A DNA stretch of 64,000 nucleotides. Origin: Candidatus Solibacter sp. (GTDB lineage Bacteria > Chloroflexota > Dormibacteria > DASZGP01). Below the pieces are notes generated by a model. The model was not told where the DNA came from and did not search any database. It was given only the letters and a program-made list of their open reading frames with translations. The position numbers were made by a program, and so were the translations under genes. The DNA lies in the NCBI GenBank assembly GCA_035569605.1, contig DATMMS010000005.1, positions 355,262 to 419,261 of the forward strand, written 5' to 3'. The stretch's first letter is position 1. Every line of letters starts with the position of its first letter. Of this stretch, positions 1-64,000 are shown one piece after another.

Positions 1-605
1 TCACCAGCGGCAACCACATATGGGATCAGAAGGAGATCCTCAGTGCGTTGGACGACCTCCCGATCCTGCGCCCGCTGAACTACCCGCCGGGAACTCCAGG
101 CCGGGGCCACCTCGTCCACGATCTCGGCGAGCGCGGCCAGGTGGCGGTTGCCAACGTCCAGGGACTGGTCTTTATGCCGCCGATCGACTCGCCCTTTCGC
201 GCCATCGATTCCTTCCTCAGCGCGACCCAGGATGTCACTGTCCGGATGGTGGACATTCACGCCGAGGCCACCAGTGAGAAGCAGGCAATGGCCCAATATC
301 TCGACGGCAAGGTGAGCCTTTTGTGGGGCACCCACACGCACACGCCGACCGCGGACCAGCGCGTGATGCCCCAGGGTATGGCTTACGTCAGCGACCTCGG
401 GATGGTGGGCCCGCGGGATTCGGTCATAGGCATGGAGGCCGAAGGCTCGCTGAGACGCTTCCTGACCGGCATCCCGCAGCGCTTCAAAGTGGGCTCCGGC
501 ATGGTGACTTTCAATTCGGTTGTGGTTAGGATAAGCGTCACCACTGGCCGGGCTGAGTCTATCGAGAGGGTGGACCACACTGTCGATGTCTCATCCGCCG
601 ACTGA
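1..605 (+). CDS. ymdB: YmdB-family metallophosphoesterase (2',3'-cyclic-nucleotide 2'-phosphodiesterase-like), 5' end outside window
   Basis: Frame is open from base 3 (TSGNHIWDQKEILSALDDLPILRPLNYPPGTPG...), no start codon in window; GNHxWD block and downstream conserved segments resemble YmdB; located directly upstream of spoVS as in Bacillus rny-ymdB-spoVS. Confidence 0.75.
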   Translation, partial: TSGNHIWDQKEILSALDDLPILRPLNYPPGTPGRGHLVHDLGERGQVAVANVQGLVFMPPIDSPFRAIDSFLSATQDVTVRMVDIHAEATSEKQAMAQYLDGKVSLLWGTHTHTPTADQRVMPQGMAYVSDLGMVGPRDSVIGMEAEGSLRRFLTGIPQRFKVGSGMVTFNSVVVRISVTTGRAESIERVDHTVDVSSAD

Positions 606-608
606 ACG

Positions 609-878
609 ATGCAGACATTGGAAATCCTCAAAGTCTCAGCAACATCCAAACCCGTCGCGGTCGCAGGAGCAATCGCCGGTGTGGTGAGGACGCAATCGCG
701 CGTGGAGGTGCAGGCGATCGGCGCCGGCGCCATCAACCAGGCGGTGAAGGCGATCGCCATCTCGCGCGGCTACGTCGCGCCCGGCGGCATCGACCTGGTG
801 TGCATCCCCTCGTTCATCGACATCTCGATCGACGGCGAGGAGCGCACCGGCATCCGGCTCCTGATCGAAGCTCGCTAA
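609..878 (+). CDS. spoVS: SpoVS-family protein (stage V sporulation protein S homolog)
   Basis: 89 aa; MQTLEILKVSATSKP...VQAIGAGAINQAVKAIAISRGYVAPGGIDLVCIPSFIDISIDGEERTGIRLLIE matches SpoVS along its whole length. Confidence 0.9.
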   Translation: MQTLEILKVSATSKPVAVAGAIAGVVRTQSRVEVQAIGAGAINQAVKAIAISRGYVAPGGIDLVCIPSFIDISIDGEERTGIRLLIEAR

Positions 879-912
879 CCAGGGCATCCGGCTCCTGATC
901 GAAGCTCGATAA
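849..912. repeat. Near-perfect 30-bp tandem direct repeat spanning spoVS 3' end and stop codon
   Basis: GGCATCCGGCTCCTGATCGAAGCTCGCTAA (849-878) repeated as GGCATCCGGCTCCTGATCGAAGCTCGATAA (883-912), one mismatch, 4-bp spacer. Confidence 0.8.
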
Positions 913-949
913 GCCGAGGCATCGGGCGGCGCCGGATAAGCTTGCCCGG

Positions 950-3661
950 ATGGGTCAGGGTCTGGTTCGGGAGCCGGTGTCGACTACCGCCGATGGCGGC
1001 GACCCGGTGGCCCAATCGACCGAGGCGGAGGCTGGAACCGGCGTCTCATCGCCATCTGCGGCCAAGGCCCAGAGCCCGGTCCTGGAGCAGTACCTGGCCG
1101 CCAAGCGCGAGCATCCGGATGCGGTCCTGCTCTTCCGGCTGGGCGACTTTTTCGAGACCTTCCAGGAGGACGCCGAGGTGGCCCACCAGGTCCTCGGAAT
1201 CACGCTCACCTCGCGGGACTTCGGGCGCGCCGGTCGGCACCCGATGGCCGGGTTTCCTCAGCACGCCGCCGAGGGGTACATAGGCCGCCTGCTGGCAGGC
1301 GGGCACAAGGTAGCGGTCTGCGACCAGGTGGAGGAGGCATCGGCGGCCAAAGGCCTGGTGCGGCGCGAGGTGGTCAGGGTGCTGACGCCGGGGACCATCG
1401 TCGAAGGCGCGCTGCTCGACCCGGCCAGGGAGAATCCGTTGGTCTCGCTGACCTGGGACGACAACCAGATCGGCCTGGCGTTGTTGGAGGTGTCGACCGG
1501 GAGGGTCGAGCTGACCGAATTTCCGGTCAGCCGCCTGGCAGTCCTCGGCGAGGTGCTGGCACGGATCTCGCCATCGGAGTTGCTTGTCGCTGAGGACGCC
1601 GAGACCGCGGTCGCCGCCTTCCGCTCGGGCGCCGGCGAGGCCTGGAACCTGAGCCCGCTGGAGGGTTGGCGATTCGAGGCCACCCGGGGCCGGCAGCGAA
1701 CGCTCGAGGCCCTAGGCGTCGCCAGCCTGGCCGGGTTCGATTGCGACGACCTGGGCCCAGCCCTCGGCGCGCTCGGTGCCGCCTTCGACTACCTGGCTCG
1801 TAACCACCTGCAGCTGCCCAGGGACGTCATCCGCCTGCGCCGCACCAGGGTCGGGGCAACCATGCACCTGGACGCCGCCACCATCGCCAACCTGGAGCTG
1901 GTCGACAGTCTTGGGGGCGGAGGGCGCGGGCTGCTCGATCAACTCGACCGCACCCGATCGCCGATGGGTGCTCGCCGGCTCCGTCAGTGGCTGCTTTCGC
2001 CGCTGATCGATGTGGCCGCCATCGACGACAGGCTGGCGGCCGTCTCGGTGCTGGTGCAGGACGACGGCCTCCGCCAAAGCATCTCGGCGGCACTGAAGCG
2101 CGTGCGCGACCTGGAGCGGCTGACGACCCGCACAGCGCAAGGCCGGGCCGCGCCCCGGGATCTCGGGGCCATACGCGACTCGCTGCCGGCCCTGGCCGAT
2201 TTGTCTCAGACCCTCCTGGCCCAGAGTGGCGACGCGCTGGCGGGACCCCGGGAGGCGATCCGGCCGGAGCCGGATCTGGCGCGGCTGCTGACGTCGGCGC
2301 TCGAGGACTCTCTGCCACCGACGAGCGGTGAGGGCGGGATCATCCGCCCGGGTTACGACGCCCGGCTGGATGAGCTTCGGTCGTCGATCCGGGACGCCCA
2401 GGCGTGGATCGCGGCGCTGGAGCAGCGGGAGCGGGACGCCAGCGGCATCAAGGGCATCAAGGTGGGGTTCAACCGAGTCTTCGGCTACTACCTCGAGATC
2501 AGCAACGCCAACCGTCTGCCTGTGCCCGACAGCTACCAGCGAAAGCAGACCCTGGCCGGCGCCGAGCGCTATATCACGCCCGAGCTGAAAGAAAAAGAGA
2601 GCGTCGTGCTCAACGGCGAGCAGGCGATCTACGCCCGCGAGCGTGAGGTTTTCATCGAGCTCTGCGCCGTGGTGACGCGTTCGGCACCTGGGCTGCTCCG
2701 CTCGGCCGAGGCGATTGGCGACCTCGACGCCCTCCACAGCCTCGCGGCCGCCGCGATGGAGAACGGCTGGAGTCGCCCCGAGGTCTTCGACGGATATGAG
2801 ATCGAGATCCAGGGAGGCCGCCACCCGCTGGTCGAAGCGGCGCTCGGGCCCGGCAACTTCGTGGCCAACGACCTGAGCCTCGACGAGGACCGGAGGGTGA
2901 TGCTCTTGACCGGCCCCAACATGGCCGGGAAAAGCACTTACCTGAGGCAGTGCGGAATCCTGGTGGTCCTGGCCCAGGTGGGCAGTTTCGTGCCCGCAAC
3001 CAGGGCTCAGGTCGGTGTCGTCGATCGCGTGTTCACCCGCGTCGGCGCCCACGACGCCATCGCTAGCGGACTGTCGACCTTCATGGTGGAGATGGTGGAG
3101 ACCGCCAACATCCTGAATCACGCAACCAGCCGGAGCCTGCTCGTCATCGACGAGATCGGTCGTGGCACCAGCACCTACGACGGCATCAGCATCGCCCAGG
3201 CCGTGGTCGAGCACATCCACGACGCTCCCCGGCTCGGCTGCAAGACGCTCTTCGCCACTCATTTCCACGAGCTGACGGCGCTCGCGGAGCGGCTGCCGGC
3301 GCTCCGCAATCACCGCGTCGAGGTCAGCGAGGAAGGGGGCAGGGTCACCTTCCTGCACCGCATCGTTCCGGGCGGCGCCGACCGCAGCTATGGCATCCAC
3401 GTCGCCGAGATCGCCGGGCTTCCCGCCGTGGTGACGGCGAGGGCCAGAGAGCTGCTGACCGGGTTGGAGGCATCCAAGCCCCTGGCCGGCGCCACCGGCG
3501 CCAAGGACCAGCTCAGCCTGCCGATCGAGGTGACTCACCCCTTGGTCACCGAGCTTGCCGGGATCGAGATCGAGAGTCTGAGCCCGCTTGAGGCGCTGAA
3601 CCAGTTGGCACGCCTCAAGTCCCTTGGCCGGGATGCGGACGAGGCTTCCCGCCCATCGTGA
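950..3661 (+). CDS. mutS: DNA mismatch repair protein MutS
   Basis: 903 aa; N-terminal mismatch-binding block (LEQYLAAKREHPDAVLLFRLGDFFETF), Walker A TGPNMAGKSTYLRQ, ABC-type ATPase blocks (DEIGRGTSTYDG). Confidence 0.93.
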   Translation: MGQGLVREPVSTTADGGDPVAQSTEAEAGTGVSSPSAAKAQSPVLEQYLAAKREHPDAVLLFRLGDFFETFQEDAEVAHQVLGITLTSRDFGRAGRHPMAGFPQHAAEGYIGRLLAGGHKVAVCDQVEEASAAKGLVRREVVRVLTPGTIVEGALLDPARENPLVSLTWDDNQIGLALLEVSTGRVELTEFPVSRLAVLGEVLARISPSELLVAEDAETAVAAFRSGAGEAWNLSPLEGWRFEATRGRQRTLEALGVASLAGFDCDDLGPALGALGAAFDYLARNHLQLPRDVIRLRRTRVGATMHLDAATIANLELVDSLGGGGRGLLDQLDRTRSPMGARRLRQWLLSPLIDVAAIDDRLAAVSVLVQDDGLRQSISAALKRVRDLERLTTRTAQGRAAPRDLGAIRDSLPALADLSQTLLAQSGDALAGPREAIRPEPDLARLLTSALEDSLPPTSGEGGIIRPGYDARLDELRSSIRDAQAWIAALEQRERDASGIKGIKVGFNRVFGYYLEISNANRLPVPDSYQRKQTLAGAERYITPELKEKESVVLNGEQAIYAREREVFIELCAVVTRSAPGLLRSAEAIGDLDALHSLAAAAMENGWSRPEVFDGYEIEIQGGRHPLVEAALGPGNFVANDLSLDEDRRVMLLTGPNMAGKSTYLRQCGILVVLAQVGSFVPATRAQVGVVDRVFTRVGAHDAIASGLSTFMVEMVETANILNHATSRSLLVIDEIGRGTSTYDGISIAQAVVEHIHDAPRLGCKTLFATHFHELTALAERLPALRNHRVEVSEEGGRVTFLHRIVPGGADRSYGIHVAEIAGLPAVVTARARELLTGLEASKPLAGATGAKDQLSLPIEVTHPLVTELAGIEIESLSPLEALNQLARLKSLGRDADEASRPS

Positions 3662-3671
3662 TCGCCGCCAG

Positions 3672-5480
3672 TTGAGCATCCAGCGGCTCGACCAGACGGT
3701 CGCAGATGCGATCGCCGCCGGCGAGGTGGTGGAGCGTCCAGCGTCAGTGGTCAAGGAGCTGGTCGAGAACAGCCTCGACGCCGGATCGAAGCGCGTAACC
3801 GTAGAGATCGACGGCGCCGGGGTGGACCGGATCCTTGTCGTCGACGACGGCGCGGGGATCGGCGCCGACGAGCTGGCGCTGGCGCTCACCCGGCACGCGA
3901 CGTCGAAGCTGTCCAGCATCGCGGAGCTGTCGAGGATCGAGTCGCTGGGGTTTCGAGGCGAGGCGCTGGCCAGCATCGCCGCGGTCTCCCGGATCGAGCT
4001 CCGAAGTACGGCGGCGGGAGCCACCGATGGTGCCGCGATCAGAGCAGAGTACGGAGTGACCGGGGAGCCGACGACCGCGCCGCCCGTTCCCGGCACCCGG
4101 GTCGAGGTCAGCGGCCTGTTCGAGAACACGCCGGCCCGGCGGGCGTTCCTGAAGCGGCCGGCGACAGAGGCAGCAGCGGTGGCGAAGGTGCTGCAGGGAC
4201 TCGCGCTCTGCCATCCACACGTCGCTTTCAGTCTTCGCGTCGAGGGACGTCGCAGCCTGGACACCGCGGGCGACGGTGACAGGGAGCGGGTGCTTCGCTC
4301 GGTGCTGAAGGGAACGCCTGACGTGCTCGAGGTGCGTGGCGCCCGCGACGGCGTCTCGGTAAGCGGGATGATTGGTGAGCCGTCGGGAATGCGGCGGAGC
4401 CGGGAGCACCTTTACCTCTCCGTCAACGGTCGCCCCGTGGTCAGCCGGAACCTGGCCTTCGCGGTGGAGCAGGCCTACCGAGGGCTGGCGGGGCCCGGGC
4501 TCTTCCCGGTGGGCGTGCTGGCGCTGACGATGCCTCCGGAGTCCGTGGACGTGAACGTCCATCCAACCAAGCGCGAGGTACTTTTCCGCGCCGCACGCAC
4601 GGTTTTCGCGACGATCCAGGAGAGCTGCTTGCTGGCCCTGAGTCGCAGCGCCGCCTATGCCGGCGGCGGCTTGCTCTCCAGAGGGCCCGAGCTACGGGAG
4701 GACTCTGGCGGGTACGGGTCCGCGGTCGAGGCTCCTGGCGTCGCGATATCTTCCGGCACGCGCTCCGCGCTCGAGATGGTCGCAGTGGCAGCCGAGGTCG
4801 TGGCGGAATCGGATGTCGCCGCGCACCCGGCGCCGGCGTCAGGGCACCACGAGCCGCTGCTCCTGGAGCTGGCGCCGGCGGATCCTGCTACCCGGATCTT
4901 GCGAGGGCCATTCCGCCTTGTGGGCCAGGTCCTCGACAGCTACATCGTCGCCGAGGGACCCAACGGCCTGGTGCTCGTCGACCAGCACGCGGCACACGAG
5001 CGGGTTCTATTCAACCGCCTGGTAGCGGCCCGGGGCTCTGAAGGAACCACCCGTCAACCGATGCTGGTGCCCGCTTTGCTGCACCTGTCGCCGGTCCAGG
5101 CCGCCTGCCTGGAGGACTGCCGCCTCGACCTCGCCGCTGCCGGGCTCGACATCGAGGAATTCGGTGGCGGCGCTGCCCGGCTGGTCGGTCATGACCCGGC
5201 CCTCCCGTCGCGACAGCTCGACCGGATCGCGCTCGATGTCATCGACAGTCTCTTGACTGAGGGTCCCGAGGTGGACCAGGCACGACGGCTTGAGCGGGCC
5301 ACGTACACCGTCGCCTGTCACTCGGCGATCAAGTTCGGCCAGCATCTCAGCCGCGAGGAGATGGAGGCCCTGCTCAGGGCCCTGGAGGTCGCCGACCCCG
5401 GGATCACGTGCCCGCACGGAAGGCCCACCCTCCTGGAGATCACTGACAGCCAGCTCCGCCGCGAGTTCCGCCGCAGCTAG
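3672..5480 (+). CDS. mutL: DNA mismatch repair protein MutL
   Basis: GHKL ATPase N-terminus IAAGEVVERPASVVKELVENSLDAGS; start placed at in-frame TTG 3672 (about 11 aa before IAAGEVV, as in characterised MutL); upstream in-frame ATG at 3624 would overlap mutS; start uncertain. Confidence 0.88.
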   Translation: MSIQRLDQTVADAIAAGEVVERPASVVKELVENSLDAGSKRVTVEIDGAGVDRILVVDDGAGIGADELALALTRHATSKLSSIAELSRIESLGFRGEALASIAAVSRIELRSTAAGATDGAAIRAEYGVTGEPTTAPPVPGTRVEVSGLFENTPARRAFLKRPATEAAAVAKVLQGLALCHPHVAFSLRVEGRRSLDTAGDGDRERVLRSVLKGTPDVLEVRGARDGVSVSGMIGEPSGMRRSREHLYLSVNGRPVVSRNLAFAVEQAYRGLAGPGLFPVGVLALTMPPESVDVNVHPTKREVLFRAARTVFATIQESCLLALSRSAAYAGGGLLSRGPELREDSGGYGSAVEAPGVAISSGTRSALEMVAVAAEVVAESDVAAHPAPASGHHEPLLLELAPADPATRILRGPFRLVGQVLDSYIVAEGPNGLVLVDQHAAHERVLFNRLVAARGSEGTTRQPMLVPALLHLSPVQAACLEDCRLDLAAAGLDIEEFGGGAARLVGHDPALPSRQLDRIALDVIDSLLTEGPEVDQARRLERATYTVACHSAIKFGQHLSREEMEALLRALEVADPGITCPHGRPTLLEITDSQLRREFRRS

Positions 5481-5487
5481 CCGGCCC

Positions 5488-6402
5488 ATGGCGTCCGTCC
5501 CGGTGGCCATCGTCGGACCAACCGCGGTCGGCAAGACCAGGGTTGCGGTGGACCTCTGCCGCAGGATCGGCGGCGAGATCGTCTCGATCGACTCGAGGCA
5601 GGTGTATCGGGGACTCGAGATCTGCAGCAACGCCCCCAGCGCCAAGGACCTGCGCGGGGTTCGGTGCCACCTCGTGGGCGTCATAGAACCGGGCCAGAAG
5701 GTCGACGCCGCTGGGTACGTGGCCATGGCGCGCCCGGTCGTCGAGTCGCTGGCGGTGGAGTCAAAGACCGCGGTGCTGACAGCGGGAACCGGGCTCTACC
5801 TCAAGGCCCTGTTGGGGGGTCTGGACCTCGGCGGCCACCCGGCGGACGGGGTTCTGCGACGAAGCCTCGAGACCCGAGCGCGAAGCGACCTGGGGGCGCT
5901 GGTCGACGAGCTGGCCGAGATGGAGCCTGATACGGCTTCCCGTATCGATCGGGCAAACCCGGTACGCGTCGTCCGCGCCTTGGAGCTCGCGACCATCCGG
6001 CGCGGACAGGCTCTACCGACGACATTGGTCGGGCGCCCGATCGTCGCCGTCAAGATCGGCCTGACCGCACCGCGGGCGCTCCTCTACGAATGGATCGACG
6101 CGCGAGTCGATCACATGCTTACCTCCGGGTGGCTGGCGGAGGTCCGGAGCCTGGCTGACAGTGGGACCACGCTCAGCCGCGCCGCGTTGAGCAGCATCGG
6201 GGTTCGCGAGCTGGTCGAGGTCGCGGCTGGGAGGATGGCGCCGGACGTGGCCCGTGCCGCCATCGCGCAGCGGACGCGGAACTATGCCAAGCGCCAGCTG
6301 ACGTGGTTTCGCGCCGATCCCGAGGTGCGCTGGCTCGATATGACGCGGTTCAGCGGGTCGGATATCGTTGAGGCCATAGTCGAATTGATCGAGAAGAGAT
6401 GA
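5488..6402 (+). CDS. miaA: tRNA dimethylallyltransferase MiaA
   Basis: P-loop N-terminus VAIVGPTAVGKTRVAVDLCRRIGGEIVSIDSRQVYRGLEI; ATG at 5488 is 8 bp after mutL stop; the longer ORF from 5290 is an in-frame extension inside mutL. Confidence 0.9.
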   Translation: MASVPVAIVGPTAVGKTRVAVDLCRRIGGEIVSIDSRQVYRGLEICSNAPSAKDLRGVRCHLVGVIEPGQKVDAAGYVAMARPVVESLAVESKTAVLTAGTGLYLKALLGGLDLGGHPADGVLRRSLETRARSDLGALVDELAEMEPDTASRIDRANPVRVVRALELATIRRGQALPTTLVGRPIVAVKIGLTAPRALLYEWIDARVDHMLTSGWLAEVRSLADSGTTLSRAALSSIGVRELVEVAAGRMAPDVARAAIAQRTRNYAKRQLTWFRADPEVRWLDMTRFSGSDIVEAIVELIEKR

Positions 6403-7229
6403 ATTTTCACAAGATGCAGGGCGCGGCGAACGACTTCGTCGTAGTCGACGGCCGCGCCGAGAGGGCTGTCGACTGGGCGGCCCTGGCCATCAAGGCCTGT
6501 GACCGCCGGCGCGGCGTCGGCGCCGACGGCCTGCTGGCGCTCGAGGACAGCGACGACGCCGATTTCCGGATGCGCTACCACAACGCCGACGGCAGCATCG
6601 GAGAGATGTGCGGCAACGGCATCCGATGCATGGCCAAGTTCGCCCTCGACATCGGCGCCACTAAGGCCGGCAGCCTGGTTTGGGAGACCGGCGCGGGTCG
6701 GATCGCGACCGAGGTCCTGGAGTACAGCGGCGGGGTGGCCATGGTTCGCGCCGACATGGGACCGCCGCGGTTTGCGCCGTCTGAGATCCCCGTGGACGCT
6801 TCCGGGCCGGAGGTGCTGGAAACGCCATTTGCGGTCAACGGCTCGCAGCTGAGGCTCACCTGCGTCAGCATGGGCAATCCCCACGCGGTGACCTTCGTCG
6901 ACAGTGTCACCGAGTTCCCCCTTGAACGGCTCGGTCCCGAGGTGGAGCATCACCCGGCGTTCCCAAACCGCACCAACTTCGAGATCGTCGAGGTGATCGA
7001 CGCCGGCCATCTGAGGATGAGGGTGTGGGAGCGCGGGGTGGGAGAGACGATGGCATGCGGGACCGGGGCCTGCGCTGTTGCCGTCGCCAGCCAGATGGTC
7101 CGACAGACCGCCTCGGACGTGGACATCGAGGTGCCCGGGGGCCGGCTCCGGGTCTCCTGGCGGCCAGGCGAGAACGTTCTCCTCACCGGGCCCGCGGAGA
7201 CAAGCTTCACCGGCGAGCTTCCCTGGTGA
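6399..7229 (+). CDS. dapF: Diaminopimelate epimerase DapF
   Basis: MQGAANDFVVVDGR...MRYHNADGSIGEMCGNGIRC and C-terminal GETMACGTGACA motifs; ATGA overlap with miaA stop. Confidence 0.9.
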   Translation: MNFHKMQGAANDFVVVDGRAERAVDWAALAIKACDRRRGVGADGLLALEDSDDADFRMRYHNADGSIGEMCGNGIRCMAKFALDIGATKAGSLVWETGAGRIATEVLEYSGGVAMVRADMGPPRFAPSEIPVDASGPEVLETPFAVNGSQLRLTCVSMGNPHAVTFVDSVTEFPLERLGPEVEHHPAFPNRTNFEIVEVIDAGHLRMRVWERGVGETMACGTGACAVAVASQMVRQTASDVDIEVPGGRLRVSWRPGENVLLTGPAETSFTGELPW

Positions 7230-8401
7230 CGCAACTCCGCGACGGGCTCGCGGCCCGGCGGATGTCGCGCATCCCCCCTTACCTGTTCGCCGAGATCGAC
7301 AAGAAGGTCGCGGCCAAGCGCGCTGCCGGCGTGGACGTCATCGCCCTCGACATCGGCGATCCCGATACCCCGACGCCCGGGCATATCGTCGACGCTGCCC
7401 GCGACGCCCTGCCTCACGTCGAGAACCAGCGCTACGCCTCTTACTTCGGGATGCCGGCGCTGCGCCAGGCCGTCGCCGGCTGGTACAAGGGCCGCTTCGA
7501 CGTCGACGTCGATCCCGACAGCGAGATCCTGCCGACACTGGGATCGAAAGACGGCATCTCCCACCTGCCGTTCGCGCTGGTTGATCCTGGTGATGTGGTG
7601 CTGGTGCCGAGCCCCGGGTATCCGGTCTACTTCACTGGCACCGTGATGGCGGACGGTGAGCCGCACATTCTGCCTCTGCGGGCCGAAAACGGATGGCTCC
7701 CCGACCTCGAGGCGGTGCCCGCGGCGGTCGTCGAGCGCGCGCGGATCCTGTGGCTGAACTATCCCAACAACCCCACCGCCGCGACCGCCCCCAGGGATTT
7801 CTACGAGAAGGCGCTCACCTTCTGCCGCCGCAACGGCATCGTGCTCTGTCACGACTTCCCGTATTCGGAGGTCACCTTCCGCGGCTATCGGGCGCCCAGC
7901 GTCCTCGAGATCCCGGGCGCCAAGGAGGTCGCGATCGAGTTCCACTCGCTCTCCAAGACCTTCAACATGACCGGGTGGCGAATCGGGATGGCGGTGGGGA
8001 ACGAGGCGGTGCTCCGGCTGCTGGGCCAGGTCAAGACCAACATCGACTCGGGCATCTTTCCGGTGGTGCAGCGCGCCGGCATCGCCGCGCTGGAGGGCCC
8101 TGACAACGACGCCCTCAACGGCATCTACGAGGCCAGGCAGAGCCGAACGCTGGAAGTGCTGCGAGACCTGGGCTGGCGGGACGCGGTGGCTCCTGATGCC
8201 ACCTTTTATCTATGGCTGCCCGTCCCCGATGGCTACACCTCGGTTTCCTTCGCCTCCCACGTGCTCGACCAGGCGGGCGTCAACGTGACCCCCGGCAACG
8301 GTTTCGGGGAGTACGGCGAGGGCTACTTCCGTTTGTCGCTGACGGTGCCCGACCAACGGCTCGATGAGGCCCTCGAACGGCTGCGCAAACTGACCTTCTG
8401 A
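7226..8401 (+). CDS. dapL: Class I PLP aminotransferase, probably LL-diaminopimelate aminotransferase (DapL)
   Basis: RIPPYLFAEIDKK...IALDIGDPDTPTP N-terminal blocks; immediately follows dapF; start either GTG 7226 (GTGA overlap with dapF stop) or ATG 7262; the ORF-track start at 7025 is an extension inside dapF. Confidence 0.7.
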   Translation: MTQLRDGLAARRMSRIPPYLFAEIDKKVAAKRAAGVDVIALDIGDPDTPTPGHIVDAARDALPHVENQRYASYFGMPALRQAVAGWYKGRFDVDVDPDSEILPTLGSKDGISHLPFALVDPGDVVLVPSPGYPVYFTGTVMADGEPHILPLRAENGWLPDLEAVPAAVVERARILWLNYPNNPTAATAPRDFYEKALTFCRRNGIVLCHDFPYSEVTFRGYRAPSVLEIPGAKEVAIEFHSLSKTFNMTGWRIGMAVGNEAVLRLLGQVKTNIDSGIFPVVQRAGIAALEGPDNDALNGIYEARQSRTLEVLRDLGWRDAVAPDATFYLWLPVPDGYTSVSFASHVLDQAGVNVTPGNGFGEYGEGYFRLSLTVPDQRLDEALERLRKLTF

Positions 8402-8440
8402 CCCCGAGGGTAAGCCGGGAGATCCGGCCCAAGAGCTGAC

Positions 8441-9745
8441 ATGCCCGGCCTCGACGAGTTTGTATTCGCGCCCGACCAGGAGCCCGAGCGGGTCTATCTG
8501 ATGGGACTGGGCCTTCCCGGCGTGTCGGGCACCAAGCTCGAGGAGCAGATGGCAGAGCTGGCGGAGCTCGCGGTGACCGCCGGCGCCGAAGTGGTGGGCT
8601 CCGACGTTCAGCACCTTGAGCGAGCCAACCCGACCACGATCTTCGGCAAGGGCAAGGTCGACGAGCTCAAGAGTCTCAAAGGCGACCTCGACTTCACCAC
8701 CGTTATAACCAACGACGAGCTGGCGCCGCGGCAGCAGCGCAACCTCGAGGACGCGATGAATATGAAGGTCCTGGATCGCACCGAGCTGATCCTCGACATC
8801 TTCGCCCGCCACGCCCGATCCCACGAGGGTCGGCTCCAGGTCGAGGCGGCGCAACTGCGCCACCTGCTGCCGCGACTGGCGGGCGGCCGAAACCTCTCCA
8901 GGCTCGGCGGCGGCATCGGTACCCGCGGTCCCGGCGAGCAGAAGCTTGAGGTCGATCGCCGCCGGATCCGCCATCGCATCAGCCAGCTCAAGGCGGAGAT
9001 CGCCAAGCTGGAGAAATCCCGCGGCCTGCACCGCCAGGCGAGACGGCGCGCCGAGGTGCCGGTGGTGGCCGTTGTGGGGTACACCAACTCCGGGAAGAGC
9101 ACGCTGATGAACGCCCTCACCGGGGCCGGCGTGCTGGAGGCCGACCAGCTATTTGCCACCCTCGACCCGACCACGCGCGCGGTTGAGCTGCCGGACGGGC
9201 GTCGAGTGCTGCTGACCGACACCGTCGGGTTCATCCAGAAACTCCCCACCGACCTGGTCGCGGCTTTTCGCGCCACCCTCGAGGAGGTCACCGAGGCCGA
9301 CCTGATCCTGCACGTGCTGGACGCCAGCCACCCCGCGATGCGAGATCACTTCGACGCCACCAACGATGTGCTCGATGACCTCGAAGCGATGGACAAGCCG
9401 CTCGTCCTGGCCTTCAACAAGTGCGACCTGCTGGACGCGGGGACAGTTGCCATGATCCGGCGCCGGGGAGACTGGTCGCCCTATGAGGAGGTGGTGCCGA
9501 TCTCCGCTCGTACCGGCCTCGGGCTTCCCGGGCTGCTGGAGGCCATCGAGCGCCAGACGCGATTGAACCTGGTCGAGCTCGATCTGCTGGTGCCCTATGA
9601 CCACGCGGGCGTGGAGTCAGAGCTGCGCCAGCATGGACGCGTGCTGAAGCTGGACTACGTGGAGGACGGGATCCGGATCGCGGCGGAGGTGCCGGGCAAC
9701 CTGGCGCCGCGGTTCGCCGAATTCGCTAAAACCCCCGCGGGTTGA
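8441..9745 (+). CDS. hflX: GTPase HflX
   Basis: HflX N-domain (LQVEAAQLRHLLPRLAGG...GPGEQKLEVDRRRI) followed by G-domain GYTNSGKSTLMNALTG / DTVGF. Confidence 0.9.
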   Translation: MPGLDEFVFAPDQEPERVYLMGLGLPGVSGTKLEEQMAELAELAVTAGAEVVGSDVQHLERANPTTIFGKGKVDELKSLKGDLDFTTVITNDELAPRQQRNLEDAMNMKVLDRTELILDIFARHARSHEGRLQVEAAQLRHLLPRLAGGRNLSRLGGGIGTRGPGEQKLEVDRRRIRHRISQLKAEIAKLEKSRGLHRQARRRAEVPVVAVVGYTNSGKSTLMNALTGAGVLEADQLFATLDPTTRAVELPDGRRVLLTDTVGFIQKLPTDLVAAFRATLEEVTEADLILHVLDASHPAMRDHFDATNDVLDDLEAMDKPLVLAFNKCDLLDAGTVAMIRRRGDWSPYEEVVPISARTGLGLPGLLEAIERQTRLNLVELDLLVPYDHAGVESELRQHGRVLKLDYVEDGIRIAAEVPGNLAPRFAEFAKTPAG

Positions 9746-10370
9746 CGCGAAGGACCCCGACCACAACGCCTTCGACCGTGAGGTCGGGCACCCGGATCGA
9801 CTGGTAGGCGGGGTTGGCCGGCTCCAGGCGATAGCCGGAGGGCTCGCGGTAGAGGCGCTTGACTGTGGCTTCCGACTCGCCCGTCTCGGGATGCTCCAGC
9901 CGGGCAACCACGACGGCGCCGTTCTTGGCCTCGTGCCCGGGCCGGACGGCCACCAGGTCGCCGTCCATGATGCCTTCGTCGATCATGCTGTCGCCACGCA
10001 CCCGGAGCAGGAAGGAGTCCTCGCCGAACAGCCCACTGGCGACTTCGACGCGATCCTCTACGTTGCTCTCGGCCAGGATCGGCGTACCGGCCGCCACCTG
10101 GCCGATGATCGGCAGGCTGACGATGTTGTTGGCCTGGGTGGTCGCCAGAGGGTCCTTCTCGACCAGCTCGATGGCTCGCGACTTGGACGGGTCACGGTGG
10201 ATGTAGCCCTTGCGCTCGAGGGTGTTGAGGTGGTTCTGGACCGTGGAGCTCGAACTCAGGCCGATAGCCAGCCCGATCTCTCGCACGGTCGGCGGATAAG
10301 CCTTCTCCCGGAGCATCTTCCTGAGGTAGTCCAGGATCTCGCGCTGTCGGTGGGTAAGGACCTCTGGCAT
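9726..10370 (-). CDS. lexA: SOS repressor LexA
   Basis: N-terminal wHTH (LTHRQREILDYLRK...PTVREIGLAIGL) plus S24 peptidase domain (VRGDSMIDEGIMDGDLVAV...KRLY); ATG at 10370; the ORF-track start at 10631 is an unsupported extension; 3' end overlaps hflX convergently by 20 bp. Confidence 0.9.
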   Translation of the reverse strand: MPEVLTHRQREILDYLRKMLREKAYPPTVREIGLAIGLSSSSTVQNHLNTLERKGYIHRDPSKSRAIELVEKDPLATTQANNIVSLPIIGQVAAGTPILAESNVEDRVEVASGLFGEDSFLLRVRGDSMIDEGIMDGDLVAVRPGHEAKNGAVVVARLEHPETGESEATVKRLYREPSGYRLEPANPAYQSIRVPDLTVEGVVVGVLRVNPRGF

Positions 10371-10437
10371 GACGTTCCTCCGCGTTGGCGCAGCGCCGGA
10401 GTGGACGCAGGATGCGCTGGTGGCGGTGCCAACAGTA

Positions 10438-10471
10438 GCACAAATGTTTGCCCAGCGCAAACGCATGTTCG
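10438..10471. promoter_or_regulatory. Candidate LexA operator(s) upstream of lexA, between lexA and divergent ferredoxin gene
   Basis: CAAACGCATGTTCG at 10458-10471 (CGAACATGCGTTTG on lexA sense strand; 13/14 match to CGAAC-N4-GTTCG); weaker palindrome-like GCACAAATGTTTGC at 10438-10451. Confidence 0.45.
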
Positions 10472-10606
10472 TGGTGCCTGAGAGGCCCCTTTTGGGGCGC
10501 TTTTGGGCGCCTGACGGGGCCGTCACGTTGGCGGCGCGGCGTTGATAGAATTGCAACTGCTTTTGACTAGGCCCCCGGCGGGGCAACTTTTGGGAGACCG
10601 TCGCCG

Positions 10607-10864
10607 ATGACCTACGTAATCGCCGAGCCATGCATCGGCACCAAGGACAAGTCCTGCGTCGATGTCTGCCCGGTGGACTGCATCCACGGCGCCGACGAGG
10701 ACCCCCAGCTCTACATCAACCCCGAGGAGTGCATCGACTGCGGAGCGTGCGAGCCCGCCTGCCCGGTGACCGCCATCTTCGTGGACTACGACGTTCCCGA
10801 GCAGTGGAAGGCCTACACCGAGCTGAACGCCGACTACTTCAAGACCGGCCGGACCGCACTCTAA
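10607..10864 (+). CDS. 7Fe ferredoxin (3Fe-4S/4Fe-4S)
   Basis: 85 aa; MTYVIAEPC...CVDVCPVDCI...CIDCGACEPACPV cysteine clusters typical of FdxA/FdxC-type ferredoxins. Confidence 0.9.
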   Translation: MTYVIAEPCIGTKDKSCVDVCPVDCIHGADEDPQLYINPEECIDCGACEPACPVTAIFVDYDVPEQWKAYTELNADYFKTGRTAL

Positions 10865-10945
10865 GTTCGCATTTGAGCTTGCGGGGCGGCAGGCGTCGAT
10901 CATGCTGCCTGGCGCCCGGCGCCCCGTGATCACACAGCCAACGTC

Positions 10946-12361
10946 GTGAGCGACCAGCCCACGAGAATGGAACGGGACTCGATGGGCGAGCTCCCGGTCC
11001 CGGCGGACGCGTACTACGGCGCCCAGACACAGCGTGCGGTCCTCAATTTCCCCATCGGCGGTCTCACCATGCCCCCAGGAATGATCAGGGCTCACGCCCG
11101 GATCAAGGCTGCCGCCGCGAAAGTCAACCACGACCTTGGGCTGCTCGACGGCAAGATCGCGGATGCGATAGTCGCGGCCGCCACGGAGGTCGCCGAGGGC
11201 AAGTTCGACGACCAGTTCCCGATCAACGTCTATCAGACGGGGTCGGGTACTTCGACCAACATGAACCTGAACGAGGTCATCGGCAACCGGGCGACTGAGA
11301 TCCTGGGCGGCGATCGGGGCAGCAAGCTGGTGCACCCCAACGACCACGTCAACATGGGGCAATCCAGCAACGACATCATCCCCACGGCGATCCATATCGC
11401 CGCGCTGATGGCGATCGAGACCGAGCTGATCCCGGCGCTGGAGCACCTCCAGGTCGAGCTGGAGAAGAAGTCGAAGCAGTTCTGGGGCACCATCAAGACC
11501 GGCCGCACCCACCTGCAGGACGCCACCCCGATCCGGCTGGGGCAGGAGTTCCTGGGCTGGGCCGGCCAGATGGAACGCGGCGTCGCCCGGATGCGCCGGG
11601 CGCAGGACGAGCTGCGCGAGGTGGCCCTGGGCGGCACCGCGGTGGGCACCGGGGTGAACACTCACCCGGAGTTCGCGCGGCGGGTCTGCGAGCTGCTCTC
11701 CAGGGACCTGGGGGTGACCATCAGCGAGACCACCAACCATTTCCAGGCCCAGTCCAGCCTCGATAACGTGGTCGCCGCCAGCGGCGCTCTGAGAACCGTC
11801 GCCGTGAGCCTCTACAAGATCGCCAACGACATCCGCTGGCTCGGCTCGGGACCGCGGGCGGGGATCGGCGAGCTGGCGCTGCCGGCGGTCCAGCCTGGCA
11901 GTTCGATCATGCCCGGCAAGGTCAACCCGGTGATCGCGGAGTCGGTGACCATGGTAGTCGCCCAGGTTGTCGGCAACGACGCGACGGTCGCCTTCGCCGG
12001 CGCCGCGGGATCGATCTTCGAGCTCAACCTGATGATGCCGGTGGCGGGACACAACCTGCTCAGCTCGATTCACCTGCTGGCGGCGGCGGCGCGGAACTTC
12101 GCCGACCAGTGTGTCACCGGCATCGAGGACACCGGGCATGGGCCCGAGATGGTGGAGCGAGGCCTGATGCTGGCAACCGCGCTGGCGCCGGCGATCGGCT
12201 ACGACACAGCGGCGGACCTGGCCAAGACCGCCTTCAAGGAAGGCAAGACGATCAGGGAGGTCGCCCGCGAGAAGACGGACCTGACTGAGGCACAGCTGGA
12301 CCATCTGCTCGACCCGGCGGCGATGACCGAGCCCGGGGCCAGCGCCGGAGGCGGCGGCTAG
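10946..12361 (+). CDS. fumC: Class II fumarate hydratase-like lyase (fumarase/aspartase family)
   Basis: 471 aa; GAQTQRAVLNF, GSGTSTNMN, TGRTHLQDATPIRLGQEF, GSSIMPGKVNPV signature blocks; FumC versus aspartate ammonia-lyase not fully resolvable without alignment. Confidence 0.65.
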   Translation: MSDQPTRMERDSMGELPVPADAYYGAQTQRAVLNFPIGGLTMPPGMIRAHARIKAAAAKVNHDLGLLDGKIADAIVAAATEVAEGKFDDQFPINVYQTGSGTSTNMNLNEVIGNRATEILGGDRGSKLVHPNDHVNMGQSSNDIIPTAIHIAALMAIETELIPALEHLQVELEKKSKQFWGTIKTGRTHLQDATPIRLGQEFLGWAGQMERGVARMRRAQDELREVALGGTAVGTGVNTHPEFARRVCELLSRDLGVTISETTNHFQAQSSLDNVVAASGALRTVAVSLYKIANDIRWLGSGPRAGIGELALPAVQPGSSIMPGKVNPVIAESVTMVVAQVVGNDATVAFAGAAGSIFELNLMMPVAGHNLLSSIHLLAAAARNFADQCVTGIEDTGHGPEMVERGLMLATALAPAIGYDTAADLAKTAFKEGKTIREVAREKTDLTEAQLDHLLDPAAMTEPGASAGGGG

Positions 12362-12370
12362 AGCGTACTC

Positions 12371-12414
12371 TTGACACGAACGGCTGTTCGTGCATAATAG
12401 CGAACATGAGTTCG
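12371..12414 (+). promoter_or_regulatory. Sigma70-like promoter with two Cheo-type LexA boxes
   Basis: TTGACA 12371-12376, 16-bp spacer, CATAAT 12393-12398; CGAACGGCTGTTCG 12377-12390 fills the spacer; CGAACATGAGTTCG 12401-12414 overlaps the ATG at 12406. Confidence 0.55.
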
Positions 12415-12738
12415 TATGCCGATGTTCACTCTGGCGTCCGCCGTTCGCGCTACTACGCGCCGCCGGTGCCTCGTCGCAAGGCAGCCCGCATCAAGATCGG
12501 CCGGATCCTGGTGGTCCTCGGCATACTCATGATCGTCTTCATGAAGGCAGCCTATGGGGGAGGGCGGACGGGGACGGAATCCATCACCGTGCAGCCCGGC
12601 GAAACGGTTTGGAGCATCGCCGCCATCCGCTACCCGGACGACGACACCCGCAGCAGGGTGGCGGAAATCGTCGAGCTCAACCATCTCGGCAGCGCGCCAA
12701 TCTACTCCGGCGAGCGGCTGAGCATCCCGGCTCAGTAG
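12406..12738 (+). CDS. Small single-pass membrane protein with C-terminal LysM domain (YneA/ChiZ-like architecture)
   Basis: 110 aa; basic N-terminus, TM helix RILVVLGILMIVFM, LysM block ITVQPGETVWSIAA...SGERLSIP. Confidence 0.8.
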   Translation: MSSYADVHSGVRRSRYYAPPVPRRKAARIKIGRILVVLGILMIVFMKAAYGGGRTGTESITVQPGETVWSIAAIRYPDDDTRSRVAEIVELNHLGSAPIYSGERLSIPAQ

Positions 12739-13059
12739 GCACCGTACCCGGCCGGCCCGAAGGGCCGCTCGCGTAGCGTGGACCGGTCTTTGCCGGGCCC
12801 ACGACCGGTACCGTGACCCTCAAATTTGGTGCAAGAAACGCTTTCTGAGAGCGTCGTGTACGACAGAGCTCTTTGTGTGTATGAGTACCTCAGATTTGTC
12901 TGAGGGGGGCCAGTAGTGTTACAACAGTGTTGCAACTGTCACAGGAAGTACTAGGAACAGGGCAAACGCTCGGTGGGATGGCGAGCTTGCGGGAGGATTG
13001 ACGGGGTGAATCGGCGTACTTGTGGGCGTGCAGGCGCACGCCTTGGAAGGGACAGCTAG

Positions 13060-14421
13060 ATGTTCGGCGAACGAATCGCGATTGTTTTCATCACCGCGTC
13101 GTTGCTCCTTGGCGGAGGCCTGGGATACGCGGTCGTGGCCGACTACAACGCGACCAAGAACCTGAAGAACACCGCCACCGCCGGTTCCACCGTAACCACC
13201 GATCTGGGCCCCTCGGCGGAGCCTTCGGCCGCCGCCAGCGCGGCGACTGGGGGAGCGACCGCGACCGTGAATGCCGCCAAGCCGGGGCAGGTGGCGCTCG
13301 CGACCAGCCAGGCGGCCTCCGGCGTCAGCCACGATCAGATCGTCGTCGGCGGCATCTTCGACATGACCGGCCCGGTGGACTCCTCGGTGGAGCGAGACAC
13401 CGTTCGTGCGTACTTCAACAAGGTCAACGCCGCTGGTGGCATCAACGGCAGAAAGCTCGTCCTTACCTACTGCGACTCCCAGTACGACAACGTCCAGACC
13501 CACCAGTGCTCCAACGAGATGGTCAGTGCGCATGTCCTCAGCGTGGTTGGATGGACGGCCCCCAAGGGGGAGAACGACGAGGTCAAGTTCCTTGCTCAGC
13601 AGGAGCAGATTCCGATCATCGGCGGCCTGGGAACGCCGGAAGAGTTCAACTACCCGCTTTCCTACCCGGTCTCAACTTCGTTCACGCGAGCCGGACCGGG
13701 ACTCGCGGACGAGCTCAGCATGAACGGGTTCAAGCACCCGTCGATCATCTACATCAACGACGTGCCCTGGATTCAGCCCGTGCTGCAGGCGATCCTCGAT
13801 TCCCTGCATGCCCGGGGCATCCATGAGGCCAGCGTGGAGCCGGCCGCATCGACGGACCAGGACTACACCGGTCACGTCAACAACCTGCAGCAGGGCGGCC
13901 CTGACTCCCTGATCGCGGCGCTCGACCCGTTCAGCTACGCCCGTCTGTTCTCCGCGATGAACCGCGTCGGCTGGCACCCGCCAGTGATCGGCGCCGGGCT
14001 GGACAAGGGCAACCAGCAGCACGCGTACAGCACCCAGCTGGAACACGCGCAGTCACTGGTGCCCTTCCTGTCTCCGTACGATCACCAGAACAACGCCACC
14101 GTGGTCGACTACCTGAACACCGTCCAGCGCTACTACCCGCAACAGGTGCCGGCGCTGGACATCTACACGCAGATAGCCTGGTCGGCGGCCCAGGTCTTTG
14201 TCGAGGCCGTCAAACGCGCGGGGGCCAACCTCACGCGGGCTTCGCTGGTCCAGGCGCTGAACTCGATCCAGAACTTCGACACCGGGTGGTCGAGACCTCT
14301 GTCCTACAGCGCCAACACCCCTCACGACCCCAACCGTTGCTACACGTACGTGAAGCACGACCCGACGACATACGACCAAGGCGGGACCTGGCACACGTAC
14401 ACCGACTGGAAATGCTTCTAG
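13060..14421 (+). CDS. ABC transporter substrate-binding protein, type I periplasmic binding fold (branched-chain amino acid LivK-like)
   Basis: 453 aa; N-terminal membrane anchor/signal, IVVGGIFDMTGPVDSS...VNAAGGINGRKLVLTYCDSQYD blocks typical of Leu/Ile/Val-binding protein family; first gene of operon. Confidence 0.85.
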   Translation: MFGERIAIVFITASLLLGGGLGYAVVADYNATKNLKNTATAGSTVTTDLGPSAEPSAAASAATGGATATVNAAKPGQVALATSQAASGVSHDQIVVGGIFDMTGPVDSSVERDTVRAYFNKVNAAGGINGRKLVLTYCDSQYDNVQTHQCSNEMVSAHVLSVVGWTAPKGENDEVKFLAQQEQIPIIGGLGTPEEFNYPLSYPVSTSFTRAGPGLADELSMNGFKHPSIIYINDVPWIQPVLQAILDSLHARGIHEASVEPAASTDQDYTGHVNNLQQGGPDSLIAALDPFSYARLFSAMNRVGWHPPVIGAGLDKGNQQHAYSTQLEHAQSLVPFLSPYDHQNNATVVDYLNTVQRYYPQQVPALDIYTQIAWSAAQVFVEAVKRAGANLTRASLVQALNSIQNFDTGWSRPLSYSANTPHDPNRCYTYVKHDPTTYDQGGTWHTYTDWKCF

Positions 14422-15377
14422 CCGGGTTCCTCGGTCACTTCGCGGCGATAACCGTCGCCGGGATCGTGCTGGGCGGAATCTTTGCGCTCACCGCCGTGGG
14501 CATCGTGCTGGTGTATCGCGTCACCGGCGTTCTCAACCTGGCCCAGGGCGCGATGGGGATGTTCTCGACCTTCATGGCCTGGGCGGTGCTCCATTACTGG
14601 CATCCCTTTGCCAAGACCTCGAACCTGGCTTTCAGCACCCCGAGCTCGATCGCGGTGGCCGTCGTCGTGGCGCTGCTTTTCTCGCTGCTGTTGGGCCTGG
14701 CGCTGGAAAACCTGGTCTTCCGCTGGATCCGCGGACGGCCGCCGGTGGTCAAGACGGTCGTGACGGTCGGCATCCTGCTGACCCTGCAATCGTCAGCGGC
14801 GCTGCTCTTCGGCAGCACCCAGTACCACGAGGCGATCCAGTTCTTCGACAGCTCACGCTGTCCTGACACCAACCTTCTCTGCTTCACCATCGTCCTTGGG
14901 CCGGTTCGCTTCGGCTACGACCAGCTGCTGGTTGTCGGAGCGACCCTGCTGCTCGCCACCGGGCTGGCGCTCTTCCTCCGCTACGCCCGAGTTGGGGTGG
15001 CGATGAGGGCGGTATCAGACGACGCCGTCGCCGCCAGCCTGTATGGCATCCCCGTGAACATGATCGGTTCGGTTTCGTGGATGCTCGGGAGCCTGGTGGC
15101 CGCGGTCGCCGGGATCCTGCTGATCTCCATCGGGGTCACCTTCGACACCGTCAGCCTCACGGTTCTGATCGTGGATGGGCTGGCGGCCGCCCTGATCGGA
15201 GGCCTGGTCTCACTGCCGCTTGCGGTCGTTGGCGGCTTTGCGCTTGGCCTTCTGGAGACCTATCCAAAGCTGTGGATCTCGCAGTCGACCGGCCTGCCCA
15301 AGGTCATCGCCATCCTGGTGATCCTGGCGGTTCTGATGCTTCGCAGTGAGCGCTCGCTGCTGAGGGCAAAGACGTGA
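14412..15377 (+). CDS. livH: Branched-chain amino acid ABC transporter permease (LivH-like)
   Basis: Polytopic membrane protein; ATG 14412 overlaps SBP stop; ORF-track start 14286 is an upstream extension. Confidence 0.85.
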   Translation: MLLAGFLGHFAAITVAGIVLGGIFALTAVGIVLVYRVTGVLNLAQGAMGMFSTFMAWAVLHYWHPFAKTSNLAFSTPSSIAVAVVVALLFSLLLGLALENLVFRWIRGRPPVVKTVVTVGILLTLQSSAALLFGSTQYHEAIQFFDSSRCPDTNLLCFTIVLGPVRFGYDQLLVVGATLLLATGLALFLRYARVGVAMRAVSDDAVAASLYGIPVNMIGSVSWMLGSLVAAVAGILLISIGVTFDTVSLTVLIVDGLAAALIGGLVSLPLAVVGGFALGLLETYPKLWISQSTGLPKVIAILVILAVLMLRSERSLLRAKT

Positions 15378-16420
15378 TCGTGGGACGGCGGGGCCGCATT
15401 GTAGCCGGGTTGCTGTCGCTGCTGGTCGCGGCGCTGGTGCCCCTGCTGCTCCCGGTCGGGATGCAGAACCTGGCCATCGGAGGCGCCCTGGCGGTGTCGG
15501 TCCTGTACGCCTTCGGCGTGCTCTCGGTGGTCGTCCTCACTGGCTATGTCGGCCAGGTCTCGTTCTGCCAGGCGACCTTCATGGGGATCTCGGCGCTGGC
15601 AACCGCCGCACTGGTGAACCACGGCCTCAACTACTTCGCCAGCGCCGCCGTCGGGGTCGCGCTCTCGTTCGCGCTCGGCATCATCGTCGGGATCCCGGCG
15701 CTCCGTCTCCGCGGCATCCTGCTCGCTGTGGTCACCGTCGGCGTGGCTCTCAGCTTCGACTATTTCTTCTTCCAGGACGCTTCCTTCGGCTGGTTCAACG
15801 GCGGCCTTTCGGGCTGGAAGGTGGAAGAGGCGACCTTCTTCGGGTTGAGCCTGAACAACCTCGACTTCGATCACCTGATCAAGGTCTACTGGCTGCTGTT
15901 GGCGCTGTTCGCGGTGATCGCGGTCGCGATCGTCAACCTCCATGACTCCGGCAGCGGCCGCCGGTTCCGCGCCATTCGGGACTCTGAGGTGGCGGCGGCC
16001 ACCATGGGCGTCGACCTCACTCGCTACAAGCTGCTCGCCTTCGGCATCTCGGCGGCGATCGCCGGGGTAGGGGGGGCGTTCTTCCCGCTGGTCGAAGGCG
16101 CTGTTACGCACGATCCCTTCTCCTTCTTCCACTCCTTGACCCTGGCGGCGGTGGCGGTCCTGGTCGGGATCAGGTTCATTCCAGCGGCGATCCTGGGTGG
16201 CGTGTTCCTGCAGCTGTTCCCTTACGCGATCGCCAAGCTGGAGCAGGGGTTGAACCACCAGGACATCGGACTGACCTGGTTCAACGCCGTGCTCGGCGCC
16301 CTGCTGGTGTTCCAGCTGATCGTCTATCCCGACGGGGTGTGGGGCTCGCAAGCAAAGCAGACTTCGCACGCCCTGTCGAAGTTGCCGGTTGCCAGGCGCC
16401 CGGTGAGGGCGGTCCAATGA
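15374..16420 (+). CDS. livM: Branched-chain amino acid ABC transporter permease (LivM-like)
   Basis: Polytopic membrane protein; GTGA overlap with livH stop. Confidence 0.85.
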
Positions 16421-18138
16421 GCCTGCTCTCGGTGAAAGACGTCAGCCTCTCCTTCGGTGGGGTGCGCGCGCTCGACTCGGTGTCGTTGGAGCTGAACCAG
16501 GGAGAGATCCTGGGCCTGATCGGCCCCAACGGTGCCGGCAAGACCACGCTCTTCAACTGCATCTCCGGTGTGCTGCGCCCGGATCACGGCCAGATTCGAT
16601 TCGAGGATCAGCCGATCCTGCGGCTCAAGCCCCACGAGCGTGCCCAGCGGGGGATAGCCCGGACCTTCCAGGACCTCCAGGTCTGGCACTCCATGACAGT
16701 CCTCGAGAACTGCCAGCTTCCCTTCGACGCGCTCTCCGGGCGGAGCACGATCGCCGACGCTCTGCGGCTGCCGTGGGCCAACCAGGTCGAGCGGGAATCG
16801 ATCGAGCGAGCCCGCGCGGTGCTCCACTCCCTCGATCTGCTCGAGCACAGCGAGCGCCTCGCCGGCGACCTGCCCGTCGGTCTCCAACGCCGAGTCGAGA
16901 TCGCGCGGGCCCTGGCGATGAAACCCAAGCTGATCCTGCTCGACGAGCCGGCTTCGGGCCTCGACGCGGACGAGACCAACGCGCTGGCCGCAGCGCTGAA
17001 CCGGATCCGCGACAAGTTCAACGTCTCGATGCTGCTGGTCGATCACGACATGAGCCTGGTGATGCGCGCCTGCGACTACCTCTACGTCTTGGACTTCGGG
17101 GAGCTGATCTCGACCGGCCGGCCGGAGCGCGTCCGCGAGGATCCCCGCGTCATCGAGGCCTACCTGGGAGCGGCCGCCGAAGCCACGACCGAGGCCGAGA
17201 CGGTGAAAGCCAGGCCGAAGAAGAAGCTCGAGGTGCTGCCGCCGGTGTCGCCTCAGCCATTGCTCGAGGTCAAGGACATGTCGGCGGGGTACGGCGGCAT
17301 CGAGGTGATCCGCGGCATCAGCCTGACCGTCGGGCGCGGCGAAATCGTGGCCTGCATCGGCGCCAACGGCGCGGGCAAGACCACCACGCTGCGGGCCATC
17401 TCCGGGATCCTTCGCACCAACCGCGGCAAGGTGACGTTTGACGGCAAAGACATCACCAGGAAGGCCCCCGAGGCGATCGTCCGGCTGGGCATGGTTCATA
17501 TCCCGCAGGGGAGGGGGTTGTTCCCTCAACTGACGGTTGCCGAGACCCTTCGGCTGGCCTCGTACAGCGGCGCCGCCAGCGTCGACCTGACGCCGGCCCT
17601 GGACGCATTCCCGATGCTGAAGACCCGGCTCAACCAGGCCGTCGGCACGCTCTCGGGTGGGCAGCAGCAGATGGTGGCTCTGGCGCGAGCGCTGCTGGTT
17701 CAGCCCAAGCTGCTGTTCCTCGACGAGATGTCCCAGGGGCTGGCGCCGGCCGTCGTGCAACAGCTGTTCGAGCGGATCGAGCTCTTCCGCAAGAGCGGCA
17801 CCTCGGTCTTCCTGGTCGAACAATTCGTGGACTCGGCGCTGGCGATAGCGGACCGCGCCTACGTCTTCGAACAGGGTTCGGTGGCCGTGGAAGGCCCGGC
17901 GTCCGTGATGCGTCGCGACCGTGATGTGATCGCAGGCGCTTACCTGGGGACGGCGGTCGCGATGGCCGAGGTGAGCAGCAACGGCAACGGACACCACGCC
18001 TCGGCGTTGCTGGCCGACCTGTCGATCAAGCTGCCGGCCGAGTTGAAGCGTGCGGTCCAGGAGCGGGCCGCGAGCGAAGGCAAAGATCCCGGAGAGATGA
18101 TTGCGGAGTTGCTAGCCGCAGGAGGGCGAGCGAAATGA
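16417..18138 (+). CDS. Fused tandem ABC ATPase (LivG-like + LivF-like domains) with about 50-aa C-terminal extension
   Basis: Two Walker A motifs ([12 protein letters not shown]; [14 protein letters not shown]), two signature/Walker B sets; ATG 16417 gives ATGA overlap with livM; tail after the usual ...AYLG end. Confidence 0.85.
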
Positions 18139-19544
18139 CCAGGCCTCGGTTGCGCACGTCGAAGACAGTCGCGTTCGGTATTTTTGTCGCGTTCACAGGC
18201 CTGCTGCTGCTGGCCGCCACTGTAATGGCCGAGGTGCCCGCAACCGTCGACTCCTACGGCGGCAACGCCTTTGCCTCGGGTGTCCACGTCATCGTCGGCA
18301 GCAACAACGACCCCAACTTCTCCAACGGCGCGATCGGAAACCGGTATCCGCTGGCCCAGGCGGGGCAGGACATCTCGCCGGCATCGTCAGCGACAGCGAG
18401 CGTCGACGACTACGGGCCGTTGGTGTCGACCGTCCTCGGCAATGACTGCAACGCGCCGCCGCCGAGCCCTCTGCCGGCACCGTCGCCGCAGCCCAGTCCG
18501 AACTACTGCCTGGAACAGATCCGCAGGGACGTCCCGTACGCCCGGGCCCAGTTCCCCAACCCGCCCGGTGTGGCGGATCAGACGGTCAACGGTCCGAGCG
18601 ACCCCAGCCTGCCCCCGCTGCCAAGCACGGGCACGGCAAGCGCTCACGCCCGGGAGCTCCGGGCCTTCGCCGATGGCGTCTACACGGGATCGCCGGACGG
18701 AGCCACGTTCACCAACGCCACGGCCCACAGCGAGACCGGCGTCGCCAGTGATGGAACCATCACCGTCCGGACCCATTCCCACATCGGCTCCGCGTGTTTC
18801 GGCAGCTGCGGAGTGTCCAACTGGCTCCAGGTCACCAACACCGACGTGCAGACCATCGTCACCGCCGTCAACGGCAAGCCCGTGCCGCAGGCCGTGGTGG
18901 CGCCAGGACAGGTGCAGTTCTGTTCCGCGCCGGGGAACTGCCAGTCGGTGCAACTCTCAAACAACGGCGTCACCGTCGGAGGAATCGCCCCCCCGACGCC
19001 GCCTCCACCGGTCCCCGGTATTCCCACGTCGGTGCCGGTCCCAGGTACGGGAGCCAGCGGCGAGACCCCATTCTTCAAGGTCCGCACCATCAACCCGATC
19101 AAGTCCGTCAACGGCTCCACCGGGTCCATCGATGCTCTGGGCCTCGACGTCGAGGTCATGCAGCCGGGCAACTCGGGCTCCGGTATTCCCGACTCCCAGG
19201 TCGAGTTCATCCTCGGTGAGGGCCACGCCGACGGCTTCTCGCTGGCCTCGCTCGGTCTTGAGTCCGGCGGCGTCACCGACCTAACCGGCGGTGGCGACAC
19301 CGGCTCGCTGCTGGGGAGCATCGTGGGGGATAACCCAGGCGGCAGCGCCGCCGGCGTCACGCTGCCCGCGATCAAGCACACCGTCATCCGCCCCGGCGGA
19401 TTGGCTCTGGCGGGAGCTCTGCGGCCTCCGTTCATACCCTGGTTCTACGCCTGGGAAGCCTCCGCCTTCGCGGCCGCCGCTTCGATGGTCTGGGCCCGAA
19501 GGAGCCGTCTGAGAGACATTGCCGAGGAGGCGCTGGGCCAATGA
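18135..19544 (+). CDS. Hypothetical secreted/membrane-anchored protein, Pro-rich, Cys-containing
   Basis: 469 aa; N-terminal signal/anchor (VAFGIFVAFTGLLLLAA), C-terminal hydrophobic segment; ATGA overlap with ATPase stop; no family recognised. Confidence 0.6.
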   Translation: MTRPRLRTSKTVAFGIFVAFTGLLLLAATVMAEVPATVDSYGGNAFASGVHVIVGSNNDPNFSNGAIGNRYPLAQAGQDISPASSATASVDDYGPLVSTVLGNDCNAPPPSPLPAPSPQPSPNYCLEQIRRDVPYARAQFPNPPGVADQTVNGPSDPSLPPLPSTGTASAHARELRAFADGVYTGSPDGATFTNATAHSETGVASDGTITVRTHSHIGSACFGSCGVSNWLQVTNTDVQTIVTAVNGKPVPQAVVAPGQVQFCSAPGNCQSVQLSNNGVTVGGIAPPTPPPPVPGIPTSVPVPGTGASGETPFFKVRTINPIKSVNGSTGSIDALGLDVEVMQPGNSGSGIPDSQVEFILGEGHADGFSLASLGLESGGVTDLTGGGDTGSLLGSIVGDNPGGSAAGVTLPAIKHTVIRPGGLALAGALRPPFIPWFYAWEASAFAAAASMVWARRSRLRDIAEEALGQ

Positions 19545-19804
19545 GCGTGATGGCGGCCCGAACCGGCAAGACCACCCTGCACTGCCCCAACGACGACTGG
19601 GATTTCGATCCCCGATACACGGAGGGGGTATGCCCGATCTGCGGCTGGGGTCCGGGAAAGCGGCCCACCGCGGCCTGGCTGGCGCGGGTTGAGGCCCTGC
19701 CCTGGGACTACATCACGCTGGCGATCTTTGCTGTCGTGCTGCTCGTCGTGGGTGTGCTCGTCGGCATGGCCGCCAACGTGAACATCCTTCCCCAGGGCGC
19801 CTGA
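19541..19804 (+). CDS. Small zinc-ribbon membrane protein (hypothetical)
   Basis: 87 aa; CPNDDW...CPICGW Cys pairs then TM helix ITLAIFAVVLLVVGVLVGM; ATGA overlap with upstream gene. Confidence 0.5.
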   Translation: MSVMAARTGKTTLHCPNDDWDFDPRYTEGVCPICGWGPGKRPTAAWLARVEALPWDYITLAIFAVVLLVVGVLVGMAANVNILPQGA

Positions 19805-19866
19805 GGCTGCACCAGCTGTGATCGCCGCCGGCAACCTGCCGGCGGCTCAGTCGGAGGATCTTGGGG

Positions 19867-20427
19867 CTATCGGCGGGCTGTTCGCCAGGCCGAGTACGCT
19901 GTCGCGACGCCGGCCAGGCTGATCGCCGCCAGCAGGGATTCCACCGGCACCCCCGTGGTGAAGGGTGCCATGCCGATCGTCCAGGGGGCGCGATTGTGAG
20001 CCAGGACGGCGATATTGCTGGCGGTCACGAAGCCGACCAGCGAGGCGCCGCCCGCGGCCAGGATCGCAAGCCGCCGGACCCGGCCGGCGCCGGCGAGCGC
20101 CAGCGCTGCAGCCCCGATCAGCGTCAGGCCGAGTCCCAGCTCGGTCAGCTCGACAAGCCGGGGCAATATCGTCGGGAACCGGGAGGCCAGGTTCGCCATC
20201 ACGGCACCGTAGGGTCCTGGAGCGTGGGAGACGAAGCCCACAAAGCCGTTCACAAACGCGGCGTTCTGCAGCTTGGTCAAGCCTGAGAAGAGCCACTCCC
20301 AAGCCTGTACGGCGCTCAGAGTGGCGATGCCTACGTAAGGTCCCGCGGTCGCGAGCCCGGTACGGGCGGCTGTATGGACCCTGGCCGGAGCCGAGGTCCT
20401 GGTAGGGGAGACTGATGTAGCAGCCAT
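19867..20427 (-). CDS. Hypothetical polytopic membrane protein (possibly DoxX-like)
   Basis: 186 aa, several hydrophobic helices; family assignment weak. Confidence 0.45.
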   Translation of the reverse strand: MAATSVSPTRTSAPARVHTAARTGLATAGPYVGIATLSAVQAWEWLFSGLTKLQNAAFVNGFVGFVSHAPGPYGAVMANLASRFPTILPRLVELTELGLGLTLIGAAALALAGAGRVRRLAILAAGGASLVGFVTASNIAVLAHNRAPWTIGMAPFTTGVPVESLLAAISLAGVATAYSAWRTARR

Positions 20428-20654
20428 CTGGTCTGCCTCCTGTGCGGTTGTCCCGTACGAATCATCCGTACGGCGACTCCACTGGTGATAACTCCACGTT
20501 GATATACGGCATTCCGATGCGGCACCGGGCGCGCGATTGATCCGCGGCGCGCTTGGGGGACAGAGGGTTCAGAGGCCACTCTTCGCCTCAGACGTAGCGT
20601 CGTAAATTGTATCTTTTGCGACGTTTACCGAGAGGAAGAGAGTGGCGTCGGGGC

Positions 20655-21579
20655 CTATTTCGCCCGGCTGAAGTTCGCCGTGACCTTCGCGTCCAGCTGC
20701 GTTCCGAGGTCCTGGTACTGCTTTTGCAACGTGGCGTAGTCGAACTTCTCCAATGCGTCGATATCAATCTTGAGGGCCGCCTGGGCAGTCTCGATCGCGG
20801 ACAGATTCCGGTTCTGGACGCCGTCCACGACGCCCTTGATATGGGTCAGCTCCGACCTGAAAACGGCCAGGAACTCCTTCAGCTTGGACGGCGTGTCGGG
20901 CGCGGCCGTGGCTCCGGTGATCAGCTTGTCAAGGCTGGCGCTGGGAGCCGCATAGTCAGCCTCAGCGGTACTCACCTTTTGCGCGGTCAGGTCGGCGCTC
21001 AGAGTCTTGAGCTCGACCAGGGTGGTCATGAGATCGCTGATCAGGCCGATCTGCTGTTTGACCGATCCGATTACGCTTATCTCAGCGACAAGGCCATCGT
21101 GATAGGCGCCCAGCCGGCCATGCTCGCGATCCAGCATGCTCGCCGAGATGGCTGTGAACATTGATCGATCCTGTACCTTCCGGTCGGCCGTTGCGACGTC
21201 CCTGATCTCGGTTTCATCCGTGGACTTGAGCGAGTCGAGCTCCACGTTTGCCTGGTCCAGCGCCGTCTTCGCTCGGGCAGGGTCAAAGTTGGTCCCGCTA
21301 AGGTCACCCACGCCGCTGAAGACCGTGCGCAGCTTGGCTTCGAAGTCGACATGGCGCTGGTCGACGGTCGAGCGCACGGCGTTTGAGGCATCGATCCTGT
21401 CTTTGGCCGCGGCCCTGGAGGCGACGACATAACCCACCGCCACCCCGATCAAGACCACCACCGCCGCGACGACGATCAGGAGATTGCGCACGAGGTGGCC
21501 CGCTGCCGCTACGGGTGGCGGTGGCAGTGATTCCCATAATGCTGGCGTGGGCGTGGCCTGGACTGCTGGCTCGTCGATC
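20655..21579 (-). CDS. Hypothetical membrane-anchored protein with long helical ectodomain
   Basis: Start placed at ATG 21579 preceded by GAGAGGGGGA RBS-like purine run; N-terminal TM (LLIVVAAVVVLIGVAVGYVV); the ORF-track start 22112 is an Arg-rich extension overlapping the divergent gene. Confidence 0.6.
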
Positions 21580-21665
21580 ATTTCGTTGCGTTCCCCCTCT
21601 CGGTTACCCCGCAGTGGGGACCATGGTAGGCCACTTGTGCGCTGGCGTGCGCCTAACCTAGACGC

Positions 21666-22139
21666 ATGCGGGCGGTGAGTCTGCGGACGGCTGAGGTCCT
21701 GACCTGGATCGCGATCTGCCTGACCAGCTTCCTGGCGTTCCGGATCTTCGCGATCTACCTCACGCTGCTCAACCCGGCGACGTGCAACGACAGCTGTGAC
21801 CTGGGCCGCGACGCCATCCGCGTGTTCCTGGCGGTCTTCGTCGTCGGCTGGTTTCCCTGGCTGCTGATGCTCTGCATCTCCTACGCGCGGCGCCACGCCG
21901 AGCTGTGGTGGCTGCCGCACTGCGTGGTGATCGTCGGCGCCTATATCTTCGCCATGGCGTATGTGGCGGTCCTGTTCATGGGCTTCAGCGACGCCAATGG
22001 CCGCACGCCGTTCCTGGCGCTCTCGGCCGCCGCTAGCCTCGGGTTGGCCGGCCTGGTGCTGATCGCCGGCGTCGTGCTCGATCGCCATGTCCCCCCGGAC
22101 ACCACCGTCCACTTCTTCCAGGAGGACTCCGGAGAGTAG
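21666..22139 (+). CDS. Hypothetical membrane protein
   Basis: 157 aa, 4 predicted TM helices; divergent from previous gene. Confidence 0.5.
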   Translation: MRAVSLRTAEVLTWIAICLTSFLAFRIFAIYLTLLNPATCNDSCDLGRDAIRVFLAVFVVGWFPWLLMLCISYARRHAELWWLPHCVVIVGAYIFAMAYVAVLFMGFSDANGRTPFLALSAAASLGLAGLVLIAGVVLDRHVPPDTTVHFFQEDSGE

Positions 22140-22154
22140 CCGAAACGTCGCAAT

Positions 22155-23162
22155 ATGCGGCGTCGCGGTTTACACTGCCGTTCGGTGGTCTCTTCCTCTA
22201 CGCGTCTCCAAGACCAGGTGTCGGCGTTCCTCGAGCACTGCGAGATCGATCGCAACCTCTCGCCGCTGACTGTGCGCATGTACGCGCAGTACCTCGGCGC
22301 GTTCGGCGCATGGGCCGCCGCCGAAGGCGTCACCAGCGCCGAGCAGATCACCCCAGAGGTGGCCCGGCGCTACCGCGTCCACCTCAACCGATACGTGTCG
22401 CCGGTCACCCGTCGCAACCTCTCGCGCGGGACCCAGACCTCGTACCTGGTGGCGCTGAGGTCGCTGCTCCGCTTCCTGAGCCGCTCCGGAGAGGACACCA
22501 TGGCCGCCGATCGTGTCGAGCTTGGCAAGAGCGGCGGTCGCAGCCTCAAGTTTCTCGACTCACACCAGGTGGCGCGCCTGCTGGCGTCGGTCGACGCCAC
22601 CGACGAGCCTGGGATGCGCGATCGGGCCATCCTCGAGCTGCTGTTCTCGACGGGGCTGCGGGTCTCCGAGCTGGTCGGACTGGATCGCGAGCAGGTCAAC
22701 CTGGAGAGCCGCGAGTTCTCGGTCATGGGCAAAGGTCGCAAGGTCCGCGTCGTCTTCGTCAGCGACGAGGCGGCCGACGGGATCCGCTCCTACCTGTCGA
22801 TGCGAAAGGATCGGTTCAAGCCGCTCTTCATCCGCTACCGCGGCCACGCCGCCGAGCAGGAGACCCCCGGCGGGCGCGCCGCCATGGACGGCGAGGCCTG
22901 GCGTCTGAGCGCCCGGTCGGTGGAGCGCATGGTTGCCAAGTACGTGCGGCTGGCGGGGCTGGGCGTCAAGGCCACGCCGCACACGCTGCGCCACAGCTTC
23001 GCCACCGACCTGCTCTTCAACGGCGCCGACCTGCGTTCGGTCCAGGAGATGCTTGGGCACGCCAACCTCGCGACCACCCAGGTGTACACGCACGTCACCA
23101 ACCCGCAGCTGCGGGCCGTGCATCGCGACTTTCACAGCGGCAACCGCCGCCGTGGCGACTAG
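22155..23162 (+). CDS. Tyrosine site-specific recombinase, XerC/XerD type
   Basis: C-terminal catalytic block LRHSFATDLLFNGADLRSVQEMLGHANLATTQVYTHV; N-terminal SAM-like domain; true start may be in-frame GTG at 22185. Confidence 0.85.
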   Translation: MRRRGLHCRSVVSSSTRLQDQVSAFLEHCEIDRNLSPLTVRMYAQYLGAFGAWAAAEGVTSAEQITPEVARRYRVHLNRYVSPVTRRNLSRGTQTSYLVALRSLLRFLSRSGEDTMAADRVELGKSGGRSLKFLDSHQVARLLASVDATDEPGMRDRAILELLFSTGLRVSELVGLDREQVNLESREFSVMGKGRKVRVVFVSDEAADGIRSYLSMRKDRFKPLFIRYRGHAAEQETPGGRAAMDGEAWRLSARSVERMVAKYVRLAGLGVKATPHTLRHSFATDLLFNGADLRSVQEMLGHANLATTQVYTHVTNPQLRAVHRDFHSGNRRRGD

Positions 23163-23199
23163 ACCGAGTCCCTCGCCAGGGAGACCCCCTCCCCCGCTG

Positions 23200-23511
23200 T
23201 CAGCCTCTTATCTGGACCGCCGGCTGGACCTGTAGGCGCACCTTGCTGAAGCAGTCGTTGCAGTAGACAGGCCGCGATTCCCGCGGCTCAAACGGGACCT
23301 GTGTCGTGGTCCCGCACTCGGCGCAGATCACGTCATACATCCGTCGTGATCCCTGACGCTGAAGGCGTTTGGCGGATCGGCACTGCGGGCATCGCTGGGG
23401 CTGGTTCAGCAGGCCCTTTTCCTGGAAGAAACTCTGCTCACCCGCCGTCCATACGAAGTCGGCAGAGCAATCACGACACCTCAGCGTCACGTCCTCGAAT
23501 CCCATCGGCAC
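23200..23511 (-). CDS. Zinc-ribbon protein with four CxxC pairs (hypothetical)
   Basis: 103 aa; CRDC...CPQC...CAEC...CNDC. Confidence 0.6.
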   Translation of the reverse strand: MPMGFEDVTLRCRDCSADFVWTAGEQSFFQEKGLLNQPQRCPQCRSAKRLQRQGSRRMYDVICAECGTTTQVPFEPRESRPVYCNDCFSKVRLQVQPAVQIRG

Positions 23512-23604
23512 CTCCCAGTTCCATGGGTCTGCGGTCGAACCGCCCTACCATAACTCCGGCGTCATACCGGCTGCAAACAGCGGGCAAACGACGGGCAAAC
23601 CGCC

Positions 23605-23985
23605 TCAGCCGCTTTTACGAATGCCGTTATAGATAGTCTTGCCGCCCACCAGCAGCAGGTAAACCGCGAACACCTGGCGCAGCCGCTGCTGGTCGATGTG
23701 CACCGCCAGATAGGCGCCGGCCGCGGCGGTGACTGCCCCCAGCAGACCCATCCAGATCGTGGGCTGGATGTCGATATTGCCGCGGCGATAGTGCGACTGC
23801 GCTCCACTCAGCGCGGTGGGCAGGATAACCAGCAGGGACGTGCCCTGGGCGACCGATTGCTGCACTCCCAGGACCAGCACCATCGCCGGAACCATGATCA
23901 CGCCGCCGCCGATCCCAAGCGCTCCGGAAAGCATTCCTGAGACCAAACCGATGACCAGGGTCAGCGCCCCCTCACCGACGTTCAT
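23605..23985 (-). CDS. TSUP (TauE/SafE, DUF81) family membrane protein, C-terminal-half-like unit
   Basis: 126 aa, 4 TM; GxGGG motif SGALGIGGGVIMVP; start ATG overlaps stop of upstream half (ATGA). Confidence 0.7.
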   Translation of the reverse strand: MNVGEGALTLVIGLVSGMLSGALGIGGGVIMVPAMVLVLGVQQSVAQGTSLLVILPTALSGAQSHYRRGNIDIQPTIWMGLLGAVTAAAGAYLAVHIDQQRLRQVFAVYLLLVGGKTIYNGIRKSG

Positions 23986-24389
23986 GGCAGCAGCAGCCTG
24001 GTCGCCACGACGACGAGCAGCACGCCGAAGGCCAGCGTCAGCTGGCGGTCCGAGACGCGGTGGGCGATGACGGCGCCAAGCCGTGCGCCGACAACCCCTC
24101 CGATCGCCAGCAGCAAAGCGAGCTCAAACCGCACATTGTGGCCGCCCGCCAAGTAGTACGTGGCCACACCCACGATCGAGATCGGGATGATGGCGAGCAG
24201 CGAATTGGCGACCGCCCGCCTCTGGTTGAGGCCCAGCGCCCAGGTCAAACCTGGCACCAGCACCACTCCCCCACCGACGCCCAACAGGCCGCTCACGAAG
24301 CCGGCCACAGTGCCGACGCCAAGGGCCCGAGCTAAGGGCTTACCAGTAGCGCCAGGCACGGTTTCCGGGAGAGGTTCCAAACATCTCAC
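23982..24389 (-). CDS. TSUP (TauE/SafE, DUF81) family membrane protein, N-terminal-half-like unit
   Basis: 135 aa ORF; SGLLGVGGGVVLVPGL motif; start probably downstream of 24389 because the ORF overlaps the spoIID-like 3' end by 50 bp. Confidence 0.65.
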   Translation of the reverse strand: MRCLEPLPETVPGATGKPLARALGVGTVAGFVSGLLGVGGGVVLVPGLTWALGLNQRRAVANSLLAIIPISIVGVATYYLAGGHNVRFELALLLAIGGVVGARLGAVIAHRVSDRQLTLAFGVLLVVVATRLLLP

Positions 24390-26226
24390 CGTAGACCACG
24401 AAGTCAGCCGGTGAGCCGGCGTTGATTGCCCGGATGAACGCGCCCGGGGTCACCGTGCAGACGCGGGACGAACCGACCATGCGCACGCTGTTGAGGCGAT
24501 CTGAGGCGTCGCGGTCGGAGAGGTCGAAGGATCTCAGGGTGCCACACTGCGCCGCGCTGTAGGTCCCGCCCAGGTAGCCCTGGATCTCGCTGAGCGTGTG
24601 CGCCGGCGTGTACCAGGTGTGGAGTGGGCTGACGTCGTAGTTGTCGACCACCCCGGCCAGGTAGGGTGTGTTGCTGCCGCCCCACTCGTCCACGGCGGAC
24701 TGGGTGTGGCCGCCGTCGCTGGACGAGAACACTGCATCGATGATCTGGCCGCCGTAGAAGACCCCCTGCAAATGCGTCGTGGCGATGGCGGCGTTCTGCG
24801 ACTGGGTCTCGCGGCCGACTCCGCCGTAGACCTGGGAGGCGGTGGTGTCGTCGACGTCATACAGCCCTCCGCCGAGGTGGTACAGGGCGTAGGTGCGAGC
24901 GGCCACCATCTGGGCGGCGAGCGCGTTGAGGGGCCAGCTGGAAGGCACCTCGGCGATGCCTTGGAGGTAGCTCTCGAGCTCGACGTGGTTGATCACCTTG
25001 AAGCCGCTGCTGCCGTCGACCCAGGCCTCGCCGCGGTACTCCCGTCCACTGCCGCTGACCTGGAAGTACAGGCCGGGCACCAGCCGCAGCGTCGAGCTGT
25101 GGGCGCTGCCGCCTGCCCAGCTGGCGCTGATGCTGCCGTCGCCGTTGCGCGAGAACGTGGCCGTCTGGTCCTGCGCCAGGTGGCCCAGGACGTTGCCGGA
25201 GACGTCCTGCACCGTCGCCGGAGCGGACCTCGGGGTGATGGCGCCGCCGGCGCCCGTCAGGTAGACGCGGACGGTTTGGTCTGGGACCGAGCCGATGCTC
25301 ACCCCGCTGTAGAAGCTGTGAATGATCTGCTGCCACCCGATACCCGCCTGGGCCATGCCCAGCGCGCCGTACTGGGCCAGGCCCACGCCGTGCCCCCAGC
25401 CGTGCCCGCAGAAGCTGATCTTGCCCGCCGGCGCGGCAGGGCACACCGAGCCGTAGGCCAGCCCCGATCCCTTCTGACCGGCGGCTGCCGCTGCCGCCGC
25501 GGCGGCGGCGAGCGCCTGCTCCAACTGCGTCTCGGCTCGCTGGGTGCCACGAAGCGCGGCCAGCTGAGCGCGCTGCTGGGCCTCGATTTGGGATTCGATC
25601 GCGGCCTGGTTCTGGACCTGTCCCGATGCTGCAGCGGCTCTTGCCGCGAGCTCGGCCAGGAGCGGGTCGAGCTCGGCCTTGAGCCGCGCGGTCTCGTCAC
25701 GGTCGCGACTCAGCGCGTCGCGCTCCTCACGTAACCGGACCGCCTGGTCGTAGTTGTCGCGGGTCACGTGGGCGATGTAGATGAGGCGGTCAAGGAAGTC
25801 CGAGAAGCTGTTGGCCTCGAACAGGAAGACGATGGCGTCCGCCGGACCGGTCTTGTAGAGGCTGCGGCTCTGGGTCCGGAAAAGGTTGATATGAGCGTCG
25901 TGCTGCCTCTGGATCTGCTGGCCCCGGGCGTCGAGAGCCGCGATCTGGCGGCTGAGCTGATCTGCTCGGGCGAGCTGACTCTGATAGTCCGCCTGCTTGG
26001 CATTGAAGTCGGCGCGGAGCTGGTCCAGCATCGCCTGAGCCGACTGCTGCTGGCCGGCCAGCTGGTTGAGCGCCGCCCTCTGGCTCTGCTCCTGCGCCTT
26101 GAGCGCAGCCAGCTGATCTGGGGTCGGGTCAGCCAGGGCCGAGGTCGCCGGCATCGCGCCCACCATCAGGCAGACGGACAAAAACGTAGGCAGAAATGTG
26201 CGAAGACGCATGGAGGCTGAACTCAT
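24340..26226 (-). CDS. SpoIID/LytB-domain protein with N-terminal signal peptide and coiled-coil region
   Basis: 628 aa; signal peptide, Gln/Ala-rich coiled coil, poly-Ala run, C-terminal SpoIID-like blocks (MVAARTYALY...VYGG...SSSDGGHTQS). Confidence 0.8.
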   Translation of the reverse strand: MSSASMRLRTFLPTFLSVCLMVGAMPATSALADPTPDQLAALKAQEQSQRAALNQLAGQQQSAQAMLDQLRADFNAKQADYQSQLARADQLSRQIAALDARGQQIQRQHDAHINLFRTQSRSLYKTGPADAIVFLFEANSFSDFLDRLIYIAHVTRDNYDQAVRLREERDALSRDRDETARLKAELDPLLAELAARAAAASGQVQNQAAIESQIEAQQRAQLAALRGTQRAETQLEQALAAAAAAAAAAGQKGSGLAYGSVCPAAPAGKISFCGHGWGHGVGLAQYGALGMAQAGIGWQQIIHSFYSGVSIGSVPDQTVRVYLTGAGGAITPRSAPATVQDVSGNVLGHLAQDQTATFSRNGDGSISASWAGGSAHSSTLRLVPGLYFQVSGSGREYRGEAWVDGSSGFKVINHVELESYLQGIAEVPSSWPLNALAAQMVAARTYALYHLGGGLYDVDDTTASQVYGGVGRETQSQNAAIATTHLQGVFYGGQIIDAVFSSSDGGHTQSAVDEWGGSNTPYLAGVVDNYDVSPLHTWYTPAHTLSEIQGYLGGTYSAAQCGTLRSFDLSDRDASDRLNSVRMVGSSRVCTVTPGAFIRAINAGSPADFVVYGEMFGTSPGNRAWRYW

Positions 26227-26269
26227 TCTTTAGGCCGCCACCGGCCCTGTCAACCTCGTTGGCGGAGAT

Positions 26270-27232
26270 TTAGCCTGCCTGCGAGAGCTCCTTAATCACG
26301 TTCACAACGCTCTCGGACAGTCCGTGGAGGTCATATCCCCCCTCCAGGCACCAGGCGCTCCGGCCGTCGCAGAGATCAGCGGCCCAGGCGGTGATGCGAG
26401 CCGCCAGGATGCCGTAATCAACGGATTCCAGCTCCATCTGGGCCAGCGGATCGCTTCGGTGGGCATCGAAGCCCGCGCTCACGAGAAGCAGTTGGGGAGC
26501 GTATTCGCGGAGCGCGGGCGCGAAGACCTGATCGAACACCTCGACGTATTCAGATCGCCCCCCGCCCGCAGTCATTGGCGCGTTGAGGGTGAACCCTTCG
26601 CCTTCACCCTGGCCGCGCTCTGACGCGGCACCGGTGCCGGGATAGAGCGGGTACTCGTGGCAGGACATGTAGAGCACGTCGGACCGCTCGTAGAAGATGT
26701 CCTGGGTGCCGTTGCCGTGATGGACGTCGAAGTCCACGATCGCCACCCGTTCCAGTCCAAAGTCAAGCGCCGCCTGGGCTGCGATCGCGATGTTGTTGAA
26801 AAGGCAGAAGCCCATCGCCTTCGACCTGGTGGCGTGGTGGCCCGGGGGCCTGGTGAGGCTGAAGGCGGAGCCTTGCTCGCCCGCCAGGACCGACTGGACC
26901 GCCGCCACCGCCCCGCCCGCGGACGCCACCGCGGCGGCGACAGAGTTCGGCCCCAGCCAGGTGTCAGGGTCTAGCCACTCGCCCGTGCCCCGGGCATCGG
27001 CCGAAGCGCCGGCGTCGAAGATGGCGGCCACGTGGTGCGGGTCGTGCACGGATTCGAGCATCTCCCGCGTCGCCGGCTCGGGCCGCCGCCTCGGCAGCTC
27101 GCGGAGATCGGGGTCAGCCGCCAGCGCCTCATCGATGGCAGCCAGTCGCTCGGGCCGCTCGGGATGACCGGGCGCCTGGTGGAGGTCGCAGTCCGGGTGG
27201 CTGAAGAGAAGCGGCGCCCGCCCCGGAGTCAT
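26270..27232 (-). CDS. Histone deacetylase-superfamily hydrolase (AcuC/acetylpolyamine amidohydrolase-like)
   Basis: FDVHHGNGTQ...MSCHEYPLYPGTG blocks; ATG 27232 overlaps stop of upstream gene (ATGA); ORF-track start 27355 is an extension. Confidence 0.8.
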   Translation of the reverse strand: MTPGRAPLLFSHPDCDLHQAPGHPERPERLAAIDEALAADPDLRELPRRRPEPATREMLESVHDPHHVAAIFDAGASADARGTGEWLDPDTWLGPNSVAAAVASAGGAVAAVQSVLAGEQGSAFSLTRPPGHHATRSKAMGFCLFNNIAIAAQAALDFGLERVAIVDFDVHHGNGTQDIFYERSDVLYMSCHEYPLYPGTGAASERGQGEGEGFTLNAPMTAGGGRSEYVEVFDQVFAPALREYAPQLLLVSAGFDAHRSDPLAQMELESVDYGILAARITAWAADLCDGRSAWCLEGGYDLHGLSESVVNVIKELSQAG

Positions 27233-28446
27233 GTCACGTCGAGGTCGAGGGCCAGCTCCCGCAGGAATGACTCCACATCGGTAACGATGCCTACGGTCTG
27301 GAAGGAACCGCGGTCCGACAGCTTGGTCACCACCGATGGCTCCATGTCGACACATACCGTACGGACCGTTGCCGGCAGCAGGTTGCCGGTGGCGATGCTA
27401 TGCAGCATCGTGCCGACCATCAGGGCCAGCCTGATGTCCCGCTGGCGGATGGCCTGGCGCATCCTCTTCTGAGCCACGATCACATCGGTGATGACGTCGG
27501 GCAGAGGCCCGTCGTCCCGGATCGAGCCGGCCAGGACGATCTCGATCCCCGCCTTGGTCGCCTCGAACATGACGCCGCTTTTGACGACACCGCTCTCCAC
27601 GGCGGCCGCGATCGACCCCGCTCGGCGGATCTCGTTGATGGCTCGGATGTGGTGCTCATGGCCGTGCTCCAGGCCCAGGCCCGAATCGAGGCTGATGCCC
27701 AGCGAGGTTCCGAACAGCGACGACTCGATGTCGTGGGCGGCCAGCGCGTTGCCGGCGAACAGCACCTGCACGTACCCAGCGCGGATCAGAGCTGACAGAT
27801 AGCGTCCGGCGCCGGTGTGGATGACTGCGGGTCCCCCGACAAAGAGGATGGAGCCGCCGTCGGCGCGGATCTGGCGCATGTCGGCGGCGATCTCCCTGAT
27901 CACCAGCTTCTTGGGCTTCTCGGCCGACACCTGCGACTGCATGAACCCGAAGATCTCGCGGTCTCGGGATCGCTCCAGCGGCTGCACCCTAATTCCGAGA
28001 TACCCGGTCACCACCATCTGGCCAACCCGGGCCTCGTCGACGGGGAGGCAGAACGCTCGCTCGCCGTCGACCGCGATGCCGCAGTCCATCTCGATGTTCT
28101 CGACCTCCAGCCAGCGTTCGCCGACGCGCACCGAGGTCGGCTGGTTGCTGGTCGAGTAAAACTCGCCTGGGAAGACCCCATCCTGCGTCACCGCCTGCAG
28201 CTGGGCGCCGACGTGGTCCAGGGGCGCGGCGCCGTACTGCTGGATGGCGGTGAGGATCTCGCCCAGCAGGGTCTCGTCGCTCGCTTCCACCGACAGCCTC
28301 ACGTAGGACTTCTCGTCCTTGTGCTTGCCGACCCGGAACTCCTCGACGTCGAAGTTTCCGCCCATGTCCATGATCGTGTCCCAGACCTTGGGCAGAGCCA
28401 GGCTGTCGATGATGTGGCCCTCGAGGGCCACCAATGCCCGTTCCAT
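27229..28446 (-). CDS. Conserved hypothetical protein, possibly LOR/SDH-like domain family (TIGR00300-like); assignment tentative
   Basis: 405 aa from ATG 28446; Rossmann-like Gly-rich segment LFVGGPAVIHTGAGRYLSALIRAG; family call from recalled pattern only. Confidence 0.5.
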   Translation of the reverse strand: MERALVALEGHIIDSLALPKVWDTIMDMGGNFDVEEFRVGKHKDEKSYVRLSVEASDETLLGEILTAIQQYGAAPLDHVGAQLQAVTQDGVFPGEFYSTSNQPTSVRVGERWLEVENIEMDCGIAVDGERAFCLPVDEARVGQMVVTGYLGIRVQPLERSRDREIFGFMQSQVSAEKPKKLVIREIAADMRQIRADGGSILFVGGPAVIHTGAGRYLSALIRAGYVQVLFAGNALAAHDIESSLFGTSLGISLDSGLGLEHGHEHHIRAINEIRRAGSIAAAVESGVVKSGVMFEATKAGIEIVLAGSIRDDGPLPDVITDVIVAQKRMRQAIRQRDIRLALMVGTMLHSIATGNLLPATVRTVCVDMEPSVVTKLSDRGSFQTVGIVTDVESFLRELALDLDVT

Positions 28447-28456
28447 CTCGCCGATT

Positions 28457-29266
28457 CTAGAGCGCGGCTTGGATCTGATCGCGCAGCCGGCGCGCCGCAT
28501 CAGCAGCCGCGTGCTGGTGGTCCGGGCCACGGCTGGCGTGCATGATCGACCGCGAGGAGCTGATCAAGAAGGCACCCTCTCTCCCCTCCCCCGCGGCCGC
28601 CCCGACGGCGCCGACCAGGTCGCCCTGCTGGGCGCCGACCCCAGGGACCAGGATCGGCAGGCTCGGGCAAACGGCCCTGATCCGCTCGATGTCCGGCGGG
28701 AAGGTGGCGCCGGCGACCAACCCGACGTTGTCGTTGGTGTTCCACTGGTTGGCGAGCTCCGCCACCCGGAGGAAGAGCGGTGTGCCGTCCACCGGCAGCT
28801 CCTGCAGCTCGCTCGACCCGGCATTCGACGTGCGGCAGAGGACAAAGACGCCGCGCTCGGGGCGGCGCAGGAAGGGCTCCAGGCTGTCGCGCCCCATGTA
28901 CGGGCTGACCGTCGCCGCCCCGGCTCCGTAGGTCTCGTATGCCGCCTCCGCGTATCGCTCGGCGGTGTTGCCGATGTCACCTCGTTTGACGTCGAGGATC
29001 ACCGGGATCTCCTCTGGGACCGAGGCGATAACCGCCTGCAGCACCTCCATCCCGTGCGGGCCCATGATCTCGTAGAAGGCGGAGTTGGGTTTGTACGCGG
29101 CTGCAAACTCGGAGGTCGCCTCCACCACCCCGGTGACGAAGCGAAGCACCTCGTCGGGGTCGACTTCGAACTCCGCCGGGAGCGCCTCCAGGTCAGGGTC
29201 GAGCCCGACGCACACATTCGAGCCGCGATCGCGGATGGATGCGCGGAGAGATTCGTTGAAGGTCAA
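28457..29266 (-). CDS. pyrF: Orotidine 5'-phosphate decarboxylase, type 2
   Basis: 269 aa; VCVGLDPD and ILDVKRGDIGNT active-site blocks. Confidence 0.85.
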   Translation of the reverse strand: MTFNESLRASIRDRGSNVCVGLDPDLEALPAEFEVDPDEVLRFVTGVVEATSEFAAAYKPNSAFYEIMGPHGMEVLQAVIASVPEEIPVILDVKRGDIGNTAERYAEAAYETYGAGAATVSPYMGRDSLEPFLRRPERGVFVLCRTSNAGSSELQELPVDGTPLFLRVAELANQWNTNDNVGLVAGATFPPDIERIRAVCPSLPILVPGVGAQQGDLVGAVGAAAGEGREGAFLISSSRSIMHASRGPDHQHAAADAARRLRDQIQAAL

Positions 29267-29301
29267 ATCTTCAGCCGTGCACCGTCATCGCGGTGCACGC
29301 C

Positions 29302-29529
29302 TCAAACCTCGTGGGTCTCGAGGACTTTGTAGCCGGTCGACTCCAGCTGCGCCACCCGCTTCTCCGGATAGCCGCGCATGCCTGGAAGCGGGAATGCGCC
29401 GGATTCGTCCAGCGGCGCCTCGAAGAGGATCTTCACCTCCTCGAGGAAATCGACGTCGGGGCCGCTGATCCAGCCGGTATCGGTGACCTCCACCGTGGGC
29501 CCGCCCTTGGTCAGTGTCCAGACTTTCAT
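29302..29529 (-). CDS. Hypothetical small protein
   Basis: 75 aa acidic ORF between repeat-protein gene and pyrF; no family recognised. Confidence 0.45.
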   Translation of the reverse strand: MKVWTLTKGGPTVEVTDTGWISGPDVDFLEEVKILFEAPLDESGAFPLPGMRGYPEKRVAQLESTGYKVLETHEV

Positions 29530-29541
29530 CCCGGCGCAAGT

Positions 29542-29955
29542 TTACCGGGGCGTCGTATCTCCTGTCTGGCGCAGCATCCGGCTGCTGGCTCGATCGGCGG
29601 CGTCGAGCTCCAACTCGACCCTCGCCCGGAGCCGCTCGATGATCGTCAGCTCCACCAACTCGCCATCTCGTCGAACCTGGTTGGGCGCGTTCAGCCGGTC
29701 CAACAGCTGGTGGCCTTCGAGCTCTTCTTCTGGCGTCATGCTTCTGGGTGTCGCCCGCGGAGTCGAAACCGCGCCCGGAGGCGCTGTTGAAGCCTGCTCG
29801 CGGTCGCTGGCCGCGGTGGCTCGATGATCGGCGGCCAGCCTGCGAGCAGTGCTTGCCTGAGCACGGTCGTCGGCGGCGATCTCACGATTAGAGCTCGCCT
29901 CGGCGCGGTCATCCGCGGCCTGACCTCGCCCAGTGGCAGACCGCGCCAGGTCCAT
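29542..29955 (-). CDS. Hypothetical low-complexity repeat / coiled-coil protein (possibly 5'-extended to about 30146 through a frameshift)
   Basis: 137 aa; degenerate repeats AADDRAEAS/AADDRAQAS/AADHRATAAS then helical C-terminus; upstream overlapping ORF 29736-30146 carries similar repeats in another frame. Confidence 0.45.
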   Translation of the reverse strand: MDLARSATGRGQAADDRAEASSNREIAADDRAQASTARRLAADHRATAASDREQASTAPPGAVSTPRATPRSMTPEEELEGHQLLDRLNAPNQVRRDGELVELTIIERLRARVELELDAADRASSRMLRQTGDTTPR

Positions 29956-30215
29956 GGCCTCGCGACGGTCCCTGACGAGTCGACCTCGTCCGCCAGGTCG
30001 TCGTGCGCGTCAGCCTGCTTGTCGCGAATGTCCGCAGCCGTGTCGCGCGCCGCCGCCGCCCGGTCGCGCTGTTGCGCAACCAGGTTGTGTAGCCGTGTCC
30101 GCGCCTTGGGGCTGCCATTCTTGGCCCTCCCGCGCGGACTCACCACAAAAGTCTAGGTCGGACGGCGGTCCGCAACCATGACTTGAGAAGGGTTGCCCGA
30201 AACATGAGCAGAATT

Positions 30216-30293
30216 TGGTCGGCGAGACAGGATTTGAACCTGCGACCCCCAGTCCCCCAGACTGGTGCGCTACCGAGCTGCGCCACTCGCCGG
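30216..30293 (-). tRNA. tRNA-Pro (anticodon GGG)
   Basis: Cloverleaf folds by hand: acceptor CGGCGAG/CTCGCCG, anticodon stem CCAGT/ACTGG, loop CTGGGGG, T-loop TTCAAAT, encoded CCA. Confidence 0.9.
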
Positions 30294-30324
30294 CCGGAGG
30301 CGATTCTACCGTTCGCCGAGTTGG

Positions 30325-31358
30325 CTAGCTGAACCCCAGCCCCTCGCTCTCGCTGCGGCCGGTGCGCTGCATCAGGCGGATGGCAACGTGCATCGGATCG
30401 GCCGCCTGGAAGAGGATCTCCGCCACCGCTTCGGTGATCGGCAGCTCCACGTTCAGCTGTTCTCCCAGCCGCAGGGCCTCACGGGTGGTGTTGACCCCCT
30501 CGGCCACCATCGTCATGCCCGACTCGATCTCCTCGAGCGTCTTCCCGGTGCCGATGCCGATGCCCAGGGCGCGGTTGCGGCTGTGCGGCGAGGAGCAGGT
30601 AACGACCAGGTCGCCGAGGCCGGTGAGGCCGGCGAAGGTGCGTGACCGCGCGCCCATGGCACACCCCAGCCGGGTCATCTCCACCAGACCCCGGGTCATT
30701 ATCGCGGCCTTGGCGTTGTCGCCGGCCTCCAGCCCGTCACAGATGCCGGTGCCGATGGCGATGACGTTTTTCATCGCTCCGCCCACCTCCACCCCGACGA
30801 CGTCGTCGTTGGTGTAGGCCCGCAGCCGCGGTCCGGAGATGCGGCCCTGGGCCGCCTCGGCGCGCTGCTGGTCGGCGCAGGCGATGACGGTCGTGGCGGG
30901 CATTCCCTGGGCGATTTCGCGGGCAATGTTCGGCCCCGAGATGGCGCCGACGACTGCGCGGTCTCCCAGTGTTTCCGTCAGGACCTGGGACATCAGCCGA
31001 CCACTCTCCGGGTCCAGCCCCTTGGCGGCGCTCAGCACCAGCGGCGGCTCGCCGCCTTTCTTGGTCTGCGTCCGGAGGATGCCCGACAGCGCCCTGGCGG
31101 TGGTCAGCATCGCCTTGCAGGGCACCGCCATGATCACGATCGGCACCTTGTAGACGGCGTCTGCCAGGTCGGCGGTGAAGTAGACCCCCTTGGGGATCTC
31201 GATCTCGGTGAGGTAGCGGGGGTTGTGGCGCTTCGCCTCCATGGCTGCCGCCTGGCCGCCGTCGCGGGACCAGACGTAGGTCTCGCCACCGCTGCTGAGC
31301 GCGCACGCCAGCGCCGTGCCCCAACTGCCGGCGCCGATGATGGCGACGCGATCAGCCG

Positions 31359-31362
<4 letters not shown>
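30325..31362 (-). CDS. gpsA: NAD(P)H-dependent glycerol-3-phosphate dehydrogenase
   Basis: N-terminal Rossmann IIGAGSWGTALA and GpsA C-terminal blocks. Confidence 0.9.
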
Positions 31363-32705
<1,343 letters not shown>

Positions 32706-32731
32706 CCTCGAAGGCTAAGGGATGATGTACC

Positions 32732-33457
32732 GTGACGGCGATGCAAAACGTCGGCAACAGCTTCAGCCTTCCATTTCGCAGTCCCGGCTACTTCGGAACC
32801 CTGGTGTTGATGGGGCTGATCGGCCTGATCCCCATCGTCGGCTGGATCAACTCGCTGGGATGGATGCTCTCCATCGTCGACAACTACCGCTCCGGACGTA
32901 CGGACCTGCCTCCGGCTGGCTTTCAGTACATCGGCCGGGGAGCGACGCTGTTCCTGGTGGTGCTGGTCTACGGCCTCATCCTCAGCGCCATCTTCGCGGT
33001 GCCGTTCTTCCTCATTCTTGCGGGCTCGATCGCCAGCGCCAGCACCTCCAGCGCGACACCGGGCTCGACGGCCTTCTTCGGAGGCGGCTTCGCCACCTAC
33101 GTCGGGCTGATCCAGCTGCTCTCGCTGGCGATCAGTCTCTTCTACCCCGCCGTCATCGTGGCCACCGAGCGCGGCGGAGCCGGTGGCGGCCTCAACCCGG
33201 TCAACGTCTTCGGCATCGCCGCCGCGAACTGGAAGAACACGTTCATCGCCGGGCTGTTGTTCTTCGCCGCCAGCTTCATCGGCGGGCTTGGCATCTACGC
33301 CTGCTGCATCGGCATCCTCTTCACGGCGCCCTACAGCACCGCCGTCATGGCTGGAGTGGTTCGGTACTACGAGGCCGAGTTCGAGATACCGCCGGTGGCG
33401 CCACCGGCGAGCGTGCCCCCGCCGCCTCCGCCGCCCGCGCCCTACCCGCCTAGCTGA
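32732..33457 (+). CDS. Hypothetical polytopic membrane protein with Pro-rich C-terminus (DUF4013-like?)
   Basis: 241 aa, multiple TM helices, C-terminal PPPPPPPAPYPP. Confidence 0.55.
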   Translation: MTAMQNVGNSFSLPFRSPGYFGTLVLMGLIGLIPIVGWINSLGWMLSIVDNYRSGRTDLPPAGFQYIGRGATLFLVVLVYGLILSAIFAVPFFLILAGSIASASTSSATPGSTAFFGGGFATYVGLIQLLSLAISLFYPAVIVATERGGAGGGLNPVNVFGIAAANWKNTFIAGLLFFAASFIGGLGIYACCIGILFTAPYSTAVMAGVVRYYEAEFEIPPVAPPASVPPPPPPPAPYPPS

Positions 33458-33905
33458 TCGGCTCGGGACCGAACTCGGGCGGCTCCTCCTGCCGCAGGAC
33501 GAAGGCGTTGACGTCGACCTGCTTGCCGGCGTCGATCGCCATGATCAGGTAGACGTATTCCGGCCAGGCGTGCTCGGCGTCGTACTGGGAGGGCCGGGCG
33601 GGGTGGTCGGGATGGGTGTGCCAGAACCCCACCACCTCGATCCCGCGCTCGCGCGCGTCCCTCTCGGCGCGCAGGATGTCCTTCGGATCCATGATGTAGC
33701 GGTCCCGCGCGCTGTGCTCCCGATCGTCCTTCTCCGCGGGAACATTGGCGTTCTCGCCAGTCTCACGGAGGTTGGTGGCCGCTCGCACCTCGACCACCTC
33801 GACCTCATCGCCGAAGCTTCCAAGGAAGATGCCGCAGCCCTCGTAGGGATAGGCGCTCTCCCCCATCTCGGTCATCTGCCGGCGGAGCTCGACCGAGATC
33901 CTCAT
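33450..33905 (-). CDS. JAMM/MPN+ metalloprotease (Mov34 family; Mec-like)
   Basis: 151 aa; E...HTHPDHPARPSQYD JAMM zinc motif; immediately downstream of cysteine synthase gene. Confidence 0.75.
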   Translation of the reverse strand: MRISVELRRQMTEMGESAYPYEGCGIFLGSFGDEVEVVEVRAATNLRETGENANVPAEKDDREHSARDRYIMDPKDILRAERDARERGIEVVGFWHTHPDHPARPSQYDAEHAWPEYVYLIMAIDAGKQVDVNAFVLRQEEPPEFGPEPIS

Positions 33906-33915
33906 TGCGCGGTGG

Positions 33916-34869
33916 TCAAGTTCGGTTGACGTAGAGACCGCTGGACAGGTAGCGGTCGCCGCCGTCGGGGAAGATCATCACCACCACCCCACTCTCCAGG
34001 CGCGCAGCCACCTGGGCCGCGCCCCAGAGCGCGGCGCCGCAGCTGTGCCCCACCAGGATGCCCTCGCTGCGGGCCAGCCTCCGGGCCAGGTCGTAGGCGT
34101 CCTCGGTCTCGACGTCGATGAGCTGGTCGTGCACCGTCTCGTCGTAGATCCCCGGCCGGATCGCAGTGGGGATGTGCTTGAGCCCCTCCAGGCCGTGCCA
34201 TCCGCTCGACGGCTGTACCGCCACCACCTGGATCTCGGGGTTGTACTCGTGCAGCCGCCGCCCGGTGCCGACCAGGGTGCCGCTGGTGCCGAGACCGGCC
34301 ACGAAATGAGTGATTCTGCCGCCGGTCTGCTCGATGATCTCGGGCGCTGTGGTGTGGTAGTGGGCCAGCGGGTTGTTGGGATTGTTGTACTGGTCGGGCA
34401 TGTAGTACCGCTCGGGGTCGGCGGCGAGCATCTCGTGGGCTCGAACGATGGCCCCGTCCGATCCCTCGGCGGGGTCGGAGTACACGATCTCCGCGCCGAA
34501 TGCGAGAACCGTCTCGCTGCGCTCCTTGCTCACGTTCCCCGGCATCACAAGGACCAACCTGTAGCCCTTGGCGGCGGCCACCAGCGCATAGCCGATGCCT
34601 GTGTTCCCCGATGTCGAGTCCAGGATCACCTTGTCGCGGGTCAGCTCACCGCTGCGCTCCGCCTCCTCGATCATCCGCTTGGCGGGTCTGTCCTTCACCG
34701 AGCCACCGGGGTTGAACCACTCCGCCTTGGCCCAGAACTCGACTCCGGGGTGGCTCTTCTCGAACATGTGGACCTGGATCAGCGGGGTGTTGCCGACCCG
34801 GTCGAGAATCGTCCTCGCCACGCCGTCGTCGCCCGAAGGGGTGATGGGTCCGGGCGCCGGCTGACTCAT
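33916..34869 (-). CDS. Cysteine synthase (PLP-dependent; CysM/CysK family)
   Basis: GNTPLIQ and SGNTGIGYALVAAAKGYRLVLVMP PLP-binding blocks. Confidence 0.85.
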   Translation of the reverse strand: MSQPAPGPITPSGDDGVARTILDRVGNTPLIQVHMFEKSHPGVEFWAKAEWFNPGGSVKDRPAKRMIEEAERSGELTRDKVILDSTSGNTGIGYALVAAAKGYRLVLVMPGNVSKERSETVLAFGAEIVYSDPAEGSDGAIVRAHEMLAADPERYYMPDQYNNPNNPLAHYHTTAPEIIEQTGGRITHFVAGLGTSGTLVGTGRRLHEYNPEIQVVAVQPSSGWHGLEGLKHIPTAIRPGIYDETVHDQLIDVETEDAYDLARRLARSEGILVGHSCGAALWGAAQVAARLESGVVVMIFPDGGDRYLSSGLYVNRT

Positions 34870-34911
34870 TTCGAGGCCAAGTTTATCCGTGGCCCTGTCG
34901 CTCGCCCGCCG

Positions 34912-35160
34912 TCAGTGGACGACGTACCGAACCAGGATGATTGTCACGCCGCCGATCAGACCGAGTCCGATGCCATACCCCACAAAACTGCGAGCCAGCA
35001 CGCTGTACCGCCGGGGCAGGATGTTCATGATCGCCTTGCCCGCCAGGAAGCCAATCCCCACCGCGGCTACCGAAGGGTGGTGGTTGAGCAGGCCGTAGAT
35101 GGCCACCAGCGTGAATGCGGCCGTCTCGAAGAGCTGCAGCGCCGTGTACGGGCCGATCAC
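34912..35160 (-). CDS. Hypothetical small membrane protein
   Basis: 82 aa, 2-3 TM segments. Confidence 0.4.
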   Translation of the reverse strand: MIGPYTALQLFETAAFTLVAIYGLLNHHPSVAAVGIGFLAGKAIMNILPRRYSVLARSFVGYGIGLGLIGGVTIILVRYVVH

Positions 35161-35172
35161 CGCTACGGCCGC

Positions 35173-36252
35173 CTAGCTTTCGCGGCGGAAACCGTAATCC
35201 AGCAGGCTTGCCGCGTCGGTGAAGATCAGCGGGTCGTCCATCTCCACCGTGACCAGGGTATGGCTGCCCCGATGGGCGCCGCCGACGAAGACCTGGCCGG
35301 CCTTGTCGGTGAGCCCGGTCTTGAAGCCGATGGCGCCAGGGTAGGTCCAGAGCAGCTTGTCGAGATTGGTCGGGAAGAAGGCCTTGTGGTCGGAGCTGTA
35401 AGCGAGCGTCTCCTCCTTGGTGGTGACCACGCCGGCAAGCACCGGATAGTGCTCATAGAGGTAGGCGGCAGTCAGCGCCAGGTCGTGGGCGCTGCTGTAC
35501 TGACCGGCGTCGTCCAGCCCCGAGGGATTGACGAATTGGGTGTCGGTCAGGCCCAGCGCGACGGCCTTGCTGTTCATGGCGCGGACAAAATCGGCCCGAC
35601 CGTGCCCGACCGTGGTGGCAGCAAGCGTCTCGGCCGCGTCGTTGCCCGAGTCCAGTAGCAGCCCGTAGAGGAGCTCGCGCACCGTCAGTGTTTCGCCGGC
35701 GCTGAGCCCCATGACATTGGGCTCCACGTTCACCGCTGTATCGGGCACCACCAGCCGGTCATCGGGGCTGGCGTGGTCAAGGGCTACCATCGCGGTCGTC
35801 AGCTTGGTGGTGCTGGCGATCGCCATCCGCTGGTGCGGGTTGCGGCTGAAGAGGACGTGGCGATTGTCGATATCGACCAGGATGGCGGCCTTGGCGCGGA
35901 CAGCCGGCGCGCCCGCCGCCGGGTTGGCCTGTGCCCAGCGGTAGTCCCAGGAGTACGGCGGCGAGAGCAGCGCCTGGGCCGCCTCGTGGCGGTCGCTGAC
36001 GGCATAGACCGGGACCGCCGGCTCGACCACGTGGGCGGCGGCGACGCTGGTGGCAGCGGTGGCAGCAGCTCGTCCGCCGATCGTGACGTGAGTTGCCATC
36101 CAGATCGCGCCAGCCAGGAGCGCCAGGGAGGCGAACAGCACCAGGACGTCCCGGCGCCGAGCGCCTTTCCGGCGCCGGGGACCGTAGGAGCGACTTGCTG
36201 GCGTGAATGTGACGCGTGCCGCGGATCTGCGCTGGTACAAGTCGGCCCCCAT
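35173..36252 (-). CDS. D-alanyl-D-alanine carboxypeptidase (serine-type, peptidase S11)
   Basis: Active-site SxxK in ASTTKLTTAMVALDH; N-terminal membrane anchor; ATG 36252. Confidence 0.8.
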   Translation of the reverse strand: MGADLYQRRSAARVTFTPASRSYGPRRRKGARRRDVLVLFASLALLAGAIWMATHVTIGGRAAATAATSVAAAHVVEPAVPVYAVSDRHEAAQALLSPPYSWDYRWAQANPAAGAPAVRAKAAILVDIDNRHVLFSRNPHQRMAIASTTKLTTAMVALDHASPDDRLVVPDTAVNVEPNVMGLSAGETLTVRELLYGLLLDSGNDAAETLAATTVGHGRADFVRAMNSKAVALGLTDTQFVNPSGLDDAGQYSSAHDLALTAAYLYEHYPVLAGVVTTKEETLAYSSDHKAFFPTNLDKLLWTYPGAIGFKTGLTDKAGQVFVGGAHRGSHTLVTVEMDDPLIFTDAASLLDYGFRRES

Positions 36253-36354
36253 GAAACCAGAGCCCCGTCGGGCTGTCAATCGCGCCCTCGGGCGCGCCGA
36301 CATTAGAGTAGCGGATGGGGTTTACTATGCTTCGACCATCGCTAGGAGGGAATC

Positions 36355-36780
36355 ATGGCTCAAGGAGATCTGATCGCCAAGCTTGGCGCCTGCAAGCTGT
36401 TTGAGGACCTCTCCAAATCGGACCTCAAGAAGGTCGCGGAGCGCATGGCCGAAGATCATTTCCCCGCCAAGACGACGATCCTCAAGGAAGGCGAGGAGGG
36501 CATGGGATTCTTCTTTGTCGTCCTCGATGGCAGCGCCACGGTGGTCCAGCACGGCAAAGAGGTGGCGGTGCTCAAGCAGGGCGACTTCTTCGGCGAAGTC
36601 ACCTCCCTCAACGGCGGGCCGCGCACGGCCTCGGTCAGGACCAACAGCGCGCTCTGGGTGATGCGACTGACCGACAGCAACTTCCGCCCCTTCCTCGAGG
36701 AGTTCCCCAAGGTAACCTTCCGCATCCTCGAGCGCGTCCTGATGCGTTTCCAGGCGCTGGCTACAAACGCGGGATCGTAA
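36355..36780 (+). CDS. Stand-alone cyclic nucleotide-binding domain protein
   Basis: 141 aa; cNMP-binding core FFFVVLDGSATV...QGDFFGEVTSLNGGPRTASVRT; no DNA-binding or enzymatic domain attached. Confidence 0.75.
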   Translation: MAQGDLIAKLGACKLFEDLSKSDLKKVAERMAEDHFPAKTTILKEGEEGMGFFFVVLDGSATVVQHGKEVAVLKQGDFFGEVTSLNGGPRTASVRTNSALWVMRLTDSNFRPFLEEFPKVTFRILERVLMRFQALATNAGS

Positions 36781-36805
36781 GCCCGATCGACCGGACCCGC
36801 CGCGG

Positions 36806-37000
36806 TTGGCGATGAACGAGCAGGACGAAATCGAGCTGGAGGCGTTGATGCGGCAGCGCCGCACCAGCGATTCGCGGCTCAACCGGGCACTGGGTGAGCT
36901 GCTGGGTAGCCACCACGGCGCCGACGAGACGCTGGCGGCGATCGACGAGGTGGAGGGCATTCTGCGCCAGCTCGCGTCCCTGGTCGGAAGGCTTTCCTGA
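36806..37000 (+). CDS. Hypothetical small protein
   Basis: 64-aa ORF, helical; weak support. Confidence 0.3.
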   Translation: MAMNEQDEIELEALMRQRRTSDSRLNRALGELLGSHHGADETLAAIDEVEGILRQLASLVGRLS

Positions 37001-37034
37001 GCCAGCTCACGCGGCTCGCTGTCGGGCTCGCCTC

Positions 37035-37268
37035 CTAGAGGACGCCCATCTTCACAAAGGCGATCGTGGTGATGATCCCCGCCACCAGCAGCACCGCCCC
37101 GACCAGCCTGTGGGAGGCCGGCTCGTCGCCATTGAGGATCGGGAACCAGTCTCCCCTCCCCTCGTAGAAGTCGGTCATGTCATTGGTGGCGCCGAAGATG
37201 TTGAACAGCAGCATCGCGCCGACCAGGCCGAGGAGCAAGGGCCCCAGCAGGAAGAACCACGCTTGCAT
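37035..37268 (-). CDS. Hypothetical small membrane protein
   Basis: 77 aa, two TM helices. Confidence 0.4.
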   Translation of the reverse strand: MQAWFFLLGPLLLGLVGAMLLFNIFGATNDMTDFYEGRGDWFPILNGDEPASHRLVGAVLLVAGIITTIAFVKMGVL

Positions 37269-37329
37269 GCTCTCAGCCTAGGCCGGATGGGCGGCTATGG
37301 CCAGCAGGCCACCGGATATCCTCGGACAG

Positions 37330-37965
37330 ATGGCCCAGATTCTCGATCCCAGCCTGCTCGCCTTCGCCGGCCTGGCCCTGTTGCTGGCGGTCACGCCCGG
37401 TCCCGACATGGCGACGGTGACGCGCAACGGCCTCGCCTACGGCCGTCGCGGCGTGGTCCTGACCGCGCTTGGCATCGGCACCGCGCTGCTGGGTTGGACC
37501 GCCGCCGGCGCCGTCGGCGTGGCGGCCGTCCTGGAGGCGTCCGCGGTGGCGTTCACCGCCGTCAAGCTGGCGGGGGCCTGCTACCTCGCCTACCTTGGCG
37601 CCAGAAGCCTGCTCGACAGCCGGCACGCTCGAAGGCCTGATCTCAGAAGCGCCCCGCTGGCGCCCGCCGGCCGGATCTACCGGACCGGTTTTCTCAGCGC
37701 CGCGCTCAACCCCAAGCTGGGCGTCTTCTTCGTGACCCTGCTGCCCCAGTTCGTCCGCCCAGGTCAGCCGGCGCTGGCCCGGCTGCTCCTGCTGGGGGCG
37801 ATCTTCAGCGTCATCGGCATCTTATGGCTGGCGATCTATGGGGTCGCGGTCACCAAGGCGCGAGACGCCATCGACACACCCCGGGTCCGTGCCTGGATGG
37901 AGCGCGTCAGTGGCGTCGTCCTGGTCGGGTTCGCCGCCCGCCTGGCGCTGGAGCGGGCGCGGTAG
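37330..37965 (+). CDS. LysE/RhtB-family amino acid exporter
   Basis: LLAVTPGPDMATV motif and 6-TM profile; start at ATG 37330 (ORF-track 37297 also possible). Confidence 0.75.
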   Translation: MAQILDPSLLAFAGLALLLAVTPGPDMATVTRNGLAYGRRGVVLTALGIGTALLGWTAAGAVGVAAVLEASAVAFTAVKLAGACYLAYLGARSLLDSRHARRPDLRSAPLAPAGRIYRTGFLSAALNPKLGVFFVTLLPQFVRPGQPALARLLLLGAIFSVIGILWLAIYGVAVTKARDAIDTPRVRAWMERVSGVVLVGFAARLALERAR

Positions 37966-37984
37966 AACGTTCCGGGTAGAGCCC

Positions 37985-39820
37985 CTAGGCCGGGGCGCCC
38001 GAGGCCGCGCGAGACCGCCGACGAGCCCGCTCTCCCGCGCTCAGCCACCGCTTGCGGAGCCTGATCGCCTTCGGAGTCACCTCCAGGAGCTCGTCGTCAC
38101 CGAGGAAGTCGAGGCACTGCTCCAGCGACATCTTCAGGGCCGGGGTCAGGCGCACGGCGATATCCGACGTCGAGGAGCGCACGTTGGTCTTCTGCTTCTC
38201 CTTGCAGACGTTGACTGCGATGTCCTCGCCGCGCTTGTTGAGCCCGACGATCATGCCCTCGTAGACCGGCTCGCCGGCCTCGATGAAGGTGATCCCCCGC
38301 TCTTGGGCGTTGGCCAGGCCGTAGGCCACCGCGATCCCCGGCTGCGACGCCGTGAGCACGCCGTTGCGCTGGGCGTTGAGGTCGCCCGCCCAGGGCCGGT
38401 AGCCCAGCAGCAGCGATCCCATCATCCCGTTGCCGGCGGTCAAGGTCAGGAAAACGTTGCGGAAGCCGATCAGGCCGCGGGTCGGAATGGCGTATTCCAG
38501 CCGCACCCGCGAATTCGGCTCGTACGAGATCTCGATGTTCTCGCCGCGCCTTCGCCCCAGCGCCTCGCTGATGGCTCCCACGTACTCCTCAGGGACGTCG
38601 ACCGTCAGGTGCTCCACCGGCTCCATGCGCTTGCCGTTGACCTCCTTGACGATCACCTCGGGTCGCGAGACCGCGAACTCGTAGCCCTCGCGGCGCATCG
38701 TCTCGATCAGCACGGCAAGGTGCAGCTCGCCACGGCCGCTGACAACGAATTCGTCGGCCGAGTCGGTCTCCTCGAATCGGAGCCCCAGATTCAGGTCGAG
38801 CTCCCGGAGCAGCCGGGCGCGCAGCTGGCGCGAGGTGCTGTACTGGCTCTCGCGGCCGGCGAACGGTGAGTTGTTGACACTGAAGGTCATCCGCACCGTT
38901 GGCTCCTCGATGTTGATCCGCGGTAGCGGGTCGGGATACTCCGGGTCGGCCAGGGTATCGCCGATGGCCACCTCGTCAATCCCGGTCAGGACCACGATAT
39001 CGCCGGCACGAGCCAGCTCTACAGGCTCCGTCCCCAGCCCTCGATGCAGCATCACCTTGGCGACCTTGCCCCTCACCGTGTCCTTCTCGCGGAGCACCGC
39101 CACGGTGTCGCCGGGCCGGATCTGACCGCGCGTTATGCGCCCGACCGCCAACCTCCCGGTGTAGTCGTCCCAGCCCAGGTTTGCGACCAACGCCTGGAAG
39201 CCGCCCTCCTCCTCGATGGGCGCGGGAACGTGGTGGATGATGGCCTCGAGCAGCGGCTCCAGGCTGCCGGTCATCGTCCCCGGCTCGAGGCCGGCGCGCC
39301 CCTCGCTGGCGATCGCGTAGATCACCGGGATGTCGAGCTGGTCGGCGTTCTCGGCCAGCTCCAGGAACAGGTCGTGGGCCGCCTCCAGGGCCTTGGCCGG
39401 GTCGGCGAGGGGGCGGTCGAGCTTGTTGATCACCAGGATCGGCCGGAGCCCGACCTCAAACGCCTTGCGGAGCACGAAGCGGGTCTGCGGCATCGGGCCT
39501 TCGGCGGCGTCGATCAGCAGCAGGCAGCCGTCGGCCATGTTGAGCACCCGCTCCACCTCGCCGCCGAAGTCGGCGTGGCCGGGGGTGTCGATGATGTTGA
39601 TCCAGACGTCGCCGTAGCGGATGGCGGTGTTTTTGGCCAGGATGGTGATGCCCTTTTCACGCTCGAGATCGCCTCGATCCATGATCAGCCGTCCCACCTC
39701 CTGGTTGTCCCTGAAGGTGTGGCTCTGCTTGAGGAGGGCGTCGACCAGGGTCGTCTTGCCATGGTCGACGTGGGCGATGATGGCCACGTTCCGGAGATCG
39801 TGGCGGATGCGTGAAGTCAC
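37985..39820 (-). CDS. typA: Translational GTPase TypA/BipA
   Basis: [41 protein letters not shown]-motifs; start at GTG 39820 ([14 protein letters not shown]); ORF-track start 40165 is an Arg-rich extension. Confidence 0.92.
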
Positions 39821-39865
39821 CCCCAAGCATATGGCCTCGCGTAACGCCGGCCGGTATCTCCCGTC

Positions 39866-40438
39866 GTGGTCCAATTCCTGCTGCGAACAAGATGGGCCAG
39901 CCGGCTGGTCACCGCCGGGCTGATTGTCGGCGCCGTGGCCGGCTGCGGCCAGGTGTCGACTGCGGCCCGCCTCACCGCCGGAGTGCTGTCGAGCTCGCTG
40001 TCCCCGTCGCCGACCGGAGATCTGTCGCCATCCCCTTCGCCGGTCCCCTCGCCGTCTGTCACCGCTGTACCGTCTCCCCCCGCGCCGCCTCCACCTCCGC
40101 CCGCACCCACCCCGGCCACGCTCCGCTTCCCCCTGGTGGCGGTGGCGGAGCCGGTCATGGGGCAAGTCGTCATCATTCCTGGCGCCGGCTCGTACCAGCT
40201 CACCATCAGCGCCCGTGGCCTGCCGCCTGGATCAGCCCACTCGGTTCATCTTCACTTTGGCTCCTGTCCCAGCACCGGCGTGCACCTGGCGGTGCTGGGC
40301 ACCTTGGTCGCGGACAGCGGGGGCTCGGGCAGCATGACCGTGACGATATCCAGGCCGTACAGCGGCAGCGGCCGCTTTGTCATCGTGTACGTTGGCCCCT
40401 CGGCGGGGGCCCTAGCGGCCTGCGCTCAGCTCGGCTGA
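39866..40438 (+). CDS. Putative lipoprotein with Pro/Ser-rich linker and C-terminal beta-rich domain
   Basis: Lipobox-like VAGCG after hydrophobic N-terminus; PSPSPVPSPS...PPAPPPPPPAP linker; domain family not assigned. Confidence 0.55.
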   Translation: MVQFLLRTRWASRLVTAGLIVGAVAGCGQVSTAARLTAGVLSSSLSPSPTGDLSPSPSPVPSPSVTAVPSPPAPPPPPPAPTPATLRFPLVAVAEPVMGQVVIIPGAGSYQLTISARGLPPGSAHSVHLHFGSCPSTGVHLAVLGTLVADSGGSGSMTVTISRPYSGSGRFVIVYVGPSAGALAACAQLG

Positions 40439-40450
40439 CCGGGCGGTTGA

Positions 40451-41359
40451 TCAGGTGAGCTTGGGTGCCTCCACCGGCGCCCGGGCGATGACGCCCACCG
40501 CGAGCAGCACCAGGACGCCGCCGAGGAGCTGGGTCGGTCCCAACAGCTCGGCGAAAAAGACTGCCGCCAGCGCCGCGGTTGAGACCGGCTCGAGAGTGCT
40601 GATCAAGGAGGCTCGGCCAGGATCGGTGAGGCGCAGGCCGGCGAGGAAGGCACCAGCGCCTACCACCGTCGAAATCAGCGCCAGCCCCAGCACCGCAAGC
40701 CAGGCCGCCGGGTCGCCCGGCGCCGCGTAGCTGCCACTCCCCAGGCCGAATCCCAGGAAGGCCAGCCCCGCCGAGATCGAGATCACCGCCGTCGCCAGCC
40801 ATGGGTCCACGCTCTCGAGCACGCGCTTGCCAGTAAGGATGTAGGCGCTGTAGAAGACCGCCGAGAGCAGTCCCAGCGCCACACCCTCGACACGCAGCCC
40901 GCCGTGCGGGCTGGCGACCAGGACGGTCCCGCCGATGGCGGCCGCCAGCGCGATCAGGCGCGACCGCGTCAGCGGGATGCCATAGATCGGGCGGCTGAGG
41001 ACGGTGACGATCACCGGGTAGGTGTAAAGCAGGATGCTGGTGACCGCTGCCGGAACGAACCTGATGCTGTTGAAGTAGGCGGTCGACTGGGCCGCGTACC
41101 CCACAGCCCCCAGCAGCACCAGCATCCCCAGCGTCGACCGGCCGGGCATTGAAACACCGCGCAACAGAGAGATCGAGGCCAGGATCAGGCCGGCTACCAG
41201 GAACCGGGTCGCCAGCAGGCTCTGCACGTTCATCCCGTGGGCGTAGGCAAACCGCCCGAAGATGGGCAGCGCGCCAAACGACACCGCTGACGTGACCAGC
41301 AGCAGGTCGGCGCGGGCGTCGCGGCGACGAGGTGTGGTGGCGATCGCCGGGTTGCCCAT
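40451..41359 (-). CDS. EamA-family (DMT superfamily) transporter
   Basis: 10-TM profile with duplicated EamA-like halves; start approximate (ATG 41359 or 41374). Confidence 0.75.
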   Translation of the reverse strand: MGNPAIATTPRRRDARADLLLVTSAVSFGALPIFGRFAYAHGMNVQSLLATRFLVAGLILASISLLRGVSMPGRSTLGMLVLLGAVGYAAQSTAYFNSIRFVPAAVTSILLYTYPVIVTVLSRPIYGIPLTRSRLIALAAAIGGTVLVASPHGGLRVEGVALGLLSAVFYSAYILTGKRVLESVDPWLATAVISISAGLAFLGFGLGSGSYAAPGDPAAWLAVLGLALISTVVGAGAFLAGLRLTDPGRASLISTLEPVSTAALAAVFFAELLGPTQLLGGVLVLLAVGVIARAPVEAPKLT

Positions 41360-41449
41360 ACTTCTCTGGAGCATATGAGTCGAGGGATTGTCGAGATCGA
41401 AAGGGCGGCTGTCGACGCCGTCAGCGGCAGGCCGCCGTCGCCTGCCGCC

Positions 41450-42871
41450 ATGATCCGCTCCCGGGTGTCCGGCGTAAGCGCGTATCAGCGTGGCCTGGTC
41501 GCGATAACCGCGCTGGCCCTGCTCGCGAGGACGGTGCTACTGGGGACGGTCCCTCGGTTCTGGGGCGACGAGGCCTTCAACGCTGTCCAGGTCCGCAAGC
41601 CGCTGCTGTCGATGCTCGACGTTGTCCGCCACGACAGCCACCCGCCGTTGATCTACCTCCTGCAAGCGCTTATCGCCACGGTTTCCACTTCGCCCGCCGC
41701 GCTGCGCCTGGTCTCCGCGCTGGCGGGCACCGCCGCGGTCCTGCTGTCGGCGGCCGTCGGCCGGCGCCTTGCCGGCGACCGCGCCGGCCTACTGGCCGCC
41801 GCGGTCCTGGCGGCCTTCCCCGGCTACCTGCTGTCTTCGCGTGACGCGCGCGGCTACGCGCTGGCGATGGCGCTGGTGCTGGCGGCGTCGCTGACCCTGT
41901 GGCGGGCGATCGAGCGTCCCACCCGAGGCCGGCTGGCGGTGTACGGCGTTTGCGTCGCGGGCGCCGTGTACACCCACTACTTCGCGGTCCCGGCGGTGGG
42001 TGTCCAGCTGGTGGTGGCGCTGTGGGCGTTTCGGCCTGGAAAGCGGGTCGCCGCCAGGCTGGTGATCGCGGCCGGACTGGGCGGCCTGACCCTGGTGCCC
42101 TGGCTGGCGGTGGCGACGGCCCAGTTCCAGCACGCCGGCTCCTCCTTCTGGGTCGCGCCGATACACTTCGGCTCGCTACTCGCCGACCTGTGGACCCGGG
42201 TCGGGCAGACCCCCGGCGAGGAGCTGACGACGCTGGGGACCTTGCTTGGCGAGGCCGCCCTGGTCCCGTTGGTGGTGGTGCTCTATCGCCGCGCCGATCC
42301 TGCCCGCCGCCCAGCCGTCCTCTATCTGTTGGGGTGCGCCCTGGTGCCGACGGCGGCGCTGCTGGCGGCCAGCCTGGTAAAGCCGGTATACGACACCCGG
42401 TTTGTGCTCATCTTCTGGGGACCCGGAGAAGCCGTCGTCGGCGCCAGCCTGGCCGTGATCCCCTGGCGCTGGGTGGCGCCCGCCGTGTGCATCGGGTTGG
42501 TGATGGCGTCGGTCCTGAGCCTGTCCCAGATCCAGCGACCCGACTTTGAGGCGGTGGCGGCTCCGCTGAAGGGGCATGTACAGCCCGGCGACGTGGTCGC
42601 GCTGAACGGCGCAGACCACTACTTCTCGATCGCATATGCGGTCGATGACGCCACGGCCCGCCGGATGGTGGTCGTCGCCGATGACATCCCGTGGTATTTC
42701 GGCACCGCCGGCTATCCGCCCGGCACCCAGGTGCACGCAATCCCCAACGTGCCCGGAAGGATCTACCTGGTGACCGACGAGGGACGCCGGCTGCCACGGA
42801 TCCCTTCCGGCTTCAAACTGGCCAGCAGCTCCTGCCATGGGGGAGTCTGCGTGGACGCGTACGCCCGCTGA
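41450..42871 (+). CDS. GT-C fold glycosyltransferase, family 39-like (PMT_2/ArnT-like)
   Basis: N-terminal TM cluster with conserved Asp-containing loop (FWGDEAFNAV...HDSHPPLIYLL); start approximate (ATG 41375 would abut the divergent EamA start). Confidence 0.7.
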   Translation: MIRSRVSGVSAYQRGLVAITALALLARTVLLGTVPRFWGDEAFNAVQVRKPLLSMLDVVRHDSHPPLIYLLQALIATVSTSPAALRLVSALAGTAAVLLSAAVGRRLAGDRAGLLAAAVLAAFPGYLLSSRDARGYALAMALVLAASLTLWRAIERPTRGRLAVYGVCVAGAVYTHYFAVPAVGVQLVVALWAFRPGKRVAARLVIAAGLGGLTLVPWLAVATAQFQHAGSSFWVAPIHFGSLLADLWTRVGQTPGEELTTLGTLLGEAALVPLVVVLYRRADPARRPAVLYLLGCALVPTAALLAASLVKPVYDTRFVLIFWGPGEAVVGASLAVIPWRWVAPAVCIGLVMASVLSLSQIQRPDFEAVAAPLKGHVQPGDVVALNGADHYFSIAYAVDDATARRMVVVADDIPWYFGTAGYPPGTQVHAIPNVPGRIYLVTDEGRRLPRIPSGFKLASSSCHGGVCVDAYAR

Positions 42872-42903
42872 CCGTCGCCGGTAGAGCCCTGCCCCGCTGG
42901 GTC

Positions 42904-44358
42904 GTGCCCGCCATCGCGGTGGCCTTGGTGGCGGCGGCGCTGGCGGTGCGGCTCGTCGATCTGCAGTCCCAGCCCGGAGGGCTGTACCCAGACGAAGGCG
43001 CCGAGGCCCTGGACGCCTACCGGCTGCTCCACGTGCCTGGATTCCACCCCGTTTTCTTCCACGACGACGGCGGCCGCGAGGCCCTCTACGCGTACGTGGT
43101 CGCGGTTGCTTTCAGGATCGCCGGCGCCTCTGTCCTGGTGCTGAGAAGCGTCTCCGTGGCGATCGGTGTGCTCGCGGTGGCGGCCCTATACCCGGCGCTG
43201 CGGCGGTTCGGGCCGGCTGTGACCCTCGCCGGCATGGCCTGGGCGGCAGGAGCCCTGTGGTTGATCTGTATCTCACGCGACGGCATGCGCAACGTCCTGG
43301 TACCGCTGTTTGGCGCCTTGCTGCTGTGGGCCCTGGTGCGCTGGGCCGACCGGCCGGCGCGGGGCGCCGCGCTGCTCGCGGGCGCGATAGCCGGCGCCGG
43401 GTTGTGGACCTACCAACCCCTCAAGCTGGCCCCCATCCTGGTCGTGCTCTGGCTGCTCTGGCTTCGACACGCCAACCACGAGCGCTACCTGCGGATGCGG
43501 TCAGGCCTCGGATGGTTCGCGCTCGCCTACGCCATCGCCGGCGCGCCGATGCTGCTGACCGCGGTAATGGACCCCGTCAACTACTTCGGTCGCGCCGCTG
43601 GGGTCTCGCCGCTCAACCCGGCCAACTCCGGGATCGGATTCGTCGACCACACCCTCCGGACGCTGGGGATGTTTGTGTTCGCCGGTGACCCCAACCCACG
43701 ACACGACGTCGGGTCCCTTCCCCTGTTGGGGTGGCCATTGTTCGGGCTGGCATGCCTGGGCGCCTGGAGCGCCTGGACGCGGCGGCACGACCCCGGTTAC
43801 GCGCTGGTCCTGTTGGGAGTGCCGGTCTTCCTGCTGCCCCCCCTACTGGGCATCGACGGCGGGGTGCCCCACTTCCTTCGCAGCCTGGGGCTGGCGCCGT
43901 TCCTCGCCGCCCTGGTCGGCATGGGAGCTGCTCTCCTGATCGACTTGTCCCGGCGGCGACCCGGACCCTGGCCCCGGGTCCTTGCCGTCGCCTCCCTGGC
44001 GGTACTCCTTGCCGTCGTTGGCGCAGGTAGCTGGATCGCCTACTTCTCCCGCCCCCAGAGCGCCCGGTACCAGGCTTTTGCATACGACGTGGTTGCCCTG
44101 GCGAACGCCGCCGGTCCCCGGGACGCCGTGGTCGTCGACGACTACAACCGGATCGATGTCGAGTTCCTCGACGCAGGCCGGCCGACCCGGATTTTCCAGC
44201 ACGGCGTCCCTCTGACCGACCCCGGCCGGTACGCCCAGGTCCTTGCTCTCAGCAGGCAGGACTTGGAGGTGGCGCTGGGTCCGGCGGTGGCGGCCAGAGC
44301 CCGAGTTGTCTCGACGACCCCGGCCGGCAGACCGGCGGTTTGGTCGGTGGCCCCGTAG
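42904..44358 (+). CDS. GT-C fold glycosyltransferase, family 39-like, second paralog
   Basis: GGLYPDEGAEALDAYRLL...VFFHDDGGREALY loop motif and polytopic profile; frame is open upstream into previous gene; start set at first GTG after its stop, uncertain. Confidence 0.65.
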   Translation: MPAIAVALVAAALAVRLVDLQSQPGGLYPDEGAEALDAYRLLHVPGFHPVFFHDDGGREALYAYVVAVAFRIAGASVLVLRSVSVAIGVLAVAALYPALRRFGPAVTLAGMAWAAGALWLICISRDGMRNVLVPLFGALLLWALVRWADRPARGAALLAGAIAGAGLWTYQPLKLAPILVVLWLLWLRHANHERYLRMRSGLGWFALAYAIAGAPMLLTAVMDPVNYFGRAAGVSPLNPANSGIGFVDHTLRTLGMFVFAGDPNPRHDVGSLPLLGWPLFGLACLGAWSAWTRRHDPGYALVLLGVPVFLLPPLLGIDGGVPHFLRSLGLAPFLAALVGMGAALLIDLSRRRPGPWPRVLAVASLAVLLAVVGAGSWIAYFSRPQSARYQAFAYDVVALANAAGPRDAVVVDDYNRIDVEFLDAGRPTRIFQHGVPLTDPGRYAQVLALSRQDLEVALGPAVAARARVVSTTPAGRPAVWSVAP

Positions 44359-44535
44359 ATTCCACCGACGGCACCCGGTCCGACGTTAAGGGGAGGTTAA
44401 CTCGTAAAGGAGGCCATTAATTAGGGGTCTCCCCAGGCGCCGGGATGATGGCAGAATGGGGCGCGAGGGGACAGGAAACACCAATGCATACAGCCTCAAG
44501 CCCCCCACACCGGCGGGCCAACAGCAAGGTAGCCC

Positions 44536-47500
44536 GTGCCTGACGGCGTCGACCGCGTCGCTGGGGCTGACCACACGAACGCGGAATCGACCGACGAGGA
44601 TGAATTCTCTGTCCCGACGGGCGATCCCGAGCAACTGCTGAGCGTCCTCTTCACCGACCTCGTCGGCTCGACCGAGCTGTCGGGCCGGATTGGCGATGCC
44701 GAGTCGGCGGAGTTGATGGAGGAACTCAACGGGCTGCTGGCGCGTCAGTTCGAGCGATTTGCTGGTCGTGTCGTGAAGAGCACCGGCGATGGTTTCCTGG
44801 TGACGTTCACCTCGGTTCGGAAGTCGATCGCCTGCGCGCTGGCGATCCAGCAGGCGATGGCGGAGCGGAACCGCCGCCGGGCAGGCCAGCCACTCACGAT
44901 CCGCATCGGCATCAACGCCGGTGAGGTGTCGATCGGACGCCACGACGTGCACGGATCAGCCGTCAACGCCGCCGCCCGGATCGTGGACAAAGCCGAGCCG
45001 GGAGAGGTGCTGGTATCGGAGACGGTCAAGCAGCTTGGCGGCAGTACATCGGGAATCGAGTTTTCCGACCGCGGCCGGGTGCGACTCAAGGGCTTCGAAG
45101 ACCGCTGGCGCGTTTACCGCGTCTGCCTCACAGAGGACGCCGCATCCACGGCGCCCGTGGTGCCGGCGCGAACAGCGTTCGTGGGCCGTGAGCAGGAGAC
45201 GGCGGCTCTTACGCGCAGGCTCGAGCTGGCGCTGGGCGGCCAGGGCGGGCTGGTGATGATCGGCGGCGAGCCCGGTGTGGGCAAGACCCGGCTCAGCAAG
45301 GAGCTCGCGGCGATCGCCGCCAAGCGGGGCATGCGCGTCCTCACCGGCCACTGCTACGAGACCGCAGGCACCCCTCCATACGTTCCCTTTGTCGAAATCC
45401 TGGAGACCAGCCTGGTCGAAGCCGGCGCCCAGGGGTTCCGAGTGGCACTCGGTGAGGGCGCGGCCGAGGTGGCCCGCATCATGCCCGAGCTGCGACGAGT
45501 CTTCCCGGATCTTCCCCCACCGCTGCAACTCCCTCCCGAGCACGAGCGTCACTACCTGCTCAACAGCCTCACCGGCATCGTCACCCGTGCGGCTTCGCGC
45601 GGTCCGCTGCTGATGATCGTCGAGGATCTACATTGGGCCGACGAGCCCACCCTGCTGCTGGTGCAGAACCTCGCCGAACGGCTGGTCGACGCCCCCGTCC
45701 TGATCGTGGGCACTCATCGGGACAGCCACGTCGACATCGGCGAGCCGCTGACCCGAACCCTGGAAGCACTCCACCGGCGGCGGCTGGTCCACAGGATGGC
45801 TCTCAAGGGACTCGACCGTGAGGGCGTCCGGGCCATGCTTGTGGCCCTCGCCGGGCAGCAGTTTCCCGAAGGCCTGGTGGAGTCGATATTCGACGAGACG
45901 GAGGGCAACGCCTTCTTCGTCGAGGAGGTGTTTCGGTTCCTGGTCGAAAACGACCGGCTGTACGACCAGTCGGGCCGGTTCTTCGACGCAATCGCGCTGG
46001 GCGAGCTGGACGTGCCCGAAGGCGTGCGGCTGGTGATCGGCCGCCGCCTGGAGAACCTGAACGCCGAGGATCGTGAATCCCTGGCCGCGGCTGCGCTGAT
46101 TGGCCGGTGGTTCAGTTTCAAGCTGCTCCAGGAAGTGGCCGACAGTGACGCCGACACGCTCCTTGACGGGATCGACAAAGCCGAGGCGGCCGGACTGTTG
46201 GTGCCGTCGACCGAGGCCGGCCAGGCGCGTTTCAGCTTCGCCCACGAGCTGATAAGGCAGACATTGGTGACGGGGCTGTCGCCGGCTCGACGGCAGCGAA
46301 TCCATCTCCGCATCGCTGACGCGCTGGAGCGTATGCATTCGGACAACATCGACAACCGGGTCGCTGAGATCGCCCACCACCTCGCCAGCGCGGGCGAAGC
46401 CGCCGAGGCCGAGCGGACCGCGGGGTACCTGGTGCGCGCCGGCGATCGGGCGCTCGGCGCGGCAGCCTTCGAGGACGCCCTGCGGCTGTACGAGCAGGCA
46501 GTCGCGATTCTGCCCCCAGACAGTCCCGCGGGGGCCGACGCGCGGAGGCAGCTGGGTATGGCCCAGCGCTGCCTCGGGCGATGGGACGAGGCGATGGCGT
46601 CCTGGGAGCTGTGCCTGGCGACCTATGAGCGTCTCGGCGACGCCGACGCCATCGGGCTGCTCTGCCGGATCGCCGCCATTCAGCTGTCCTGGCAGGCCCG
46701 ATTCCGAGACGCCCTCCACCTGGCTGCCAAGGGACTGGCGGCGCTGGGCGAGCGGTCGACTCCCGACCGTGCCCGCTTGATGTGCTTCACCGGTGGCACC
46801 ATGTCGCTTGCCGGCGACGCCGCCCAGGGCGAGATGATGACCACCGAGGGAACCCGGATCGCGACCGAGCTGAACGAGCCCGGAGCGATCGCGTACGCGA
46901 TGTACATCCGCACCGTGCATCTCTTCGCATCGATGCGCTACCCCGAGGCGGTCGCGGTCGGCACCGCCGCCGAGCCGCTTCAACTGGCGATCGGCAACGC
47001 CTGGGACCTGGCCAGCCTCAAGGCGCACATCGCCCAGTCGCAGCTGGGCATGGCGGCCTTCGAGGACTGCGAAGCAACCGCTGACGCACTGGCCGAGCTG
47101 GCGGGGCGGATCAGCCACCTGGGGGCTTCGATGTACGCGCCGCGCCTGCGCGCTTCGATCGCCTTCATGCGCAGCGGCGACATATCGGCCTGGCGCCGGT
47201 TCGCCGAGGCGGACCTCGACTTCATGGACAGGCACGACCTTCCCCTGATCGCGGACTGCAGCACCTATCTCGGCCTCGCCGATTTCTGGGCCGGCAGCTG
47301 GGACAGCGCCCTGGAGCTGATGAGCACCGGCGTGGCCGGCGAACGGCCGGGGGCGATCGGGGGCAACGGGGCGATCCTGGCCGTCTATCAGGCCTACGCG
47401 GGCGACCTCCACGAGGCGCTGGCCCTGGTGGACACCCACGCCGGCCGGCGGCCGGTTCATGGGGCGCTCAGCGGACGCGGCGCCTGGACCGAGCTGTTCT

Positions 47501-47880
47501 GCGACGTGGAGACGCTGGCCGTCGCCGGTGAGCACGCCAGGGCAGCCGAGCTCTACCCGTTATTGGCCGAGGCCCTCGCGTCCAGGGTCGTGATCAGGCC
47601 TCTTGACTCGCGCCTGATCGAAACCCTGGCCGGCATAGCCGCGGCCTCGGGCGAGGACTGGCCGGCGGCAGCTACCCATTTTGAGACGGCCATCAGGCTG
47701 GCAGCCGAACTTCCGGCAAGACTGGAGGCCGCCGACGCCCGCCGCTTCTACGCCTTGATGCTCGAGACCCAGGGAGCGCAGAGCTCACTGGAGAAGGCGC
47801 GGCAGCTCCGGGCTGAGGCGCGCGACATCTACCTGTCGATGGAGATGCCCCGCCACGCTGAGATGGTGGCGGGGCCCTAG
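44536..47880 (+). CDS. Multidomain protein: class III nucleotidyl cyclase domain + P-loop NTPase (AAA_16/STAND-like) + TPR-like helical repeats
   Basis: 1114 aa; cyclase blocks FTDLVGSTE / KSTGDGFLVTF / HGSAVNAAARI; Walker A GGEPGVGKT, Walker B-like LLMIVEDLHWAD; long helical C-terminus; GTG start with AAGGTAG RBS. Confidence 0.85.
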   Translation: MPDGVDRVAGADHTNAESTDEDEFSVPTGDPEQLLSVLFTDLVGSTELSGRIGDAESAELMEELNGLLARQFERFAGRVVKSTGDGFLVTFTSVRKSIACALAIQQAMAERNRRRAGQPLTIRIGINAGEVSIGRHDVHGSAVNAAARIVDKAEPGEVLVSETVKQLGGSTSGIEFSDRGRVRLKGFEDRWRVYRVCLTEDAASTAPVVPARTAFVGREQETAALTRRLELALGGQGGLVMIGGEPGVGKTRLSKELAAIAAKRGMRVLTGHCYETAGTPPYVPFVEILETSLVEAGAQGFRVALGEGAAEVARIMPELRRVFPDLPPPLQLPPEHERHYLLNSLTGIVTRAASRGPLLMIVEDLHWADEPTLLLVQNLAERLVDAPVLIVGTHRDSHVDIGEPLTRTLEALHRRRLVHRMALKGLDREGVRAMLVALAGQQFPEGLVESIFDETEGNAFFVEEVFRFLVENDRLYDQSGRFFDAIALGELDVPEGVRLVIGRRLENLNAEDRESLAAAALIGRWFSFKLLQEVADSDADTLLDGIDKAEAAGLLVPSTEAGQARFSFAHELIRQTLVTGLSPARRQRIHLRIADALERMHSDNIDNRVAEIAHHLASAGEAAEAERTAGYLVRAGDRALGAAAFEDALRLYEQAVAILPPDSPAGADARRQLGMAQRCLGRWDEAMASWELCLATYERLGDADAIGLLCRIAAIQLSWQARFRDALHLAAKGLAALGERSTPDRARLMCFTGGTMSLAGDAAQGEMMTTEGTRIATELNEPGAIAYAMYIRTVHLFASMRYPEAVAVGTAAEPLQLAIGNAWDLASLKAHIAQSQLGMAAFEDCEATADALAELAGRISHLGASMYAPRLRASIAFMRSGDISAWRRFAEADLDFMDRHDLPLIADCSTYLGLADFWAGSWDSALELMSTGVAGERPGAIGGNGAILAVYQAYAGDLHEALALVDTHAGRRPVHGALSGRGAWTELFCDVETLAVAGEHARAAELYPLLAEALASRVVIRPLDSRLIETLAGIAAASGEDWPAAATHFETAIRLAAELPARLEAADARRFYALMLETQGAQSSLEKARQLRAEARDIYLSMEMPRHAEMVAGP

Positions 47881-47889
47881 GATCCGGCT

Positions 47890-48168
47890 TTAGCCTTCTC
47901 TTGAGAGCCGCGCGGCGACCAGCGCCCGCAGCGTCTCGATTTCGCGTCCGACGGTGTCCAGCTCACCCTTCAGGCGGTTGGCCTGGCGCGCCGCCTTCTC
48001 GGCGGCGACCTTGGCCTCCTCCCCGGCCGAAGCCAGGGGCGCCTCTTTGATGGTTCGCTTCAGCTGCTGAGCCAAGCGGTCGTAGGTCGGGGTGAGAAGC
48101 TCGATTCGCCTGCGCAATGCCGACACCTGTCCCGGCATCAGGACCTCATCCACTCCCCGGCTATTCAC
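47890..48168 (-). CDS. Hypothetical small coiled-coil protein
   Basis: 92 aa; start overlaps csp stop by 4 bp. Confidence 0.4.
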   Translation of the reverse strand: MNSRGVDEVLMPGQVSALRRRIELLTPTYDRLAQQLKRTIKEAPLASAGEEAKVAAEKAARQANRLKGELDTVGREIETLRALVAARLSREG

Positions 48169-48515
48169 TGAACGTCGCTGTGCTCGGCTTCTGCCTCTTC
48201 GGCGGCGGGCTCCTCTTGGGAGGCCTCTGCCTCGGCTGCGGGGGCTGCATCGGCGGCGGTGGTCTCGGCAGCAGGAGCTTCGGCCACGGGAGCCGGGGCC
48301 GGCGCGGCGGCGGGAGCACCCTGGCTGACTCGAACCTGGGCGGCCCGGGGTCCCTTGGGGCTGTCCTCGACATCGAACTCGACGCGCTCGTTGCCTCGTA
48401 GTGAGTCGAAGTTTTCGATGGCGCTGCGGTGGAAGAAGTACTCCTTCCCGTCTTCAGCCGTGATGAATCCGAATCCGCGGTCGGACACGAGTTTCTTGAT
48501 GGTTCCGGTGGTCAT
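48165..48515 (-). CDS. Cold-shock domain protein (CspA family) with acidic Ala/Glu/Pro-rich C-terminal tail
   Basis: KKLVSDRGFGFITAEDGKEYFFHRSAI RNP motifs; ATG 48515 (MTTGTIKK); about 50-aa low-complexity tail. Confidence 0.85.
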   Translation of the reverse strand: MTTGTIKKLVSDRGFGFITAEDGKEYFFHRSAIENFDSLRGNERVEFDVEDSPKGPRAAQVRVSQGAPAAAPAPAPVAEAPAAETTAADAAPAAEAEASQEEPAAEEAEAEHSDVQ

Positions 48516-48681
48516 TTCTTGCTCCTCTTTCTCGAACTGGTCTGCGGGCCGGCGACGAAATGTCCGAGAAAGGCGATGAGCACCGCAGGAGTCGCCACGA
48601 CGGCGACACATCTAACCATATACCCTCGGTATCGCGGTTGCCGGTCCCAGCAGGGAACCGTTCGCTTGGGGTAGGATCGCG

Positions 48682-49740
48682 TTGGCGCCTGTGAGTCGCC
48701 TTTGGCGGCCGGGCTGCGGGATCGCCCTGGGCGCCGCTCCTTCCACTTCAGGAGGACAAATTCTGCGCTTTCGCATAGGGCTACTGGCTGTCGTGGCTGC
48801 GTTCTCCGTGCTGTCCACTACGACCGGCCTGGGAGCCACGGCTGACTCCCTCGCCGCCCTGGCGGCGCAGCGGCAGGCCCTGCAGGCCCAGGCGAACAGC
48901 GTCCTGGGGCAGCGTCAGACCACTTTGTCGCGGCTGCTGCAGACCAAGGACCTGCTGGCCACGCTTCGAGGGCAGCTCGATCAGAACGCCTCGAAACTGG
49001 CCGAGCTGCAGTCTCAGCAGGAGGACTTGAGAGCGGGAATCGAGGCCACCAGCGCCCACATGCAGACCGACCGCGACCTGCTCGCCGGAATCGTCCGCCA
49101 GCAGTACAAGACCCGAGGCGACAGCAAGCTGTCCCAGATCCTTTTCGATTCCTCGAACCTGAGCCAGATTGTCGATCGCATCGTCGCCACAGAGGCCATC
49201 AGCAGCCGTGCCCACGACCTGATTGTCGAGCTCCGGGTGGAGCAGTCGACCCTCAACAGCCAGTCCGCCGCGCTGGCCGCAAAGCAGGCCGAGGCCAACC
49301 GGCTCAGGGATCGCCTGACGGCGCAGAAAAAGCAGGTCCAGGCGGTCGCCGCCGACTACCAAACGCAGGTCGATTCGATGGACGCCAACGCCCAGGCGCT
49401 ACTGGCGCGAATCAAGGCAATCGACGCGGCAATCGCGGCCCTGACCTCGCCCCCTTCGGGGGGCCGCCAGTACACCCAGCAGCAGATCATCGCCATCATC
49501 AGGGGAGCGGCGGCCCAGTACGGCGCCAACGGCGACCAGATGGTGCGGGTCGCCCGCTGCGAGTCGAGCCTGAACCCGTACGCCTACAACCGGAGCTCTG
49601 GCGCTTCGGGTCTGTTCCAGTTCATGCCCGGCACCTTCTACGGCAACGGCGGGCACAACATCTGGGACCCCACCGACCAGTCGGATGTCGCCGCCAAGAT
49701 GTTCGCGCGGGGCGACTCCGGGGCCTGGAGCTGCAAGTAG
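48682..49740 (+). CDS. Secreted coiled-coil protein with C-terminal transglycosylase-like domain
   Basis: N-terminal anchor, long Gln/Ala-rich helical region, C-terminal GASGLFQFMPGTF block. Confidence 0.65.
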   Translation: MAPVSRLWRPGCGIALGAAPSTSGGQILRFRIGLLAVVAAFSVLSTTTGLGATADSLAALAAQRQALQAQANSVLGQRQTTLSRLLQTKDLLATLRGQLDQNASKLAELQSQQEDLRAGIEATSAHMQTDRDLLAGIVRQQYKTRGDSKLSQILFDSSNLSQIVDRIVATEAISSRAHDLIVELRVEQSTLNSQSAALAAKQAEANRLRDRLTAQKKQVQAVAADYQTQVDSMDANAQALLARIKAIDAAIAALTSPPSGGRQYTQQQIIAIIRGAAAQYGANGDQMVRVARCESSLNPYAYNRSSGASGLFQFMPGTFYGNGGHNIWDPTDQSDVAAKMFARGDSGAWSCK

Positions 49741-49792
49741 GTCGCCGCCTGAGCGCATCATTGGGGAATGCGCCTGAGGGAGGACTGACCAC

Positions 49793-51553
49793 ATGACAGA
49801 AGTCACCACCAAACCCGCCGCGATCGCCAGCCCGCAGTGGCGGCAGCAGGTCGACCAGGACATCGCCAAACTGGGGGCGCACGCCACCGAGTGGGCGCGG
49901 CTTGGCATTCGCCGCAAGATCGAGCTTCTCCATGGTCTGCGCGACCGGACAGCCGCCCAGGCGGACCGTTGGGTGGAGCTGGCGACCGAGGCCAAGGGGA
50001 TCCCGGCTGGTTCGCCGCTCGCCGGCGAAGAGTGGACATCCGGTCCATGGGCTCTGCTCTACGGCGTCAACAGGCTGGCTGAGACGCTGTCGGGGATCGA
50101 GAAGACGGGCATGGTTCCGCTTTCTCAGAGCGCCGTGCGAACCCGGCCCGACGGCCAGGTGGTGGTAGATGTCTTTCCCCAGAGTGCCTACGACTCCCTT
50201 CTCCTGAGCGGCATTCGCGCCGAAGTCTGGATGCAGCCGGGGGTGACCGCGGGAAACCTGCGGGAGACGATGGGCGCTTTCTACCGCCAGAAGGAGCCGG
50301 CGGGCGCGGTATCCCTTGTCCTGGGGGCCGGCAACATCGCCTCCATTGCGCCCCTGGACGTGGTCTACAAGCTCTACGCCGAGGGCAGCGTCTGCCTGCT
50401 CAAGATGAACCCCGTCAACGACTACCTGGGGCCGGTCCTGGAGGCCGCTTTCGCGGAATTCATCGAAGCGGGCTACCTGGCCACGGTCTACGGCGGCGCT
50501 GACGTGGGGGCATACGTGGCCGACCACCCCGGCGTCGACGAGATCCACATCACCGGGAGCGCGCGCACGCACGACGCGATCTACTTCGGCGGCGGGCCTG
50601 AGGGAGAACGGCGCAAGCGCGAAAACCAGCCTCTCACCACCAAGCGGATGACCAGCGAGCTCGGCAACGTCAGCCCGACCATCGTCGTGCCCGGCCCGTG
50701 GAGCGAGGCCGACATCCGTTTCCAGGCGGCGCACATCGCGACCCAGAAGATGCACAACGGCGGCTTCAACTGCATCGCCGCCCAGGTGCTGATCCTGCCT
50801 TCAAGCTGGGACCGCGGGGCAGCGCTGGTGCATGCGGTCGAGGACATCCTCAAGGCCACTCCGGCGCGCCTCCCCTACTACCCGGGAGCCGGGGATCGTG
50901 AGCGGACGCTGCTCGCCGCCCACCCCGACGCCGACCTCATCGACGCCGGCGGTCCAGACGCCATCCCGCGTGCCGTGATCACGGGCATCGACAGCTCAGC
51001 CGGCGACGAGGTCTGCTTCCGGACCGAGGCCTTCTCGGCGGTGCTGGCGGTGACATCGCTGCCAGGCGACGACCCCGGCGACTACCTGGAGAGCGCCGTG
51101 GAGTTCGCCAACACGCGGCTTTGGGGAACGCTGGGCGCCAACATCCTGATCCACCCGGCCACCATCAAGGCGCTGGGCGATAGATTCGAAGACGCCCTCG
51201 CCGCCCTCCACTACGGATGCATCGCTGTCAACTCGTGGACCGGCGTCGGCTTCCTGCTGGCACAGGCCACCTGGGGCGCCTTCCCGGGACACACCCCGGA
51301 CGACATTCAGAGCGGGATCGGCGTGGTGCACAACTCCCTGCTCTTCGACAAGGCTCAGAAGAGCGTCGTCTACCAGCCGTTCTATCCATTCCCGCGCGGC
51401 CTGCGCCACGGCCAGACGGCGATGCTGCCGAATCCGCCGTGGTTCATCACCAACAAGCGCGCGGACAAGATAGCCAAGAACCTGGTCGCTTTCGAGGCGC
51501 AGCCAAGTCCCCTGCGCCTGGCGCCAATTTTTTCGGAGGCGCTGAGGGGCTAG
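49793..51553 (+). CDS. Aldehyde dehydrogenase-superfamily protein (uncharacterised subfamily)
   Basis: 586 aa; ALDH-like catalytic blocks TSELGNVSP and GGFNCIAAQ; good RBS GGGAGG upstream. Confidence 0.6.
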   Translation: MTEVTTKPAAIASPQWRQQVDQDIAKLGAHATEWARLGIRRKIELLHGLRDRTAAQADRWVELATEAKGIPAGSPLAGEEWTSGPWALLYGVNRLAETLSGIEKTGMVPLSQSAVRTRPDGQVVVDVFPQSAYDSLLLSGIRAEVWMQPGVTAGNLRETMGAFYRQKEPAGAVSLVLGAGNIASIAPLDVVYKLYAEGSVCLLKMNPVNDYLGPVLEAAFAEFIEAGYLATVYGGADVGAYVADHPGVDEIHITGSARTHDAIYFGGGPEGERRKRENQPLTTKRMTSELGNVSPTIVVPGPWSEADIRFQAAHIATQKMHNGGFNCIAAQVLILPSSWDRGAALVHAVEDILKATPARLPYYPGAGDRERTLLAAHPDADLIDAGGPDAIPRAVITGIDSSAGDEVCFRTEAFSAVLAVTSLPGDDPGDYLESAVEFANTRLWGTLGANILIHPATIKALGDRFEDALAALHYGCIAVNSWTGVGFLLAQATWGAFPGHTPDDIQSGIGVVHNSLLFDKAQKSVVYQPFYPFPRGLRHGQTAMLPNPPWFITNKRADKIAKNLVAFEAQPSPLRLAPIFSEALRG

Positions 51554-51566
51554 CCCGCGGCCTCGC

Positions 51567-52550
51567 CTAAGTGGAGGTGGCGGCGCTGACCGTGAAGCCG
51601 TAGACGCCGAGGTAGCGAATCGGATCTGCCTGCGCCGCCGGGACCCTCACCGCGATCTCGTACAGCGTCCGGTAGGTGACCGAACGGTAGGAGCCGGGAG
51701 GGACCAGGGTGCCGAGGTTGGCGCGGTCTCCGTCCTGCTGGTAGATCTTCCCGCCCGCTGCCGTCTCCTTGAGCGTCTCTGAGACCACACAGAACTGCAC
51801 CCCGCCCCCACCGGCGACGGCGTAGGCGGCCCTGATCGAGTCGTCGACGCTGAACTGATCGCTGCTCGCGGACCCGCCGGAAGCGATGCTGGCAGTGTGG
51901 GCTTTGAGCTGGCTCAGCCACGACGCCATGTTGGTCCCCGGCTCGAAAGGCTTCAGGTTGGGGTCGTTGAGGTAGTCTCCCCCGGAGCTCGCCAGCGTCA
52001 TCAGGCCCGCGGTCCGGGTGCAGATCTCCGATGGTCGAACACGGAGCTTGGTGGAGTCGGTGAGCACCGCCGCCTGCTGCCGGGCGTCGGTGCCGATGGT
52101 CGGCAGGGCGACCCCCGCGTCGATGGGAAAGAGCGCATGCAGCTTCCAGCCGTCACCAGGCCCGCGCTGAACGAAGAGGGCGACCTCGAGGCCGTTTGTC
52201 AGCTTCAGCGTCACCGACGAGAGCCCGAAAGTCGCGACGAACTTGGCCGGGTAGGTCAGCTGCGGCGCGACGAACACGTTGACGTCGCTGACCTTCAGGT
52301 CGGCCACGTCAGGGACCTGCAGAACCGAATTTGTCAGGATCTGCGCCTTCTGGAAGGTTGCGTCGGGATCCTCGGCGAGCTGGTCGATAGTCGCGTTGTC
52401 GCCCACGTTGAGGATCTTGGGCAGCTGGACCTGGGCGATCTTCAGGGCCACCGCGGGAGTCACCAGAGAGGTGGTGCGGATGGCCTGCGTGGTGGACGAC
52501 CCGCAGCCCGCGATCACCAACGCGCAGGTGATGAGAAGCGCTTTCCTCAA
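51567..52550 (-). CDS. Hypothetical lipoprotein
   Basis: Start proposed at TTG 52550 giving MRKALLITCALVIAGCGSS lipoprotein signal; the longer ORF to 53105 overlaps the crp-like gene and is rejected. Confidence 0.5.
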   Translation of the reverse strand: MRKALLITCALVIAGCGSSTTQAIRTTSLVTPAVALKIAQVQLPKILNVGDNATIDQLAEDPDATFQKAQILTNSVLQVPDVADLKVSDVNVFVAPQLTYPAKFVATFGLSSVTLKLTNGLEVALFVQRGPGDGWKLHALFPIDAGVALPTIGTDARQQAAVLTDSTKLRVRPSEICTRTAGLMTLASSGGDYLNDPNLKPFEPGTNMASWLSQLKAHTASIASGGSASSDQFSVDDSIRAAYAVAGGGGVQFCVVSETLKETAAGGKIYQQDGDRANLGTLVPPGSYRSVTYRTLYEIAVRVPAAQADPIRYLGVYGFTVSAATST

Positions 52551-52667
52551 AGCGGAGAGCTGCGCGCGACGTGGTCCCTCATTGCGCCTTAAATGATGGA
52601 CGGTTTTTAGTGAGCTCTCAGCCGACCGATCGGCCCACCGCGGTAGCACCCAACGACGTACGATCGT

Positions 52668-53360
52668 GTGGCGATGGCTGTGTCGCTTCCGTTGCTGGAG
52701 TATGTCGGCCGTCCGTTCCTGCAGAGGTTGTCCGAAGCCAGCCGCCACAGGCTCCTCCGCAAGAGTGTCGTTGTCCGCTATCAGCCGGGAGAGATCGTCT
52801 ACCAGCCTGGAGACCCCGACCGGGTCGAGGTACTGGAGAGCGGCTTTGCCCGCCTCTATCTCTCCTCGCCGGACGGACGGGAGACAACGGTCAGGTACAT
52901 GCGCGCCGGCGACCTGGTTGGCAGCCTGCTGGTGATGGGCCTGGGCTTTGAAGGATCCATGCAGATCATCGTGCGCAGCAGCGGAATTCGATTGGACCTC
53001 GCCAGTCTCCGGGATCAGCTCGAGGTCGACCCTGAGCTCGCGGATGCCCTGGCCGCAGACCTGGCCTGCCGGTACTCGCACACCGTTCGCGCCATGGCGG
53101 TGCAATCGTTTGGGTCAATCATCCAGCGCATCGCCTTCGACCTTCTCGACCGGTCCTGCCGGGAGCAGCTCGCCTCGAAGGACCTGCGGGCGCGCATCTC
53201 GCACGAAGAGCTGGCCAACAGCATCGGATCGGTTCGACAGGTGGTCAGTCGCGGTCTCGCCGAGCTACGACGTGAGGGTCTCATCGACACCGGGCATCGG
53301 CGCATACAAGTCCTGGACCCAATCGGGCTGGAGGCGCTGGCGCAGTCCGTCCTCAGCTGA
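52668..53360 (+). CDS. Crp/Fnr-family transcriptional regulator
   Basis: N-terminal cNMP-binding-like beta-roll, C-terminal HTH (ISHEELANSIGSVRQVVSRGLAELRREGLI). Confidence 0.8.
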   Translation: MAMAVSLPLLEYVGRPFLQRLSEASRHRLLRKSVVVRYQPGEIVYQPGDPDRVEVLESGFARLYLSSPDGRETTVRYMRAGDLVGSLLVMGLGFEGSMQIIVRSSGIRLDLASLRDQLEVDPELADALAADLACRYSHTVRAMAVQSFGSIIQRIAFDLLDRSCREQLASKDLRARISHEELANSIGSVRQVVSRGLAELRREGLIDTGHRRIQVLDPIGLEALAQSVLS

Positions 53361-53376
53361 CCTCGACCCGGCTGGG

Positions 53377-53982
53377 TCAGGTTACGAACTTATCGAATCC
53401 CAGGGCTGACACGTCTGGATGGGCCTTCATCGCTTCCAAGAGGGAAGCGCCATCGAACTCCCGGACGTCGTACTGGCACACGGCCACGGCGGGGAAGCTC
53501 TTGATGACTGCGCCGACCAGGCGCTCGAAGACCAGCATCTGCTGCACCGTCGCGAAGCTTGACTTGACGCAGGCCATGTCACCGACGATCCGAACCACCG
53601 GCGGATGGGTGCCGTGGGAGAGAGCGTCCCAGATCGACTGGTTCCAGAATGCCAGGGCCTCCTCCACAGTCCGGCCGGGCGCGGGGGCAGTGACGAACAG
53701 GCCGCGACGCCTGGCTTCGGCCAGCTCGGCCGTGAGGCCTTCCTCAAGCGCCTCGACGTACCGGTCGAGAACCTCCCCTGATGCGATCAGGAAGCACGGC
53801 TGGCCGGAGGACAGCCCCTCGCGGAGGAACGGCGCCGCGATGCGAAGTCGGCCTTCCTCGGTCGAGTAGTACGTCGCCAGGTGCATGCCCCCTTGCACCA
53901 GGACCCCCGATAGGTCTACCAGCGCCGCAGCCGACCCTTGTCCGATAACGTCATCGTCCAAACTGCCTACCCCAAACGCCAC
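53377..53982 (-). CDS. MEDS-domain protein (putative sensory domain)
   Basis: 201 aa; HLATYYSTEEGRL...FLREGLSSGQPCFLI...RIVGDMACV...VCQYD pattern consistent with MEDS. Confidence 0.6.
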   Translation of the reverse strand: MAFGVGSLDDDVIGQGSAAALVDLSGVLVQGGMHLATYYSTEEGRLRIAAPFLREGLSSGQPCFLIASGEVLDRYVEALEEGLTAELAEARRRGLFVTAPAPGRTVEEALAFWNQSIWDALSHGTHPPVVRIVGDMACVKSSFATVQQMLVFERLVGAVIKSFPAVAVCQYDVREFDGASLLEAMKAHPDVSALGFDKFVT

Positions 53983-54094
53983 GATACACCAGCGTCCCGG
54001 CGTTGGATGAAGCAGTCGACTTAGCGCATCTGCTCGTCTGGCTTCGGGATCCTAGCGCCTATCAGCGGAAGGCCGGCCGACCCATCCGCGACGC

Positions 54095-55114
54095 TTACCG
54101 CCAGCCAAGCTCCGGCGCGATTTGGCTGATGACCGCATCGAGGACGTGGGCGCAGTAATCCACACCGAGCTGATTGGGTATGGTCAGCAGCAGGGTGTCA
54201 GCCGCGGCGATCGCCTCATCCTCTGCCAGTTGCTTGACCAGCTGATCCGGCTCAGCGGCGTAGGTCTTGCCGAAGCGCGCCGTGCCACCGTCGAGGTACC
54301 CAACCTGGTCCTGCGAATTGGCTTCGCGACCGAAGTAGCTGCGGTCCAGCTCGTTGACGATCGGGAAAATGCTGCGGCTCACCGAAACGCGGGGCTCGCG
54401 GGTGTGGCCGGCATCAGCCCAGGCCTTGCGGAATCGTCCGATCTGCTCCGCCTGCAGCTGGTGGAACGGCACACCGGTGTCCTCGGTCAGAAGGGTCGAG
54501 CTCATGAGGTTCATCCCCTGTTCGCCGGCCCACTCGGCGGTCTTTCGGGTGCCGGCGCCCCACCAGATCCGTTCGCGCAGACCCTCCGAGTACGGCTCGA
54601 CGCGGAGCAGCCCGGGCGGGTTGGGGAACATCGGTCGCGGGTTCGGTCGGGCAAAACCCTCACCGCTCAGGACTTCCAGGAAGACCCTGGTGTGCTCCCG
54701 CGCCATGTCAGCGTGGTCGGAGCCGTCGGCGGGGACGTAACCGAAGTATCGGTAGCCGTCGATGACCTGCTCAGGGGACCCCCGGCTGATGCCCAGCTGC
54801 AGTCGCCCGCCGGCGATGAGATCAGCGGCGCCCGCGTCCTCCGCCATGTATAGAGGGTTCTCGTAGCGCATATCGATCACGCCGGTCCCGATCTCGATCT
54901 TGCTGGTCTTGGCGCCGATGGCTGCGAGCAGCGGGAACGGCGAGGCGAGCTGGTTGGCGAAGTGGTGCACCCGAAAGAACGCCCCGTCCGCCCCAACCTC
55001 TTCCGCCGCGACCGCGAGGTCGATCGACTGCAGCAGAGCATCCGAGGCCGAGCGCGTCTGCGAGTGCGGCGAGGGCGTCCAGTGGCCGAATGACAGGAAC
55101 CCGATGCGCTTCAT
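54095..55114 (-). CDS. LLM-class flavin-dependent oxidoreductase (luciferase-like monooxygenase family)
   Basis: 339 aa; TIM-barrel LLM blocks (GADGAFFRVHHF...IEIGTGVIDM...LQLGISRG). Confidence 0.8.
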   Translation of the reverse strand: MKRIGFLSFGHWTPSPHSQTRSASDALLQSIDLAVAAEEVGADGAFFRVHHFANQLASPFPLLAAIGAKTSKIEIGTGVIDMRYENPLYMAEDAGAADLIAGGRLQLGISRGSPEQVIDGYRYFGYVPADGSDHADMAREHTRVFLEVLSGEGFARPNPRPMFPNPPGLLRVEPYSEGLRERIWWGAGTRKTAEWAGEQGMNLMSSTLLTEDTGVPFHQLQAEQIGRFRKAWADAGHTREPRVSVSRSIFPIVNELDRSYFGREANSQDQVGYLDGGTARFGKTYAAEPDQLVKQLAEDEAIAAADTLLLTIPNQLGVDYCAHVLDAVISQIAPELGWR

Positions 55115-55193
55115 GATCGGACCTAACCTATCGCAGGCTCGGCTTCTTCCACCTCATGCCGGAGCGATTCGAACCGTCGACAGCTCGCTCGGA

Positions 55194-55460
55194 TCAGCGA
55201 ACTGCGACCCCGAGCAGCATCAGTCCTCCACCTGCGATGAGAAGGAGGCAACCGATTGCCCAGAGCGGCAGTAGGTTGGCGATTGCCGTTATCGCCCCCG
55301 CAATCACGAGGCCGCCAACCGAGTCCGCACCGCCGATGCCCCAACCGCCCAGGCGTTCACGGCGACCTCCCTTGTGTTCGCGATCGTAGAGGAGTGCGAT
55401 TACGCCCAACACAAACAGGCCGAAGCCACTGAACGCGAGCACATATTCCGGGTATGTCAC
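55194..55460 (-). CDS. Hypothetical small membrane protein
   Basis: 88 aa, 3 hydrophobic segments; upstream of LLM gene on same strand. Confidence 0.35.
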   Translation of the reverse strand: MTYPEYVLAFSGFGLFVLGVIALLYDREHKGGRRERLGGWGIGGADSVGGLVIAGAITAIANLLPLWAIGCLLLIAGGGLMLLGVAVR

Positions 55461-55798
55461 CTGTCTATCGGCAGCTGCGGCTTCATTTGGGGCTTGCGGC
55501 GCCTGCGCTCAAGGACGCTTCAGGAACCTCAGGCCGAACGCCCCGAAAACCACGACAATTCCGACGTTTGCTATTAGCCGCTCTACTAACTGGTGCCTGA
55601 AGAACAGGACGTCCACGCCGACGACGGCGGCTACCAGCGCCAGCACGTACAACAAGAGAACCGCCTGCCTTCCCATCGTTCCTTCCTACTCTATGCGTTC
55701 TCCCGAGATGCGCCACGGCTGTTTGTATACGGCGGCGCGAGAGGATGCCAGCCCTGGCTGACAGCGGGTGAGCTCGAGGCGGCTCCGGTCGGCCTGAC

Positions 55799-55892
55799 TG
55801 GCGGAGCGGGAGGGATTCGAACCCTCGAACGAGGTTGCCCCCGTTACGGCATTTCCAGTGCCGCGCCCTCGACCGGACTAGGCGACCGCTCC
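55799..55892 (-). tRNA. tRNA-Ser (anticodon GGA)
   Basis: Class II tRNA with long variable arm; anticodon stem CGGCA/TGCCG, loop CTGGAAA; T-loop TTCGAAT; encoded CCA. Confidence 0.9.
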
Positions 55893-56045
55893 GTGCGGTC
55901 CGAATTCTAGCCGCCGAGCTCGTTCTGACGGCCCTCGATCAAGGCCTCGCGGGTAGCCCGGACGGATTTGCGTGGCGATCCTTGTGAGCAGGGCACAAGC
56001 GCGCCATCCGGGCCCGCCGGTATCATTTCCCTCGGAAGGGATTTG

Positions 56046-57812
56046 ATGAGATCGGGAGCCCAGCGGGGCCTTTTCTTGGTGACTATCGGCGTGGCCGCTT
56101 TCGTCTTGGCGGGCCAGGCCACTCCGTCGCGCGCCGCGACTTCGGCGCCGGCGCTCTTACGCGACGTCGAGGCGGGTCGCTTCCTGGTGCAGCCGGCAGC
56201 GACAGCCATGACGACCGCCGACGTCATTCAGCCGGACACCCAGATCGAACCGTCGATCGCCGCCAACCCCAACAATCCTCTCAACGCCGTCGTCGGATTC
56301 CAGGAGGGCCGGCGGGACAGCGGCGGCGACTACACCAACGGCTACGCCACCACATTCGACGGCGGCAAGACGTGGACCTATGGCGAGCTCCCCAAGCTCA
56401 CGAAATGGCAGGGCTCGATCTATGACCGAGCCTCCGACGCAGCGCTCGCGTTCGGCGCCGACGGCACCGTCTACTACAACTCTCTGATCTTCGACATCGA
56501 GTCCGGCAACGGGCTCCTCAGCGGCATGGCCGTCAACATCTCGCACGACGGCGGAAAGACCTGGAGCGACCCGGTCGTGATCCAGTCAGACATGCTCGGC
56601 GGCCTTAACGACAAGAACTGGATCGTGGTCGATCGGGGCAATGGCCCGGGGCACCACCAGGGCAGGGTCTACGCGGTCTGGGATCGCGTTGCCGAAGAGG
56701 TCTACAACTACTGCGACAACAGCTGCGAGAACCCCGCCAACTGGTTCGCCCAATCGCTGCCCTTCGGCGCTGGCCAGGGCATCGGCTCGTTCCCCGTGGT
56801 CCTCAACGATGGCAGCCTTGGCATCATCTATAACGCCCTGCCAGGTGGGACGCCCCCGCTTCCCGGGGAGCAGCCCGACCTAAACACCACCGGCGCCGAG
56901 AACCTGTCGATCGTGCTGGCGCCGGCGGCGGGAAGCATCCCCACCGGGGCTCCCCTGGTATTCACCCCGCCGATCGGGATCGCCGTCAACAGGACCAACG
57001 GCGTCAGTTTCCAGCGCGCCGGCGGGCTGCCCGCGGCCGACGTCGACCCCCTCACCGGCGCCATCTACGCGGTCTGGGAGGATGGCCGCTTCCGTACCGA
57101 GTCCACCAGCACCATCAACGACGCCGTCTTTTCCAAGTCAACTGACGGAGGCATGACCTGGGGGCCGGTGACCAAGATCAACCCCGGGCCCGAGAACGAC
57201 TTCGTCAACCACTACAACGTGGCCGTCTCGGCAGGCAGCGATGGCTCGATCAGGGTGATGTACCGGCAGCGGGTCGAGGGGCTCACCGAGGCCAAGTACA
57301 GCCGGACGATCGACACGTTCTACCAGGAGTCTCGGGACGGCGGCGCGACCTGGACCTCGCCGCTCAAGGTCGACCAGCAGCAGGCGACCACCTTCAGCTA
57401 TGGCGCGCTCTCCCGCGGCGGGCTCTTCGAGGGCGACTACAACCAGCTGGCAGCCGCAGGCCCCTACACATACGTCGCTCGCGACGAGGCCTACGCCCTC
57501 ACCTCGGGGGAGACGCCTGGGGTGATCCTCAAGAGTGACGGGACGGCATATGTCCTCAACACCGCCGCATGCGGTGACACCGTGACGTCGGCCTGCTTGA
57601 CACATCAGCACCAGCGGACCTGGGTCGGCGTGATCGGACCGGCTCCGGCAGCCGTGCCGCAGGCCACCCCTACCCTGTCGGTCCTTGCCGTCAGTTTGCC
57701 GGGCACCTCTGCCGCCCTCCCCGCGTGGCTCGGGCTGGCGCTTGTCGTACTTTCGGCCCTGCTTCTGGCGACGATCGCCTGGCTTCGCCGCCGGCGTCCA
57801 GCCGCGACCTGA
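56046..57812 (+). CDS. BNR/Asp-box repeat protein (sialidase-like beta-propeller), secreted, with C-terminal hydrophobic anchor
   Basis: Four SxDxGxTW Asp-boxes (FDGGKTWT, SHDGGKTWS, STDGGMTWG, SRDGGATWT); N-terminal signal peptide; C-terminal LPGTS + TM + RRRR. Confidence 0.75.
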   Translation: MRSGAQRGLFLVTIGVAAFVLAGQATPSRAATSAPALLRDVEAGRFLVQPAATAMTTADVIQPDTQIEPSIAANPNNPLNAVVGFQEGRRDSGGDYTNGYATTFDGGKTWTYGELPKLTKWQGSIYDRASDAALAFGADGTVYYNSLIFDIESGNGLLSGMAVNISHDGGKTWSDPVVIQSDMLGGLNDKNWIVVDRGNGPGHHQGRVYAVWDRVAEEVYNYCDNSCENPANWFAQSLPFGAGQGIGSFPVVLNDGSLGIIYNALPGGTPPLPGEQPDLNTTGAENLSIVLAPAAGSIPTGAPLVFTPPIGIAVNRTNGVSFQRAGGLPAADVDPLTGAIYAVWEDGRFRTESTSTINDAVFSKSTDGGMTWGPVTKINPGPENDFVNHYNVAVSAGSDGSIRVMYRQRVEGLTEAKYSRTIDTFYQESRDGGATWTSPLKVDQQQATTFSYGALSRGGLFEGDYNQLAAAGPYTYVARDEAYALTSGETPGVILKSDGTAYVLNTAACGDTVTSACLTHQHQRTWVGVIGPAPAAVPQATPTLSVLAVSLPGTSAALPAWLGLALVVLSALLLATIAWLRRRRPAAT

Positions 57813-57823
57813 GGGGGCTCTGG

Positions 57824-57912
<89 letters not shown>

Positions 57913-57939
57913 AGGCACCGGTTGACGGCTAGAAATCTA

Positions 57940-58392
57940 TCAGGCGCGTAATCCCTTGAAGAACCCCGAGAGCATGTCCGAGGCCTCCGCCGCCAGCACC
58001 CCTGAGGTCACCGCCACCCGATGGTTGTTGGCGGGGTGGTCGAGGACCCGGTAGGCGGACCCATCAGCACCCTTTTTGGGGTCGGTGGCGGCGTAGACCA
58101 GCCGCCCGAGCCGGCTCAACACCATCGCAGAGGCGCACATGGGGCAGGGCTCGAGCGTCACGTACAGTGTCACGGAGTTGAGGCGCCAGGTGCCCAGCCG
58201 GGCGGCGGCCCGCCGCAGGCAGAGCATCTCGGCGTGCGCGGTGGCGTCGTGGGCGGCCTCCATCCGGTTGCTCGCCGCGGCGATCCTCATGCCGTCGATC
58301 ACCGCTACCGCCCCCACCGGGACTTCGCCTCGCCCGCCCGCGCTGCGGGCCAGTCGCAGGGCTTCGCGCATCCAGGCCTCGGCCTCCGCCAT
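57940..58392 (-). CDS. tadA: tRNA-specific adenosine deaminase TadA
   Basis: CDA-fold zinc motifs HAEMLCLR and PCPMCASAM. Confidence 0.9.
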   Translation of the reverse strand: MAEAEAWMREALRLARSAGGRGEVPVGAVAVIDGMRIAAASNRMEAAHDATAHAEMLCLRRAAARLGTWRLNSVTLYVTLEPCPMCASAMVLSRLGRLVYAATDPKKGADGSAYRVLDHPANNHRVAVTSGVLAAEASDMLSGFFKGLRA

Positions 58393-58444
58393 GCTTCATC
58401 TTAGAATGGAGGCATACGCGCCAGCCTGGTGAAAGGGATGCTCG

Positions 58445-58810
58445 ATGCCGGTACACGTTGACCTAGCGCAATTCCCTCGCCTCGTGTGCCCGCGCTGCGG
58501 CCTGGTCGCGCTGGTCGACCCGACCCTGCCTCCGGACCTGCATCCCTCGCTCACCTGCCCCAATTGCTCCAAGGCGCTGGGCCGGCCCCCACGTGCGGTG
58601 CTCGACGGGCGCGCGCGACACGTTCGGGCGGTGCCTCTTCGTCAGGCGGCGCCGGTACGCCGCCCCAAGGTGACCGGCCCGGTGCCCAGCCAGGCCGCCG
58701 TGAGCCTGACGATCGCGGGCATCTTCATGCTGATGCTGATCGGGCTCTTCGTCTGGTTCCTTCTGAACCCGCACTCGGGCCCCGGGTTCGGCGCGCTGAC
58801 CAAGCCCTGA
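58445..58810 (+). CDS. Hypothetical zinc-ribbon membrane protein
   Basis: 121 aa; CPRCG...CPNC then TM helix LTIAGIFMLMLIGLFVWFLL. Confidence 0.5.
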   Translation: MPVHVDLAQFPRLVCPRCGLVALVDPTLPPDLHPSLTCPNCSKALGRPPRAVLDGRARHVRAVPLRQAAPVRRPKVTGPVPSQAAVSLTIAGIFMLMLIGLFVWFLLNPHSGPGFGALTKP

Positions 58811-58818
58811 ACTGACGG

Positions 58819-59199
58819 ATGTCGGGCCCACTCCCCTCCCCCAAGAGTCGCCTGCGCGCGGTTTACAGCGAATCCGCCGAACCGGCGCTTCGTACCGAGG
58901 GCGTGATCTACCAGCTCGAGGACACCGGGCAGCCGGTGCTGCGCCTGCGGCCCACGGTCCGCATGGTCGACGACAACGGGTCGCCGCGGTACCTCTACCG
59001 CGTCGACGCCTTCTCGCGGCTTACGGGCAAGCGGCTGGGGCGGGCCGAGGTGCTGGCCGAGCTGGACAGCCCGTCCGAGTTCGCGGCGAAATCGCGCCAA
59101 TTCCAATCCGACGCCTTCCGCACGGTCGTCGATGCCCTCAGCGGGGCGCTGGTCGAGCGCTTCGCGGACCGAGAGGCTACCGGGGCGATTCAGCGCTGA
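58819..59199 (+). CDS. Hypothetical protein
   Basis: 126-aa ORF 9 bp after previous gene; no family recognised. Confidence 0.45.
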   Translation: MSGPLPSPKSRLRAVYSESAEPALRTEGVIYQLEDTGQPVLRLRPTVRMVDDNGSPRYLYRVDAFSRLTGKRLGRAEVLAELDSPSEFAAKSRQFQSDAFRTVVDALSGALVERFADREATGAIQR

Positions 59200-59206
59200 G
59201 AGAAAG

Positions 59207-59280
59207 GGTGACCTGTGGGGCTTGAACCCACGACCTCCAGGGCCACAACCTGGCGCTCTACCAACTGAGCTAAGGCCACC
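59207..59280 (-). tRNA. tRNA-His (anticodon GTG)
   Basis: Anticodon stem CCAGG/CCTGG, loop TTGTGGC; encoded extra 5' G (G-1) opposite discriminator C; CCA not encoded. Confidence 0.9.
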
Positions 59281-59314
59281 ACGAGACGGCGTAAAGCCTA
59301 AGGGTTGGCGCCAG

Positions 59315-60571
59315 TCAGATGCGCCCGTCCAGGAAGAACGTCCGCATCGGCCCCTTTCCCTTGACGTCGATCACCCCCCGCTCCCGGAACCGGTGGGTGT
59401 CGCGGAGGATCGTCCAGCACCTCTCGGTGACCTGGATCTCGCCCGCCAGGCTGTTGGACTCCATCCGGCTGGCGGTGTTCACGGTGTCGCCCCAGAGGTC
59501 GTATATGAACTTGCGCTTGCCGATGACCCCCGCCACAGCGGGGCCGGAGTCGACCCCGATCCGGATGTCGAGCGGAGCGTTGATCTCATTTCGCACCGAC
59601 GCCAGCACGACCCGCATTTCCAGCGCCAGGTCGGCGATTGCCGCGGCGTGATCAGGACGGGGCGATGGGATCCCGGCGGCGACCATGTAGGCATCGCCGA
59701 TGGTCTTGATCTTCTCCAACCCGCGGCTGTCGACGATCTGGTCGAAAGCGCTGAAGAGGCTGTTCAACAATGTCACGACCTCCTGCGGCGCCAGCGAAGC
59801 GGACAGCGGCGTGAACCCGACGACGTCCGCAAACAGAACTGACACGCCGTCGAACCCGTCGGCGATGACGCCGTCCGATCGTTTCAATCTCTCCGCTACC
59901 GGGGCGGGGAGCACGTTCAACAAAAGGCCCTCGGATCGAGCATGTTCGGCGTCCAGCGCCGACTTCATCTTTTCTCGCTCGCCGACGAAGTAGAGCAACA
60001 CCAGAAAGACGACCAGGGCGACGCCGCTGACGTCGAGCAGGAAGAAAACCACCCTGACATCGGCGGGAATCGCGGGGCGGGGCAGCAGGTGAAACGCCTC
60101 CAGGAATCCCGACACCAGCACCAGGGCCAGGAATCCCAAGAACCATGGCCACGACTTCCGTAATCCGACGAACATCAGCGCTCCCAGCGGAGCCACCACG
60201 GCCCACAGAGCCACCGCGCTCGAAGCCGCGAAGCCGCCGAGACTCCACTGCAGAAGAAACGGCAGGATCAGCATCAAGGGGAGCTGCGTGGCGAGGAGAA
60301 AGCGGAACCTCTTGGTCGCGAAAAACACCGCCAGCGATATGACGACCACGACCTGGTACGCCAGCGGTATCAGCGCCGAGAGCCAGATCCCGAGATAGCC
60401 ATAGATGCCCACCCAGACAAACGCCAGTAGCGTGACGAGGCAGGCGGTGATGGTCAGCGTGCTCTTTCTCAGCAGCTCATCTCCGCTGTCGCCGGGCAGA
60501 GTGCCGGCCCGCGCCAGACGCGTCACCCACCGAGTGAGGGCTCCTTGGGAAGGGGTGATCTCTGGCGTCAT
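59315..60571 (-). CDS. Membrane-bound class III adenylate/guanylate cyclase
   Basis: About 6 N-terminal TM helices then cyclase domain (VLFADVVGFTPL, KTIGDAYMVAAG, GDTVNTASRMES). Confidence 0.85.
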   Translation of the reverse strand: MTPEITPSQGALTRWVTRLARAGTLPGDSGDELLRKSTLTITACLVTLLAFVWVGIYGYLGIWLSALIPLAYQVVVVISLAVFFATKRFRFLLATQLPLMLILPFLLQWSLGGFAASSAVALWAVVAPLGALMFVGLRKSWPWFLGFLALVLVSGFLEAFHLLPRPAIPADVRVVFFLLDVSGVALVVFLVLLYFVGEREKMKSALDAEHARSEGLLLNVLPAPVAERLKRSDGVIADGFDGVSVLFADVVGFTPLSASLAPQEVVTLLNSLFSAFDQIVDSRGLEKIKTIGDAYMVAAGIPSPRPDHAAAIADLALEMRVVLASVRNEINAPLDIRIGVDSGPAVAGVIGKRKFIYDLWGDTVNTASRMESNSLAGEIQVTERCWTILRDTHRFRERGVIDVKGKGPMRTFFLDGRI

Positions 60572-60676
60572 TGGTGCAGGCTAATTCATCTTCGCTGTCG
60601 GCCGACCCAAGCGCCGGTTGCCCTGGCCTCCTCCTGGGTGCCGCATTCGAGCACTGTCGCTATCCTCAACCACAAT

Positions 60677-60752
<76 letters not shown>

Positions 60753-60780
60753 CGCACACAAACCTCGCTACGATTTGGCG

Positions 60781-61428
60781 ATGAGCGAGACGTCGTCGCC
60801 GGTGGACCTCCTCGACCTGGTGGATTGGCGCCGGCGCGTGGGCGACCTGTACCGCATCTCGGGTCCCGACGGTCTGGCTGAGTTCCGTGCCGCTCGGGAC
60901 GAGCTGCTGCGGACCCATCCGCAGTCCCCCATCCAGGAAGGCGAGCGCGCCTCGTTCCCGGGCATCCGATATTTCACGGCGGACCCTGCGTACCGGGTTG
61001 CCAGCCGGCTCGAGCCGTCAGAGAGCGAAGAGGAGATCCTCATCGAGACGGGCGGCCCGGACGGCGATATCCGCTACGGCCGCGCCGGCACCCTGGCCTT
61101 CCGCATTGGTGACGCCGACTGCCGGCTCACGGTCTTTTCGCTGATCGGGTACGGCGGCGGGCTGTTCCTACCGTTCCGCGACTCCACCTCGGGTCACCAG
61201 ACCTATGGCGGCGGCCGCTACCTGATGGACACCATCAAGGGCAGCGACCGGCTCTGCCTGGAGAGCCGGCCGGGCAGCGACGAGGTGACCATCGACTTCA
61301 ACTACGCCTACAACCCGAGCTGCGCTTACGACCCGCACTGGGCCTGTCCGCTGGCGCCGCGAGAGAACTGGCTGCCGGTCCCGGTCGAGGCCGGCGAGAT
61401 GTCGTACGACCCATCGGAGGCGGCTTAG
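60781..61428 (+). CDS. DUF1684-like protein (hypothetical)
   Basis: 215 aa from ATG 60781, 29 bp after tRNA-Arg; ORF-track start 60718 would overlap the tRNA; family call from recalled motif pattern only. Confidence 0.55.
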   Translation: MSETSSPVDLLDLVDWRRRVGDLYRISGPDGLAEFRAARDELLRTHPQSPIQEGERASFPGIRYFTADPAYRVASRLEPSESEEEILIETGGPDGDIRYGRAGTLAFRIGDADCRLTVFSLIGYGGGLFLPFRDSTSGHQTYGGGRYLMDTIKGSDRLCLESRPGSDEVTIDFNYAYNPSCAYDPHWACPLAPRENWLPVPVEAGEMSYDPSEAA

Positions 61429-61437
61429 CCCGACCCA

Positions 61438-62844
61438 TCACAGCAGGTGGTAGACGTTGCCCAGGTTGAGGCTGGTCGCCGCTCCGGCGAGGACGATCAG
61501 GGCAAGGCTGAGCGCTGTACCCATCCTGGCGGCAGGCACCCAGAACTCGGAGTCGCGTCGCCACAGGAGCACGCCGGAGGGTAGGACCAGCAGCGCCACG
61601 ACCGCCGCCAGCAGAAAGGCGTCGGGTTGCCACGGGGTGTTCCCCACCGCCAGCTCGGTCGCCCCGGCGCCACCCAACACGATCACCAGGAGCAGGCCCG
61701 GCAGCGACGGACGGCGTAGCACCTCCCAGCAGACGTACCCCGCCGCCAGGTAGATCAGCGGGTACAGCACGATCCGGTACCAGCCATAGCGGGGCATCAC
61801 TGTGGCATCGCCCAGCACGGCGATCCCCGCCGCGTAGGCGACCAGGGGCCAGCCGAGCAGCAGGGCCCTGGGGCCCATCCGCTCCCGCAGCAGCAGCACC
61901 GCGGCGCCCAGCCAGCCGAGGTGCCACCATCCATCGGTCAGGCGCCCGCCCAGGCCCGCGTTGTCGGTGATGAAGCCGACTCCCGCCGTCACCCCGTGCC
62001 GATGGGTGCTCCATTCCTGCAGCACCGCGATGAAAAGCCTGAAGTCGAAAAGCGCCGCGTAGCCGAAGTAGAGGCCCAATCCCGCGAGCGCAGCCAGCGC
62101 CACCGCCGCAGCGAGGCGCCAGTGGCCAAGACTGAGCAGGATCGTCGCGACGGCCGCCCCCAGCACCAGTCCGGTGATCTTGGTCAAAGGCAGGAGAAGC
62201 GCGCAGCCGAGCAGCGTGGCGATCGCCGCCCTGCCGCCATCCTCGACGTGGAGACGGTGCACCATCAGCAGGCCGAGCAGGAGCAGCGGCGCAAGCAGCG
62301 CCTCGGTCTCGACCTCCCGGCCCATCAGCACGGCGCCGGGCGTCACCGCCAGCAACAGCACACCGAGGAGAGCGGCGCGGCGGTCAAGGATCCGGCGCCC
62401 GAGCAGGTAAGCCAGCGACAGCGATAGCAGGCCGAGAGTGATGCCGACGGGTCTGACCATCGCGTCGGTCACATCGGTCAGGTTCCGCGCCCCCAGCAGG
62501 TAAACCCAGGCGCCGGTAAGGAACGACAGCAGCGGCGGATGCGTGAGCCACGGATGCACGATCTTGTAGGTCGTCCCGTTGGCGAGCAGGACGTAGTCGA
62601 CGTGGTACGCGCGCAACACCTCCCACGAGTACGGGACGTGCTTGGTGATCAGGGTGAGGCCGCTCCAGGCGAACTGGAGTGGGTCCTGGTTGTCAGAGAG
62701 CTGCGGCGCGGCGGTGAAGTCGTGGTAGCGAAGGGCTGTGGTGACCAGGAGGATGATCGCGACCGCAGCGGTCTCCAACCGCGTCCAGTTAGGCGGTCGG
62801 GACCAGGTTTCGCCGTCCTCCGCGGCGCCGGCCGCCCGGGTCAC
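61438..62844 (-). CDS. Hypothetical polytopic membrane protein (possible GT-C-like)
   Basis: 468 aa, more than 10 hydrophobic helices; start overlaps stop of upstream ResB-like gene (ATGA). Confidence 0.55.
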   Translation of the reverse strand: MTRAAGAAEDGETWSRPPNWTRLETAAVAIILLVTTALRYHDFTAAPQLSDNQDPLQFAWSGLTLITKHVPYSWEVLRAYHVDYVLLANGTTYKIVHPWLTHPPLLSFLTGAWVYLLGARNLTDVTDAMVRPVGITLGLLSLSLAYLLGRRILDRRAALLGVLLLAVTPGAVLMGREVETEALLAPLLLLGLLMVHRLHVEDGGRAAIATLLGCALLLPLTKITGLVLGAAVATILLSLGHWRLAAAVALAALAGLGLYFGYAALFDFRLFIAVLQEWSTHRHGVTAGVGFITDNAGLGGRLTDGWWHLGWLGAAVLLLRERMGPRALLLGWPLVAYAAGIAVLGDATVMPRYGWYRIVLYPLIYLAAGYVCWEVLRRPSLPGLLLVIVLGGAGATELAVGNTPWQPDAFLLAAVVALLVLPSGVLLWRRDSEFWVPAARMGTALSLALIVLAGAATSLNLGNVYHLL

Positions 62845-64000
62845 CCCGAGGTCGACTGGGGCGCGGCGCCGGGGGCTCGGGGGCGCCTGCCGCCGTCGAC
62901 GGGCAGGGGGGTGTTGGCATCGGTCCGCCTACCGATGGCCGCCGCGACGCCCTCCCGAGGCTGCGCCACCCGGCGCCGCGCCCTGGCTTCGCGCGCCTGC
63001 AGCAGGGGGGCGAGGTAGAGCCTGACCATCAACCCACCGAGCATGAGCGCGAAGGAGAACCAGATCACCGGCACTCCGGGATCGTCGGTAGCCTGGAGCC
63101 CGGTATAGCGCAGAAGCTGCGGAAAGCTGACCCGGTAGCCGCCGGGGAGGCCGACGCTCTGGCCCAGCAGCACTCCGCCGGTCCAGATCTCGCTCATCCG
63201 CGTGGTGTCCAGCTCGTTCACGTTCTGAGCCCGGGCAGCCTGGAGGTCGCCCTTGAAGAAGCGGAACAGCACCGCGGGGTTGTTGGGATTGGCGCTGCCG
63301 GCCCGCGCGCCGTTTGGCCCCTGCTGTAGGTCGGGCACCATGAACATCAACGCCCCCAGCTGCTGGCCCGGGGGACCCGCGGCGGGCACCTTGAGGATCC
63401 CGTTCTGCAGCTGCGGGTCGCCGAAGAAGTTGATCGGGCCGTTGAAGACGGTCTTGCCGGTGGGGTCGGTCACCTGCAGGACCGGCGACCATCCGTAGCT
63501 GGCCTGGTAGAACTTGACGCCGCGATATTCCAGGTAGTCGTTGACCCGGATGTCCTTCTGCATCACCTTCCTGCCCCCGTCGAACACTTCGACGTGGGAG
63601 ACGAACTCCTGGGGCTTGCCGTTGGCGTAGTAGCTGGCGTTGAAGCTGTCGACGCGGACTTCGTAGCCCTTGTGCTGGCCGGCGCCGAACAGGACCCCCT
63701 CTTCGATCTGGTCGTATGACGGCCGCGCCTCGACCACCGACTGGCCTTCGATGACGTTGACGAAGGCGGAGAAGCCGGCCGCCTTGCCGTACAGGACGCC
63801 GAAAAGGAGAACGAAGAAGCTGAGATGGAAGACCAGGCTCCCGGCCTCGCCGATGAACTGGTGGTTGCGGGGCAACCCGCGTCGCCAGCGCCGGTACAGG
63901 GCTCGGCCGCGCGTGTAGACGCAGTTGGAGAGCGATGTATACATCAGCACCGCGGCGACCACCAGCGGCCAGGATTCGTAGACCGAGAACAAACCCAGCC
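62841..64000 (-). CDS. ResB/Ccs1-like cytochrome c biogenesis protein, N-terminus outside window
   Basis: Large extracytoplasmic region followed by C-terminal TM (GLQATDDPGVPVIWFSFALMLGGLMVRLY) resembling ResB; partial, tentative. Confidence 0.5.
   Translation of the reverse strand, partial: LGLFSVYESWPLVVAAVLMYTSLSNCVYTRGRALYRRWRRGLPRNHQFIGEAGSLVFHLSFFVLLFGVLYGKAAGFSAFVNVIEGQSVVEARPSYDQIEEGVLFGAGQHKGYEVRVDSFNASYYANGKPQEFVSHVEVFDGGRKVMQKDIRVNDYLEYRGVKFYQASYGWSPVLQVTDPTGKTVFNGPINFFGDPQLQNGILKVPAAGPPGQQLGALMFMVPDLQQGPNGARAGSANPNNPAVLFRFFKGDLQAARAQNVNELDTTRMSEIWTGGVLLGQSVGLPGGYRVSFPQLLRYTGLQATDDPGVPVIWFSFALMLGGLMVRLYLAPLLQAREARARRRVAQPREGVAAAIGRRTDANTPLPVDGGRRPRAPGAAPQSTSG

Follow-up and report, generated by a model that had tools for sequence, protein, structure and literature searches.

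The locus raised the question of whether a cold-shock protein gene (csp) with a long acidic tail and the short reading frame that overlaps its stop codon are both real genes and, if so, what the two products may do together. Cold-shock proteins (Csps) are among the most-studied bacterial RNA chaperones. To our knowledge, nearly everything known of them comes from single-domain proteins of 67–70 aa. The window (the whole stretch of DNA analysed here, 64 000 nucleotides) belongs to a soil bacterium of the uncultured Dormibacterota group. Every feature of the preliminary description was recovered at the position given for it. Both genes are on the minus strand, which the preliminary description had not specified. 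The coding region was divided as follows.

48165..48515, minus strand: csp gene, 116 codons plus a TGA stop, ATG at 48515 (open reading frame and translation).
48327..48509, minus strand: cold-shock domain (CSD), residues 3–63 (Pfam, 47% identity to E. coli CspA, AF2 model, PDB matches).
48168..48323, minus strand: acidic Ala/Glu/Pro tail, residues 65–116, 52 aa (composition, disorder predicted by AF2).
48168..48194, minus strand: C-terminal tip AEAEHSDVQ of the tail, constant as AEAE[HP]SDV[QP] in almost every long tail of the ORF92-linked clade.
48165..48168, minus strand: GTGA stop/start overlap, made of the csp TGA (48167..48165) and the GTG of the downstream frame (48168..48166).
47890..48168, minus strand: ORF92, 92 aa, a basic alpha-hairpin protein of an orphan family with a GTG start (net charge +4, pI 10).
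48139..48168, minus strand: first ten ORF92 codons (MNSRGVDEVL), upstream of an internal ATG at 48138.

The identification of the first gene as coding for a cold-shock protein with a CspA-type domain was borne out by a match to the Pfam CSD family PF00313 (E 2.7e-17, 62.9 bits against a cutoff of 27, residues 3–63). A protein identical to the window Csp (P0013) is present in public MAGs. RNP1 reads RGFGFI; the RNP2-like motif reads YFFHR, in which Phe and His are retained and Arg replaces the final Phe of V-F-V-H-F. Where E. coli CspA has the beta1 aromatic pair W11/F12, the window protein has K8/L9. Five CSD strands (residues 2–10, 15–20, 25–29, 44–52 and 55–63) were predicted by AF2 with a pLDDT of about 90, in agreement with the five-stranded beta-barrel of an OB-fold, and Csp structures in the PDB were matched with E values down to 1e-10. 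The CSD thus resembles that of E. coli CspA in sequence (47% identity), in the GFGFI of RNP1 and the Phe and His of RNP2, and in its predicted barrel, whereas E. coli CspA and CspE are single-domain proteins of 67–70 aa and the window Csp adds a 52-aa acidic tail. The best score against the CspA/CspE equivalog models of NCBIfam (NF049933, NF007679 and others) was 59.5 bits against a cutoff of 120. By these matches the window protein is a CSD protein and not an orthologue-level CspA or CspE. Assignment to the retron Se72-type CSD effectors was rejected: NF038236 scored 42.5 against a cutoff of 82 bits, the PADLOC CSD_V hit was a generic CSD match, the neighbouring genes encode a cyclase-AAA-TPR protein, an SLT transglycosylase (SLT) and an ALDH, and no Rfam RNA was found within 47500..49000.

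The tail had been described as a low-complexity acidic extension of about 50 aa. This was confirmed: its 52 residues (QGAPAAAPAPAPVAEAPAAETTAADAAPAAEAEASQEEPAAEEAEAEHSDVQ) include 12 acidic and no basic ones, and disorder was predicted (pLDDT below 50 at residues 67–109, AF2 on Csp alone), with pLDDT rising to about 60 in the last block, the tip. A weak 18-nt tandem repeat lies within the tail DNA at 48186..48233. The tail had also been called unusual for a Csp. It is a genuine, clade-wide feature; extensions of Csps are, however, known, since MtbCspB carries a linker and an alpha-hairpin (PMC12840758). The open-access literature yielded neither a description of a bacterial Csp with an acidic Ala/Glu/Pro tail nor anything on Dormibacterota Csps, which is weak evidence in both cases.

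The comparison of orthologues that had been proposed as a check on tail conservation gave a divided answer: conservation was limited to the acidic character and to the tip AEAE[HP]SDVQ at the C-terminus, and did not extend to sequence or length. Tails ranged from 13 to 62 residues, and differed in length and sequence even where ORF92 was 100% identical (L007, L008). Within the ORF92-linked clade, almost every variant with a long tail had the tip, as AEAE[HP]SDV[QP]; the remaining tail varied by indels. Variation of this kind next to an identical ORF92 favours a neutral origin, in which the tail would be low-complexity DNA generated by slippage at GC-rich repeats and tolerated as disordered; its frame would be held only by the overlap of the csp stop with the ORF92 start, and the operon would be shared without a shared function. 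Duplications of 5-aa units in the variants (EEAPA, ADEPA), together with the weak 18-nt repeat in the window, point the same way, as do the lack of a tail in most Csps of the same subfamily and the occurrence of tail and ORF92 apart from each other (L020, L012). Composition is hard to reconcile with such an origin. Among 20 distinct tail variants (925 residues) there was 1 K/R, whereas K+R makes up 9.6% of the local background. Basic residues are this scarce in spite of the GC-rich codons of Arg and its abundance in the other reading frames of this DNA; the variants contained 252 D/E, and D+E made up 27% in every one of them. Moreover, the tip is conserved while the rest drifts, and a similar acidic tail appears to have arisen independently in L020, whose Csp (P0037) has an (AEAP)n tail with no ORF92 downstream and looks like a separate acquisition. 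A neutral tail is considered unlikely, while keeping real weight. Tail and hairpin can be separated, since L021 retains the coupling with a tail of just 13 aa and the long tail of L020 occurs with no ORF92.

The overlap of the csp stop with the start of the 92-aa frame, also reported beforehand, stood up to comparison. Eleven related metagenomic loci share the GTGA junction (L001, L006–L011, L013, L015, L021 and L022, the last with the same gene arrangement), and it was identical in every csp-linked locus in which the junction was read. No Shine-Dalgarno (SD) sequence was seen before the ORF92 GTG in the −30 regions of the compared loci. Because the GTG overlaps the csp stop and has no preceding SD, ORF92 is most likely translated by termination-reinitiation coupling. 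Identity among ORF92 sequences was 0.85–0.98 at codon positions 1+2 versus 0.49–0.80 at position 3, which indicates purifying selection. The differences among the window, L012, L014 and L021 in the first ten codons fall at third positions (AAT/AAC, CGG/CGT, GTG/GTA/GTT, GAT/GAC, GAG/GAA and CTG/CTC), and the peptide VDEVLMPGQ is retained in the distant loci L002–L004; both observations argue that these ten codons are translated. The view that the downstream frame is a real gene coupled to csp was supported by the recurring overlap and the purifying selection. The two are adjacent, overlapping and both real genes. We infer that they form one transcription unit, a two-gene operon.

The preliminary description had made ORF92 a coiled-coil protein. 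Its helical nature was upheld by the AF2 model (pLDDT 84; helices at residues 4–42 and 50–91); an antiparallel alpha-hairpin describes it better. No family for it was found in Pfam, NCBIfam, PHROGs or PADLOC, where coiled-coil matches remained below threshold. Sequence search of 5.8e9 proteins returned 12 relatives, and a profile found 11 representatives in 1.84 billion proteins, almost exclusively on contigs labelled Dormibacterota. ORF92 belongs to the family as defined here, that is, proteins of 80–117 aa with an N-terminal VDEVLMPGQVxxLRRRIELLxP and a C-terminal EIETLxxLVxARL; the members found were all 83–117 aa. P12, G13, Q14 and V15, then E76, I77, E78, T79 and L80, were invariant in the ORF92 alignment (A1). 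Members are basic in every genomic context (charge +2 to +5), and no tracking of this charge with the presence of an acidic tail was found in the contexts compared.

As ORF92 is in the −1 frame relative to csp, and its frame has no stop for 95 codons before the GTG in the window, a programmed −1 frameshift near the csp end could give a single CSD-tail-hairpin polypeptide, and such a fused architecture does exist in MtbCspB. In the other loci examined, however, the ORF92 frame was closed 9–12 codons upstream of the GTG (seven of seven), and no X XXY YYZ slippery heptamer was present in any tail. With no fusion protein found in addition, this reading was rejected as scarcely credible. Rosetta-stone fusions (CSD-hairpin or zinc-ribbon-hairpin) were likewise sought among the family representatives, and none was found, all being 83–117 aa.

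The gene upstream of ORF92 is not always csp. The order of orthologous loci is ALDH, SLT, a slot, then ORF92. The slot contains csp in the window clade and a zf_Tbcl/zf_Tbcl_2 zinc-ribbon gene in L016, and is empty in L012 and L014. The ALDH/SLT flank is common to the csp loci, the empty loci L012 and L014 and the zinc-ribbon locus L016 (SLT only in L016). A zf_Tbcl gene followed by the hairpin gene was found in L002, L003, L004, L016 and L023, and family members without an upstream binder gene in L012, L014, L017 and L024. As ORF92 stands alone in these four loci, it does not strictly need a binder in cis. [quoted passage not shown] The zf_Tbcl proteins (PF13451, PF23477, TIGR04272) occupy the same operon slot as Csp and are of similar size, whereas their fold is unrelated and they are basic where Csp is acidic: those in the slot have a net charge of +4, about 103 aa, and two modules with a flexible poly-Gly linker between them. 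Their binding to nucleic acids is an assumption. The association of the ORF92 family with a zinc-ribbon slot was absent from the preliminary description. From a slot that holds csp, zf_Tbcl or nothing, it follows on comparative grounds that one small putative nucleic-acid binder displaced another before the same hairpin gene.

Two further readings of the pair can be weighed against these variants. A toxin-antitoxin-like module, with the acidic Csp (pI 4.4) neutralizing the basic ORF92 (pI 10), would fit the gene order, the sizes and the charge asymmetry, and 4-nt overlaps are typical of type II toxin-antitoxin operons. It is made highly improbable by the ORF92 homologues that stand alone in at least four loci, by the basic zinc-ribbon protein (net +4) that is the upstream partner in five, and by a locus that is syntenic and not mobile; PADLOC, Pfam and NCBIfam gave no toxin or antitoxin match that would place it among type II systems. 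Alternatively, ORF92 could function with the divergent coiled-coil hydrolase of the cell wall (SLT/PcsB-like), perhaps in the role of a cytoplasmic regulator or of an assembly factor, with csp or zf_Tbcl as a passenger. SLT adjoins in the window clade, L012, L014 and L016, and coiled-coil-like helices are abundant in both proteins. Yet the gene tables of L017 and L024 hold no SLT, tblastn with the window SLT protein gave no match in L002–L004, L017 and L024, and it is to csp or zf_Tbcl, not to SLT, that ORF92 is tightly coupled, by the GTGA overlap or by gaps of 6–12 nt. A partnership with the hydrolase is regarded as very doubtful.

Upstream of csp, the following features were distinguished.

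48682..49740, plus strand: SLT transglycosylase gene, divergently transcribed.
48516..48681, intergenic: non-coding gap of 166 nt, shared with the divergent SLT gene.
48616..48624, minus strand: −10-like box GGTATATGG, about 105 nt upstream of the ATG.
48516..48610, minus strand: conserved csp 5′ leader of about 95 nt, its 5′ end placed from the −10-like box.
48591..48607, minus strand: predicted 5′-proximal hairpin GUCGCC-loop-GGCGAC, with one-sided changes (G-C/G-U, U-A/U-G).
48562..48572, minus strand: predicted anti-SD arm CUUUCUCGGAC, paired with GUUCGAGAAAG in the minimum free energy (MFE) and consensus folds.
48527..48537, minus strand: predicted SD-side arm GUUCGAGAAAG, continuing into the SD (MFE and consensus folds).
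48522..48529, minus strand: SD region AAGAGGAG, 6 nt before the ATG, invariant in alignment A2.
48542..48588, minus strand: candidate alternative helix CUGCGG (48588..48583)/CCGCAG (48547..48542).

A 166-nt leader had been reported. A gap of that length exists; it is a divergent intergenic region, and the conserved leader within it is about 95 nt. Scans for consensus sigma-70 promoters and terminators gave no calls, and the −10-like box was found by cross-locus conservation only, as GGTATA(T/A)GG in nine aligned leader sequences and in L021. Identity over positions −105 to −1 was 78–94%, against 55–83% at third codon positions of the same loci and 59–76% in DNA further upstream; by this measure the csp leader is under purifying selection. 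The csp leader showed no homology to the zf_Tbcl leaders. With L016, the shared sequence is confined to the SLT-proximal portion of the intergenic region, from which it follows that csp arrived with its own promoter and leader.

The leader had also been likened to those of cold-regulated csp mRNAs. An Rfam search of 47500..49000 on both strands (E ≤ 1) gave no match, including to the cspA 5′UTR thermoregulator; what held of the comparison was a conserved leader with a predicted SD-sequestering helix. Forcing the SD-side arm open was predicted to cost 12.4 kcal/mol at 37 °C. In an 11-sequence alignment, where both alignment and structure were derived from the window, 95.9% of the cells of the anti-SD:SD helix were paired, and 92% for the whole leader structure versus 45–51% with slid partners. 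The helices are nearly invariant in close loci, and the few double changes are confined to two distant sequences. The z-score of the leader fold was only −1.5. The candidate alternative helix would enclose the anti-SD arm and exclude the anti-SD:SD helix; it formed when an 80-nt transcription prefix was folded and also under the constraint of an open SD, and its arms are invariant in close loci. At equilibrium, predicted SD occlusion did not loosen in the cold, and more occlusion was predicted. A thermosensor concept has been put forward for E. coli cspA mRNA (PMC9947658). The likeness lies in a long conserved csp 5′ UTR with alternative structures, predicted here, that involve the ribosome-binding site; the E. 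coli leader is about 160 nt against about 95 nt in the window, and Rfam gave no cspA sequence or structure match.

Taken as a whole, the locus is best explained, tentatively and with slightly less than even confidence, as a coupled pair of an acidic-tailed Csp and a hairpin partner under a structured leader. The CSD would act as an RNA or single-stranded DNA chaperone. The tail may behave as a polyanion tethered to the domain, in competition with nucleic acid at the binding surface, which would lower non-specific binding and speed up release by analogy with Hfq, and it may present the tip as a docking motif. In Hfq, the acidic C-terminal tip is a mimic of nucleic acid through which RNA binding is autoregulated (PMC5606850); it competes with nucleic acid on the core and thereby tunes selectivity and release. 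Hfq and, by prediction, the window Csp combine a small nucleic-acid-binding core with a disordered tail and an acidic tip. Hfq is an Sm ring and is acidic at the tip only, whereas the window Csp would be an OB-fold monomer with a tail that is acidic throughout. Acidic C-termini are also carried by SSB, T7 gp2.5 and T4 gp32.

ORF92, for its part, would self-associate into a helical bundle and partner whichever small binder is encoded upstream, and Csp with ORF92 would form the equivalent of M. tuberculosis CspB without a covalent link. The crystal structure of MtbCspB (Rv0871; PDB 9xw3) comprises a CSD, a disordered linker and a hairpin, and a four-helix-bundle dimer binds sRNAs (PMC12840758); the dimerized hairpin gives a two-headed RNA binder. 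Common to both arrangements are a CSD, a flexible segment of some length and a hairpin of alpha-helices. The hairpin of MtbCspB is the C-terminal domain and has 52 residues (84–135), whereas in the window it is a separate, coupled 92-aa protein, not a fusion, with a hairpin about 40 residues longer; the flexible segment of the window Csp has 52 residues and a strongly acidic composition. The MtbCspB hairpin was rejected as a homologue of ORF92 (hhalign probability 1%; a profile search of PDB sequences missed 9xw3 at E ≤ 10). Finally, the leader of about 95 nt may control translation through the anti-SD:SD helix and the competing upstream helix, a switch that would allow temperature- or Csp-dependent control.

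A more far-reaching version was also considered, in which the ORF92 family would be a hitherto unrecognized, Dormibacterota-specific cofactor of small RNA binders. Its basic hairpin would oligomerize and recruit at least two modules, through the conserved acidic Csp tip or an equivalent surface of the zinc-ribbon protein, into a multivalent chaperone resembling a split MtbCspB. This cofactor role is quite unlikely as matters stand. If it were true, the exchange of zf_Tbcl for a CSD in situ would be a natural experiment in which two folds are functionally interchangeable, and it would provide the first functional assignment for zf_Tbcl proteins.

The locus is a real lineage-specific variant of modest interest and does not represent a new kind of system. 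It does not overturn current understanding, and its value is that of a comparative-genomics lead. The tail that a lineage of an uncultured phylum gained is long, polyanionic and disordered and keeps its tip conserved; it may amount to tuning of a nucleic-acid binder in the style of Hfq and SSB. The orphan ORF92 family is clearly associated in genomes with two small putative nucleic-acid binders that are unrelated to each other, and this association offers a testable way into ORF92 and the uncharacterized zf_Tbcl proteins. The csp leader, unrelated to the enterobacterial one, would be useful for asking whether RNA-based control of csp translation evolved repeatedly.

The cold-shock gene (csp) and the 92-aa gene behind it (ORF92, 48168..47890, minus strand) were annotated with the following features.

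csp gene, minus strand, ATG at 48515 to TGA at 48167..48165: 116 aa.
GTGA overlap, minus strand, 48168..48165: csp stop and ORF92 GTG start, opening a 92-codon frame that ends at 47890.
-10-like box GGTATA(T/A)GG, minus strand, 48624..48616: about 105 nt before the csp ATG, in nine loci.
SLT gene, plus strand, 48682..49740: divergent; coiled-coil plus SLT/Rpf-like transglycosylase domain, PcsB-like architecture.
Cyclase-AAA-TPR gene, plus strand, 44536..47880: 1114 aa; adenylate/guanylate cyclase domain, AAA_16 ATPase and TPR repeats; STAND-like signalling protein.

The cyclase-AAA-TPR gene is convergent with ORF92; their stop codons are 9 nt apart and no terminator was predicted between them. 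Related loci were collected by ORF92-alignment scans of GTDB species genomes and JGI metagenomes, and by exact-protein look-ups. The csp-GTGA-ORF92 junction was identical in ten of them (L001, L006-L011, L013, L015, L021), and the gene table of L022 gives the same arrangement. The overlap pointed out in the preliminary description is therefore recurrent. Identity to the window ORF92 was 0.85-0.98 at codon positions 1+2 versus 0.49-0.80 at position 3; judged by these values, ORF92 evolves as a protein. Since the ten codons from the GTG to an internal ATG (MNSRGVDEVL) show third-position differences among the window, L012, L014 and L021, and the peptide VDEVLMPGQ is retained in homologues of 44-47% identity, translation begins at the overlapping GTG or close to it. 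No Shine-Dalgarno (SD) sequence was found before this GTG in any context, which fits translation by termination-reinitiation coupling. Fusion of the two products by a -1 frameshift is scarcely credible: seven other loci close the ORF92 frame 9-12 codons before the GTG, and a slippery heptamer is absent from every tail.

Twelve ORF92 relatives came from 5.8 billion clusters searched by word index, and 11 from 1.84 billion representatives searched exhaustively with an HMMER profile. All 11 are 83-117 aa long, so none is fused to a cold-shock domain (CSD) or a zinc ribbon. No family match was obtained in Pfam, NCBIfam, PHROG or PADLOC. The AlphaFold2 model consists of two long helices (residues 4-42 and 50-91, pLDDT 84), and the family is basic throughout (net +2 to +5, pI 9.7-11.1), irrespective of neighbours. 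ORF92 is thus an orphan, with a basic alpha-hairpin as its predicted fold. The pattern scan also brought up a Helicobacter MAG locus (L005) in which 24 ORF92 residues alone matched, at 60% identity (E 5e-5, calculated against candidate stretches only); this match was set aside as spurious, a similarity between coiled coils. Named sources of the relatives are Dormibacterota MAGs, save one labelled Chloroflexota, whereas a protein identical to the window Csp (P0013) is labelled at NCBI as a 'Candidatus Solibacter sp.' MAG (Acidobacteriota); a binning or taxonomy mislabel of the source contig is therefore probable.

The most informative result is the variation in the slot directly upstream of ORF92. 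In L002, L003, L004, L016 and L023, this place is taken, with a gap of 6-12 nt, by a gene for a ~103-aa zinc-ribbon protein (zf) made of zf_Tbcl (PF13451, E 1.6e-21) and zf_Tbcl_2 (PF23477 / TIGR04272 CxxC-x17-CxxC, E ~3e-20) modules with a poly-Gly linker between them. The flank of L016 is that of the window: the divergent SLT transglycosylase gene, then zf, then the hairpin gene. In L012 and L014 (ORF92 77-78% identical), ALDH, SLT and ORF92 are present and the slot holds no gene. The window, L016 and L012 + L014 arrangements therefore represent three states of an orthologous locus: csp, zf and empty. Synteny (ALDH, SLT, slot, ORF92) extends over all three. The zf-linked members sit on several deep branches of the small ORF92 family, so zf was probably the ancestral partner. 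No counterpart of the csp-proximal promoter and leader was found upstream of the zf genes, which indicates that csp arrived with its own control region; DNA common to the window and L016 intergenic regions is limited to the SLT-proximal part. A block at the SLT end (48641..48690), GATCCTAC...CTGCTGGGAC, is common to L016 and may be an SLT promoter/leader or the true SLT 5' coding end. The zf genes before ORF92 homologues have their own conserved ~200-nt upstream region, e.g. GCCGGTGGTCGTTAGGTCGACGG...CAGAGGTACCCAGTTTG, which may be a structured leader in L002-L004.

zf upstream regions, L002 3456..3658; L003 3465..3667; L004 3471..3673: conserved, unrelated to the csp leader.
Stand-alone zf_Tbcl paralogue of the window, minus strand, 23200..23511: 103 aa, paired CxxC motifs, 50% identical to the L016 zf protein.

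This paralogue has a basic linker (RLQRQGSRR) in place of poly-Gly and no hairpin gene after it. It is convergent with a 335-aa ORF (22155..23162), which resembles a XerC-type recombinase.

Part of the synteny would fit a joint role of ORF92 and the SLT hydrolase next to it, but this is doubtful, as L002-L004 do not fit it, nor do L017 and L024, where the hairpin gene stands alone in other contexts. Solitary ORF92 genes, and the basic zf partners, contradict a csp-ORF92 toxin-antitoxin pair, which is very improbable.

The csp ATG is preceded at 6 nt by the SD AAGAGGAG. The CspA-type domain of the preliminary description was recovered as PF00313 at residues 3-63 (E 2.7e-17, 62.9 bits versus the Pfam cutoff of 27), with 47% identity to E. 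coli CspA. RNP1 is complete (RGFGFI) and RNP2 (YFFHR) keeps its Phe and His; the beta1 aromatic pair W11/F12 of E. coli CspA is replaced by K8/L9. The protein scores far under the NCBIfam CspA/CspE equivalog cutoffs and thus belongs to a divergent CSD subfamily, which is common in MAGs of Dormibacterota, Chloroflexota and actinobacteria. AlphaFold2 (40-sequence alignment) gave a five-stranded barrel with pLDDT ~90.

The low-complexity acidic tail was also found as described (residues 65-116: 12 acidic, 0 basic, 22 Ala, 7 Pro). It is predicted to be disordered, with pLDDT <50 at residues 67-109 and a slight rise to ~60 at the extreme C-terminus. Twenty distinct tails, drawn from the ORF92-linked clade plus one outlier, were compared. 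They are 13-66 residues long, and what separates them is indels and duplicated units (EEAPA, ADEPA, AEAPx). Although their ORF92 is the same as in the window, the tails of L007 and L008 measure 56 and 62 residues versus 52, which makes the tail the fastest-evolving part of the operon. Pooled, the 20 tails contain 1 Lys/Arg and 252 Asp/Glu per 925 residues (background in three neighbouring window proteins: 9.6% K+R, 12% D+E). Within the ORF92-linked clade, nearly every long-tail variant ends in the same tip, AEAE[HP]SDV[QP]. The last tail codon must end in G to give the GTG start; an SD does not explain the codons before it. In this ortholog comparison, acidic character and tip were kept while length and sequence varied; what is conserved is a property of the tail rather than its sequence. 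Arg is missing although its codons are GC-rich and the tail DNA is Arg-rich in its other frames, which speaks for selection on negative charge and against slippage as the sole cause. A His-rich SHEGHDHEGHDH insert, a potential metal-binding motif, lies inside the tail in L010 (352..729), L015 (1795..2157), P0021 and P0022; the window lacks it.

Tail and hairpin gene are separable, since P0037 (L020, a different context) has an (AEAPx)n tail without ORF92 downstream, and the coupled pairs of L021 and L022 have an acidic tail of merely 13 residues. This separability and the hypervariability fit a low-complexity tail that is neutral and an operon partner unrelated to it, a possible but unlikely explanation, with which the charge purity and conserved tip do not agree.

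The 166-nt gap before csp (48516..48681), described earlier as a leader, is real but constitutes the entire divergent intergenic region; the leader itself is ~95 nt. In nine loci, the sequence is near-invariant from the -10-like box onward to csp. Identity to the window was 78-94% over -105..-1, versus 55-83% at synonymous positions and 59-76% in further-upstream DNA of the same loci, and the leader is therefore under purifying selection. In the predicted fold, CUUUCUCGGAC (48572..48562) pairs with GUUCGAGAAAG (48537..48527), extending into the SD, beside a UGCUC/GAGCA pairing and a 5' hairpin. An 11-sequence alignment was made by adding L021, the tailed csp of L020 and the tail-less csp of L018: 92% of cells were paired versus 45-51% with slid partners. 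Six pairs showed double changes, and 0/500 shuffles reached the observed value, with the structure derived from the window and the double changes from two distant sequences. The single-sequence z-score was only -1.5. Opening the SD region by force cost 12.4 kcal/mol, and an 80-nt transcription prefix folded with an alternative CUGCGG/CCGCAG helix around the anti-SD; a kinetic switch is conceivable from these models. At 5 °C, however, equilibrium folding predicted an increase in SD pairing, not a fall. The leader matched no Rfam family, the cspA thermoregulator included. The leader core CUCGRA...GUUCGAG(A/G)A..GGAG and the 5' hairpin also precede the csp genes of L018 (1868..1978; adjoining SpoVS and ClpB) and L020 (2880..3003; adjoining cytochrome bd genes), which suggests a csp leader family widespread in the phylum and absent from Rfam.

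From family knowledge and the motifs present, the CSD would act as an RNA/ssDNA chaperone. The tail may be a tethered polyanion, competing with nucleic acid and/or offering a docking tip in the manner of the acidic C-terminal domain of Hfq (PMC5606850). SSB-type proteins have acidic C-termini of this kind as well. ORF92 would oligomerize and cooperate with whichever binder is encoded upstream. In architecture, M. tuberculosis CspB comes closest: in its crystal structure the CSD is followed by an unstructured connector and then by an alpha-hairpin at the C-terminus, which dimerizes as a four-helix bundle, and the protein binds sRNAs with high affinity (PMC12840758). The window operon resembles this design divided over two proteins, by analogy only, since no homology between ORF92 and the CspB hairpin was detectable.

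The observations of the preliminary description were thus confirmed, and its interpretation holds in part. In this locus a well-known protein family occurs as a lineage-specific variant, with an uncharacterized small-protein family coupled to it. The locus will not surprise specialists; it is of value as a lead, since a concrete hypothesis for two unknown families follows from the csp/zf_Tbcl swap.

Follow-up and report, generated by a model that had tools for sequence, protein, structure and literature searches.

Within a stretch of 64,000 nucleotides from a member of the Dormibacteria (contig DATMMS010000005.1; the whole stretch is referred to as the window), a gene resembling resB crosses the window end and overlaps the start of a gene for a polytopic membrane protein of 468 amino acids. 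The first-pass annotation of this locus offered two explanations: either the ResB assignment is wrong and both proteins belong to another membrane system, for example glycosyl transfer, or ResB is combined with a non-canonical partner instead of CcsA/ResC. The locus raises the question of what the two proteins are, whether they belong together and where CcsA is encoded. The reading favored here, with a probability of roughly 0.8, is that two functionally separate membrane-protein genes, resB of System II and a gene for a GT-C glycosyltransferase, share one operon, with CcsA being encoded at a separate locus. The relevant features of the window are the following:

61438 to 62844, minus strand: gene for a predicted GT-C glycosyltransferase of 468 amino acids (Pfam PMT_2 match, predicted fold)
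62683 to 62694, minus strand: codons for D51-N52-Q53-D54 of the GT-C protein, located in extracytoplasmic loop 1 (alignment; translation checked)
62841 to 62844, minus strand: GTGA overlap, the start of the GT-C gene lying on the stop of resB (read from the sequence)
62841 to 64000, minus strand: 3′ part of resB, an ORF crossing the window end (residues 78–462 and the stop codon)
63825 to 63827, minus strand: codon for His135 of ResB within the motif SLVFHLSFF (alignment and profile alignment to CcsBA; translation checked)

ResB and the 468-residue protein

The upstream ORF encodes a genuine ResB, i.e., a System II cytochrome c biogenesis protein of the ResB/CcsB/Ccs1 type. The part lying inside the window (385 translated residues) already matched the Pfam family PF05140 (E = 1.1e-51, 176.6 bits), which confirms the ResB-like character initially proposed; an NCBIfam search with this partial protein yielded no match. 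By extension into the parent contig the N-terminus could be recovered: resB starts about 229 nt past the window end, and its full-length product of 462 amino acids (L001:8616-10001) reached 227.8 bits against PF05140 (E = 3.3e-67; cut-off 24.6), so that the complete protein fits the ResB profile. Hydropathy peaks were found at residues 33–51, 78–96, 129–157 and 386–410, and the AF2 model exhibits helices at 13–50, 87–116 and 123–151, a beta-rich region at 153–382 and a further helix at 386–421. This is the ResB topology of three N-terminal transmembrane helices, a beta-rich external domain and a C-terminal transmembrane helix. The only PDB chains matched by the ResB profile were of the CcsBA type, and in a Foldseek search of the model against the PDB CcsBA alone was returned at E ≤ 1e-3 (7s9y, E = 7.5e-7; 7s9z, E = 1.1e-5; both with a probability of 1.0). 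The TM-scores between model and CcsBA are low (0.23), since CcsBA has twice the length of the model and a different domain orientation. H135 is invariant across 21 aligned clade sequences, and the profile alignment pairs the segment ‘slvfHlSFF’ of ResB with ‘SLLLHASFIV’ of Helicobacter hepaticus CcsBA (7s9y), the histidine of which we take to be H77/TM-His1, a transmembrane heme ligand.

Altogether 66 ResB homologs belong to the Dormibacterota clade; the Dormibacteria and Dormibacterota names found in it assign the window to Candidatus Dormibacterota. Their lengths range from 390 to 467 amino acids compared to 513–584 in other phyla, and outside the clade the identity falls abruptly to ≤36%. 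A set of weaker matches (P0068-P0077) was considered as possible second, canonical paralogs of the same phylum and was rejected, as their contexts are standard actinobacterial resA-ccdA-resB-ccsA operons. With a GC3 of 0.89–0.91 in a sequence of 67% GC, both resB and the gene of the 468-residue protein look as expected for real genes.

The 468-residue protein contains about 11–12 hydrophobic helices and is, judged by profile, motif and predicted fold, a lipid-linked-sugar GT-C glycosyltransferase. PMT_2 (PF13231) was the sole Pfam family returned for it (E = 5.6e-11, 43.3 bits; cut-off 26.1). All of its 27 orthologs, each at least 42% identical, likewise carry PF13231, and their NCBI name is ‘glycosyltransferase family 39 protein’. 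For the AF2 model (pLDDT 80.1, pTM 0.85) ArnT was the best Foldseek match (5f15/5ezm, E = 2.7e-6), with further matches to Pmt4, AglB, STT3A/B, EmbC/EmbB, ALG9/12 and AftA/B (probability 0.97–1.0); from ArnT to ALG9/12 the probability was 1.0. In an alignment of 21 sequences D51, N52 and D54 are invariant and form a DNxD motif, as are H102-P103-P104 and E179/E181. The helix map of the model places the DNxD motif in loop 1, and an acidic loop-1 motif is typical of GT-C catalytic sites.

Features of a heme-handling protein were, on the other hand, absent. The regular expression W[GA]xxWxWD for the WWD motif yielded no match in any frame of the window, and neither did an HMM derived from seven genuine CcsA genes and run at full sensitivity. 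The 468-residue protein itself had no PF01578 match in Pfam at E ≤ 0.1, and the confident Foldseek matches of its model were all GT-C glycosyltransferases and included no CcsBA or CcmF chain. As both a WWD motif and a CcsA profile match are missing, the GT-C protein does not stand in for CcsA as a heme handler. The lack of WWD pointed out in the first-pass annotation thus holds, and its suggestion of glycosyl transfer was right for the 468-residue protein but wrong for ResB, which keeps its profile score, TM-His1 and CcsBA fold. The idea of a non-canonical partner is not supported, in view of the catalytic signature of the GT-C protein, its lack of heme features and, as described below, lineages without the pairing and a PF01578-type CcsA elsewhere in the clade.

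The operon and the resB/GT-C junction

On the parent contig of 311 kb the gene order is nuoLMN, mdh(-), p227, sdhA, p163, sdhB, resB, PMT_2, DUF1684(-). The product of p227 matches the membrane anchor of Mycobacterium smegmatis Sdh1 (7d6v_C, E = 2e-31), and the same order recurs in the loci L003-L011 and L038. The operon of this clade consists of sdhC (Sdh1-type anchor), sdhA, a 163-residue ORF, sdhB, resB and the GT-C gene, with resB in the last position but one. The closest reference locus, L003, shares identities of 86% (ResB), 92% (SdhA) and 95% (Mdh); a truncation of its GT-C gene is only apparent and stems from a 100-N scaffold gap rather than from a deletion.

The GTG start of the GT-C gene (62844-62842) and the TGA stop of resB (62843-62841) overlap by 4 nt. 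An overlap had correctly been noticed before, but its letters are GTGA and not ATGA; the latter is found, also as a 4-nt overlap, at the sdhB/resB junction outside the window. Residues 12–24 of the GT-C protein are conserved among the orthologs, which favors the upstream GTG start. The two overlaps make it probable that sdhB, resB and the GT-C gene share a transcript and that their translation is coupled. A consensus scan of the operon, which carries little information in this high-GC genome, found zero promoter-like sites, and terminator-like sites fell inside genes.

An overlap of start and stop codon of the form NTGA was present between resB and the GT-C gene in all ten GTDB reference loci of the clade, while in L038 the two genes are separated by a 6-nt gap. 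Such conservation argues that the overlap is no chance feature, and as it exceeds the expectation for a purely accidental neighbor, a functional link between the two genes is possible. The GT-C protein could then serve ResB or the respiratory machinery as a dedicated partner. Its substrates might be the large external domain of ResB, apocytochromes, or lipids or glycans that the synthase requires in its surroundings, and the coupling would set the stoichiometry. The orthogroup, moreover, appears to be confined to Dormibacterota-type sequences, and the two other PMT_2 paralogs of the window are merely distant relatives of the protein; both points speak for such a partnership. The pairing is, however, not obligatory. 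In L039 the sdh genes and resB are followed directly by DUF1684, the GT-C gene being absent in an otherwise identical context, and in a second clade, in which the order is nuoN-resB-TadE/TadG (tad pilus genes), it is absent after resB in all loci. In L037 resB is followed by LytR, also with no GT-C gene. The GT-C protein furthermore diverges much faster than ResB (40–69% vs. 61–86% identity at the same loci), and to our knowledge no GT-C enzyme has been connected with System II. A dedicated partner is thus unlikely. The broader version, in which the GT-C protein would be a dedicated accessory of a remodeled System II or respiratory module in the main Dormibacteria clade, appears similarly unlikely. 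The enzyme would then glycosylate ResB, apocytochromes of the c type or lipids of the surrounding envelope, and this would accompany the move of resB into an Sdh1-type operon, the splitting off of ccsA with resA and the change of WWD to WWGND in CcsA.

The location of CcsA

Loci from other phyla served as a positive control: CcsA was encoded directly downstream of ResB in all seven non-Dormibacterota loci of a genome scan, and in about 45 metagenome loci, likewise from outside the Dormibacterota, ResB was the gene immediately preceding CcsA. Within 10 kb of resB, CcsA was found in none of 22 Dormibacterota loci, and a PF01578 homolog was likewise absent within this distance in the window, the parent-contig locus L001 and 21 other clade loci. 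Instead, in 21 of 22 clade loci resB either occupies the 3′ end of the sdh operon or comes immediately after nuoN, and in none does it adjoin ccsA.

CcsA does, nevertheless, occur in relatives. On the contig L037 a clade ResB (62% identity) is accompanied by ResA-like genes, CcdA and, 5.2 kb downstream, a CcsA with PF01578. CcsA proteins 75–93% identical to the latter are encoded on 13 further contigs, in most cases with a ResA-like gene following. Additional, rearranged CcsA fragments were observed in L060. The clade CcsA exhibits the motif WGRWWGNDPKE compared to the usual WGxxWxWDPKE. In four long loci no ResB was found within 10 kb of the ccsA-resA module. As this module lies at loci without a nearby resB, the System II genes of Dormibacterota are dispersed, ccsA-resA being located separately from resB. 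The connection of the ccsA-resA contigs to the lineages with sdh-resB-GT-C would follow from one contig (L037) and from the parallel clade structure. A nucleotide match of the ccsA locus L051 to the nuoN-mdh spacer of L007 and L009 was rejected as a physical link, since it traces back to paralogous GAF-histidine kinases. In a protein-database search with the CcsA of L033, the nearest non-clade ResB locus, which was saturated at 8000 candidates, the 120 matches listed were all from Actinomycetota (Nitriliruptoria/Euzebya type), and a literature search found no papers on System II gene organization in Dormibacterota.

Within 73 kb of the 311-kb contig of the window’s own genome, neither PF01578 nor DsbD nor any CXXCH protein was found. 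The search for ccsA and ccdA suggested by the first-pass annotation was accordingly successful in relatives but not in this part of the contig, and from these relatives we infer that ccsA is encoded elsewhere in the genome. CXXCH was also absent from well-supported ORFs over about 360 kb of clade DNA, a sample too small for this to be significant. A need for cytochrome c is implied by the caa3 oxidase of a Dormibacteria MAG (PMC8357290) and by cytochrome c oxidases found throughout the phylum (bioRxiv 10.1101/2021.08.23.457424).

The position of resB after the sdh operon or nuoN and never beside ccsA, its reduced length and the abrupt drop in identity could also be taken to mean that the clade ResB has been recruited away from cytochrome c maturation, to heme handling or assembly for Sdh or Nuo without CcsA. 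The adjacent Sdh, however, has an Sdh1-type anchor, which in M. smegmatis is reportedly heme-free, and complex I contains no heme. The clade ResB also keeps its CcsB-like fold and the histidine serving as transmembrane heme ligand, and clade-specific CcsA, ResA-like thioredoxin and CcdA exist and are loosely clustered with resB in L037. We regard such a recruitment as highly improbable. Its specific form of heme insertion into Sdh was rejected because of the anchor type and of the second clade, in which resB follows nuoN without sdh. The reading of a false ResB assignment, with both ORFs in glycosylation or another membrane system, for which gene adjacency and the missing NCBIfam match could be put forward, is already refuted by the PF05140 score and the CcsBA-only profile and Foldseek matches, and the ResB topology contradicts it as well.

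If two separate proteins are encoded in one operon, as favored here, H135 of ResB and a histidine of CcsA would, by analogy to CcsBA, ligate heme inside the membrane. Judging from homology, the external WWD site of CcsA would receive this heme next, before its attachment to CXXCH apocytochromes, which CcdA and ResA would keep reduced. The GT-C protein, in analogy to other GT-C enzymes, may use its DNxD loop to take a sugar from a polyprenyl-phosphate carrier and pass it to an acceptor at the external side of the membrane.

This assignment removes a false lead: the gene following resB encodes a putative glycosyltransferase and not an unknown heme lyase subunit, and annotators should therefore not deduce a non-canonical System II from this neighborhood. 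For the uncultured soil phylum Dormibacterota it describes dispersed System II genes, with resB having joined a succinate dehydrogenase operon of the mycobacterial type. This is useful for scoring the completeness of pathways in fragmented MAGs, as a search restricted to the neighborhood of resB would wrongly call ccsA absent. Two small, testable leads also emerge, namely the conserved resB/GT-C overlap and the WWGND motif of the clade CcsA.

Comparison with known systems

With the System II synthases, i.e., ResB/ResC of Bacillus subtilis and actinobacteria and CcsBA of H. hepaticus (7S9Y/7S9Z), the system described here shares the family profile, the topology and the transmembrane histidine of ResB, and Dormibacterota relatives possess a CcsA with a WWD-type domain, a ResA-like protein and CcdA. 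Unlike in these systems, resB neither adjoins nor is fused to ccsA but is part of an sdh or nuo operon. The clade ResB is, in addition, about 80–120 residues shorter than that of other phyla, and the clade CcsA deviates from the usual one in its WWGND motif. Unlinked core genes are also known from cyanobacteria and plastids, where Ccs1/CcsB and CcsA cooperate despite this separation of their genes. In contrast to these, the present case concerns a soil phylum of the Terrabacteria, in which resB is tied by overlaps to genes for succinate dehydrogenase and a GT-C protein.

The GT-C protein resembles the ArnT/PMT enzymes (GT83/GT39, PMT_2) in its profile match, in ArnT being the best fold, in the invariant acidic motif in external loop 1 and in a conserved HPPL. 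It differs from them in being almost wholly membrane-embedded, its 468 residues lacking a C-terminal soluble domain, and its identity to solved enzymes is ≤18%. The sdh genes, finally, follow M. smegmatis Sdh1 (7D6V) in the order anchor-sdhA-sdhB and in the homology of the anchor to SdhC of Sdh1, whereas in many Dormibacterota lineages sdhA and sdhB are separated by an additional 163-residue ORF with two transmembrane segments, and the operon is extended by resB and a GT-C gene.

ResB and the 468-aa protein encoded after it

Two genes lie at the high-coordinate end of the window:

62841-64000 (-): 3′ part of resB, an ORF running past the window end (385 residues available)
61438-62844 (-): GT-C gene, a 468-aa ORF directly after the resB ORF

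Both exhibit a third-position GC of 0.89-0.91, as genuine genes do at this overall GC content (67%). The available part of ResB matches the Pfam ResB family (PF05140) with an E-value of 1.1e-51, and the only Pfam match of the 468-aa protein is PMT_2 (PF13231; E 5.6e-11, exceeding the Pfam threshold). The first-pass annotation had described an ATGA overlap between the two ORFs. The overlap is real, but resB stop and GT-C start read GTGA in the window, and ATGA is found instead where the sdhB stop overlaps the resB start.

Looking up the exact sequence of the 468-aa protein located its parent, a 311-kb ENA metagenome contig of which a second assembly exists in Logan. The window corresponds, in reverse complement, to approximately 97.6-161.6 kb of the ENA contig. 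From this contig the full 462-aa ResB was obtained, including the N-terminus whose recovery had been proposed as a check. As the complete protein scores 227.8 bits on PF05140, the ResB call stands, and the earlier suspicion that it might be wrong can be dropped. The protein has three transmembrane (TM) helices at its N-terminus and one at its C-terminus, with a beta-rich external domain between them. His135, located within SLVFHLSFF, is invariant in the clade alignment and aligns to the histidine in SLLLHASF of CcsBA, the fused ResB-CcsA synthase of Helicobacter hepaticus; we regard this CcsBA histidine as the heme ligand TM-His1. For an AF2 model of ResB (pLDDT 77) the sole PDB matches at E ≤ 1e-3 were CcsBA.

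About 66 homologs of this ResB group tightly in one clade (45-100% identity, 390-467 aa), and all named sources are Candidatus Dormibacteria/Dormibacterota or 'Chloroflexota' MAGs. Beyond the clade identity falls abruptly to ≤36%, with proteins from other phyla being 513-584 aa long. The ResB of the window is identical to NCBI HXA42706.1 (P0001 in the homolog listing), labelled 'Candidatus Solibacter sp.' (Acidobacteriota). Named relatives of this entry and synteny all point to Dormibacterota; the label probably reflects a mis-binned or misclassified TPA MAG.

The 468-aa protein as a GT-C glycosyltransferase

All 27 homologs of the 468-aa protein, each at least 42% identical, contain PF13231, and one carries the NCBI name 'glycosyltransferase family 39 protein'. 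The alignment shows no variation at H102-P103-P104, at E179/E181 or in the motif D51-N52-x-D54, which lies in the first external loop. The best structural match of the AF2 model (pLDDT 80, pTM 0.85) was ArnT, followed by Pmt4, archaeal and human STT3, EmbC/EmbB, ALG9/12 and AftA/B (probability all about 1), and no heme-handling protein was among the structural matches. The protein is hence a GT-C glycosyltransferase that is nearly all membrane-embedded. The idea of a non-canonical ResB partner was thus not borne out, and the suggestion that both ORFs serve glycosyl transfer holds for the 468-aa protein, but not for ResB. That the 468-aa protein lacks a WWD motif was confirmed, as a search of all frames of the window yielded no match.

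Two further genes of this type are present in the window:

41375-42871 (+): PMT_2/GT-C gene, 498 aa, Pfam PMT_2
42691-44358 (+): PMT_2/GT-C gene, 555 aa, Pfam PMT_2, adjoining the former

They share only remote similarity with each other and with the resB-linked gene; the genome thus has several GT-C paralogs.

Gene neighbourhood of resB

On the parent contig resB is preceded by nuoL/M/N, a divergent malate/lactate dehydrogenase gene (mdh), a 227-aa membrane protein, sdhA, a 163-aa ORF and sdhB:

L001:4863-8619 (L001, the parent-contig locus; window equivalent about 64226-67982, just past the window end): succinate dehydrogenase genes before resB

The 227-aa protein is homologous to the Mycobacterium smegmatis Sdh1 membrane anchor (7d6v chain C, E 2e-31), and the succinate dehydrogenase is of the mycobacterial Sdh1 type. 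The two-TM 163-aa ORF, without any Pfam or PDB match, is kept in most lineages and missing in L006, L007 and L010.

One genome per GTDB species was scanned with a profile of the clade ResB, followed by tblastn with all operon proteins. In the nearest reference locus ResB is 86%, SdhA 92% and Mdh 95% identical. Three resB arrangements were found. The main clade (L003-L011 and L038; ResB ≥61% identical) exhibits nuoLMN, mdh(-), anchor, sdhA, (163-aa ORF), sdhB, resB and GT-C. In 10 of 10 GTDB loci of this clade the resB stop and a start codon share the sequence NTGA; in L003, an apparent exception, a 100-N scaffold gap starts straight after TTGACC. The resB to GT-C gap in L038 is 6 nt. In the second clade (L012-L024; 45-50% identity) resB directly follows nuoN and precedes TadE/TadG pilus genes. 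L037 (62% identity) contains ResA-like genes, resB, LytR, YkuD and ccdA (opposite strand); a 308-aa PF01578 protein is encoded downstream, 5.2 kb from resB, and another ResA-like gene comes next. Both resB and the GT-C gene belong to known families; their operon is lineage-specific.

The conserved 4-nt overlap exceeds the expectation for a random neighbour and might hint that the two are functionally linked, with the enzyme glycosylating, for instance, ResB or the envelope surrounding the synthase. However, L039, with an identical sdh-resB context, has lost the GT-C gene and carries a convergent DUF1684 gene directly after resB, both other arrangements lack GT-C as well, and GT-C diverges much faster than ResB at the same loci (40-69% vs 61-86% identity), which makes such a link rather improbable. 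Heme delivery by ResB to Sdh is unlikely, as the adjacent anchor is of the Sdh1 type, which is not known to carry heme in M. smegmatis, and second-clade resB follows nuoN with no sdh.

Other features of the window include:

44536-47880 (+): 1114-aa protein with adenylate/guanylate cyclase domain, AAA_16 STAND-type ATPase and TPR repeats
30216-30292, 55799-55892, 57825-57912, 59206-59279, 60677-60752: five tRNA genes (Pro-GGG, Ser-GGA, Ser-CGA, His-GTG, Arg-TCT)

The resB/GT-C pair has four of these tRNA genes close by, dispersed within the next 5 kb downstream. Cyclic-nucleotide signalling genes are abundant in this region: in addition to the 1114-aa protein, the window encodes a Crp-type regulator, two cNMP-binding proteins and a membrane cyclase (59315-60571). 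A TauE/SafE sulfite exporter (23605-24389, -) is divided between two overlapping ORFs of 126 and 135 aa, one matching the N-terminal and the other the C-terminal half of the Pfam model. The split could reflect a frameshift or a pseudogene, or the gene could genuinely consist of two pieces. A 469-aa ORF (18135-19544) of high GC3 has no Pfam match, and the adjoining 19544-21666 (about 2.1 kb) contains no ORF passing the GC3 filter, save a weak antisense one.

Location of ccsA

Neither a motif search nor a locally built HMM, run unfiltered, detected a CcsA homolog within 10 kb, be it in the window or in 22 clade loci. As a control, in each of the seven non-Dormibacterota loci of the GTDB scan ResB is directly followed by CcsA. 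The closest ResB proteins outside the clade are encoded in classical resA-ccdA-resB-ccsA operons. With the CcsA of L037 as query, 13 further JGI metagenome contigs with a 75-93% identical CcsA were retrieved (next relatives ≤42%); L060 has extra CcsA fragments in rearranged form. A ResA-like thioredoxin follows ccsA wherever these contigs extend downstream, and the four long ones (L043, L045, L046, L051) contain no resB within 10 kb of ccsA. The same search returned about 45 non-clade loci with resB directly upstream of ccsA. Pfam confirmed the gene calls.

The WWD motif region is WGRWWGNDPKE in all 15 CcsA sequences of the Dormibacterota type (L037:16540-17466; L040-L052, e.g., L043:6112-7068 and L046:10001-10903; L060). 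In these 15 the residue preceding the motif's aspartate is asparagine, and 69 of 69 other fetched CcsA have tryptophan there, a sample partly biased since 'WWGNDPKE' was among the six seed peptides of the scan. On the short metagenome contig L060 (1574-3643) fragments of ccsA and resA occur inverted on both strands around position 2650, which looks like a hairpin-type assembly artefact.

In 73 kb of the parent contig no PF01578, DsbD/CcdA or CXXCH protein was detected. The proposed check for ccsA and ccdA elsewhere was therefore negative for this part of the own genome and positive in relatives, with L037 having both on one contig; we infer that ccsA lies elsewhere in the window's own genome. 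Published MAG analyses describe a Dormibacteria MAG with a caa3 oxidase (PMC8357290) and a phylum-wide presence of cytochrome c oxidases (bioRxiv 10.1101/2021.08.23.457424), which provides a reason for the clade to keep a cytochrome c pathway. The clade thus possesses CcsA, and its genes for System II, the ResB/CcsA cytochrome c synthase pathway, are dispersed. In this respect the clade resembles cyanobacteria and plastids, for which dispersed System II genes are established.
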